Shown: positions 1 to 60,024, counted from the stretch's first letter. The stretch: DNA of 60,024 nt from Catajapyx aquilonaris (GCA_000934665.2 JYFJ02002274.1:1-60024), one strand, 5' to 3'. A program made the numbers and translations. Notes: a model not told the origin generated them from the sequence alone.

Positions 1-119
1 GGGGGGAAGGTGGGAGGGGGTGATTCAAGGCCTTGGGAATTCAGTGGTTGCCTCGGTAACCCAAGACAGGTGATGTTTACAGCCAATTGCTCATTATTAG
101 AGGAGTGTTCCAAAGTTCT

Positions 120-298
120 TTTCGCCTCCTGTGGCCAAGGAGGACCTCGGAGGTCAATTCCGCGCTAAGAACCTTCCCGGTAAAAAACTACCCCTGGTGA
201 TACCCCTGGGGCATATGTGGAGGCCTCCGTATGGATCTGTTTAGGTCACAAAAGAAAGACAGACAGACAGATATACGTCGAGAAATATGTATTAGATT
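120..298. repeat. Dispersed repeat fragment, possibly the end of a non-autonomous Helitron-like element
   Basis: 120-232 has a diverged reverse-complement copy at 6341-6456. It is followed by (ACAG)n and ...TAGAT, an ending typical of some non-autonomous rolling-circle elements; the class is inferred. Confidence 0.5.
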
Positions 299-620
299 AG
301 CCCTGCACAATAACCTACCAGTAGCCAGCAGCTGAATCCTAAGTTGACTCCGGATATAACAGACTCGGTTAGTCGGTTATAATGTACTTCAGCAGGTTAT
401 AACTTTTAAGTTAAAAGAGACTCGAAAGACCGGTCCAGGCATACTTCCATATATATGGCCCTGTGAATTTTAACTCCCGATATAACAGACTCATTGTGGG
501 GGTTTATGCCTTTATGGCCATCGAAGATACCACAATGATTATGAATCAACTGAGTAAAGACTAAGGAGGTGAAGGTCGGCCTAGTAGAGTGAAGTACTTC
601 CAGAAGAAGCATCATCTCTC

Positions 621-740
621 GCCAAGGGCCATACCACGTTGAAAGCACCGGTTCTCGTCCGATCCCCGAAGTTAAGCAACGTCGGGCCCGGGTAGTACTT
701 GGATGGGTGACCGCCTAGGAATGCCGGGTGCACTTGGCAT
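621..740 (+). rRNA. 5S rRNA: 5S ribosomal RNA gene (single, somewhat variant copy)
   Basis: GCCAAGGGCCATACCACGTTGAAAGCACCGGTTCTCGTCCGATC...AGTACTTGGATGGGTGACCGCC...CTTGGCAT matches the metazoan 5S pattern over 120 nt. The 5' GCCAAG pairs with 3' CTTGGC; internal A-box (AGTTAAGC) and C-box (GGATGGG) elements are present. Confidence 0.95.
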
Positions 741-741
741 C

Positions 742-749
742 TTTTTTTT
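742..749 (+). terminator. RNA polymerase III terminator of the 5S gene
   Basis: Run of 8 T immediately after the 5S 3' end. Confidence 0.85.
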
Positions 750-3424
750 ACCGCTTCCAATATTATTGCCTCAAATAATTTTTAATAATATCCGCTTAAT
801 TTTGGAGGTTATTTTGTTATGAAAATTATGAGTTATGAGAATAACAGTGACATCAGTTGCATTGCATCAATTAAAAGACATTATTTGTGCGGTTATCTGA
901 CAGCAATTGCCAAACCAACATATATGTCGGTTAATATTAAAACGAACTTGATGCGCATCAGACCAGTGTTACACTTGTTCATGTTGATATTGATAAGTAT
1001 TTAAAAAAAAAAATAAAAAAATCTGTGCCTATTGTGTTGGTGATGTTACGATTGTAATGCAGTGCTCTTTACTTATAGGTTTACTTTATGTTAGTTGTCT
1101 GTGACAATTGTCAGCTTCATCTTCTATTCTGTATTTCAAGGTAAATTATTATTAAGTACATCTTATCAGGAGACGTAGTAACTAGTAAGCATACCTGGAT
1201 GTTGCTACACACCAGTAGGTACTCTGTACGAGTAATAATCGTAGTAATCCAAAGACACGTGGATATTTGTTTTATATTTTCTGCTTCGATAATACATATA
1301 ATCTCTGAAATAAGAAGTAATGAGCTTTTTAAAATGATGCCGGTAACAAGTCATATGAATAAAGAAAGCAATTATTGCGTTTTATAATTTATTACGACAT
1401 TGTTTTTTTAAATTGGGAAAGAAGCCTAAATTGTGGCACAATAACACCTCGATATGATCCAATCAGATCTGTCGTCACTTCCAAGTCCATAAAATGCAGC
1501 AAACACGGTCTGGATTTTCCCGCACATTTCTGGTAAAATACCTGTAGTGATCCACTTATTCTTTGTACTTTAACACGTCCGCATATCCATTCACACCCTA
1601 TTCGTAGGTACTGTACACATATTAAATTATATGTCTTTTCACGATAATGCAGGGGCGTAACTTTGAACACGCAATTTCGTGTAATAAAATGCAGGATACC
1701 TCATGACTTGGGGAAGGAGTAGCATTAACAAGTGATGTTAAACGAGTTATTAAAGCGTTACTTGGCACCCATATCATTATTATGGCAAGTTCATTGAGTG
1801 CTTAAAATAGTGATTAAAACTTTAAGATGGACTCAGTGGATGGAATTTGCTACGTAATGCAAATTATTTTACACTCATAGGAGCAATTACGAAAATACAC
1901 CTACAACTTCGGTGAATTGTGTGCATCAGGCTTTGTACAAATTATAATTCGAGATATTTTATCCCAACATCAAGCAGTGCTTTAAAATACATTGTTTATG
2001 ACTAAAATGACTTGTATCGCGAGAAAATAGGCGTAAGTCAGTCCTTAAAAGTCTCATCACATATGATGGCTTGTGCAGATTTCTCCTCTGAGCAAAAAGT
2101 CACACAGTTATCAGCGAACGTCGCCTTGACCATGTCACGCAATCAGCATACCACGTTCCACTCTGAAATTTAATAAAATTACCATTAGTATATTGTATTA
2201 CTGTTAGTCATTATATTGTGCAACGATGATTTTCATGCCCTTAGAATTATTGCTTTTATTGATCGAATTGAAATATTTGTACACTAGTGTTACTCTCATA
2301 ACTTGGGGATGACCGAAAATAGATTTATAAAAATTCATAAGGATATGAGAACCACCTGCACACAGTCCCAGATATTACGCATAGTAATCTCTCAAAATTA
2401 GATGAGTTTCCCAAGAATCCACACATGCAAAGGGAGCCCCTAAAGCTGATATGTATAGGGAGGGTCCTTTCTGGACAAGTATACTATACACAGGACAAGT
2501 TCATCCAGAATCAAATGGATGGAATATTAGCAGACAACAGTTACTGTCATTGACATGGACTGCATTTTTAATGTGGCAATAATTAACATACTCGTAATAA
2601 TTCATAATATCTGATCCTGGATAACTTTGTGCTGTAGATTTACAACATATGATCGAAAAACCATGTAATTATGTTATTTCTTTTCGTAGTAAAGACATTG
2701 AGTTTCAACACCTTACTGCCAAAGCGTTATTGATGCAAGGCAATATGGCTGGTAGATACACCCATAATAAATGTCAGGCTCTAACCGCACAACATGTTTA
2801 CGCATATTCATCAAGTTATCAGCTCCAAACGTCGCCTTGATTATTCCTTCCCGGGGAAGGCAGTCGCCCATGCATGAAGAGCAATAAACCACCAGGCTTC
2901 TATAGGCAAGTTAGCAGTAGATGCAGCATACCCAACACTACAAAGCACATCGTGTTTATTTTTATCGATGTGACATGCTAGTTATTTGATGAAATGAACA
3001 GCCTCAGCACTACATTGAATTATAGTTCAGAGGGAAGAAGATGCATCTACACATATAAAGTATGCAATTTGGTACAGTGTCAAACTCCTGGGCCTTGCTG
3101 ATCCGAGAGGAAGGTCTGGGTTCCCTTGGTGCGTAGGTACTTGTAGACTGCATTGTCTTCCAGGCAACTCCAGGAATGACGCCTGACTTGTGGAACATTC
3201 CTCTTTCGAGGGCAAGGACCATTCTTCGGGCTATCCCCTAACAGACCAAACGAAACGGTCACACCCTACAAACCTACTGACCTCACCTTATGCGAAATTT
3301 TATTTTGCAATTTATTATCTAATATCGAATGCAAAAAAAATGAAGTGATTATGTAGAAACTATTAAGATGACTCAACAAAACATCTGTAGAATTTAGTGA
3401 CATTTTAAATGTTGATTATTAAAT

Positions 3425-6400
3425 TTATGCAGCAAAGTTCCTACCGTAGTGAAATCCTTCGTCTTCTGCCTCCGAATGGCACTGATGATTAGCTTGTATC
3501 GACTCGCTAATTGACAAGTCTGACCTCTCCTCTGTTGGACTGTTGATTTCCTCGTCCGTCTTGTCTTTGACCCTCTTGATGTAACCCTTACGGATGCAGT
3601 ACTTGGAGGTGCTGAAGACAGGAATGGGTACCTCTGAAGAAGACCTCACTGCTTCGTTTCCTTCTGCATTTTCACACTGTGCCTCCATTGCCTCTTGAGT
3701 TGACAAATGAGGTGACCCGTGACCCGATGCTCGGCCTTTATCTTCTATTGAGTCAGTTCCAGAATCCCTGAATGACACCTCCACATCCGAGCACTATAAA
3801 CAATCATTGCCTCAATATGGATTCCGACAAAACAATCAGTTGTTCCACTGACCTCTTTCCCAGTGTTGATACCAGGATTGTCGTTGTTGACCTCGACCCC
3901 CTCTTGACCGTCCTTCTCTGCACCCATGAGTTCCAAGGGGTTGTTTTCAGGGTATATTTTTAATGCTCGTTTGACCTGGTTGTCTCCATGCGCATTTGGT
4001 CCACTACGAGTGTCCCTTCTAATGGGTCCCACTGGACTAAATGCGCCCATGTTGTTGGTTCCTGGTCGCCTGGTCACTGTGCTTGGACGCTTTTGACTGG
4101 CTCTGCCCATGAACACAGAGCGGCAGCAGTTCCATACGCGAGTGAAGAACATCTGTGCATATGTAAGAGAATTAGCAAAACATGTAAAGTTAACACCATC
4201 CTGGTGGCAGTGACTGATATTGAAACAATCATGTCCAAGAAATTTGCCAACAGAACGAAATAAAATGTAAGTGGTTGTGCATAAAGCGTGCTTTAATTTT
4301 GTTGTTCAAAATGTATATGACATTTTCTAGTCATATAGCTATATAGTGCGTTAGACAATTTCTGGACATATAAAAATGATTATTGCAGTAATGGTCTTTT
4401 TGAGTAATCAGCTGAGTACACCTTTCCGCGAAATGCATTCACTAATGAGCAATATAGCTAGTGCATATCATGTGAATGTGCAGTTATTTAAGGTTACCGA
4501 CGTGGTTATAGTGCATGTCGTCATATTATTTAATGATATGCTTGTATGTGAAGCGTTAGTTTTCGGTGTAATTTTTGCATGACCTTCTCAGGACAAGATA
4601 AGTCAATACAATAATTAAAATCATCTACGACATTTAAAGTACTCCTCCTCTCCCCCTCCTTAACGGACTCCTTACTAGAGAATTTTTATCACAATAATTC
4701 TCCAAATATTACAATTTTATGTGCATTCCATATTTACTAATTATGTAATTGAGCGATTAGTGAGGAGAGAGAAAAATATAAGAAGGATGCTGAGATATGT
4801 CAAAATTGAATCGAACCCTTGCGCGTCTCTCCTGGATTATCTTCATTACCTTCCTGCACAAGATGTAGACCCATGGGTCAAGAACCTGATTGATGGAAGC
4901 CAACCGAACAGCGAACAGTTCAGCTTTATGGTCCTCCGCAGTTATGTGAGGATGGAATTGGCTCCACGTGATTTCGACCTGGAAAATACCATACAGTGGC
5001 AGTGGGTATAAAGGTAAAATATGAAAAAATCGTTACACAATTGGATATTTTAAAGTCAAGATATGTAGATTGATTGAATATAGTGTAATCCATCACCTAC
5101 CATAAGAGGAGCCCAGCAGGCGGTGAATACAATGGTAATGGCTAAAAGAAGGATGACCATCTGAATTTCCAATTCCTGCTGACTTCTGCTTCGATGGCTC
5201 CTTTAGATATTAAAATCAATATGCAATTATTCCGAAAATGTGAATAGAAGCGATATTTCTTACCGTATTTGGCGGAGCTCTGAAGGAGAACGCATCATTC
5301 TGTTGCGCTGCCACCTCATCACGATTAAAGTGCCTGAAATGCAGTAATTAATTACATTTTAGAAAGAAAATTACGCTTTACAATGATGGTGCCCTTTTCA
5401 AAAATGATTCATATCATATTAATCTATGCTAATAACATCATATCCGTCGTTTGAATATATTGGTATATGATACAGCCCATATCCCGAGGCCATATTCTGA
5501 ACAGTAAGGAAAAAAATTTCATGTAGGACGGCCTGTCATCATAGGCGTGTGAGATATGAGGCACATCATGCAATGTGGCATGTATCACAATGGAAGGAGA
5601 ACAAAAACCTGTATATTATACATTCTCTAGCACTTGAATTAATCAGTGTTGTCCTACACTGGTTGAGTCAGTATTGGCTAAGGAAATTAATTGCAACTGT
5701 AAATATGACACTTATGCACGAGATGGAAGTGTTCGACATATAATTTGATACAAGTGTGTAACATTATTACATTAACAATATTAGTTTAGCACAATTAATA
5801 TGTACTCACATTGAACAACGATGTTGCAGAAGATAATAATGCCTATAAGAAGAAAATTGATTCCTGCAAATGTCAACGCATACGCAGTATCCAAAGGCCC
5901 ATTGGGATGAATGTTGAGGAAGCACCACGTTTTCGGATACTGGAGGGCATAAGTACCGAACCCGAAGAGAGGCAGGGCGGAGAAGCACGCCGTTATCAAC
6001 CACAACGACAACAGTACATGCCTGCCAAACCAAAGACACTGCATTAGAAATGCATGACTCTTTCCTTAAAGGATAATCCGATTACAAACCTTGCCATGGA
6101 TGTGTTGAAGTGCCTAGTGTAAAAATACCCATGTCGGATACCTATGTACCTTTCCACGGCCATGGCACATACTATGAGTGGAGTAATCATTCCGAAGGCG
6201 ATCATTGTGAACGCATGGTAGTTGCACAGATTTTCCTGCGGATAAAATATGTAAATAATTGGATATCAATTTTTGCCATGTTGCTCATACATCTTATACA
6301 TATTTCACAACGTGTGTCCCCTTGTTCCTGATGCAAATCAATACGGAGGCCTCGATGTATGCCCCATTGTGATCATTATGGGTAGTTTTTAACGGGGAAG

Positions 6401-7246
6401 GTTTTAGCACATTTGGACTTGACCTCCGTGGTCATCATTGGCCGCAGGAGGCGAAATGACCGAAAAGCATGAACCCCGGCCGGATGTAGCATCGATTCAT
6501 TCAAAGTATTTCATATCCCGAGCAACGCCGGGTATAGTAACAAATATTTGTATAACCCGACATGAACAGCACACCCAACTGTGTTGACCGAATTCTGTGG
6601 GAAGTGTTGCCTCGCCTTCGATCCTACACCTGGTAGGACACCTTCCACCCAACGTAATTAGCCGGCCCTCAATTAGCGAATCTCCCGAGAGAGTCTCCAG
6701 AATTCCAGGGTAAAACCTGACCCCACCCCGTCCCGGGTAATTGCTACCCATTTTACCAGAGCCTTAGTACTACTTTTTGAGACATGACAGACAGGCAAAG
6801 AGGGACTCTTCACTTACGCCTCCGATCCATTTGCCGTAACTGTAGCAGAGGAGCACTGGTGGGGTGGTCAATATGATCCCAATGAGGTCTGCCCATGCTA
6901 GACCTCCGACTAGAACGAAGAACACTGTCCGGTGGTGCTCCTTCCTGGTGTTTCGGATTGTGTACAATGCGATTGCATTGCCTGGAAAATGACAATAAAA
7001 ATATATTTTTAAAATATAATAATACATACCGGTATTGGAAGAATATTATATTCCACTTAGAAATGGACAGATAAAAATGGTTGATACCAGTTCCGTTAAT
7101 TTGATGAAGATGAATTACTTACCGATTATTCCAGCTACTGACGTGGCAATGGGAACGGCAATGCTGGCCCCAGGAGAGGACCTTACAGAGCTGGTGCAGT
7201 TGCTGCATGACTTAAGGTTCATTAAGGTCATGTCGGTAATGTTCAT
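3425..7246 (-). CDS. PTGER4: Prostaglandin E2 receptor EP4-like GPCR (9 coding exons, 537 aa)
   Basis: Exons 7246-7123, 6981-6818, 6235-6090, 6021-5810, 5333-5264, 5200-5101, 4978-4850, 4152-3853, 3793-3425; all GT-AG, phase-consistent, 1614 nt. Prostanoid-receptor hallmarks: TM2 LAWADL, AMAVERYIGIRH, ECL2 YALQYPKTWCF, EIQMVILL before TM6, TM7 RLASINQVLDPWVYIL. The EP4 label reflects similarity, not demonstrated orthology. Confidence 0.92.
6341..6456. repeat. Inverted diverged copy of repeat 120-232, in GPCR intron 2
   Basis: ATACGGAGGCCTC...GGGTAGTTTTT...TGACCTCCG...TTGGCCGCAGGAGGCGAAA is the reverse complement of TTTCGCCTCCTGTGGCCAA...CGGAGGTCA...AAAAACTACCC...GAGGCCTCCGTAT. Confidence 0.75.
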
Positions 7247-9449
7247 GCTGGTGGAAAGAGTGGATGATGCTGACCACTGCGACTCTGCATAGTCGAGGCT
7301 GGTGTATGAAAAAAAAGTTGAGAAAAAGTTGTTATAACTACAAGTACTTCTATATGTCAGAAGCAGAGCCTGGCTGAAATTGATTGCTTTTCTTGCACTT
7401 CCTATAATTATCTGCCAGAAACACATGGTCTCATTTTGTGAAGGACACTTGGACATTTAGGCGGAATTATAGTAATTAGGCCTAACAGACAAAATTGGAC
7501 GAATACTAAAACCATGGTATTGAATTTGTTGAAATTTTTAAATTATTTATTAATAACCAGTAGTGGAATGCTCTGAAACCTGAAACACATTCGTCATGGC
7601 AGCTGGTTGTCTGAATAACGTCTAACATATTTTCTAATTTACTTTCGTAATTTAATTAGGCACCAGCAGTGGGTCCTGTGGTAATTAATTGCGAAGTGCC
7701 CGAAATGTTTTGTTTAGATTAATGAAGACGGGGGTCGTTGTCTGTTGGCTGTTGCGTTGCATTTGCCTAAAGGGGAACTTCTGCCCACATTCGATTGTTT
7801 GAAACGTGTGATACGTAGTATCTATGTTTTCATCATTTTAAAAATTAGAGGGTGGTGTAAGTTATGTGTTTGCTCCACATCCTTTCGCCTATGTGAGAAA
7901 ACTAAACTTTAACCAGCTGAACACGCTACCATCGAACATTTTATATGCGTAAGAGAAATGTGTAACCGTACGTGGTTCCGTGTTTATAATCGATGACAGA
8001 TATGTTGACATTTCCACCACCAGAAAGAGATAAACATAGTTTTTAAACGAAAAACTAGCTGGTCAGTAGAATCTCAGTTTTAGTGCTTTAAAAATGTTCA
8101 CTCTAGTTAATCTGGTTAGACTTCAGGTGAATGTCCACATCATGGGTTTTTCCTTCCTGAAGTTAAGATTTCCAATGCGGAAGGATACGGTATGGTATAA
8201 ACAGTGATACGGTGAGATTTCGAAACACCACACATGTTTCACCAGTCGAGGGAATTGCAACAGAAGAAACAATTGCGTCGCACTGCAGTAGGTGGAATAT
8301 GTCGGTGTGCACAGGTGCCAATAATATTCATGCCCCAAGTGCTAGGAGATTGTACACAATCATACTCCGCAGGTTTATTTTAGGCACTTTTGTATAACCC
8401 ATCCCGGATATACTGTGTATAAAAATTCATGAAGTAGTGCACTTATTGTTTTCAATGGCATTATATAGGCACACACTTATTGTGCACTTGTTATATACAC
8501 TGAGAATGTCGAATTCGCTGAATTTTTTAACTGTACAGTTAGCGTGTAGCATAACATCATTTACCATAGAGGAGTATATATATCATTCAAGATTTGCTAC
8601 TCGCTTGAATATGACACGAGTGCTCCGAAAAGGTCGAGTTCAAAGAAAAGCAGTAATCCTTGAATTCAGCAGCGTGCATATAGGCTACCATTTCCCACTA
8701 TCTCTATGTCCACACGTGACTAGAATTCTCAGCGATTTCAGCCATTGCCCCTTAAAAGTCCCAAAATACGATTTGCATATAGCTAGCCTACCCACTCACC
8801 TCTCATTGTCTGGGAGAGTAAAGTTATCCATCCTAGGCTGATGTCACCTGCCCAGAACTGTGAAGGGACACATGCAGTTCCCTGTCTTTTATGCAGGTCA
8901 TCGCGTGACAAGTAGTCGTTGACGAATAAGGCACAACCAATTTTATTGGATGTTACACTACTTTTGCGAAGTTAAACTACATGTTGAACAACGAGTGACG
9001 CCTAACTGAATGAAAATTATGGGAGCCAGATAGCTACCAAACTGGAAGAGGAAATTCCCCGTTGACAAAAGTGATAATGCAGTGAGATAAAAGCAGAAAC
9101 AAATGTTATCACCTCGTTACATGCGTATGCTGTACAATTGCGCGGATTGATATTTGAAAGTGAGAACAAGTTATTCTAGGTCAGGACATACCCTTGGTAG
9201 GTATAGATCCTAGCAACTTTTGTGAATATTATTTTGTACCAATTAGGTTTTTGGATAGAACTACTGCATATAAGGAAAGTACTTACGAGCAACGAGAATT
9301 TGCACTTGCTCTTTGAGGACGGTAACCTTCAACACTGCATCTAATCGTGGTTTCCTTAGATTTAGCGAAGAACTTCCGTCCAGGGCATATCTAGAAATAC
9401 TACGTGACTTAAATCTGCTATCGAACTAAACCGCGTCCTTATTCCAAGC

Positions 9450-9510
9450 ATGGCCATGTATAGGTATGTATAGGTATGTATAGGCCATGTATAGGCCATG
9501 TAGTAGGCAT
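9450..9510. repeat. Short minisatellite (10-11 bp unit, ATGTATAGG core)
   Basis: ...GGCCATGTATAGGTATGTATAGGTATGTATAGGCCATGTATAGGCCATGTAGTAGG... Confidence 0.8.
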
Positions 9511-12500
9511 ATTTGCCCCCAGTATGTCTGACCATTTGTTCCAAAATAATCTACACAGACAACTAAACCTTCACCAAAATAACATCACGGCTACGTCTCT
9601 TCCTTCTATTTGCTCCATCAATCCTCGTTAGTTTACAGCATTACCTTAATCAGCACTCGCTCTAATGCAAATTCCCAACTCAATAAGAGGCAGTGACCTA
9701 AGTCTCCTGAGCACCAAACAACACTCTCAACCGCGTTGCACGACTACAACCCTCGATCTGCCAACGACGAGCTTAGCCTTTTTTTTTGTTTGTTTTTTTT
9801 TTTTTTTTGCGTGGCACCTATTTGTCTACTCATGTCGCGTCCTATACATGCCGGCAGAAATGTGACCCGCCCATTAAACGTCAAACGTCAAAGTTGCACT
9901 ACTAATTGGCTAATGCAGTATTCAGAGTGCAATGTAAATATGTAATATTACTTCAAATTTTGAACGAACATTAGCATACATTGTCAAACTGGAATTTTGA
10001 TAGACTGTATGTACTTATCTTTATATGCGGTTCAGTGAGCTTTATAATATAATGATTAGATTTTTGGAAACTCAGCTGTAAATGTATGGCTGATTCAGCA
10101 TGGAGATAAGAAAGTGCTTTTTTTTCTTGCCCAGTGAACTTTAAAGCTACCACCCACTGACTTTCCGCTCTAACAGTTTCATTCCCAAGCAAAATTATAT
10201 TCTACCGCCATGGGTGTGAAGTAACAAAACAGTGACGAGCATAAATCATTAACAACAATATAGGGGCCATGTGTCCTCGCTTATACAGACAGGTTAATTA
10301 CATATACCCGCAGTAAAATGATACCAGCACGTCATGGACCTCCAGAGATGTTCTTGGCTCGACCTTGCCCACTAAAATGATATCACGATCCAGTTTCTTT
10401 AATAACGTACCTCGCAATCGATATTCAGACTCTCATGGCGACAATTTAAACGGAACGTGATAAGAATATCTGGCCCCCAAAAAGCGATTCGAATCTGGCG
10501 TGAATTTCTGCAAAAGATCAAGGAGCATGAGATCATTTGTCATGGAGGCGTAAATGGGAATTCTGCCTAATCGCCATAAAACCATTATGATGTTTTAGAT
10601 GGGTATTACAGGTTTGCGAAATTTAGGTAAACGCAACTGTTTCACATATGCGACGCGATACGTTTTCGCATGTGTGATACATATGGCGTCAGTTGTCTAT
10701 CAATCTAGTATCATTGCCCAGAATATAAATAAACCATTATGATAGATTCATGAGGAGCTAAACGTAACCTTCATAAGCTGCTATATTCGATAGCACGATT
10801 TATTCCATTATTACAGAATCGCTCATATGTAACTATAATATCCGTCATAGCAGCACCATCCAAAGTACTCAACCTGTAGATACGCTTATCTATACAATCT
10901 ACTAGAATTGATGAACATTGGTGGGATTCAGCAAACCGCCATTTTGCGGCACCATCCTTGAAATATGAGAACTAATTACGACACTTAAGACAGGCAATAA
11001 AGGAAATAGATTGGAGCCGTGAAGGTGAGATCACAAGGGAACACTCCTTCAGGTCAAGTGTTAAAAAGACGGCCGTAAAGTTCATCTTATTGATCCGAAT
11101 GTCACAGACCGTAACAACTTACTCCCAAAGGAATGTGGATGGTTTTCATCAGTGTCCAATTCAATTGTTCAAATTCGCAATCAGAATTTAGAACATCTGG
11201 TTATTGGTCGTTCCAGCCATTTTTTAACATTTGGACTTAAAATGGTGGATACGGATATAAAGTGTTACGTCACGAGCATCGGTACATAGTGGGAGGGTAC
11301 GTCGGTACCGTTCATTGCATGCAAACGCCCACGTACTACCCACGTGTGCGAATAGCCTTCAGCCACACTTTATATTGCCGCTTATTGCATGCTATAAACC
11401 CGCCCACAAACTCTCTTGTTTTTGGGGGGACTACAGTAGAAAATACAACGTTTTTCTATGAAAATTTAGAGCGGGAAGGATTTTTCACAAAAAAAACCGT
11501 GTCTTCATAAAGATTGTAGATTTTCGCGAATTTAACACGTCACAGGTTTCCTATCATAGTGCAAACAGGATGATTCATTACCTCATTATCAGATTTTGGT
11601 AGCATGCAATTAAGAGGATAGTCAACGGTAGAGCATTGCGGGTGCTGGTACAGCGTGGGTCGTAAAATGTGAGAGCGTGATGAGGGCTTATAAAATATTA
11701 ATTTAAGGGGGTAATTTCATTCCAAAAATTTCACAGAAATACTGTAGTTGTACAAAAATAGGCTGTAATAATGTTAAAATATTAGCCGGCATATAGGTGT
11801 ACCTCACTAGCATGGTACGCAGTTTTGATATTGGGAAAGGTTAGCAACCGAAACAAAAAGGCATTGACATTCTCTTGAAGAGGTCTACTATTTTTAGTCC
11901 TGTTTATTATTTACGTTGACAAGCGATATAAATCGGCAAACAAAGTATCCTTGAGAAAGAAAATAGCGCCGGCACCCTATGGTCTGCGGCATGCGAACAA
12001 CCCGAGAAAATGTTCCTCCTTGGCTCATTTCTTAAAATGAGCACAGGCATTGCGTGACAAGTTTGCACAAACCTATATTCAATCCACTTATAAGCCACTT
12101 GTACTCTAAAGCATCGCTTCCGAAATGAAATTGTAAGCCAGGGGCAAAGCACAGATGGTAAAGTACGTCATCACTTTCTCTGCTCTGACGTCATATGACG
12201 TGAGAATCAACCCCTGCAATATGAATTTAGCAAACTGACGTATCAAGCCATATCAGCAATTATTTTTTTTACAAGTTTCCAGTACAAATGAATTAATTTT
12301 GCAAATCCCTCGATAAGGTACAGAGGAATTAATCCGAGGGTAGTCTAGACAACAAGGCTTCTGCTGTAATTAGGAAAGTTGTGTCGTTCGCTAGTGAAGT
12401 AAAACAACTCGTCACAGTAACATGAAAAGGGAGGATTAAAAATCCATCAGCCGAATTCAAAGGAGCTTCGTCGCTGTCGATTGCTCCGAAACCTCCATCA

Positions 12501-14753
12501 ACCCCTTTTTTTGGTGAGATTGCTTTTTCTAGTCACTAGAATTGGCTTTCACATAAAAATGGTAATAAAGTACATAAAAATGTAATCAATGGGTTTGAAG
12601 AAGGATCGGAATTGTCACTAGACGTATTCTCCAGAATTTTGCACACATGGAGATATCGCTTATATGGTATGAACCAGCCCAAAAATTTTGACAAATGTTT
12701 TTAGGCACACTCGTTTCAATTTATCCTAAGCTGTAGGTAACCAACCCTGCTCTAGTGGGATTTGGTTGCATAAGCGACAGGCGTAAATCTCATATTATTC
12801 CTGCTATGCATGGCAAATCCGGTTTGAAGAGGTCATACAGTACTGTACAATAACAAAGTGCTCGGCAGACTTTGGATTCCAGTTTCCAAGTCGACTGGTT
12901 TGGTCCAAAAAAAAAGTTGATCACTCGGCATGCTAATGATTGCTACAGGTCCTCTCACGTACAGACGGATATCCAATATGAACGACTATTATCATGCATA
13001 GCACGCTTATTTAATTCCCATTCATACCGATCACTACTGAGTGGTCATGACATGCATATTGAACTCCGAGTGTATGTCATAAACATTAAATGACAATTTT
13101 GGTACAGTAAATACATTTTCTCAATACGTAGGTATATTGCCGCTAGATTTTAAAGGGGGGTATTGGAGACTGTTTGTTATTGTGTTCGCACAAAACCATA
13201 AAGAAAATCCATAGAATAAACGGCACAAAAAGTAAAACGACAGGAAGGACAGTGAGGCTTTACCCTTCCATTGAATTGCCTCTCAAAAGGGTTTGAGCTT
13301 GAAAGCTTTTGAGCGGCACAAATTTAATTACGCTATTCAACTCCGAAAGTTACAAACTGCAGTGAAAATGTAGCACAACCGCCTGAGAACAAGTGATTCC
13401 TGAATTTTATGCCAAGATGGGCATATAAATATTACGAAATATGAACTAACAAATGTGGCAATGAATCAAAAACAGACACTTTCACCAATCGTTCTTCTTG
13501 CGGAAAATTAAATTGCATGAATCTGTTACAGTTTACTGCACAAGAACGTGTTTCTAGCATTATTCTAACGTGATAAATGGTCCATGATATTACTGCACGA
13601 GAATCGACATTACATTGTAGCAGCTCAAATATTACTGTCACGCTTTCAATTCAAAATTATTGCAACAGTTGTTGTAACCAGTGATCAATTGCCCAAATAA
13701 CGCTGGTATAATCATTCTGTACATGTTCGGTTGCTCGTGTAATTGTGTGTGCCCCAGTTGCGATCGGTATGCGTAAACGCCTCTGGAAAATTGTGATTGA
13801 TGACCAAAGTTCAAAACTTTCCTCTACATTAAAGGCTACCAAATAACCTCAACAAAGTACAGGGTAGCCTATCACCTTGAATTCTGAAAAAATATTTTAG
13901 CCTTAATTGAGGATACAATAGCCTAGCACATTAACGCATGGCAAGGTCGTTTGTTTCCATTATAGTACGACAACAGCGACTAGTGGTCGACCTTACAGAA
14001 CTTTAAGTGGGACGACAAGACATGTGTTCACTGTACACTTGGGTTCTGGGGTTCGTATTTCTACGCCCTTCCATCTGAAAACAGACAAAAAAAATGAGTA
14101 TGGATTTCCTGGAGCCTTGGGGAAAAAATCTGACTGGCATGCGTGTCTTCGTGTGTATGCGTGTTATACAACGTCTGGCTTGTGGTGATGATTCACATAA
14201 TCAAATTGTATTTTGTTTATTGATTGTCTCATATATTGTTGATTTAACTAAAATTGAAGCTATCGTTGAGAGAATCGATGAGTTATGAACATGGTCCTAT
14301 CTATACATATTCCCGAAAAAAAGGTTACGTCGATGAAGCTCTGAAAGCATTTTGGCACACTTTTTGGCCATATCCAACCCCATAAAGCTATACTTTCTCC
14401 ATTACTTTCAGTGAAGGCCTTCTCCCAAAATTTAAAATCCTCCACCCACAAGTCCAACCCCTTATTTTTTATGGAGCATCCGCAGTCTTATATAAACCTC
14501 AGACCTAAAGTTGGAGCCCGAGGTGAAATGAGTCCGAGAGAAAACCACGGCCAAACAAACTTGATCAGATTTACTCCCACCTCCGACAAAGTTTCAAACT
14601 GAGTTCTAAGATACGCACCTCCCCGCCAAGAGAATACTAAGAAATATGTGGCATTAAGTGTATCTCAATTTGAAACGTTGCAGAAACCTTACCGGATATG
14701 CTGGATAATGTTAAAGTGGCTCATAATTAATAGAAATCTGTTGCATGTCTCAA

Positions 14754-14900
14754 TTTCGGCCACTTTATCCTACACTCTTAACCATTTACCTTCTCTAGAG
14801 AGGGTAAATGGTTAAGAGTGTAGTCTTGAAGCAACCCTTCACACCTTACCGTGGGGCATGTGCGAAAGGTTGCTTCAAGACCAGGATAAAGTGGCCGAAA
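14754..14900. repeat. Composite of three nested inverted repeats
   Basis: Outer arms TTTCGGCCACTTTATCCT (14754-14771) and AGGATAAAGTGGCCGAAA (14883-14900). Inner hairpin 1 at 14770-14823. Inner hairpin 2 arms GTCTTGAAGCAACC and GGTTGCTTCAAGAC (14823-14881). Confidence 0.9.
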
Positions 14901-17900
14901 CTACCAAATATTTTTGTGAATGTCAAGGTTAAACTATGTAATACATAAGACTCTATATGATATGGCCTGAATGGCGCCAACCTTTGACTACGAATTGCTT
15001 CATAAGCCAACCCCCGCAGTTTCCACTTGCTGTTGTTCTAGCTGATATAGGAAAGCCAATAACGAAGTCTCCAACAAGTGTCAGACTCAAATTCTGGCGT
15101 CTAGAGAGTAACAACAGATTACTAGAGGATTGTTATATGGATGGGGTTGATTGTCCTTTTGTGACACGTGGCTGTCATATACTGTAGTTTTGTTGTGTCA
15201 ACTCAGCTTCATATATTACTGACAACATCGTGTGGTTCCGGATCCTCAGAAAAATTACCCGCAGTTTTCCACAATTCCGGGTTTGAGACATTAATCCGGA
15301 ACTGATTGGGGACAATATGTAATTTTTTTGCATATAAGTTGACATCATGTATATGCTACAGTGCTCATTATAATTTTAAATATTCTTAGCATAACTTTAC
15401 CATATGTGTTTACTATTTAGAGAAACTTGCATAACCGATAATATTAGCAATAATATCATTCACACTTTTTTTTCCGCTTCTCAGAACCTGCAGACAATTT
15501 CAAGGTCATGGATGAATAATTCGCTCAAGGCAACTTTGGATGCACATGGACTTCTCCGTCTCCACCTCAGGAGCCTTTATGATGATAAAGGTGCGGACGA
15601 CTACACCTTCGGGATTTCACGTTGCATGCAAACTGTATGCAAAAAGCACCCAAACACATTGCATATAGGAAATTGAGCGTCATTTCATACAATATATATG
15701 CAAGATATGGAGTCCACATATAGGTAAAAAAAGGGTATTGACCCCCATCGTGTGACAATATGCGCAGTTGACCACGTAGTACCAAGAAATGATTTTTCTT
15801 TTTGCTTGATCAAGCATCTGAATGCAACACGCCCTGTACTCGCTATGATGAATTCGCGATAACTGCCACGCGTGATAAAATTATTATCACCTTGTTGGTC
15901 ACCTGAGAAGCTTTTAGCAGCTTAAATGCACGCGCAGTTCCTTTTCTTCAGTCTCAGAAGATTAATTACGCTAATAAAACCGACCCCACTAGGGATCCTC
16001 CAATAAACATTGTCTACTGGGTTAGCAGTAAGTACAAGATGCTACATAAAATATGTTCGGTATGTACTTTTCATCTAAACTGTAGTTCTTGTTGCACAGC
16101 TGGTTATAAGTTTGAGACCAGATGTGGCCGTTTGTAACATACGGCACAAGTAGTTATGTGCTTGCAAGAACATTAAGCTCATTTGATGGCAGCAGTAGCA
16201 AGGGCCGTCAAGGGTCGGCAAATGAAGTAATTATCTAATTCACAGCACAATTATGGTCCCAAATGAGCCAGTACAAGAGCATAATGTCATTGGATGTGGT
16301 TACAATGCGTACTAAGAAAAACCTTTCTCTTAATCTAACTTGGATAATTAAACCAAAATGTATAATTACAAGTGTGCGGTCACCCCCTGATGAATAATTA
16401 GTCTGCGAGTTGCTGAGGAAAATTCTTATTAAATTTGCACATTACGTGCTAACATCTGAAGAGTCGAGTGTCACTAATATTCGCCAGTTTTTACGTCACA
16501 GATTACAGTAAACCCCTGCCGGATATTAGCACCCAGACATTGAACGTAAGAAGAAAATTAAGTTATAAATTACATGTCATCTCTTTGGTTTGATGACATT
16601 TCGTAAAGTTAACTTAAGTAGAAAGTCGGGCTAATTTTCTGGCTGAATGAATGTCTCCGGGGATAAGCTTAACTAGCGCTAAATTATAGCGATTTGCAGG
16701 AATGTGGAATGCCTTAAGCTCAAATCCTTGGTTGTCAAGTTTACAAATAGGTGTAGTAATGATCATTAGAATTGCTTTCATTTGCCGACATTCTAAAATC
16801 GTTTTTCGATAAAAGCTATAAGGGCAATTCACGTTCTGATTGACTATTTGGTCAGTCAATATTGTTATGTAACTACCTCAGCAGAGGGCAGCATATGGCT
16901 AACAAGAACAGTGATCGCATAGACACTATTGCCGCCTTATCACATAGTGCATCACATAGGTTTATAGAGCTTTCCACCAAATCCCATCCGAGAGATTACC
17001 TCTGCCTGCTCATAAAATTCTTATCACGAACTCTATGCGGCAGGCAGTTTGGAAGGACGTCCATTCACTGGAAGTGAAAATCCCTAAAGATATCCAACCA
17101 TATATTACATCCCTTTGAGTCGCCTTTGAATGAACCGGATCGTTGGTAGTTGGCTTTGTGTAAATTTTTCACAGAATTAATAAGCTAAGGTGAAAGTAAG
17201 GGCAATGAACTATTACGATATATCTCATAAAGTAGGACTTACCTTCACTACATCAACATGTAGCCTCACATATCCATTTGGCACGTAATTTCCTCAACAC
17301 CTAGAACCTCCAGACACCCTCCTGGTTCGCCAACAGGAATCCAACTAGTAGCTTCAAGGAGGTCCAGGTTTCGGGGTCATCAACAGGTTGCGCCTGCTCG
17401 ACTACGTTGCTAGCCCACCACTTTCAAATGGAGACTCTCCTGACACTCAGCTGTACATTCTTGATTTTTTTTTTGCATCGTAGACATTTTTTTGGAGTTG
17501 CCCCTCCTGTGTCCGGGTTGGTGTAAGGCGCAGGCGCAGAGTTGGTTCTGGATTGTGATTGGTGGGAGTGATGACGCAGGGGGAGTGGGAGTGACGTCAG
17601 GAACATGTGGATGTTGGTGCTAACATGTGCATGGCCAGGCCCAAGGCGTAGTATGACAATGTGACAATGGTATCGTAGATAGAGGGGGATTCCACGAAAA
17701 TTGGTGTCGTAATGTTGCATTGGACATGGAGTGCTTTGGACATCTGAATGGGCCTGGTGTTGTTATATGGATTGGAGATGAGGATTTGCAAGACTTAGAA
17801 CGGATATGCACGTATATTGTAATGGTGATGTTGACGCTATATGCTTCAGAGTTCTCTTGAATGAAATAGCAATTGAGAGAGTCTATATTTATTTTGGTAG

Positions 17901-18721
17901 TCTTTCCTCTGGGATTGGAGAGTCAGGATCACTTTAGCACTAGTTCGTAAGTACCGATTATGAATATATGCATAGTTGCAGATTTTTCCTAATTTGCATT
18001 CATATAACCAGCACTCATTGGTAAACTAAAGTCAGCAGTTCATTTAAAGCCTCCCAGAGTGGGCATCTCTAGGGTCTCTTCACCTACAGTGAAAGCCTGG
18101 AAAGCAGAACAAACAGTGTCACTTTATTTTGACTTATTTAGAGATAGCCTGTGAGGTTCGTATAGCAATTATTTCTTATGTGGTTATTATTTTTTTACAA
18201 TTTTCATTAGGAGGCTGTACAGTTCCTTCCAGGATCTTTTTCCTCTAGGATCGCTACAAGTTTTAGTTGAAGTTGTTTCTAATAAATCTAAATGAAATAG
18301 TCAAATTCAGTTTTGTCCTACTTTTTCCGGAAATGTGGAAATAAATTCATGTGTGATATTCGAAATTTTGTACATGTTAAATTTTAAAGTAGCGACAGGA
18401 CACACCAGGAACTGTAAGGAATAATTTATGATAAATGTTTTCAGCGATGTTCTTGCAATATTGTTAACTGAAAGTGATAGTGAATAAAATTATATGGTTT
18501 TGCACCACTGCACTGGTTATACAAGATATTAATACGTATATGGACGGAAAGGTTGACATAAATAATAATGATAATCCAGTCAAACACGGAATGTTATACG
18601 AGCAGAAGACTATCAGTATTCGCTGCTCCGTTGTGAAAATGTTTATTTAAGTGACGTTTACTGATTTCTTAAGTATTTATTTATTTATTTATTTATGGAC
18701 AACGCTCGGATAGCGATAAAA

Positions 18722-19100
18722 TACAGGGTTCGGAAAACCTTACAGTCGCTTTGGGAAATGATAGAGGCGTTCTAGGCGATAACTTTGAGTATATGCAACA
18801 CCGGTCTCCGACGTATAGTTACCGAGACATATTAGCATTAAATAAAAAGTGCATTATCTCATCTTATAGGTTTCAGATACTGCTTAGGACACTTCCATCG
18901 CCTAGGACATTCTCTGCTACACATAACTATAACAGGATCATAAATTTAAATTAAATTACATGGTAACACCTTAAATTTAAATGAAAAAGGTAAGGTCGCG
19001 GGAAGGGACGCATACGTGCCAGGATATTTTATACCTTGTGCTTGAAGTACATTATCTCTGTAACTATGCATCGGAGACCCATGTTGCATGTACTCAAAGT
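18722..19100. mobile_element. Degenerate Tc1/mariner-like MITE remnant
   Basis: Begins TA-CAGGGT. Imperfect inverted repeat of about 48 bp, ACTTTGAGTATATGCAACA...GTCTCCGA..TAGTTAC (from 18782), versus 19051-19100. The right outer end was not found. Confidence 0.55.
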
Positions 19101-21489
19101 GATTGAACATATCTATGTGGCGCTATTTCATTGTATCACGTAACTGGCAGTCTCGAGTTAATTAAACAAGAGGAGGTGATAATAACGTGATGTAACACCT
19201 AACACGCTATGTTTATTGCCCGCAATATTTATCATGTTTTGTTACGTATGACATTAATTCCACATATTTCTACATGTAAACGTGCAATTATTGGCAATAG
19301 CAAAAAAGCTGTTCACATAATAATTATTATATGATTGTGTAGGTAATCATTTTATACAGTATATTAAGTGATTATTACTTGGGGGTAATTATAGATGAAT
19401 GTTAAAAAGTTTCTTTTATTGGAAAGATGTTCACTTATACTTGTTGGAAAAGAATAAGATATTCTGGATAAAAATAAATTATGCGTGCCACTCGATAGTA
19501 GAGTGCCGGGCGGCAAAGTCATGTGAGTCATATCACATATGCACATACTATTATCTGGTGATGGGGCGGGGTAATGTTATGCTTAAGCTGTTGTTGTTTG
19601 GGATATGCCAATATTGCCAAATTGTTTTTGTTATTATTTAGTACAATAGTTACAATGTTTATTATTTATACTACTGTACTCCATTGTTCATTTACATGAA
19701 TATGTATCATCTTTTCATGTATCACATTTGTAATGATTTTTTTGTTTCAATTGAGTTGTCTCTCAGACATCACTGATTTATACCTCTGTACTTTAATCTA
19801 TTTCCAAAATTCAGGTTACGCTCTGTTTCTTCTTTCGATCGATCAGTGAATGGGGACCTCTCCCGACACGACACATAACCTAGCAAACTGTACTGTACAG
19901 TACCGGTATGAGATTTTGTTTCAGACCTTTCACTGATCGACCGGACACTTTCAAAATAATCTCTTGTCTATATGGTCAAGATCTGCCGAACCTATTTTTG
20001 ATATAGTATATACTGTATTCCACCGCCGACTTCCGGATTGTATTTTGTCGTAGTACTGTACCATATTATGGAGCTTTTTCTTTCTGACATTTTAATTTGG
20101 GCATGGCATACAGTACCTTTCTTGCGTCACATTTAGAAGATCCCCGCGAGAACTTGACATGCAAATATGGGATTTGGTGACGTTAAAAAATGGTGGTGAG
20201 CGCTATTCCATGTTCTGGAAGCAGTGACGAGACAGGTATCCAGGTGAAAGACTGTAGAAACATTTCGCTTTTCTTATCTAGACATTCCAAAGCTGGGGAT
20301 TTGCCAAGCCTGACATGCCGTCAGTTCTCCCTGGTCTGGTAAGCAGAAGGCGGTATCTGCATAAAAGTACAGGATGGCACCCTGCCCTAGTGACAGATAT
20401 AGGTAGCCTATAGTGCTGGGAAAGGTTTATTTATTTATTTATTTATATCTATCTATCTATTTGACTATTTTCATTGACTATCTATTGAGAGTAAGGAGGC
20501 TGGCAGCTACTGATGACAATTGCCCGTAACTGGCAGTTTTCTGTAATAAATAGTCAGATACCAACCTCTGCCTCGAAAGGAGCTTACTGAAAATCGATGA
20601 GGATTTGTTCCGTAAAGCCAACTCTTCGTCGTGGAATACGTCCTGATAAGGTCAATCTGGGATCGGAGTTTACGACTGCGGGCAACTTCCACGATCGCAT
20701 TCATACTATAGCAATCGGACCGAATAGGCCAGATCTTATCGCGTCATTGACAAAAAAAAAGCTTAAGAAGTTCAAAGAGACAAAGCAGAAGCTAAAGGTC
20801 GAAACAATCGATACCATGTATCTTCCTCACAACAAAGGACATCTTTTTATTAATGGTTACAATTATAGCTATAGATGCCAACAAGACCCCCCGTTTTTTG
20901 TTGTTAGACTTGGAGTTGATGTTTACTGTAGATGAAAGAGGGTTTCTCCGAATTCGGAATTCCTCAATCAGGCGTAATGGTCGCTACACGTCGCGTCGCC
21001 TAATGGTATCCCCTTCATCGCAAAAAAAGGCGACCTTGCCGTGAAAGGTACTCTCATCTAATGAATGAACTTGAACATACAAGCCAGTGTTATCGATCTT
21101 GTACAGCACAGTGAGTTGCTAGGAATCATATCCCACTTGTTTACACCGCCAGCACCGCACTCAAAATTTCTAGTGAGCAACAGACATTTTAAAAAGCTAC
21201 AACCAATATTTTAAAAACCCCGCCTCATTGCCAACACTGCCATCTGCGGTATCTGCACCATCCCGCCATCTATTGCCCACGAAACGAACTATACAAAAAG
21301 GACCGTTCCATACAACGTCCTTTTTGCATCAAAACTGCGAAAAAGTTGCTTCACTCCAGTTATTTATTTATATTACTTACAGTACACACTGTGTACACTA
21401 CTGTTCATATTGTAACACCCTGTTTCGCATATTAGTACCTAGTGTGAGTGCGTACTTGTTCTGTACTATCCCAGTGTGTCCCTTCGGAA

Positions 21490-21756
21490 CGTGACGTGAA
21501 GTGAAGGTGACGTCACTCATGAGGTGCGCTTCCAAGAAGTGAAGCAAGTTGTTCGAAGTTGCTGCCGAGCAAGTGGACTCCCACAGTTTTGTTTGGTGTA
21601 CCCGGTACGTTGCACCGTACAGAGAGGATCATGTGGGCGGTACGAAAACTAGCGGTTGCAGGGAAGTGAATCCGCTTAAAAGTGCATCGGACATTGGGTA
21701 CGAAGAATAAGGCAGCTTTCTTGTGTAAGTGGACCGGACACTACAAAACTTAGGAG
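21490..21756 (+). promoter_or_regulatory. Putative domeless promoter and first non-coding exon
   Basis: Palindromic CRE GTGACGTCAC (21507-21516), STAT site TTCCAAGAA (21530-21538), CpG-retaining sequence, donor GAG|GTGAGA after 21756. Linkage to dome is inferred. Confidence 0.45.
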
Positions 21757-22330
21757 GTGAGAAATAAGAGGGCTAGGCCTAGTGCATGGTGTTGCAACAA
21801 GGGTCATCGGAGGGGTCAGGTTTGCTAAGAGTAGTTGGGTGCAACTTTTGTGCTTTTGTGTTTCCTAAGTGGTATACTGTGCAGCATTTGAAAATCACAA
21901 GCCGTAGCATGGTAGAAGATACGCTATTGATCCAAACAATGATGTTGACTTCATAGCATTACAGTTGGATAGTAATTAATTACCGGTACTTGAAAATAGG
22001 CAATTTCAGAGCGAAACCTATCAAGTGCGACTGAAGTGGTAGCATCAGAATGTGGAAATTTAAATGTAGGATTGTTGGATGAAAGTTTTGATTGAGTTGA
22101 CAGTAATTTGATAAGGAGCTACTCTCTCATAGGTTGATTACGGCACCATTGTGCTAAGAGCTTGTCATTATAATAATTGATATAATGTAATAAACATGTA
22201 TGCCAGAGATATTGTTATACACGTATAAATCACACCCTGATTCTGGCATTGTGGTACTGTATGAAACTTTTCCAATGTGATTCAAGCGAGTGATTGCACG
22301 CTATATTGGAGGTTTATGCTTGCTTTTTAA

Positions 22331-22592
22331 CCCTGGAACGGTGCCGTGGGGTCTTTTCGGACCCCAAAGGAATTAAAATGCATTAAAATTACAATTACAA
22401 TGAACTGCTTGGCATTTAAAAAAAGTATATAACTGGAAGTGCATTAGCGATCATTTTAGGCATAGTTCAAAGAATGATTGCATAGAGTCAATACATTGAA
22501 AAGTATTATATAAAAATTAAAATATGGTGTGGGGTCCTAAAAGACCCCACGACACGGTTAACGTAACTTTAAGGCACGGCACGGTTCCAGGG
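22331..22592. mobile_element. piggyBac-type MITE
   Basis: TTAA target duplication (22327-22330, 22593-22596), CCC...GGG ends, 18-bp TIR with one mismatch (CCCTGGAACGGTGCCGTG), and asymmetric subterminal repeat GTGGGGTCTTTT / AAAAGACCCCAC. Confidence 0.9.
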
Positions 22593-25500
22593 TTAAAACC
22601 TCTACCTAATAGTAAATTTCATGACCATTTTTATGCGGTGTAACTTTCAGCAAATGTTAAATGAAGTTTATTGTTGAATCCACACACAGATTTTTAAAAG
22701 ATAAAAGTGGCAGTGTTTTGCTGGTGTTATGTTATCTGATGGCTGACATTTCGCAGTTTTCAGAATGATATTATCACATGTAACAACTTTTATCATGCCA
22801 GATATTACCGGAAAGGTACAGATACAATTTTGTACTGAGAATTACCCGTGTTTCGTAATTGCTCTATTCTGTCGCCTGCAGACACACATGTACAGTCTTA
22901 GAACAATTTCCTATTTTCAACATCAAAGTAACCAGAATGTCGGTGTCATCAAAGTTGAAACACACTGCAAAGGCACAAAATTGAGATCTTGCCAGTGTTG
23001 GAAGTAACTTAGTTAATAGTTTTCCTATAGAAGTCCAATCGGAATGCGTACAATTTCCTCTATAACGGGCTTTCCACTCTGTCCTTCTGCGAAATTTCGA
23101 TTGAAGCTATATTTCTGACCCTGCAAGGTCGCCCGCTTTCTAAAGGGCTTGGGGATTTCCCCACGGCCAATAACACCTTTTAGACTGCGGCAACACTGCA
23201 GAATTGGCAACTTTATCTCTTGGCTGGTGCCATCGCATCGTAAGAACCGAGAGAGCTCTGTGATAACGGGTAGCCACAACTTCTCGGAAGCTGAATTTCG
23301 CAACTGGATATCTGGATAGAATTTAAATCGCAAATGTATTAATTAGCAGAGCACCAAATTGGCACATGTGTTTGTTTAGTGTGGGTCAACTTCATTAGTA
23401 CGAGCCTGCGGTCGATTTTGAGGTTTTTATTTAATTATCGACAGTTCGCTGTATTATGCGGAGATCATATATGCTCAAGTTTTTCGTGTACTGTACATAG
23501 TCTCAACTTTACAGTATAATGAACGGTAATGAAGCATGTCAGTGAATTGCAAACTTTTCACTCTGCACATGTTCAAAATTCCTTGCAAAAACATGCTTTA
23601 CCCCCAAAATTTATTATGCGGCATAAATATTTAAATGCTGCAAATTCTGCCGCAGGTAAAATTACACATATAACAAGTTTCCGCAGTTAAACCGTACTAA
23701 TATAAGCCAGACACGTAATTGATGGTGTCTGGCTTTTGTTGCTATACGTAATCAAGGCTCGTTACTATACACATTCATAAGAGAAACACATCGATTTTTC
23801 TAGTGTGTTATGTAATGTGTAACAGATATTACGCCTACATTATGGATGACGTTTGTGAACTTATCGATACGTTGCCTGCAGTACCCAAAAATTGATGTCA
23901 GTTTTATGTACCGTAAAGTAGGTAGCGGTATGGGGCTCTAAAGGTAAAGTACAAATGTCGGATATTCTAGTATTTTTTTATGTTTGCATTGATGAAGGTG
24001 TATAGGAAATGTCGGCGGATGCTATGCGTCGTGCATTGTTGTTGGGTTGATGGGCAGTTCACGTGACTGGCCCCATTTTGACCAGCATTTTGTAGAATCC
24101 GGTGACCGCACCCCGTGTGCCGACCCTCCTCTTTTAAATGTACGGATTATGTTTATTTATGGATACGTTTTTCCCTTTGAAGTACTAACAAAACGCTATT
24201 TCCGCCCCCGGTTTTTTGGGGACATGGGCGGGAAAAAGTCGGGGATTTCCGCTTATCATCCTTCTCTGCCAGTATATTGTACTATACACTGATTTTGAAA
24301 TTGCAAAAATAATGTCATTACGGTCCACCAGGCGTACACCTGTTTGTAGACCCATAAGCGAATTACCACCTTGACTCAGATGGGATTATGTCGGATTAGA
24401 GGCTTGGAAATCCGAGTTGACATGATAAAAGCGAAAGTTGTCAAGCATATTTTATTACTAGATTGTTAGTGGTAAAATACCATCTGGTTTGTGGATAATA
24501 ACAACGCAATTGTGATGCGACGCATATAAATCGCACGTGTTGATATCGATCTCTGTACTGTACAGATTGTTGTGTTTTTGGCCTCAGGTACACTGTACTC
24601 AATGGAGAAAAAAAAATTGCGGTCCACCAGAGGAACTACGTTAGTAAAAATATTGAATGGTCCGGACATTTCAAGCTTGAATAGGATATTGCGGTTGGTT
24701 TCTATCTGCATGCGGCTAGAGATAGCCAATGAGAAAAAATTTGGTCGAGTATTATTGCACTGATGCAGTATTATTACATGAATGGTGCAGTGAGAAAAAG
24801 CGTCTTATTGGGCTGGCCAAAAAAAGAAGTGGTTTGAGTGAAGGGTGGCGTAGGGGCTGATTGGCTGTGGACCAAAATAAGAAACGTAATGAGTCCATCT
24901 CAAGTTCAACTCCCAAGTTTGTGATGATTGCCTCCCGAGAATTCCGGACGTGCGCGGCATCTTATGAGCCTTTATTAGCCTGTACTCTAGGCTGAGTTAC
25001 AAGAATCCGTACTCTTGTCTAGTACGTGTTTGGCAGTCTGAACATATACTTGACCTTATATGGTTGCGAACAAACCCTATACTAATGGCGTGCATGCAGT
25101 TTATTGCAGCCTTTATTTTGTACAGTAGCATGCGACCGAATTACTGGTTTTAACTGAAATTATTCACTAATAAATTTTTTTATACAGCCAGTTAATTTGA
25201 AATAATAACATTGAATTTTTTATTAGGATGTGCATCCCTATGTGTGACTCACCTTGTATATAAATTTTTTCATTGCGGTATGAGAACCCCCCCACACATA
25301 CACACAAGTTACGGAGATCATTCTCGGAATAATTCCACGTGGGTTTGCGCAACTTCCGCAGCTCGACATGCCTTGAGGGGGGCATCTGAGGTTGCTCTGC
25401 AAGAAACCACTTTTTGGGCGAGGCAATGAGTGGAGGCGGTGACTGCAGCTTTAATGACTCCCCCTGTATCCAGCAACTGGCATGCCTCAGAATATGATGG

Positions 25501-28500
25501 ACTGAATAAATGATGTGGGGCAGCCCCACGGTGGTCAGAGCCAGAGAGATAATCAAGCAGAGTGGGCGAGATATAGTGACCTTTCATTTGCCTAATTTTA
25601 AAGCGGAGAGTTTTGCCAAGGATGTTCATGTACACTTCATATAGCTTAGGGGTTACTTACATTTGGCACACTTGGTAATTAGCCAGTGAGTAGATTGAAA
25701 GAGCAAGTAGAGTGGGTATTGCACAACTTATGTAATTTCTTTGAAGCACTGTATAGTGTCCATATCGACTATTGGTATAGTGTGTTGTTGATACAGTGAA
25801 TTTGAGTTTCATTCCTTTGCAGTGCTTCGAACTGTCATCAAGTCAGCGTAGGTTTCGCAGGAAGAAAAATTCTAAAATATATACAAGCATGGCGGACCGA
25901 ATAACTATTTTTGTGAAGCTGACTCAAGCAGGATTTAGTAAGACCGGCTGCAGCATATTCGAGCCATGAACTGGAACATGCATGAACTTTGACCTGGAGT
26001 GTGAGGGAACTCATGCCTTCCGGTGTCGGATTTATAACGGACGCCGCTTGCGCTTGACTTGCATTTTAATGCGGTTTTGCAGACATGCCGGATTTCTTAT
26101 CAGTGACTATAGGATAATGCATTATTTGCACAGATGAAATGTTAGGTTATGTAAGATGGTTGCCTGTTGATATCCGCTGTCATTTTGTGCGCTCTAACAG
26201 CTACAGTAAGGCATGTATTTAAAGTTTAAATGCTACAGAATCAGAACTTAAGTGACGACGTGGGCGTCCATTAAATTTGCATATGTCCATCTCGCCTGCT
26301 GCATGCGTAATAAATTTCCTGGCGGATTTTGTGTCGGGCTAGACTTTTGAATTATTATTTGCTGGATTAATTTACCTGTTTGTGTAGAGAACTGTACGAT
26401 ATAAACATGTTATTTATGTATGTGTTGTTAGTGCGATGTGGCCTTTTTGCGCACCGAAGCGTCACACGTCCCTTATCACACTGTCAGTTCGGTTATGCGT
26501 CAATGAATTATACGGATCAAAGTACTATTGCGACGTAATGAATGAAATTGTGCAAAAATTGCATTGGTTCACAAGAGGTTATCCAACCTGCTTAAAAAAA
26601 AAAAAAACTCCATTCCTTCATCGAAAAAGCTGCGGGGAAAATCCTGAGTATCTTGCAAAGATGCGATAACCTCACGGGCTTACCCTTTCATCTTGCCTTC
26701 AAGTTGATGTATCCAAAGACCGGTTTGCAGGCTAGCAACTCTGGCCATACCCATGAAAATTCAAGTGGCGACATTGCATCCAGATGTAGTCGAGACGACT
26801 AGAGACCGGGACTTCTTATGCAGGTTTTGCGAGATTAGATCATGATGAATGTGCAATGTGCTTAGATCTGCGATTTCCTAGAAGGTCCTTTGTTGTCGGG
26901 GAAGAAGTGTATAGACATGGTGCTACCGACGCAATTCGCAATTGATTGGACCGATTCTGGAGTGTCTTCCTTGGCAAGCACCCAACTTCTTTTCATTTGG
27001 AGAGGAAGAAAAAAGTTTCAGGATAGGCGTGGGTTGCACACACCCACGCTTACAATATGCCAGACGTCACAAGTGTTGTCCATTGTTGGAAGGTTAACAC
27101 CTGTGTGTACCAATTAAGTGGATAATAGGGAAGGTGGTGGGTATGACGTCAAGAGTGTTGGGTAAAAGCCAGAGTATGTGTATTGTGACCTGGGGGAGCC
27201 ATGGCTAAAGATAGGACACGGAAGTGAGGCCTATTTACCATGGTTTTGCAGGCTTAGTGCACTTTCATGGTGGGAATACGCTGGGGGGCGAAATTGTCTC
27301 GGGGGCTAAAAGTCCGGGGCGAAACGGCGGGGGCGAAAAGTCCGAGACCCTTCATGATACAGGGCGAGATATTCCCTTTTTTTCAGGATACCATATTGGA
27401 GCGTGGGTATCACCATATCAACGGATGATTGGGAGATGGCATGTCAGATGATCTGAAATTTCTCGGAAATTGTCTGAAGTGGGGTATAGGTCTAGAAACA
27501 ATTCGTGTGGAATGCAACGGAATATTCCGCGACCTTTCCCGATGTTGGCATGCTCACGAAATGCACTCGGCTAACACGATTTGAAGTTAAGTGGCGATAA
27601 TTGCCGGAGAATGGCAATTTGTCGTAGCAAAAGACTAGGTGCGGATTTGCAATTGAGACACATCGACGACGTGACGCCAACAGGCCGTTGACGTTGGGGG
27701 TTGAACATGTATTGCAATGAGAGGTCGTAAAGTGCTGTCTGACGACAAAGTGGCGAATCGTCAATCGGTATATAGCAAAGGTCAGACATACTGCGTATTG
27801 AGGACCTTTTACCACAAGGTGTCAGGTTGGTTAAATTGTTCTAATATTGCACACAATGCAGATATTCCTGGAATATGATGTAGCGAACTTGTTGTACTCT
27901 ACAGTCTACAATAGAAAAAAAAATTAACAGGTGACAGGTGTGCTTCTGGCAGGTGGTAACGCAGTTAAGAGTCACAACAGTTCTGATTACCAGTAGCTCA
28001 GGTGCAAAGTCGGTAACGAGGTATATCCGTGATTAATGACACTGTTTGGTGTAAATATTTATTTGTTATGGAATGTCATCGGACTGCTATTCGTAGAAAA
28101 AACCCCTTTCATTATTAGACTGTGGTCGGACCAAATCAGTGCAGTGTTACGAGTGCGGTTTACACACGGTCCGGTCGGCACGGTTTCCCAGAAACGCGTT
28201 CCGTGACTGTCATTGTGGAGAAGCAGTGCCGAACGCGTGCTGTCCGTTGTGCGAACCCACGTTTTGCCTTGACTCCTCTACCACCAGCCAAACTTGGCGT
28301 GACATCCCCTATTCCCCCCCTACCTAAAACACCCCCTCTGTACTCCCAACCCAAGCACAAAGAACCGGCATGCATGCCTCCCATGCCCGGTTAGGTACAC
28401 GAAAAGGGTCGTTCTGCATCGATTATCTACGAAACACTAGCCCCTAGTCACGAGCACCTTAACGCGAAGAAACGGGGAGAATCCCTTTAATTAATACGAA

Positions 28501-29626
28501 ATAAGGTATGAGATAAGAAATTGTTCAGTTGATATCGGATTACCAGTATATTAATTGTGAAATATATGCAAAATGTTAATATATGTGCTACTTATAGGTA
28601 CCTCAGTATATGACTGATTTTTGGTCAGTACAATCAAGGTTGGGTTGTTCGAGTGCAATTGAAAAGGTTATGAGACGCATTAAAATTGCATTCTTAGAAT
28701 GACGTCAAGAGTTCGATTTATGCCCACTATAATGCAGCTCGTGTCCATATACGAAATATCCATACATGGTATACTACAGTCCATGCTATAGGTTAAGTCG
28801 GCGAATAGGCCCAAGAAAGTGCTTCATAATACAAGAATAGAAACATTATTAAAGTTAACCGCGTGGGACTTGACATTTGACGTCATTGTTTCCATGGCAA
28901 ATAGATAATGCGCTAGGTTGGTCCGAGCGGAGCGAAATTTGTAGACGGATGATGATTAACGTCCTTGTTTGTTGGACATAGGGATGCAGTTGGGTTGGGC
29001 TCAGGTCAAGCGTGGGCTGCCAGATCTTCAGCTATAATACAGTTTTATCTGTCCCTATAGTATACTGAAACTCAAACTATATCCTATCATTAATGTTATG
29101 CAGCTTGAACTCGATTGGTGCAGTTGTTGTATGGCTTGCGTACAATTCCAGCTGCCTTTTCAGAATGTGCTATAATTAACACTAATTAACGTCACTTGTG
29201 CCACACTCTGGAGAGATGATAAGAGACGGGCTCTTACCATACATAACATACGTCTAGCGACCATTATTTGAGGATATCCGGTATAATCCTCGTCTCAGGC
29301 TGGCCATATGTCCCAGTCATTAAACTGCAGGGCATGCCAGAAGATGAGAAATGGTGAAAATCTTGCATGTTTATAGGGTGGATAATGAGAGGATGGGAAT
29401 CATAATATGCGAGGTTTGTCAACTTGGCTCAGGTGAAAAATAGAAATAATGGGATGATTCCAAGGTTGATGTACGTACTGCGTGCATTTTTTTAATGGGC
29501 TGTGCGAATTGACATTTGAAACTTTGGTCCTGTAATTAGAGTAAATAATCGGCTTGTGGGTGCAGTACCCAATGGGCTGCATTATTGGAATGATGTAATA
29601 ATATGATTTTTCTTCTTTGATTTCAG

Positions 29627-29668
29627 ATCGTTCCTGTTAAATTATTGCCTCTGGAAGCTCGACTCATA
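29627..29668 (+). other. Putative 42-nt 5'UTR exon of domeless
   Basis: Strong acceptor TTTTTCTTCTTTGATTTCAG| and donor |GTAAGT; contains no ATG. Confidence 0.5.
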
Positions 29669-32600
29669 GTAAGTGGGTTTGTCTCTTCAACGAATTTCTA
29701 AGTATTTCCAAGATTATCATTGTCATTGATTAGAGCCTGATTTCTTAAAACTGAGCGCTAATTAATAGCAACAAGTATTACTGTACAATGGACACCATGA
29801 AGTACTTGTATAGTTGTGCTGGCTGATACACGACAGATCATTGACCTCTTCGTGAAAGGCCACATCATATCTGAAACTGACCACTGCACCTGGGTGCCAG
29901 CTAGATAGACAGAAAAAAAAACAAGACTGTTAATTAGTGTAGAAAACTAGCGGCCGATTCATTACTGGAACCTGCCGTGTAACAAGCCGGTTCGATCGCC
30001 TGAGGTGTTTGGAGAAAAACACTGGGGTTGCCAATCACACAACCGGGTTTTACGACACGAAACGGAATCTAATGGCAAGGGATGACCTGTTATGCCGTGA
30101 CCAATTCAGGCCCCCACAAAAATCACTGTTTTTGGGCAACTCTGGTATTTTGGAGGCTAGACGCAGTGTTTTTCTCGGCATTAAATTTACATTGATGCCA
30201 GGAATCGTTGTTGCTTGGAAGACATGCACGCTAACGCTATTTTGAGATGTCCGTCTACTAATAGGTACATGGGCTGTTGTCCCGAGTTTATTTCGACGCG
30301 GTGATGTTTTCTGGGGAATTGCTAGACAGTGATATCGGTAAGGGTTATTGCTTTCGGAGAAGTTGAGTTTGAACGTGACATCTTAGGGCGAAGGGCGGAA
30401 TGGTAGGTTATTACTATGAGTGTAACTTGTCAGTCGAAATTTCAAATAAGGAAAAAGCAAACAGTGTACTAAGTCGTAAGATGCCATTCATTTGTGATAT
30501 GTATTTACGACCTTTTGTCGTCTGAATATGATGTGATGTATATGCTGTACCGTATCGTACAGTGGACTCTCCATAATATTGCGCGTGGGTTAATTCTGAG
30601 AAAAATCTGGGAGTTTGCAGGGAAACTTCACGTGAAAGGTTCCACATTTCATTGGTTTCTTGAAGATTAATATCAGAGGATTGCCTTGCCTCGTCTATTC
30701 TGGGGGAAATAAGAGGGCAGATAAGGTCATTAATTTTAAAGGATCCGTTGGCAGTTTCATTAGTTTTGCAATATTTTTAGAATTCAGTGTAAAATTACCT
30801 TTAAGACGTCTTTAGTTCTAAAGTTATCAACTATAGTCATCGATGGCTTCGGTATATTGAAATATTCATCTCCGTGGGAAAACGGCAGACGATTGTCCTA
30901 TAGATGCAGTGATCCATAATAAAGGAAACGTGTGCCTGAAAGTCGTCGCAAGGTAACCTTTTGACGACGTAGGAAGTTACCGGGTGTTGCTAAGAGGTAT
31001 CATCCACATAGGGCTTTAGTAATTGGTAGCAACCCAGGCCATAAATTGCATATTGAACAATGATAAAAAGGTCGTTGTGCCCAAGATTCGGACATGTCAA
31101 CCCTATAATGCATGCAAATCGATCTATATATGTGGAGTCCTGCCAGCCTGGAGACAAATGTTGAAATTAATGAAGGGCAAGTGAGCGTTTCTAAAGATTG
31201 CATAGATCTAATTGCTGTAGAAAAGGGGTTGCGATTGCGTTAGAGGTCACGTGTCGTATATACATCTGCGGATGTTCAGCCCTTGTCATTTTTACGCAGC
31301 TGTTGCCTGGTGTCACATACAAAAAAGGGCCTTGCTTGTCATACTGTAGCGGCGTACATTTGCTAACCAGTAAACACCATTTGAAGTTGGTACCACTTTT
31401 TCGCAATGAATATTACATGCAATTTGCATAATGTTTGATGTGAGCGAGGTCATAAAAGCTTTGAGGCCAAAATTGTTTGAAAAAAAAATATCTGAAATTA
31501 AAGGGTGTCTACTATAGACTCTTTCATAGAACCGGTCCCGTTTTTTTTATCGTGCAGTTGATCGCGTCGACATAACGATCACGTCGTGTTGATCAGGAGT
31601 GTATATAAGCGACTCTCATTTACAGAGACTGTTATTGAAGGACACATTGTTATCGGGCAAGGTCAGACGGTGCTTCGTAATTCCTGGGCTGTCATTATCG
31701 AACCTAATTGAAAAGCTGTCCGATTGAATTGTCATAGGGAGACAGATGGGAATTTCATAGATTAGTTACTAAATGGCTATGGCGGCATAGAAAGAATATT
31801 TTTTGGAGAGATTATGTGAGATTTTCCGTCGATTTTGGAACAGTGTGCTCTGCATGCCATGTCCCAATTATTTTTGAAATTATGTCGCAACAGTACACGC
31901 ACATCATGCTGTACCGGCACATGTTACATACAGCACGTACTTTCTAAGAAACAATCTTGTACCATATCGGTCCAAGTTAATGTACGACACGCATCTTCGA
32001 AGTCCTACATAATTTTACCTGCCTTGGCCGCGGAGACATTTATACTAGAAAACTTTTTGAACCCAAACGATTGATATTTTGTGCCAACCCGCTGAGCATA
32101 TAAACGGGCTTGCGTGACCTGAAATAACGTGTCATCCTTGTCTCACAGCCTGTTACGAAATCAGACAATCAATGTCTTCTAATGGGCACCTTTTATTGGT
32201 TAGTGTCGCTTCTGTCCGCGCAAAAAAAAACTGGGTGTTTTTGTCTTCCGAATCGGTACCTTGTTCCCCCGATTATGTGTATATAATTCGCTCAATAGGT
32301 CATTGGCAGTGATGTGGATGTGTCATGCTGACCCGTCAGCAACCAGGTGTCCATCGTTAGCTTAAATGTCAGCATATGGACATATGGTGGAACCCTTTCT
32401 ATCTTTACCTTGGCGTTGCCTAGGTGTTAATTAACGAAAAGCAGCAGACTACCCCTTGCAGCGAAGGCCACGACCAATGATTCACGTATCTATTATTTGT
32501 TTCAATTTGCAGGCTTGGGAGTAGTGCTGTCTGTTCTAATACGCCTTATATTTAATAATTCAAAACTGCATTTTCGGTGACTACTATAGACAGCATTAAT

Positions 32601-33081
32601 TTAAGGATGCAGAAGCTTCCTATTATTACAATCCCTGATATTTGACAAGGCTATGTGCGTAAAGTCAGCTCCAAATATCTGCGCTGAGTGTTGCCCAGGT
32701 GACGGTCTCATCCCCTCCTCTATGGGTGCCCCTGTGGTATGGGTAAAGGTCGGGCGTTGGGGGACTTCGGCGCAGTTGCAGTTGAGTCGTGGCTTCGGTC
32801 GGGCCAGGGAGCTGGTGAAGTCGAATCCAGATAACCTCCATTCAACTTGGTTTGGTGACCTGGGGTTAGTTTACTTTACCTAGAAATTAATGGGTGTTGG
32901 TTGTTTTCTATGTGTGGATTTTTTCTGGGAATTGTGAGCAGGTTATGCTGGCCGCTCTATTTATGGAGGGGGACTTGGCGCCCAAAATTTATGTGGGCGG
33001 ATAATTATATAGGGGAGGGAACTATTTTTAATGATGTTTTGTGGGGAGTAGTTACGAGGAATTTCGTATTTGGCGTATACT

Positions 33082-33419
33082 CAGGGGCGTACCTAGGGGG
33101 TGGCGAAATTGGCCCCCGCCAAGGGCGCAACCCGATGGGGGGCGCCGAAGGCGCCCCCTTCCGAAGAGGCGCCCCCTTCCGAAGATTCGGTACCAGCCCC
33201 CGGGCTAGATTATTAGTTATTCCTGATAAGCACCTAACGATAATGTCTGAATCTGTTGTTAATATTATGAAAAACTTTTTTCATGAAAGCGTGTGCAATT
33301 TTTTAGATAAATGATGTGTCTATTTGCGGTAAAGAAATTTTTCTAGAGACGTGCGGAGGGGGGGGGGGCGCCGATAGAGCTTCTTGCCAAGGGCGCCAGG
33401 TAACCTAGGTACCCCTCTG
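33082..33419. mobile_element. hAT-type MITE
   Basis: Perfect 8-bp TSD CGTATACT (33074-33081, 33420-33427); TIRs CAGGGGCGTACCTAGG / CCTAGGTACCCCTCTG; internal AGGCGCCCCCTTCCGAAGA duplication. Confidence 0.92.
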
Positions 33420-35697
33420 CGTATACTGTAGTTAGTAGTTCAGAGGGCCAGTTTTGCCAACAAGTATTAGTAGAATTGCTAGAATTGTGTGCAATATCTT
33501 AAATGAAGATCTCGGGAGAAAAACGATCAAGGTCCACCTCAGGTGAGATTTTTAATAATTTCGAAGGCCCACATTGTAAATCTCACTTTCAGGGCCTTCC
33601 ATGGTGACCTATGATCATCGAAAATATCAGCATAAAAACTGCTAGGCGCGTGCATTTATACGCATGTTTTTAAATATAAAAGTAATATTCCGACCATTGT
33701 TGCTATGTGTACTGCTTGTAATCGGGTATCCATCAAGGCCGGCCGGTGGCACACTATTTCGTTGTAACTAATAACACGCTTTAGGATCAAAGTGTTTGGA
33801 ACTTCTATTTAAATAGATTAATTACTGGTAATATGAGGGAATTCTCACAAACACCCGCAATTTACGGGCGTTATTTTTCGCACTTGACCCTTGCATTTGG
33901 CGCGTAATTAACTAATAGAGCTTCCATAACGTCAATGTGCTGCTGGTGCGACCTGATTTCGAAATGTATTCATGACAATCCAGTTTAATTAGAGTAATGG
34001 GAATGACACGAATTGTGCGAAAGTTGTAATTGTGTGGCGGGTAATATAAACTTGAGCATATCGGGCTTGAATAGTGTGCGGGGGGGGGGGGGGNGGGGGG
34101 GGGTACGAGCAATGAATTTTCGTGGAACAATAGGACATTGTGGCAGCGACACACGTCCAATTAAGCAGAGTGTTGATTAATGGCTGCATCTGGCAGGATA
34201 AGCACATTCTTGGATTATATCCGAAATTCGGGTAAATATTGCTATTGACGTCACAGCTTGAGACATGAGAGATTCTTCCTGCACTCTAAGAAAAATGGCA
34301 TTTGCTTCCAAAACCTATTTGTTTCATCAAAGGCCAATTTTATTAATAACTCGTGTATTTTGTTTAAGATGAATGGTACGTTTTAAGCGTTAGTGGGTGT
34401 AAGCCTCTCTAAAAGGTCTCGATGGCGCCGGGTGTCACCCGACTATGTCCTGGAGTCGTGGCAGCGACAAATGCAAGTAGAGCAACAATGCATTATTCAC
34501 TCCTCTTTTGTATAATCAGACAAGTTGGGACCCTTGTTTGCCAGACTTGATTTCATGGTGACTGAAACATGAGGGACCGATGACCCGAAGAGGGGTCAGA
34601 CAAAAGAATTAAGAAGCTTGACTTGGATGTCCATATATAATTTTTTGAGATAGAATTTTCCTGTTGATTAAATCTGTGCAATCACATGCTGGGATAGTAC
34701 AAAGTTCGCATTCAACGGACCGTTCATCTGAGTGCATCGCTAGGATGATGTCCTTGAGTAAAGTATTGGCCTCGGGGTACTTGGTCAAGCACACGCAGTA
34801 GGGACCTCTCGCTTTTCCTTGTTCGATGTGGTGTGTATTAATTAGTTTTTTTCGTGACATACGTCAGAGCAGTTGATGTTTATACCCATCACTGAATACT
34901 GCGAATTTGTAGCATTATTAGAAAAGGGTTAGCCATTTTTAAATGCATGTTTTGCATTCACTTTTTGGGCACTTGGGGGGGGGGGGGGGNNNNNNNGGGG
35001 CGAATTGGCAAAAGTTGGAGCATATGTATTGAGAGATGACATGATGAAAGAGCCGGGCAGGAAAGGTTGCAACTTGCCCTTGATGTTCACCTCCCGGTGA
35101 TGTTGGCAAGTGTTCATTTGGATGTCACTCAGCTTATGATGCCATATTATCACCTGGGGATTGTATAGGAGTATGGAGTAAAGCCAGCAATGCTACAGTT
35201 TACAGTCATTTCAAAATGTGGGCAAAATACTTGCTGATCGCATAGTTCACTGAGAACGGATATACTGTGTAGTATGGATTGATAAGCGGAGATGGAGGAA
35301 GGAATGAGGGGGTGATAGGGTAATCAGAGTTCCGCTGCTCCCAAAAGTATCCTGCATGCACCGCTGCGTATTTCAGATGCCAGGAAGTTGAAATGTAGGG
35401 CCGCCTTGCATGAATAGCCATCTGATGAAGGGCTGGGCCCGCCACTGTTCTTTTTATTATGGGGCACAACCAGCCCTGCCCTGTATAAATTGGGAGATAT
35501 TTCTGTTTAGACATTAGAGGGTGTGTGATGTTTGAATTTGTGAATTTTTACACTGTAGAGAGTGTGGGAACAGTTACAGCATTACTGTATTTTTGTTGAT
35601 CTTTCTTGCAGATATGACTTTCTAAAGAAGTGAACCTCAGGCTTCCTCACTGCACGTACTCAGCACTACAATCCGCCCTTCCAAGGAAATATCAGAG

Positions 35698-38600
35698 ATG
35701 GCCAACTTCTCAACACTCGTGTGTGTCATTGTTGCTGTTGTTGCAGCTGCATCAGCAGAAATGGACTACTCATGTGTTCCTGGAGCGACGTCTTTAGGAA
35801 GTAAGTGTAGTGCCAATGCCTGATCTGCCCAGCCTTGAACACTGTTGTATATGAAAATAGTGTTCATGCCATGCTTAGCAGAACTAATAACACTTGGCAC
35901 ATTTTTTTGTCACAGCTACAGTTCCACGTGGTACAATTGTGCTTCCTGTGGGAAGTGACTTGGAGATATATTGCCACCTCAACCCAAACCTGGACAGGAC
36001 CAGAGGCAAGAATTCTAGCGACATGAGCTTCTATCGTAACCAGGACGAGTTGCATAGGCCGCTGGTGACCCCTGTAAATAGCACCTCCATACGTTTATTT
36101 ATTTCCAACATGTCCTACTCGCACGACTCCTACACCTGCAAGATCAAGATGGAGGACAGGACTGAAGGAATATGTAGAAATGATGTGAAAGTTGCAAGTG
36201 AGTATTTGTGTTTCCTGAAACATATTCAGCATTCACATTACCAAATGTGTTTTTTCAGAGCTGCCTGAAGAAGTTTCCCAGTTTCAATGTGTGTCGGAGA
36301 ATTGGGAAAATCTGAAGTGTAGCTGGAAGAAGCCTGAAAACACCATAAAGACCGATTACAACCTCATGTTCAGGAGAATGAGGAGCCGAGTGATGTGAGC
36401 CTAACTGAATTTTTTTGCATTTTTCATATGGAAGTTACCCTTGCAATTTAGGACAGCCACTTGCATATTGATGATTAGTTTCATTAATGCATAAGGTCAC
36501 CACTACTGTTTATTTTTAAACACATGTAAACAATTTTTTTTCTCTTTTTTCATTGAGAGCACTTGAAATAAAGTTATCTGTAGGATTCAACTTACAATAC
36601 ACTAATAATTATTAACGCACTGCCTATATGATAGATTTTTTTGCCGTAATCATGCATTTGATTTAATTACGTACAATCTCTTCAAGACAACAAGAAAATT
36701 AAGTAAAAATATTATTCATTTGCCATACAAGTTACACTTATATGTAGCGTATGGCTTCAGATTATATTCACTTTCAATGACAAGGTACAAAAATATCAAT
36801 GTCCAAACCACATACTTACAGTTAACATGCATTTAAGCATAAATAATTTTAACAGGGCCATGCAGCCATGGCAGAAATAATAGGTATAAGGTTTTTATGT
36901 ACTTGTGCTTGATTGGTTGCAATGACGTAACAGTTTTGGTTAAGGGAAGTTACTTAATTGCAAGCCCAATATATTTTGTTACAATTCTCTTCCCCTTTTA
37001 CAGACATCGGAACAGTTGCGGAAAGCCATCAGATGAAATGTGCACCTGGGACCTGAGAAGTCAACCCCAATTTCCTAAAAGTGTAGAGTACCTGCTAATG
37101 GAAATGAATGCCACCAATGACTTGTACAAAAGTGGGATAATCTGGAAGTACAACGTAGATGTTTATGCAATTGGTGAGTTTAGTTAAATAATAACATCAA
37201 ATGTGCAAGTTCATGAATAATGGATAAAGCTCTTTCGCACAAATGATTTTGTTTCTTAATTGTCAAGTGAATCTTATACAAATAGGCTCCATTTTACAAG
37301 GTTTCACACTGACAACCTCTTCAAAATTACCTTAAAATTGGAAAATTGGTAACATATTTTGAAAATAGCAGAAAATCTAAACATTGACATATTGCTGCAG
37401 CGCCTCTGGGTACAAACATACTTGGTGTCTCTTTTTAAAAATGGTACATTGAGGCAGGGTCTATACAGGTTTAACTTTTCAATTTACAACCCTGGTTTTC
37501 TTGGACCTAACCCTGCCCTAAAACAGGGCCTATCTGTATACCTTTTCAAATAAGCCTTATAATGTTGGAAAGTGCTGCAGTTAAAACTGTAGAATTGTTG
37601 TGCTATTACGTTAATTAAGGTGTAATGAAAGACCACTGTTAATTTTGCTGAAGTGAGCTGGTAGTATTTGTCAGGGGTTCAAATGAATATGTTCAAGTCA
37701 TATCAGCTATTGATCCAACTAGTAAAAGATACTGACTGGTTGACGAACCCCTCCCTCTTGGCTTTATCTTGCTGGTGTCATTACATGTACGCTACCATGT
37801 ATTCCACCTTCTGACATTATAAATCACTTGCCTAATTTTACAGTGATCCCTAAAGAGCCGGAACAGCTCACTTGTGAGTTTACATCTGGGAAGAATGTTG
37901 AGCTGAGGTGGAAGACATCATGGGAACTGGCTGACTTTCCTCCAGGCCTGATCCACTGGGTTACCTATCAGTCCCAGTGGGAGCCAAAGTGGATTGATTC
38001 CGATATGAGCAACCTGGCCAAACAGAGTGAAACCTACCATCTGCCTTTGACTTTGTCTTATGCCAATAGCAACTATACCTTCATGGTTAGGAGTCGATCA
38101 GCACGAGCAGAAGCCAATGCTTGGTCCAGACCAGCTAGCATCTCAGTGAAGACTCTGTCTACAAGTGAGTTGCACTTGCATGAAGAAGTAACAATAGTCA
38201 CAAGAGAATTAGGTCTCTGTGCAAAAAAGTCAGTGTTGGTCAGTTTGTGACATAGTGACGTAGTTTATTGAATTAAGTTATGTATGTGTTTTAAAAAATG
38301 GTAGTGTATTGGAATATGTCATGGGTTGCTACATAACTTCTCCTTTTTTCATGCAGTTCCAGGCAGTGCTCCCAGGACAGCCATGGGTAGCTTTGAGACA
38401 ACAGGCAAACTGCAGGACAGGAATGTGGTTGTGTTCTGGCAACAGATCCCACCCATGATGGAAAATGGAGATGGATTCACCTATTCTGTACAGGTGTACA
38501 GAAATGGGCTGCCAATGTGAGTTTGTTTGAAAGCGTCTGTAAGAATTATCTGTAAGAACCAGACTCACACTTGGCATATGTTTTTCAGTAATGTGAAACC

Positions 38601-41600
38601 CCAGACACTTACCAACACCTACGCCCTATTTAGTGGACTGTCATATGAGAGTTACCGATTTATCATTTCATCTGTGAATGATGTAGGGGAGTCAGAAGAA
38701 CAGTCAGAAGTGTATGTTCCCAGGAGAGATGAGAGTAAGTGTCCAGTACCACTGAGATTATTAAAATTTTGGTTTAGGTGTAAATAGATATTCTGCAATT
38801 TTGTCACATGTTCATTAGTAGTACATGTTTTCAACCAAAATGATAAATAATATTTCATTATTTTCTAGTGATAGGTATGCCACAGGCCTTCACGAAGATT
38901 GACTACTCAGGTGGTGTGTATGAACTCTCATGGAAGCCACCCAAGAAGGACAGTAATGAGGTCACCAATTATACAGTGTTCTGGTGCAGCAGTAAGACTG
39001 AGAGACCTTACCCTTGTGATGTGAGTGGAAATTGATAGTACACAAGTTTTGTTATGTGATGCACTGAACACCTTGTGTGTTTCCCTGTGCATTTTATGAT
39101 TGTTATTTATCATGCATGAAGCACACCATTCTAAACTCAAGTACCTATGTCATGTAGCCTACTACAGTAGCCTAATGGACTCATCTTTTTTAGGGTTACC
39201 TGAACTGGACAACAGTTGCTAGCGACCAGCTTGCAGTCAATGTGACTATGCCATCCAACCAGTACCAATTTGCTATTGCAGCCAATTCCAGGAGGGGCAG
39301 CAGTGGCATGATCTGGGCTACCTGTACTGTCATATACAACAGAGGTGCTGATCTATTAATATTTGAGTCTTAAATTGCTTTGAAATCGTAATGTAATTTG
39401 TAGAAATTTAACATATCATATTCTTCGTAATTTGATTCTAAAGTAATAGGAGGGAAAAGTTGCATAAACAATTACAGTACTTCCTTTGTTTCTTGAATCG
39501 AGTTGAATTTATGCTGGTTTTTTCTTGTAATTGTAGTGGTGAGCAAGGTACAGGATGTATGGATCAATGGGACAGGCAGCCGTGACATCAGCATTGGTTG
39601 GCGTTTGGACTGCTCAGATCGCATTGGGATAATTGAGGGTTATCGAATCAACTATTGCCCAATTGATGGGACATTAGCAAACTGCACTGGTGCCTGTACA
39701 GAACCTGAGATTAACCAAAGTGTGTCTGGGCCAGATGCTAATGGATATGTCCTCTCTGACCTCAAGCCATACACACGCTACCTTATCATGCTGTCTGTCA
39801 TCACCAGGGCGGGGGAGGGTAGAGCCAGTGACCCAGTGTGCAATACTACTTTGCAAGCAGGTAAGCTTCCCATTTTTCAAGAGAATAACATGAGAGTTAC
39901 CTTTCTTCCTTCTTTTCAGCACCGAGTGACTCACCTTATCATGTGACTATCACCAATGTGACTTCTGAGAGCCTTGTTGTATCATGGCTACCACCGAAAG
40001 AGATGAATGGTGTGCTGGACCACTTCATGGTCAGCTATAATGACCAAATTGTCAAAGTGCCACAAAATAGTTTTGGAAATGGGACATATTCAGTGAGTAA
40101 ATCCTTGAGTATTTCTGAGGTTGTACAGTCTCACTCATAAAGACTGGTACGACTCTGTGGACGAAATGTTTATCCTCAATGTCCAGCAGTGTTTCCGACC
40201 TTATTTCAATGCAACCCTATGGACAACCTTTTCTGGACCTATGGCGACTGGTGTAACCCATCCCGATCTTTTAATGACATTTTCAGTTACCAAAATGTTC
40301 AACCAGGTACAATACGTGTGTAGATTTGATGTGAATTTCCCCCCTACAATTTTTCTGCTTTGCCTTGTTTTCTCCTCTTTTTTACTTTCTTTTGATCCCC
40401 TTTCGCCCTAGAACACAAAAACATTGCTGGTGACCTAGGGGTTTGGAACAGGATTAACAATTCGTCCATAGAGTCGTACCATTCTTTATGAGCGGAACTG
40501 TGCATAATTTCCAGATAATTAATATATTGTTTACATTAAATAATCAGCAAATCATACCTGTGTTTCAGTATGTTACTATTTTGCTAATAAATTGTTTCGT
40601 TCTGAATTGGTAGACTGTGCTAGAGAAGCTGCTTGGCTACACCAACTATAGCATAAGAGTCAGGGCCTGCACTGTGAAGTGCTCACGTGACTCAATGCCG
40701 GTTTGGCAACGGACACGCATTGGAGGTACGTTCAGAATCCAAATTGTATTTTTTTACAATCCAAATCATTTCTAAGTCATATTCAATAAATCTGTTATAT
40801 TTCAGCCCCAGGGATAGTCAACATGCCAAAAGTGAAATTTGAGAACTCGTCAATGATTTTGGTGATGTGGGGAAGCCCCAGCTATATAGGAGCTCCACAA
40901 CTCAGTGGATATGAGATCAAATTGATAGCACGTGATGGGAAGGAAAATAAGTCCCATGTGCATTACATCTCAGGTAACAAATATGCCATTCTTAAAGATT
41001 GTATTCCTCTTGAGTGATCTTCATTTTCAGTCTGGAAAGTACAGAAATTGCCTTCTTTGTAAAAGGGACACTCCACTCAAAAAACAAGTTTGGCTCTAAA
41101 AATCGGGCAAAAAAATCCTGAATCCGAAGGTGCAATCCGGTTTTCGCTACACGGAACGGTAATACCAGGGCGAGGGGTCAAAGTGGGGAAATTCAAATAA
41201 TGCGCTAGAAGCTGTCAGTCCGCCAGCGACGCCCTCAGGACCCTGGGAACTGGAGGGCTGCTCCCGCCTGCCCGCGCGCTTAGGCCCATCTCAGAGCGGT
41301 GCAGCCCTCCAGTTCCCCTGTTCCCCGCTTGGCGGCGCCGCTCATTAGCAAACGACACCTCACCCTGGAATTACCGTTCCACGTAGTGGAAAACGAATTG
41401 CACCGTCGGATTCAGGATTTTTTGCCCGATTTTTAGAGCCAAACTTGTTTTTTGAGCGGAGTGTCCCTTTAATGATACATCAATGCAAGTCTGTTAGGTG
41501 CACTTTATGGCTTGATAAATGATGATAGTTTTATACTGTGCATTGAACTTTACGTTGCATGGTTTGATTTAAAGTCAAGTCAGATAAGTGATTTTAGAGT

Positions 41601-44600
41601 ATTTGAAAATGGGTAGGTTTTATAGCTTTTATAGGAGTTGCAAGTTTAACTTGAGGAATAATTTTAAAGAAACGTAAATGTTTTGTTAAGTTTGTTATTG
41701 TACTACTTATGGAGTACCCATTACATTTTATCTACATAATGTCAGTTATTTGTACGTTTGGGTTATCAGAAAAATGTGTGAATATCGGATGTGTGACCTG
41801 ACCTAAAATTACTGTTGATAGGGTGACACAGTTTAGCCTTCGTTGATTGCACCTTTTTTTGTATAATGGTCTTATGGAATGAACCATTGAACCTCTGCCC
41901 TGAAATTTCACCAGCGTGGATCTGAGAGTGATTAGCCCATGGGCATTTTACATGCTAGTAGTACACTGCATTATGAGAAGTTTGTAAACTAATTATCTCA
42001 AACTGTGAAACCATGTACACCTGTAAGTCCAGGTGATAGTTGGTCATCCCTTTAGGAAAAATTTGTATTGTACTGCATACTTCCCCAAGGGATATCATAA
42101 TTAGTGGTGCAGGGGTAGGAATTTACAATGCCAAAGCATTGAGTGATGTTTAATTTAGAAATAATTGATTGCAGTTTAAGATATAACGTCCATGCCTAGT
42201 GATTGAGGTTTCTGCATTTCCCCCATTTCTCTTCTCGCAGGGGACAAACGCCTTGTGTACTTCCCGATCCCGGACTGCACCAAGGAGAACTCCGTGAAGA
42301 CATACAGCTTCCAGGTGCGAGGGGTTAATAAAGACCCCAACTCTGATTATCCTCCCTTGACTGGACGGTGGTCAGCTGAGCAAGAAGGAAACTGCTATGC
42401 AGGAGGTAATTCCATTCCCATCATAATTGCCCCTTGGCTCTTCCACAACGAACATGAGGGTGTCATGGCCACCCTCGAGGCAGAGCCAGGCCTGGAGGTA
42501 GAAAGGTGGCGACAGGATAAGGTTATATACCGGAGGGGCGGAAAGGTAGTTGGAGGGGTAGAAGTCAACAGAACGGAAACTTATCGGGACCAATACATTG
42601 TGGTTGAGAGTAGTGGCAAAAAAATTAAGCCAGAATCATAAAATGAAGAACCATTTTTATTTCAAGGTCAGCAGCATTTCTAGAATAAGCTTATTATTTA
42701 TTCATGATGGAAAATAGTATTTTTAAGTTATATACGATGTCAATCATTATTCCAGTAGGCCACGAAGTTAGATATGTGCTTTTTGTTCTTGTTTAGCAAT
42801 AGAATTAAATTTTAGTTTTTTCGTCGAATTGTGCTTTTATTATTCATTCTAGGCCTTATCGATTATGTTCTCAGAATAAATTAACCCCAATAAAATACAT
42901 TACTAAACCATGCAGCACCGTTGTCTTTATTATAGCTTGGATGTAGCAGCTAAGTTCAAGTCGATCTTTCAGGCAAATTTTAGACTAAATTGAGATGGCA
43001 TACAAGGTAAAATGGCACCTACTTTCGCATTGGATTAGAGCTTAAGTAACGGCAAAGGTAAACACATCAGTGCATTGAGTGCAATAGTATGGGGTATTTT
43101 CAGTTTCGATCTAACATAAATTAAAAGATTTAAGTGCATTGCGCAGTGACACGTTGTTTTATAACTTAGCCAGATTTATCTTAGGCCATGTTGACGCATG
43201 TTTTTGAACAATATGAAGTTCCTACCTGCTTATCACCCCTAATTCTGTGCTCTGTCATACTCTTACAGGCTTGAAAGCCATCCAGATCCTCATCTGGGGT
43301 GGAGCTGCTGTCGGAACCCTAGCGATCCTCCTCCTCGTGGGCTTTGTGGCTGGAAGGTAAGCAGAAAGCGATTGCAACTTTCACTATTTCCACTGATAGG
43401 CTGCACTTTTACTTACCGACTGGGATGTTGGTGCCACGCTGCCCCAGTTGGGAGTGTGTCGTGACATCACCAGGCACTGCAATATGTCATTACGGAGGGG
43501 CTGTCATTAGCGAGGTTCTGAGAAGCACAGTGTCGTAAATACATTAATAGGTGGTTAAGTAACAAGTTAGGGCGGGATGACATACCATGTAAATTGCCGG
43601 GTTCTCACAATTTGTGCCAGGAGCTAGTGCTCGTAGGAGGTGACTGTGGAGGCGTCACTTGTAAATGCTTCTCTTCTCTTTCTGTCAGCATCACTGGCCA
43701 CCTTTTTTTCTGTGTGTCCTTCAAAGATTCCTTACCCAGAATGTTGATGACCTGCAGGAGGTCAGATGATTAGCGCGACCTCACACGCTTATGTCGCAAA
43801 AAGGCTGAAGTTTTTGTGAAATTCCAATCACGCGTTTCCTAGAGAAAGTGACATCATTACTTCTGTTTGAGGCTGTTTAGCTACAAAAAATGTTGTTTTC
43901 ACTGAGAATCTCATTAGGCAATCCATATAAAAAAAAGAACGCAAATTACAGTGATTGGCTAGTAACATTGGCAAGCGCCCCAGTACTCAGTCACACTACT
44001 TCCTCTGAGGGTGAAGGCCTGATGAGGTATGCAAGAGCAAGAGGCCAGGAACCTTTTTCTTTCTCCTCATGTCAAAGCACTTCCAGGTAGGGGGGAATCT
44101 GGAATTCCTGGAAAAGGGAACAAACTTGGAAGAGAAAGTGGGAAAGGGGGAATTAGGGGAAGAAAAAAGGGGGAGGGAAGAAGGGGAGGTAGGGCATCTG
44201 GGACCTTCCTGGAATCACACCAAGCCAGTACTGTACAGGGAAGGGCACCCATCTGTTAATGAGTAGTGACAGTGTGACCTTTTCTGGAAATGGTTCAGAT
44301 TACTAGCAGATGGCATTGATTGTATGGGGCTGTTTCAGGAATTGGGGTTTTTCCGGGGTTTTTCACTTCTGGTTCTCTTTCTTAGGATGTGGAGGAAGTG
44401 CAAGGAAATGAGGGATGTGGAGGTGAAGCTGCCACCTGGCCTGGCACCACCTGAGGTGAGTGTTATTCATTAACGAATCAGTAAACAGATTTTAGTGTAG
44501 TTCATTGCTTCTTATTTACCAAGAACATGCAATATTATAAGGTTTTCATTTTTCAGGATACGCTTGGAGAACTGAAGACTTCATTCATGCCGGAGCATCG

Positions 44601-45874
44601 TTTTGATTCGTCCCTCCTGTACAACCGGCTCCATTCTCAGTGCTCGGATGATGACCGAGAACGCCACATGTCTGGTGACACTGGGTGCAGCATGTATGCC
44701 ATGGATGATGAGCTCCTTCTGAAGGGCAAAGAAGAGAATCCCAGCCGAAACCCAAGTGGAGATTCTAGTGGATGCGTCTCAGGGCATGACAGTGTGTCCA
44801 GCTCGCTGACAACTGGGACGCAGTTGTCCACTGACTCAGGGACTGAAGCCGATCGCCATCCACCACCTTCACCGGATGTGTTTACCTGGGATGCTGCAAC
44901 TGGCAGTCCATCACTGAGGCTGCGCAATCCATCCAGGGGTGCTGGAGCGGAGGACTGTGGTGATGATGCACCAGACTACATCAAGATGGGATTGGCTCCT
45001 GGGAACAGGTCAGCAGATGACAAGGTGGAGGTGGCGTCATCGTCAAGCACCCCAAACTTAGATCGGGCGGGCTGTGGAGAGGATGCCAACAGCATCGTCA
45101 CAGCCTGCCCCACAAACCTGGTGGCACAACCCCAGCGATTGCACCGAGACTCCACCGGATACATAAGCATGCCGAGTAGCCAGGAGTCCATCCCTGGAGA
45201 AGGTTACGCCAAGGTTGGAGTGGCGCCGGAGGCAGGAAGCGCCGGATATTCCAAGGTGAGACTGGATGGAGCCATGTCATCTGATAATAATGTGTTGTGT
45301 AATAGTCATATTTGGCATTAAAGTGGATAAGTGATAGGAAATTACTGTCATAGTGACATGTATCATTCAAGCACATGTCATCATTACAAGAATGTCATAC
45401 AGTTATTGCATCATTTTGACCACTTCCATCATTGCTTGTTATGTACCATGCATATCTAATTAATTTTTTTTACTTCTGAAGGTGGCTCCAGCATCATCAG
45501 GCTACGTTGCACATCCTGCATTCCTGCCAGTGAGCAAGGCTGGAGGTGGATATGTGACCTTGGGGACAACATCTGCCAACCCTGGGACTACAATGCCCTC
45601 GGTGGATAACCCCCCAAAGACATGCCATGAGGTCAACTCTTACTGCAAGGTGGGCATTGATGATGCTACACCTGAAAGTGCTGACGAGGTCCAAGACTTT
45701 ACAGAGATCGAAACTGAAACATTGCCAGAGCCATCACCTTCCCCAAAACATAACACAGGTTACGTTCAGTGGAAGGGATACATGCCACACTCAGTTGTGG
45801 CTTCTCGTCAGGGTGAGGGAGACAGTGTTACTAACACGGACGAAGGGACCTACTGCTCAGCTGCCGTTAGGTAG
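35698..45874 (+). CDS. dome: Cytokine receptor domeless (JAK/STAT receptor; 18 coding exons, ~1270 aa)
   Basis: Exons 35698-35800, 35916-36197, 36259-36394, 37004-37173, 37844-38164, 38357-38516, 38589-38734, 38869-39020, 39194-39344, 39537-39860, 39920-40092, 40614-40725, 40806-40973, 42241-42405, 43269-43356, 44386-44455, 44557-45255, 45482-45874 (3813 nt, open). Signal peptide, Ig-like domain, CVSENWENLKCSW module, WSxWS-like NAWSRP, FN3 repeats, TM (43269-43356), box1-like VKLPPGL, SGDSSGCVSGHDSVSSS..STDSGTE block and many GY motifs. Confidence 0.92.
41064..41468. mobile_element. Kolobok/T2-type MITE with ~115-bp TIRs in a dome intron
   Basis: AGGGACACTCCACTCAAAAAACAAGTTTGGCTCTAAAAATCGGGC... 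versus ...GCCCGATTTTTAGAGCCAAACTTGTTTTTTGAGCGGAGTGTCCCT. Right flank TTAA, left flank TAAA; AGG/CCT ends. Confidence 0.85.
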
Positions 45875-47064
45875 ACTCAACTTGTGAATGCTAAGCTAAC
45901 GTTCGGTGTTTCTTCAATGGTGCTTTATGGGACCTCATATTAGGAGGGCGACAAAAGAGAGGTGCTGCATCAGCCTTGCAAGAAAACAAGAATGAGGTAC
46001 TTATGGGGACCTCACATCAGGGATGTGCCGAGGGGAAAGAAGACTGACTGCTGCATGTGGTTTCTTGCCCCAGTTACCCGTCGTACCTCTTTGTAAATTT
46101 TTTAAAACTTAACAGCGGTCCACTGGTGAAAAAGTGGGTTGCACTGTGGGGTGGTGCTCGGTGCCATTTTAAGTTTCCCAAGCTACTGAGGAAACAGTTT
46201 TATTTCTCCCAGAACGGGTTGTGTGCAAGGGTTGGGCATGAGGGGGGAGGGGAGTGTATTTTTCTACTAAGCGGCCACCCTGCTTATATTTTGAGAGAAG
46301 TGGAAAAATATATGAGCTAGGACCACTTTCCCTAGTCAGAGGAGGTGATCAGTCTCATGTCAGATGTGCGTTGTACAAAATACATCCACCTGTCATTAGT
46401 CTGTGAATTTGTAGCTATGGATCATAGGTGTTTGTGTTAAATTGACTGTGTTGGATTACTCCCTCCTTCATTCCAGAATTGCCAGGCCTGTTTGTTGTTG
46501 TGATTCACAAATCCATCGAACACCTGCGAAATATTGTTCGCATACCTGATGATTCAAACTCCTGGCTTGGAGAGGTCATTCTCCATTATTTAATGTTATT
46601 AAGTGTTTATTCTCTAGGACAACGTACAGTAGTTGTTGGGCAAAGATGTTAAATTTGAATTACGTGGAAGTCTGATTCATGTTAAGCGTCAGAACTTTTA
46701 AAATTTTAACGTGGACTGAACTGAATGTAACAAGCCAGGTTTCTGAGCAAACAAATGATGCATTTTAGTTTATTTTAAATTTAATTTCTTTGTCTTCATC
46801 TTGGAAACAAGACTCGGAAGGGTGTAGGTGATGAAACCAGGCTGAATCTCGAACTATTGTGAACTGAACCATAATGTTATACTATTTTTCACTTGACCAA
46901 TGGGTCATGAAACCCGGTGTCTTGATTGTTGCCTCAAAAACAGGTGCCTCATTGGTCATACTCACCTGGTTGAACATGTGTAGCTACGTGATTATACATA
47001 CACAGCTGTTTTAAGTGATGTTTTCGTAGATTCAATGTCTATTCAAGGATAATGTGGAGTACAA

Positions 47065-47070
47065 AATAAA
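47065..47070 (+). terminator. Probable dome polyadenylation signal
   Basis: AATAAA about 1.2 kb after the stop codon, followed by a GT/T-rich tract (CTGTCTGTCTTCTTGTTT). Confidence 0.6.
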
Positions 47071-47119
47071 AGTATGACTGCTTCACCTGTCTGTCTTCTT
47101 GTTTATAATGCTCTTCACA

Positions 47120-47565
47120 GTGAGCCAATTTTTTTCATTAAATTCCGCAGATAGTGATACGCCAACGAGTTAGCAGATAAATGACAGATATAGCCTTGCC
47201 ATAGATATTAAAGGCTAATATCTGTGAGCCTTGCTTTTATCAATGTTAATACTGCGGTAGCAGGTTGGTAGATACTTCATTTCAGGCAACATTGTGCAAC
47301 AGGTCATGTCTCATTTTTTGATATTGCCGTTTGGGAGTACCTTCCTCATTACTTCAATCATCATGGACAATGTGATGCTGGAGTGGACTTCGTGATGATG
47401 CTGAGGATTACTGTTCTGGTGTGTTTGATTAGATGCTGTTGTGGATTGGGCTCATGTCACTTGGACAAAGGAGGTAAGCTATTATTGAAGGTATGAAGGT
47501 CATATGATTTTTGCGGGATGTTCGGTGGGGTCTGGGGATTCTCCCTAGGATTGATGGGTTTCCCC
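47120..47565 (+). promoter_or_regulatory. Putative promoter and first-intron enhancer of the dome paralog (GATA, RUNX, kappaB motifs)
   Basis: Eight GATA cores in 47149-47275 (AGATAG 47149, AGATAA 47175, TTATCA 47237 fit WGATAR), TGCGGT at 47253, and kappaB-like GGGGATTCTCCC (47534) and GGGTTTCCCC (47556). Confidence 0.45.
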
Positions 47566-50500
47566 TTTACCCAGTAACAATTTAAAATTCTGATGAAGTT
47601 GTGGGCTTGCAGACTACTGTGTATATTTTATTCTAGAACCAATCCAGGGTCCAGTGAAGCAACTGGTGGGAAGCAGCTTCAAAATCACTTGCTCAGTGGG
47701 CCAACAAGATGAAGGAAAATCAAGTAATCTCACATTTAGGATATCAGGTGATATTGGCACAACAGTTGAATGGCATGAAGGATTGAGCAAGTTCCTTTTA
47801 GTTCAAAATGCCAGTCTCTTTAATGGTTCCGTTGATTGCGTACTCAATGGAAGCATGTCTGAAGAAGTCTGTCACATTGATGTCCGAGTCGGATGTAAGC
47901 ATTGTCTAATGCCTAATACAGTGTTAATGTTTACATGTCTGTGTATGGAAGGCCATTAGCCTTTTGGTATCTTTTTGCAGATGAACCTCAGAAGCTTATA
48001 TATTTCGATTGTGTTGCACGAGATTGGAAGAAGAAGATCATGAGAGTCTGTGAATGGGAAGCACCTGAGAACACATTTCCAACCAAATACATGGCACATC
48101 TTGATTCAGGGTATGGAGCAGTAGTAACCTGACTTGTAGCTTTTGTATGATACAAGCACAAATTAATGAAACATACTTTCAGGGATGAAATTGGTGAAAT
48201 AGAGCTGGAAGAAAAACTATGTCCAAATAGTTTAAGGTACTGCTTAAACAGTACCATAAAGTATTTCCGTCATCTAGGCAATACGACGTTTAAGATTCTT
48301 GGATCTAATGAACTGAAAAGCAAAGTTACTGTAGGAACTTACTGTGTTGATTTCAGCATGCAAGGTTAGCTTGATTGTAGAGTTTGGCTGCTGCATACGA
48401 GTATAAATGAGTTAGTGCTTCATGTAAAATAACTACTGTACTTCCAGCAATTCCAGGAAAGCCTCAGGTGTTTATCCAAACTATTAACCCAAAAACTGCT
48501 CAGGTTTCCTGGAAAGCAAATGAATTATGGAAATATGTCCCATATCCTTATGAGTACAATGTTGCATTCAAAAAGTTAGGAGATCCATTGGAAACACAGG
48601 AGGTAATTTTTAATGTGCTCAGCAATTACCGTAGATCTCATGTAATATTAATAACTTCAATTTTAGATTATTCGTATGGAAAATTGTTCTAGAGATGATA
48701 ACTGCCACCACTATAAATTTCGCGAAAAAATTGCTGGACTGTCAGCGAACAGTGTGTACACTTTTGCAGTACGATCAAGATTCCGCAGAAACACAGACGA
48801 GAGGATGTGGTCAGAAGCGGCAGTCGAGCAACTGAAAACTGAATCATTAAGTAAGCCCAGTTAAAATTGTGACACAACCGAGTTTTTAAACTGTTGTTTT
48901 TTACAGAGCTATGTGAGCCTCCAAAGATCTTTCAAGATAGCTTCCAAATATTACATCAAAAGGGAGGCGTAAGAGATGTAGTTATTTACTGGGAGCCATT
49001 TCCATGTGCAGAAGAAGAAACGGGGAAGAAATATTACATTATCAGAGTCAGTGACAGGGGCAGCAACATGTAATGAGCTTACGCCCTATGTCTGCTGCAA
49101 ATATCAAAATTGCATTGTTAACATGCCTCTCTTTGCAGGTCAAAAACTGTATCTAAATCATATGCCAAGTTTGAAAATTTGAATGATGAAACAGGGTACA
49201 CATTTCTGATCAATTACGAGAGCGATGTGAGCAGGTCAAGTGGACCCGGCAAGGTCATCCTGCCCAAGAAAAGTGAACGTATGTTACGTTGTTACCAGAT
49301 GACGCATGTACTGTCCCAGATGAATTGCATGCTTTTTTCTTCTGATATAGTGCTACATCATGATTTACTCAATGCACACCTGATTAAGTACAACAAGTAT
49401 AATGGCGTGCTACTTTGGAACATGACTCAGCATCTGGAGGAGGTCTATGTTGATGTTTACACATGCGATAATTTACAGGCCAACGTATGTGAGGTAAGTA
49501 GCAGAGCTTAATCATTTTGACTGATAGCAGCTGTCGTTGTATTTTATCATTCTAGGATACTTTGAAAAGGCACCCAGTGAGACAAAACGATACAGCCATG
49601 AATATATCCAATTCATATGCAGGTGTATTTTTGAGACTTTCTTCAGGAGAAAAAAATAGTGGAATGATGCTAGTAACATGCAAAGTAGATAAAGGTAACA
49701 GGGGAGTTACAAGTCTGAAAATAACGCAAATAATATATTGGAAGGTGGTATAATCTACAGGTTCAGACGAAGCTCCAGAGTATCTCTATGCATTAGAAGT
49801 GACTAATACAACTGTGCGAGTGGCATGGAATGAGAGCTACAAGCTTTCAGGTGATCTAGACCACTTCATCATTTACTACAACAATGATGCAGTACAAACA
49901 AAACTGCAGAATCCTCCAGGAGCAAAACCTCATGCTGTAAGGGTCACAATAACTGCCAAGTGGTTAATCCATAAAACAATAATTAATTTTTTTTCCAGCT
50001 TTTGGAGGGCCTTCAGAGCTACACAACTTACAGAATAGAATTGAAAGCATGTACCTGTGTGTCATGTTCCAATAAATCACAATCCATTCTTAATGTCACA
50101 ACCCACATTGGAGGTATGTCTTGCATGGTTGTAGTTAGAAAAACTTGATATCATCTGATCATTTTAAATCAATGAATTGTGTGTAGTTCCAGGAAGAATG
50201 CATCAGCCTAATGTGACCTTAGTTAAACCAAATGTTGTGCATATAGCATGGAAAAAGCCACAGGAACCTGGAGGACCTATAGATAGATATGATATAGTTG
50301 CTGATAATGGCACTTATAACTGGACCTGTGAAGGTATGCTACATGTCCTCTCATAAGCGAAAATATGGAGTCATTATTGATAATTGCAGGAAGTATGGAA
50401 GAGATAACATTCCCATTCTGCACTGATTCAAAAGATGCAGAGTACAACTTTCGCATACGAGCTGTTAGCATTGATAAACAGCAGCATGCCAGGCTCTACG

Positions 50501-51972
50501 AAGGACCATGGTCGGAATATGTGAATCTCAGATGCTCTCCAGAAAGTAAGTGCTCAAACTGATTGCTTAGACACTTAGAGGAATGCCTGTCCACCTAGTA
50601 ACGAATATTTTTGGAGTTGGTTTGTTGCGTTAAAAAATTATTTTTATTTCAGATGGGCTGTCAGTGAATATGGTTGCTTCGATTGCTGGTGGAGTAGCTG
50701 CTGGTGTTCTGCTCTGCATATTTCTAGTAAGACTTGGATATTTGCCCATAAGGTGAGTAAGAGATTGTTGTGTCAGTGGATCTGCCTGAAATAGGAGCAG
50801 AGTTGAATACTTTGCTCTCACAGGCTCACAGCAATTTGCATTTTGGAGATGCAGTAATTCAATCATATACAATTTTACAGAGCAATTACAATCATACACA
50901 CTTGATATACTTACTTGCAGGAAGAAGATGCGTAAGTGGTCCGGAGTTCATCCTAATTTGCCTAAGGGTATGATGTCAGAATTGGTAAGTAGTCGTTCAG
51001 TCATTTAGGGCCAGTTATATGGATGAAAATTAATGCAAACTGCAAATTAATTTCCATTACAACGATAATATACAAACTGCTGTATAAATATAAATAAAAC
51101 CAATTCTTCAGTTCACTTAACTTTCATGCATGCAACTGGTCCTTGATCATAGACTTCTCTGACTTGCAGTACATCTAATGAATTATGTTTATTAGTATGA
51201 AATCAATTCAGCGAGATTACCAGATGGCCATAATGCCTCAGAGGTTGATAGCTTTGGCCTGACTAATGTGACCCACATTGGACATTCTGAAATTATCTAT
51301 CCTGAAGAAGACTCAAGTCTAATGCTTGACTATGAAGATATGAATGATGGCTTTGTAGAACAACACATTTTCACATCTGTACCTAGCAGCTCTTGGGGGT
51401 GGATTTACAAGCCACAAGATGCAGATGAGCAAGAGGAGCTATTAAATTCTCCTTACATGAAAGCTGGTATTCAACCATCAGATGACACTGTAGGTTTTAC
51501 TGTATCATCATCCAGCAACGAACAAATAAGTGACTGTGAGAGTAGTGCATGTGAAACTACTTCTGATCCATCTGGTATGGAAGAACCAAGTGGATCTCAA
51601 GTACCCAACAGCATGGTGTATGTTCCTTTGGATCATCCAATGGTGTCTCCTTCCAGTGACTCACAACCATGTTACACCAAAGCTGGAATTGCCCCTGATT
51701 GCAGCATGGACACAGGAAGTGACAGCGACAGTGAAAGGTGGATTGAATTTACTTCCCCAGCAAAGAAAGACAAAGGTCACCGAAACATCAATCCCCAAAG
51801 TCCACCAGTGATTGCTGCTCACATAATATCCACTCCCACATATTTGCCCTTGGAAAACTTTTCCCTCCCTCAAGCAGCCAGTCACAATGAAAATGGAAAT
51901 GATATGGAGATGTTCAATCTGTCTTATGTTAGAGCTGAAATTGCAGCGACTAATAGTCATGGTTCTGTGTAG
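47395..51972 (+). CDS. Diverged domeless-like cytokine receptor, tandem paralog (17 coding exons, ~1035 aa)
   Basis: Exons 47395-47473, 47637-47894, 47981-48110, 48183-48364, 48448-48602, 48667-48850, 48907-49069, 49139-49278, 49351-49493, 49556-49694, 49761-49936, 49999-50113, 50187-50333, 50390-50545, 50653-50752, 50921-50984, 51196-51972 (3108 nt, open). Signal peptide, FDCVARDW..CEWEAPEN, AVRSR..MWSEA, SGMMLVTC, LDHFIIYYN, EGPWSE, TM (50653-50752), box1-like PNLPKGM. Intron phases match dome. Confidence 0.88.
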
Positions 51973-52677
51973 TTGTCACACTGCTGAATTTCTGCTGTTT
52001 CTTATTATCTTGTTGAGTGATGGTGTGATGTGAACTTGGTAAAACCATCTCTGGTAAAACCTGAATATTTTATTGATCCCTCCCACTGTTGTGCTTCATT
52101 AGAGTGGTAGATGGGAAATAGGATGAGGAGGGATCCAATCAGAGGGTGGTGCAGGGAGGCCCGCCAGGTGGTGCATGCATCCACACCACTCTACATGTTG
52201 AGGATCGTTGAGAGTCGCCAGCCCCTCCCTCCCACCCGCCCTTCCCTGCCTCCCCCTCAACTGATGAGTGCTGAGACTCAACATGGCCGCTGCTTGAGCT
52301 TCCTCCCCCACCACACACTTCCCACCCAGCCCAGACATCCAGCCTCCCTTCCCTCCCTCTGGACTGGACCAAGAAGGAGGTGGATTTAATCCATCAGCAG
52401 ACTGTTGCTGTCGGAATCCTGTGTGTCGCCTGCAGCCAGTAGTGTGTGTATCTGGCTGCATCATCTGGGGCTGGACCACCAGACTTGACGCTGACTTGAC
52501 AGAATGGAAGGGTAGAGCACCGTCTGTGGTCACCAGGGAGGAAGAAGGGGGAAGTCCCAGCTGGTGGGTATAGGCCCAGGCACCAACTCTTGCCCACGCC
52601 ACCCTTCCTGTCCGCAGCTGAGGAGTGGCCATAAGGCACCAGCAGGCACCATCACGACATCCACAACGGCAGCTACC

Positions 52678-55423
52678 ATGGCCGTGCATGGGGGTCCGCC
52701 CCCTAAGCGGAAGGAGATCTACAAGTATGAGGCTCCCTGGCCGCTCTACTCCATGAACTGGTCTGTGAGGCCAGACAAACGATTCAGGTAATATGCCCAC
52801 TTGTCATTAAGGGCAGCATTTTGCCCATTACATATAAGCTACCATGGCTAATTTAAGAGTCATGAGCAATCCGCTTGGCCTGCGAGTCATGTGGGAGTAC
52901 TCACGGGGTGTAATCATTGGTTCTAGTTAGATTATGCATTAAAACAAAATGAAATCAAGCACATCACATAAAGGCCCATTCACACAGGCCGTCGACGGTT
53001 TTGGTTTTTGGTCGCGTTGACGCCGCGGACCAATCATGACTCATGTAAACAAGCACAACCCATTGTTTAGAGCTTGTTTACATTGGTCATGATTGGTCCG
53101 CGGCGTCAACGCAACCAAACACCAAAACCGTCGACGGCCTGTGTGAATGGGCCTGGGGAGAACGTGAGTGTCCACCTGCCAGTGCACCGACTAGTGTGTT
53201 GTACAGAAGGTGTAGGCAAGCCGTTGTTGTGAGTTATTATCAGTTTTACCGTAATGTTACAGGTTGGCTCTGGGCAGCTTTGTAGAGGAGTACAACAACA
53301 AGGTTCAAGTGGTGAGCCTTGATGAGGAGACCTCCGAGTTCAGTTCTAAGAGTACCTTTGATCATCCCTACCCCACCACCAAGATCATGTGGATCCCAGA
53401 CAGTGTATGTTGTTCTTCCAAACTTCAAGATGATCTTAGTCGTAATGACCTGTAACTTGAAGCTTCCTTTTTTTTCCACATGTAGAAAGGGATATATCCA
53501 GACCTACTGTCAACCAGTGGAGACTACCTCCGTGTGTGGCGGGCTGGTGAACCAGAGACACGCCTGGAGTGCCTCTTGAACAATGTAGGTATCTGCTCAA
53601 AACCATGCATTTTGTAATGGTAGTTAAACTAAGTACAGCACAATGAACTACTCCCGCTTATTGTGTTTTTCAGAACAAGAACTCCGACTTTTGTGCCCCC
53701 CTGACTTCGTTTGACTGGAATGAAGTAGATCCCAACCTGATTGGGACATCCAGCATCGACACTACCTGCACCATCTGGGGACTTGAGACTGGGCAGGTTC
53801 TGGGGAGAGTCAACATGGTCACAGGTCACGTCAAGACACAGCTCATAGCACATGACAAGGAGGTTTATGACATTGCATTCAGTCGTGCTGGAGGAGGAAG
53901 AGATATGTTTGCCTCTGTCGGTGAGTGAAATCCATTGACTGTGGTGTCGTTTGCAAATGAATATTATTATACAATGGTCATAAAACTAGGTTTACCAGTG
54001 CCATAAAGTTAAGAGCTTTTCAACCATTCTAACACGATCAGAATTCATTTTATATTTTGTTGTGCCAATTCTAGGGCAACGATGAAAAAATACATTAGGT
54101 TGTGTCAGGGACACAAGCCGCAGCATTTGTGGGCTCAACCTACATTATGTTTCACTTTTCTTGACTATAATGGCGGGGGCATGGAGGCGTGGATACGTCT
54201 TTAAAATCAGATCAGGGGGCATGCAGGCAAACTCGAGCGTTACAGAAAAGCTTAGGTTATAGCAGACTCGGTTATAATAGACTAACACTTTTCTCGCTCG
54301 AGTTTGCCTGCATGCCCCCGCCATGGGCCCCCTGGCAGGGCCCTGCTGTAACACTTTTCTGTAATGCTCGAGTTTGCCCTGCATGCCCATGCCATGGGCC
54401 CCCTGGCAGGACCCTGCTGTAATGCTTTTCTGTAACGCTTGAGTTTGCCTGCATGCCCCCTGATCCGATTTTAAAGACGTATCCACGTCAAAATGTCTTG
54501 GCATGTCAGGTGCTTAGAGTCATGATATGTGGACGAGTTCAAGGAAGGTTCTGGCCTTGAACTGACATGTGCTCAGCTGGACCCTGAAGGGAGAGCCTCT
54601 TTGTATTATTAACCACCTTACAGATCTGCTTAATCCCTTCTTTGTTGGGGCCAGCTTGTCTCATTACATGTAGAGCGGAAACAAATTGCACCTGCACAAA
54701 CTGTATGTGAGGTATATTAACTATTCATTTGGTATTGCTTGTATATGCTACCTCAAGGTGAAAGGAAGTTGATTGGCATAGAAGTGGCACACATGTGGTG
54801 TATTGCAACTGCAACCTGTATAGGTTGGTTATCCAATGAGCACAGTATTTTATTTTTATGCTCTACTGAACCAACCTTATTTGCATCTCCTTAATGGAAC
54901 CACCCTCATTTGATGTGATTACAACTCAAAACACTGCTTTATTATTGAGTATTAAATCTTGACATCCTCCACCCTAGGTGCTGATGGCTCAGTGCGAATG
55001 TTTGACCTCCGCCACCTGGAACACTCAACCATAATCTACGAAGACCCGCAGCACACTCCTTTACTACGTCTAGCATGGAATAAGCAGGACCCCAACTATC
55101 TGGCCACTGTGGCCATGGATGCCTGTGAGGTGATTATCCTGGATGTGCGTGTTCCTTGCACTCCAGTGGCCAGGCTCAACAACCACAGGGCCTGTGTCAA
55201 TGGGATCGCCTGGGCTCCGCACTCTTCCTGCCACATCTGCACCGCAGGAGATGACCACCAGGCACTTATCTGGGACATACAGCAGATGCCAAGGGCCATC
55301 GAGGATCCCATACTTGCATACACAGCTGCCGAGGGAGAAATCAACCAGATCCAGTGGGGTGCGACGCAGCCTGACTGGATTGCCATCTGCTACAACAAGT
55401 GCCTGGAGATACTTCGTGTCTGA
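52678..55423 (+). CDS. DCAF7: DDB1- and CUL4-associated factor 7 (WDR68/AN11/wap), 5 exons, 347 aa
   Basis: Exons 52678-52787, 53263-53404, 53486-53584, 53674-53920, 54978-55423 (1044 nt). [82 protein letters not shown] and a C-terminal LEILRV are near-invariant DCAF7 sequence. Confidence 0.97.
52973..53153. mobile_element. Near-palindromic MITE (PIF/Harbinger-like ends) in DCAF7 intron 1
   Basis: About 80-bp arms GGCCCATTCACACAGGCCGTCGACGG...TGTAAACAAGC and GCTTGTTTACA...CCGTCGACGGCCTGTGTGAATGGGCC with few mismatches; no clear TSD. Confidence 0.8.
54188..54487. mobile_element. Foldback-like element with ~64-bp TIRs and internal ~70-bp tandem units, DCAF7 intron 4
   Basis: CGTGGATACGTCTTTAAAATCAGATCAGGGGGCATGCAGGCAAACTCGAGCGTTACAGAAAAGC recurs as a reverse complement at 54424-54487. 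Internal CTCGAGTTTGCC(C)TGCATGCCC..CCATGGGCCCCCTGGCAGG..CCTGCTGT units. Confidence 0.8.
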
Positions 55424-57179
55424 ACGAGGGGCGCGGTCCATTGATGCCGCTCAGTGGATCATACACTGCGCCTGTAAAACAGTATTATCAGACCGTTTAC
55501 CAAAGGAGAGTTCCTCGGGAAGTGTTGCGAGTCAAGGGTGGCCTTAGTGCAGCAAGTGAGGCTGATCATTTCTGGTGGCGGCAAGCGGCAATTGCAATAT
55601 GCTATGCTCTTAGGCAGCATAATTGCAGAACTGGCAGAATGAGGGACGTTGTGGGTTAATGTTGCAGTGGTTGATGAACTTAATGTGTTCAGGGCAACAT
55701 GCACTCTGTTGCGGCCTTGCATTAGCACTTCTAAACGTCCGGTTGTAACTATGTATTCCAAAGTGGCAAACCAATAGATATGTCACAGGCAGTGAAAGGA
55801 AATGGCACATGCTGCTCTGAACACCTTAACTGTGTGTCAAGTAATTGCTCTGTGTCATCATATAACACAGATGTAAGCATCAATCAGTCCTTAATGATAC
55901 ACCAAGGAAATATTAATCTGCCTTAGACATGGGTCAACTGATGGATCTAAGCACAAAATATGGTGTCTTTTACATGCGCTTGGCATCATTCCGGATGGTG
56001 GCTGCAGGCTTTTCAGAGGGGAGAAAAAGTGAAAGGCATCCTAAAACACGGTCAGTCTGCTTTTGGCCGGCATTGTACAGACACAGAAATTTGCTCCGGC
56101 TTTTTACTTGCTAACCTGGCAAATTGATTAAAAGTGAACTCATCATGTTTTGGGATGCATCGCCGCAATTAATATTGACTGTAATGTACATAGATACATG
56201 TAACGTAAAGAAGGTAGAATCTGGTAGATACAAACTATTTGTATCGTAAGATAATTCTCCCTAATTGCTGTTTTCTTCGTTATGTTAGGGATGGGGAGGG
56301 GTGGGGATCAGGGGAGAAATTATTTTTATTTGTGGACAGGGGTTTAGAATTGTCCAATTGTGACCAGATTGACATTAGGAAGGGGCTAATAATAATTACA
56401 GTGAAGGTGTTAACTGTATCTTAGTCTGTCTATGCTTTCAACTTTTGTTATACTGTAAGGTAACCAGGCGTTGTGTGTCGTGTCGTTTGTTTGGACGTGT
56501 GGGATGAGAGAGCGAGAATGTGTGATATTTGTTGATGCTCGTGAAATATGAGCCTGGATTTAGTCAAGCCATAGTGTGCAGACTCTTCCATATCGTAGAA
56601 TCTTCTGTGCAATAAGGTTAGGTTGGTCTAATCGAATTGCTATGTTTAGTTCCTTATTACCCTAATTAATGACAATCTCCTTTTTTTATTGAGGAAATAG
56701 AGAACTAAGCTCACAACCAGTTTGCATACACATGCTGTTGTGTAGAGTAGTAGGTACGTTGTGTGTTCGTGTTGCAATGATCTGTGCAGTTTACTCAGGT
56801 GGTTACGTTTCATCTGTGTTTTCTCCTCCCCTCCCTCAGAAACGCCACGAAGAATTGTGGATGATTTTAGGTTCCATTTGCATTATGGCCTGCAGATATC
56901 TCGGATGCTGCGTGCGTGCAGTGTCACAATATTCCTGTGATCGAGTTTGCCAAAAGGACTTATGCCGCTCTGGGGTCGAACTTTTTGCCACCTACTTCTG
57001 GTGTTTTTTGCTTAACTGTGTTCCTTGTTCAACTCTGGAGGTGTGATGGAAATCCCACAGTAGTTCCAGACTCATTTGGTACCAGTTGGTGTGGTTGGAC
57101 AGTCACCAACAAAAATGAATTTTGTAATTAACAGTACTGATCAAAAAAACAAAAAAGTGATAATTTTAAGGATGTACAA

Positions 57180-57185
57180 AATAAA
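57180..57185 (+). terminator. Probable DCAF7 polyadenylation signal
   Basis: AATAAA about 1.75 kb after the stop codon, followed by GT-rich sequence. Confidence 0.55.
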
Positions 57186-57662
57186 CGTGTGATGGAGGTA
57201 AGAAAGTTTGTAGTCACTGTGGTGTTGTGAAAGGATGTTTCCCTGAACTACAAAAGCTTCATGTTATAGATAGAGCATCACTGCATATGAAAGTAAGTAT
57301 ACGGATAAAAATATTGATGCCTTCAGCCATTTTGAATTGAGGTAAAATGTTGAGTGTAGTACGTACAAGATGTCTTAGGATGAAAGTGTTCCAACAAAGT
57401 GCCTATGTTTGATTGTTATTGTTGTTGTGGATATGTGTTTGCAATTGTTATGGTTGGGATAATTTGGTGTTTATTAGAGTTCAGAGCACTGTATAGTGGA
57501 GGATGTAAGTGACTTGGCATAGCCATTAGTTAACTACATCATACACCATTGGTACAGCCACAGCTGAACAGTAAGTTGACTTCATTGTTGACAGAGGGCT
57601 GGTATTGTTTAACCCAATCTGAGAACATTGCCTTGATCGCACTCTCTCCCTCTTAATACCAG

Positions 57663-58481
57663 ATGAACCCAACTCATAGGGAACGTACAGAATACTTTCT
57701 GGCATGCCAAAGTGGTTGCCTAGAAGATGTTAAGGAGTTGGTTTTGAATAAAGGTGTGGACCCAGCATCTGAGGTGAGGGACGACTTCTGGGTGACCGGC
57801 TTGCATATGGCAGCCCAGACTGGCCACACAGACCTGGCCAGGTTTTTGCTGGACCACGGCGCTGATGTGGACGTGGCCTTGCTAAATGATCTGACCGCCC
57901 TTCACCTGGCAGCCTGCCATGGCCATGAGGACATGGCTCTGCTTCTGCTTCAGCGAGGTGCTGACCCTAGAAGGAAGGACCACTGTGGTAATACCCCTCG
58001 GGACCTGGTACCAATGAATGAGTACCCCGGGCTCTGGAACCTCCTGGCCTGGTATGAGGACCTCAGAAACACTCCTGGAGGCAATAAGCCACATTCTCCT
58101 CTAGATGACTTTCGGTCTGAATTATCCTTGAAGATCATGAGTTCCATGGATTTGAACCTGTTGCTGTCCATGCACAACCTGGATTGTGACCTGTCAAACA
58201 GCAGGCAGACTCTTCTACACAGGGCCACCTTTCTCCGGAGAGCGTACTGGGTGGGCAAATTAGGGGCCCCAAGCAGTACACCACTGTCGGGTGTTGATGA
58301 CAAAAAGAAATCATTATGCAAGATCTGCATGGAGGTGCCAATAAACAGCATGTTTCTGGAGTGTGGACACATGACCACGTGCTACACATGTGGACTGGAC
58401 ATGATGTCCAGGGAGGGGGAAGGATGCTGTCCCACATGCAAACAGAGAGTGTCCAAAGTGGTCAAGATTTTCAAGGCTTGA
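57663..58481 (+). CDS. Ankyrin-repeat + C-terminal RING (IAP/Mind-bomb-type C3HC4) protein, putative E3 ligase, 272 aa, intronless CDS
   Basis: Ankyrin motifs TGLHMAAQTGHTDLARFLLDHGADVD and TALHLAACHGHEDMALLLLQRGADP..D..GNTP; RING CKICME..INSMFLECGHMTTCYTC..CPTCKQRVSKVVKIF; splice acceptor CTCTCTCCCTCTTAATACCAG directly before the ATG. Confidence 0.9.
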   Translation: MNPTHRERTEYFLACQSGCLEDVKELVLNKGVDPASEVRDDFWVTGLHMAAQTGHTDLARFLLDHGADVDVALLNDLTALHLAACHGHEDMALLLLQRGADPRRKDHCGNTPRDLVPMNEYPGLWNLLAWYEDLRNTPGGNKPHSPLDDFRSELSLKIMSSMDLNLLLSMHNLDCDLSNSRQTLLHRATFLRRAYWVGKLGAPSSTPLSGVDDKKKSLCKICMEVPINSMFLECGHMTTCYTCGLDMMSREGEGCCPTCKQRVSKVVKIFKA

Positions 58482-58678
58482 CATGTTAGGACATGCAATG
58501 TTATAGTATGAAGTCCGCTAATGTTTCTTGCAGCCATATTGAAATTAAATTCGTTATCACGAATGCGTTTACCATCAGTCGTTAATTTTTGAACTAAGCT
58601 GCTTATTTTATTCAGTTAAAAATAACTTTAATCAGTAAAAAAATGCAGTGGTCTGATGATATTGGCACGCCAGATGAC

Positions 58679-59136
58679 CATTGGCTAGCTTCAGCCAATC
58701 AGCGCCAGCCACCTTGAACGAGGCTGATCGCCCTCTTTCATTCCCGCCTTGTTGTCGCCCGGATCCCCTGCGGATCAGACGCACGTCTGGAGCGCTGGTC
58801 TTTTCGGTCAGTTACTCCAGAACAAGGAGAGTCCCTGACCCCGGGCCACCCTCGGCCAACTGTGCACCGGGCAGCAAGGGCGGCGGGTGTACTTCACCAA
58901 GGGCCAACCCCGGTAAGTAGGCATAGGTCACCGGCTTTTTTTCGTCTTCCGAGAGGCGATAGTATAGTGACCATGACCGTGGTAGTGACTGTAGAGTGTG
59001 GAGAGGGCTATTCGACAAGGTGTGATCGTGATGTCACTGAAAGTTGGCACCAAAAGAGAGTGGGGAAGGGTCATCCATGTCGACTCCGTGATGGGCTAGT
59101 GCAGACAAGATGGCGTCGATGAGCACAAGATGGCCG
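58679..59136 (+). promoter_or_regulatory. CpG-rich promoter and first exon of an unidentified downstream gene
   Basis: Paired CCAAT boxes (ATTGG ~58680, AGCCAATCAG 58693), Inr-like TCATTC (58738), donor CG|GTAAGT after 58912, and YY1 motifs CAAGATGGCG (59106) and CAAGATGGCCG (59126). Candidate exon 2 at 59774-59925. Confidence 0.65.
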
Positions 59137-59636
59137 ACATTTGGCGCGTAAAATGAGCTAGGATGAGGTACTTGTAGTTACAGGTGAAGTGTTGTTGTTG
59201 TTTGTTTGTGCTTTATTTATCCTTTGTCGGCCTGCAGCACCTGCCGCTTGGCCGAATTGTTGGGGAGAAGGTGTAGCCAATGATAGTCCACCACCTTGAT
59301 GGTCTCGTCTCCCAGCCGGGACCAAAGGCTGGAAATATGAGCACTTATTGTTACCACCTCCAAGTCGGAGCATGAATTGCAGCGTTGACCAAATCATAGT
59401 ACACACAAGAAACATTCGATAAAATCACACATTGCAGGGAGCATTGCAGTCGCCGCCTTTTTGCTAGTCAGGAAGATCAGAAACACACGTTATGGTATTA
59501 GTTTGAGGTCAATTGATAAATAATGAAATAGCCTGCATTATAATGACGCCCAATACTGTGACATTGTGATGCATAAAATGAACAATTTGATTTCATGATA
59601 ATATTGCATTATGTCACTGTTCTCTGCGCTTGACAC

Positions 59637-59684
59637 ACCAAAAAAGACAACATACTGATATATCAGTATGTTGTCTTTTTTGGT
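59637..59684. repeat. Perfect 48-bp spacerless palindrome
   Basis: ACCAAAAAAGACAACATACTGATA|TATCAGTATGTTGTCTTTTTTGGT. Confidence 0.95.
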
Positions 59685-59964
59685 TACCTTCCACAACTGT
59701 TATATGTCTGCTATACTGATAATAATAAACAAATTACGGTATTCTAACATCTCACTTCTTTTACTTGTTTCAGATGTCAGCTGCTACTATGAGTATTTTA
59801 GGCTTGTGTTTTGACATTTGACTTGTGTTATAAGCCTGGCTACCTGTCCTCTGCATGCTCTTTACCCAAACTTAACAACCTGTGAGCGTTTAACGAGGAA
59901 GGTTACTGATGGAGGCATGGAGCAGGTAATGATCGATTCTGCATTGCACTTGAAAATGAGGTAA

Positions 59965-60024
59965 GGGGTCGTCCATACACCACGTGACCGTTTTGGGGGG
60001 AGGGGGGGGGGTCTGCTGATATAC
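59965..60024. mobile_element. Possible start of a Harbinger-type MITE, cut by the window edge
   Basis: TAA-GGGGTCGTCCATACACCACGTGACC followed by G-runs; the partner TIR is not in the window. Confidence 0.35.

Follow-up and report, generated by a model that had tools for sequence, protein, structure and literature searches.

The JAK/STAT pathway of insects is usually described as having a single receptor that signals, with one JAK and one STAT. Receptors that combine two signalling chains are a vertebrate feature. In the Drosophila receptor Domeless (Dome), the site that binds the JAK Hopscotch (Hop) is the LP motif (Fisher et al. 2016). The same paper describes Et/Lat (eye transformer/latran), a short receptor whose intracellular part contains five tyrosines. 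Et/Lat binds Dome as well as Hop and STAT92E, fails to bind Upd ligands, and inhibits the pathway; the inhibition is explained there by the failure to bind ligand, and not by tail length alone (Fisher et al. 2016). The only second insect receptor known to have been studied is this short inhibitor (Fisher et al. 2016). We describe here a pair of receptor genes lying in tandem in a 60,024-nt stretch of the genome of Catajapyx aquilonaris (GCA_000934665.2, JYFJ02002274.1:1-60024; hereafter the window). Judged by its homology, the upstream gene (gene 1) is the Domeless orthologue of this species, and the downstream one (gene 2) is an intact tandem paralogue of gene 1 built on a common exon-intron plan. 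Gene 1 is laid out as follows, with all features on the plus strand:

35698 to 45874, plus strand: coding region of gene 1, Domeless orthologue, 18 exons, 1270 aa
35698-35800, 35916-36197, 36259-36394, 37004-37173, 37844-38164, 38357-38516, plus strand: exons 1-6 of gene 1
38589-38734, 38869-39020, 39194-39344, 39537-39860, 39920-40092, 40614-40725, plus strand: exons 7-12 of gene 1
40806-40973, 42241-42405, 43269-43356, 44386-44455, 44557-45255, 45482-45874, plus strand: exons 13-18 of gene 1
39537 to 39860, plus strand: exon 10 of gene 1, an entire FN3 module in a single exon with a phase-1 intron on each side (Pfam fn3, E 1.4e-10)
45875 to 47085, plus strand: 3' UTR of gene 1, covered by a contig of run X1 that is unbroken over 45479-47054, with AATAAA at 47065-47070; the end near 47085 is the probable one

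The coding region of gene 1 opens with an ATG at 35698, closes with a stop that ends at 45874, and has the intron phases 1,1,2,1,1,2,1,0,1,1,0,1,1,1,2,0,0. Spliced contigs of the public run X1 join the exons on either side of introns 5-17 (13 of the 17) at GT..AG sites, and introns 1-4 were placed by a splice-site search together with full-length alignment to orthologues. The kind of run X1 is not on record; we took it as cDNA-like because its contigs skip these 13 GT..AG introns. The first-pass annotation had called this gene a canonical dome, and the protein bears this out: it aligns end to end with insect proteins named cytokine receptor or domeless at 33-41% identity, reaches 1053 bits with a profile built from 10 pterygote Dome orthologues, and retains 177 of the 206 columns that are invariant in these ten. 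Its tail carries the blocks typical of insect Dome proteins (the VEVKLPPGL box, a serine-rich block, GYISMPSS, and others), and the tail exon as sole query matched 15 proteins, including a sawfly protein named dome. Scanned exon by exon against Pfam, gene 1 gave fn3 at E 1.4e-10 and 2e-8 and IL6Ra-bind at 24.6 bits (cut-off 24.3), with weaker matches to Lep_receptor_Ig, EpoR_lig-bind, and LIFR domains; exon 10, used as a query for longer proteins, had no match at E <= 0.001.

Gene 2 begins shortly after the end of gene 1, and is predicted to comprise the following features, again all on the plus strand:

47395 to 51972, plus strand: predicted coding region of gene 2, a divergent Dome paralogue, 17 exons, 1035 aa
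47395-47473, 47637-47894, 47981-48110, 48183-48364, 48448-48602, 48667-48850, plus strand: exons 1-6 of gene 2
48907-49069, 49139-49278, 49351-49493, 49556-49694, 49761-49936, 49999-50113, plus strand: exons 7-12 of gene 2
50187-50333, 50390-50545, 50653-50752, 50921-50984, 51196-51972, plus strand: exons 13-17 of gene 2
47395 to 47473, plus strand: exon 1, start codon and signal-peptide-like hydrophobic stretch, with the invariant cysteine that follows the signal peptide retained (C23)
47637 to 48850, plus strand: exons 2-6, Ig-like domain and two-domain cytokine-binding module (CBM), assigned by alignment
48907 to 50545, plus strand: exons 7-14, four FN3 modules of two exons each, as in gene 1, assigned by alignment and intron positions
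50653 to 50752, plus strand: exon 15, predicted transmembrane (TM) segment, with the hydropathy peak at about residue 730
50921 to 50984, plus strand: exon 16, juxtamembrane box with the LP motif (VHPNLPKGM), assigned by alignment
50985 to 51195, plus strand: intron 16, the longest intron of gene 2, with AATAAA at 51093-51098
51196 to 51972, plus strand: exon 17, an open frame of 258 tail codons with 9 tyrosines (including PYMKAG, CYTKAG, and YKPQ), followed by the stop

A second receptor 1.5 kb past the dome stop, open over 17 exons, was the central claim of the first-pass annotation, and our model agrees with it down to the intron phases that it listed for both genes. The ATG at 47395 lies 1521 nt downstream of the dome stop and only about 300 nt past the gene-1 AATAAA at 47065; the model, made from the sequence alone, has GT..AG at 16 of 16 introns (32 intact splice sites) with the phases 1,1,2,1,0,1,2,1,0,1,0,1,1,1,2,0; and the only stop in the spliced frame is the terminal one, against 61 and 96 stops in the other two frames. 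The acceptors of exons 5, 11, and 13 were picked by profile score and are predictions. An initial splice-score model had intron 8 in phase 0. It was rejected for the junction 49278/49351, in phase 1, with which an FN3 module regains its end; the resulting exons 8 (49139-49278) and 9 (49351-49493) are those favoured by homology, both with gene 1 and with the Dome profile. The GC content at third codon positions is 0.365 in gene 2, close to that of the introns (GC 0.35), compared to 0.53 in gene 1, which would fit low expression or weak codon selection.

The common plan of the two genes is seen in their introns: 15 of the 16 introns of gene 2 match a gene-1 intron in position and phase, and for 14 of these the offset is 0-2 alignment columns. 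The one without a gene-1 counterpart is intron 5, a phase-0 intron that splits exons 5 and 6. The proteins have diverged strongly, as had been noted before: an aligned stretch of 746 aa is 23% identical (E 1e-21), and one of 263 aa is 27% identical. Even so, gene 2 scores 210.9 bits (E 2.5e-66) against the profile of ten Dome orthologues, is matched at E <= 1e-3 by 123 of the 125 Dome-family proteins retrieved (best E 1.2e-34), and retains 83 of the 206 invariant columns, including structural cysteines and tryptophans and L908-P909. No Dome or Et/Lat sequence of Drosophila is among these 125 proteins. Agreement between the two genes is concentrated at such columns: they share a residue at 80 of 170 that are invariant but at 146 of 745 that are not (p 1e-12), a pattern that purifying selection would be expected to produce, in the tail as well. 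Pfam was run on single exons of gene 2 only, where fn3 came up at E 0.003-0.005, below the cut-off. The FN3 module that gene 1 holds in exon 10 is missing from gene 2: profile positions 530-668 are unmatched, while intron 10 of gene 2 corresponds to intron 10 of gene 1 and intron 9 to intron 8. The module would have been lost cleanly, as a single exon flanked by phase-1 introns.

Within the ectodomain, gene 2 keeps 7 of the 14 invariant columns of the Ig-like domain and 14 of the 38 of the CBM; among the residues retained are C136, W141, C146, W148, C177, W253, and the serine of the WS motif (S329), and the fourth CBM cysteine is present a few residues away from its aligned column. WSXWS itself is a remnant only, as it is in Dome, and the paired cysteines and W-S that mark a CBM are there, while in the second CBM domain other residues stand in place of the invariant FPPG. 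The best-conserved part is membrane-proximal, at 27% identity to gene 1 and at most 33% to bee Dome proteins, and includes the W-S and cysteine at W851, S852, and C859. Of the nine invariant juxtamembrane columns five persist (W895, V904, L908, P909, and G911). L908 and P909 make up the LP motif, the box1-like motif reported by the first-pass annotation. The predicted protein thereby has the single TM segment and proline (box1/LP) motif of gp130-type receptors. Its likeness to gp130 and LIFR lies in the combination of an Ig-like domain, a cytokine-binding module, and an FN3 stalk with a proline motif of the box1 type beyond the TM segment. With Dome it has in common the domain order, the TM segment, the LP motif, and a related tail; it differs from Dome by having one FN3 module fewer, by the 83 of 206 invariant columns, and by a branch length about 4.6 times the gene-1 value.

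The cytoplasmic part had been put at about 280 aa with tyrosines; it measures 284 aa and has 9 tyrosines distal to the LP motif. Against a profile of 79 Dome tails it scores 10.3 bits, which none of 500 shuffles reached (maximum 7.6), and beyond the box the two genes agree at 12 of 27 Dome-invariant columns compared to 31 of 169 others (p 0.005). By these measures the tail of gene 2 is homologous to Dome tails and preferentially retains their invariant residues. It has also lost 17 of the 29 invariant tail columns, and the two blocks that Dome tails conserve best, serine-rich DSSGC...SSLTS and GYISMPSS, are lost or blurred. The pattern Y-x-[KR]-x-G, which was picked post hoc, occurs twice, a number reached in 17 of 200000 shuffles. 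We considered YKPQ as a STAT site and rejected it: the YXXQ motif of STAT3 is not conserved in insect Dome tails (9 of 79 have any) and gene 1 has none. Searched against 1.84 billion representatives, the tail exon gave no match at E <= 0.001, and neither this search nor the best 120 of 800 profile matches contained an orthologue of gene 2. In an atlas look-up, the nearest cluster to the tail was a growth-hormone-receptor fragment (PF12772) at 0.75, under the line of 0.9, and is a lead only.

Transcript evidence at gene 2 consists of one 598-nt X1 contig inside exon 17 (51251-51848). As this contig reaches neither end of the exon and comes without a strand, it could be an antisense transcript or an upstream transcript of the promoter of the next gene. 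Among the X1 contigs listed, none covers 47327-50848 (exons 1-15 of gene 2) and none joins exons of gene 2. Read-through into intron 16 would end the protein 7 codons past exon 16, and the AATAAA in that intron is a possible route to a short-tail isoform; by our own estimate from its size and composition, about 0.2 such signals are expected there by chance. None of 13 polyadenylation hexamer variants (the canonical one and the common others) occurs in the 728 nt between the stop of gene 2 and the ATG of the next gene.

Set beside the published description of Et/Lat (Fisher et al. 2016), gene 2 is alike in being a divergent Dome paralogue that adjoins dome and has a conserved LP motif after the TM segment. 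It differs from Et/Lat, as described there, in the length and kind of its tail, 284 aa of Dome type with 9 tyrosines as opposed to a short one with five. What would mark an Et/Lat-like protein, a short cytoplasmic part without a Dome tail, is not what the 284 aa of gene 2 present. Gene 2 is a maintained, full-length, fast-evolving paralogue and not a latran-type truncation. On balance, and by a modest degree, we favour the reading that it is a real, selectively maintained tandem duplicate of Domeless, acting as a second receptor chain inside JAK/STAT signalling. The gene for dome, a class I cytokine receptor of the gp130 type, would have been duplicated in tandem to give gene 2, which would then have evolved several times faster than gene 1 and dropped one FN3 exon, while otherwise retaining the full receptor plan from the signal peptide through the Dome-derived tail of 284 aa. 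Its protein would reach the membrane, its LP motif would bind JAK, and its tail tyrosines would become phosphorylated; as a second chain, alone or paired with Dome, it might be either activating or dampening.

We regard it as very improbable that gene 2 is a functionless duplicate, decaying or mis-modelled, or that its exons serve alternative forms of gene 1. The very long branch, the GC3 near intron level, and a tail lacking homologues at E <= 0.001 are all what decay might leave behind; yet at 23% identity a neutral copy would fill with stops, and there are none in 1035 codons (against 61 and 96 in the other frames), 32 of 32 splice sites are intact, and the retained residues are concentrated at conserved columns. 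Gene 1, moreover, has its own stop, a 1.2-kb 3' UTR, and an AATAAA upstream of gene 2, and gene 2 has a start codon and signal peptide of its own together with a complete domain set, all of which speak against shared exons. It is likewise unlikely, although somewhat less so, that the main product is a latran-like isoform with only the LP box and 7 further residues, polyadenylated in intron 16, the long-tailed form being minor or absent. The AATAAA at 51093-51098 in the longest intron, the stop 7 codons into the read-through, and the lack of any of the 13 hexamers past the long-form stop would suit such an isoform, but the 258-codon tail exon has stayed open with its conserved positions retained above background, the X1 contig falls within it, and, by our estimate, a single AATAAA is close to what chance would give in an AT-rich intron.

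A stronger contender, which we nevertheless consider distinctly less probable than the reading above, is that gene 2, despite the long tail, is an inhibitory co-receptor like Et/Lat, pairing with Dome and binding JAK and STAT but no ligand, in complexes that cannot signal. Et/Lat itself binds Dome, Hop, and STAT92E and no Upd (Fisher et al. 2016), and gene 2 adjoins dome as et/lat does, has lost an FN3 module, and keeps only 14 of 38 invariant CBM columns with FPPG replaced. On the other hand, a 284-aa tail in which Dome-invariant positions are preferentially retained would be superfluous for a pure blocker, and the retained CBM cysteines and W-S remnant are compatible with ligand binding. The first-pass annotation had preferred a signalling chain to a latran-type decoy: it was right that gene 2 is not truncated, but a long tail does not exclude a negative role, given that Et/Lat is reported to bind Hop and STAT92E (Fisher et al. 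2016). For the same reason (Et/Lat binds both and yet inhibits), JAK binding by gene 2 would not prove positive signalling.

Gene 2 may, we infer, be signalling-competent and form a heterodimer with Dome in the manner of gp130/LIFR, as the first-pass annotation had proposed. The fuller version, a two-chain Domeless receptor in which gene 2 binds JAK, uses its own phosphorylated tyrosines, and pairs with Dome or answers another Upd-like ligand with a distinct output, is speculative and, in our judgement, rather doubtful. If true, it would be an invertebrate counterpart of gp130/LIFR that arose independently, by tandem duplication. A maintained second receptor with a JAK-docking motif and a tyrosine-bearing tail would also be a natural experiment on the importance of the tail blocks, some of which gene 2 has retained and others lost, and would bear on whether heteromeric or specialised cytokine receptors originated repeatedly outside vertebrates. 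The value of the finding is moderate, as gene 2 is known from its sequence and duplicates of Dome, full-length pairs included, are already visible in several annotated arthropod genomes.

Two Dome genes each are given for Strigamia, Ixodes, and Parasteatoda (Palmer and Jiggins 2015, Table 1), and the literature searched contained no functional work on a second Dome with a long tail. In our tree, which had Limulus as outgroup, genes 1 and 2 group together (support 35) with branch lengths of 0.95 and 4.35 changes per column, respectively, and the duplicates of other insect lineages each join the Dome of their own lineage, which points to independent duplications. Among the profile matches listed, Adelges cooleyi and Cinara cedri have two Dome copies each, and two sawflies have a copy of 847 aa, with no predicted TM segment, on the contig that carries dome. 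A long pair occurs in Anabrus simplex, with two full-length proteins named cytokine receptor (1339 and 1335 aa, tails of 443 and 410 aa). They have diverged little, with end branches of 0.32 and 0.47, and nearly all tail motifs are present in each; compared to this pair, gene 2 is far more diverged, yet full length.

The tandem pair of domeless genes proposed by the first-pass annotation is confirmed far beyond chance. Its two members and their downstream neighbours are:

35698-45874, forward strand: gene 1, a Domeless (Dome) orthologue, ATG to end of stop codon, 18 exons joined, 1270 aa
47395-51972, forward strand: gene 2, a divergent Dome paralogue, start to stop, 17 exons, 1035 aa (final model)
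52675-55423, forward strand: WD40 gene downstream of gene 2 (Pfam WD40 matches), exons near 52675-52791, 53255-53400, 53647-53928 and 54956-55423
57657-58481, forward strand: ankyrin-repeat frame with a C-terminal C3HC4 RING finger, 274 codons (Pfam Ank_2 5e-20, zf-C3HC4_3 9e-11)

Single exons of gene 1 give Pfam fn3 matches (1.4e-10 and 2e-8), one IL6Ra-bind match just over the cut-off, and a weaker one to Lep_receptor_Ig. Its tail exon, used as sole query, retrieves 15 proteins, including 'cytokine receptor' entries of Periplaneta and mayflies and a sawfly 'dome'. The whole protein is 33-41% identical to the 125 listed family members, none standing closer, and in our tree 35 pterygote insect sequences form a clade (SH-aLRT 89) to which it does not belong, which makes the window that of an arthropod other than the winged insects sampled. 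Transcript data come from the one public run covering the stretch (X1), the kind of which is not on record; since its contigs skip introns 5-17 of gene 1 (13 introns, all GT..AG), X1 behaves as cDNA. Introns 1-4 were placed by splice-site search and gap-free alignment with orthologues, and the resulting phases (1,1,2,1,1,2,1,0,1,1,0,1,1,1,2,0,0) are identical to those first proposed. A single unbroken X1 contig spans 45479-47054 and an AATAAA lies at 47065, which gives gene 1 a 3' UTR some 1.2 kb long. Within introns 11 and 13 (40176-40500 and 41060-41420) X1 contig depth is 43-62 versus 2-8 nearby, and the contigs there show many variant letters, joints between opposite strands and loose ends; the pattern suggests an interspersed repeat, transcribed and with its arms in inverted orientation. 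N letters occur in the window only upstream of gene 1, at 34094 (one) and 34990-34996 (seven), in G/C homopolymer-like runs.

Gene 2 begins 1521 nt after the stop of gene 1, in keeping with the 1.5 kb first estimated, and a beam search over GT/AG sites recovered the predicted path, 17 exons open throughout and ending with the stop at 51972. The initial path, which departed from the proposed phase list at intron 8 alone, was rejected in favour of the phase-1 junction 49278/49351, with which an FN3 module regains its end and aligns with gene 1. Three acceptors were moved slightly earlier, as favoured by the Dome orthologue profile. The final model reproduces the proposed phases exactly, all 16 introns being GT..AG, and its spliced reading frame carries the terminal stop only, versus 61 and 96 in the other two frames. 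The match in intron phases with gene 1 likewise holds: 15 of the 16 introns occupy gene-1 positions and share the phase found there, the offset being 0-2 alignment columns for 14. The genes differ in an extra phase-0 intron in the second domain of the gene-2 cytokine-binding module, in one additional intron in the gene-1 tail, and in exon 10 of gene 1, which is flanked by phase-1 introns, encodes an entire FN3 module and is missing from gene 2. Third-position GC is 0.365 in gene 2, near the intron level, compared with 0.53 in gene 1.

The strong protein divergence noted at the outset is borne out, gene 2 being 23-27% identical to gene 1 and 21-33% to other Dome proteins. A profile built from 10 pterygote orthologues only nevertheless scores it at 210.9 bits (E 2.5e-66), with one FN3 module of the profile unmatched. 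The ligand-binding module retains only 14 of 38 invariant columns (those identical in 10 Dome orthologues); across the ectodomain the two genes agree at 63 of 135 invariant columns versus 113 of 542 others. In the tail, the Dome proteins of cockroaches, sawflies and mayflies share with gene 1 an ordered series of blocks: a VEVKLPPGL box, a serine-rich DSSGC...SSLTS...DSGTE block and several tyrosine motifs (e.g. PYVKMG, GYISMPSS, GYCRVG). The two most conserved blocks are blurred in gene 2, and a search of its tail against 1.84 billion representative proteins found no match at E <= 0.001. The box1-like motif claimed for it is recognisable as VHPNLPKGM, with L908 and P909 retained. Past the box it keeps 12 of 29 invariant columns, and the tails of the two genes agree at 12 of 27 such columns versus 31 of 169 others (p 0.005). 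A profile made from 79 Dome tails gives it 10.3 bits (gene 1, 142.9), reached by none of 500 shuffled tails (maximum 7.6). Y-x-[KR]-x-G, a motif picked after inspection, occurs twice, as in 17 of 200000 shuffles, and is present in just 27 of the 79 orthologue tails. Given the kept box, the invariant-column enrichment and the profile score, this is a Dome tail that is heavily worn yet remains under constraint, and not the stump of a latran-type receptor, against which the first-pass annotation had argued.

The best tree groups the two genes (support only 35), with end branches of 4.35 for gene 2 and 0.95 for gene 1, which indicates fast evolution of the former. No orthologue of gene 2 came to light, none of the 125 listed family members being closer to it than to gene 1. 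Dome appears to have been duplicated repeatedly and independently, since the duplicates of Anabrus, sawflies and aphids each cluster inside their own lineage, and for the present pair the simplest reading is a tandem duplication specific to its lineage, after which gene 2 accelerated. Table 1 of Palmer and Jiggins 2015 gives two Dome genes each for a centipede, a tick and a spider, and PMC5437397 describes single copies in malacostracans; annotated genomes add further pairs among the matches listed, such as the two full-length copies of Anabrus simplex. In the sawflies Neodiprion pinetum and Diprion similis an 847-aa 'cytokine receptor-like' paralogue, with no predicted transmembrane segment, shares a contig with the long dome gene and groups as sister of the Dome of these sawflies (support 99); it could represent a soluble or decoy form of independent origin.

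Judged from sequence, gene 2 is a divergent paralogue of Dome, full-length and maintained, which probably retains the ability to dock JAK. In Drosophila, Dome binds Hop through its LP motif, and P925I abolishes binding, according to Fisher et al. 2016. Eye transformer/latran (Et/Lat), the only characterised Dome paralogue in the literature available to us, is short and inhibitory, whereas the gene-2 tail is Dome-derived; our searches yielded no work on a second Dome with a long tail, in a literature thinly covered for subscription journals. According to Fisher et al. 2016, Et/Lat inhibits despite binding Hop and STAT92E, being unable to bind ligand, so the JAK-binding features of gene 2 would be compatible with either sign of effect. 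The first-pass interpretation is partly supported; signalling, modulation and heterodimer formation are all candidate roles.

Transcript evidence for gene 2 is a single X1 contig of 598 nt, wholly within the tail exon. Intron 16 contains an AATAAA, and read-through would stop the protein 7 codons past the LP box; between the stop and the ATG of the next gene (51973-52700) there is no AATAAA, ATTAAA or any of 11 other variant hexamers. A short isoform through intron-16 read-through is therefore conceivable. At the other end, the gene-2 start codon (47395) follows the poly(A) signal of gene 1 (47065) by no more than about 300 nt, so that either a very compact promoter or read-through or an upstream 5' exon is needed.

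The GC-rich 5' region of the WD40 gene (about 50% GC) starts some 300 nt past the gene-2 stop. By its N-terminus and last exon this gene presumably resembles DCAF7/WDR68, and one of its introns holds a tandem repeat (54295-54458; 71-nt unit, 2.3 copies, 89% matches). The ankyrin-RING frame further downstream probably represents the final exon of a gene for an E3 ligase.
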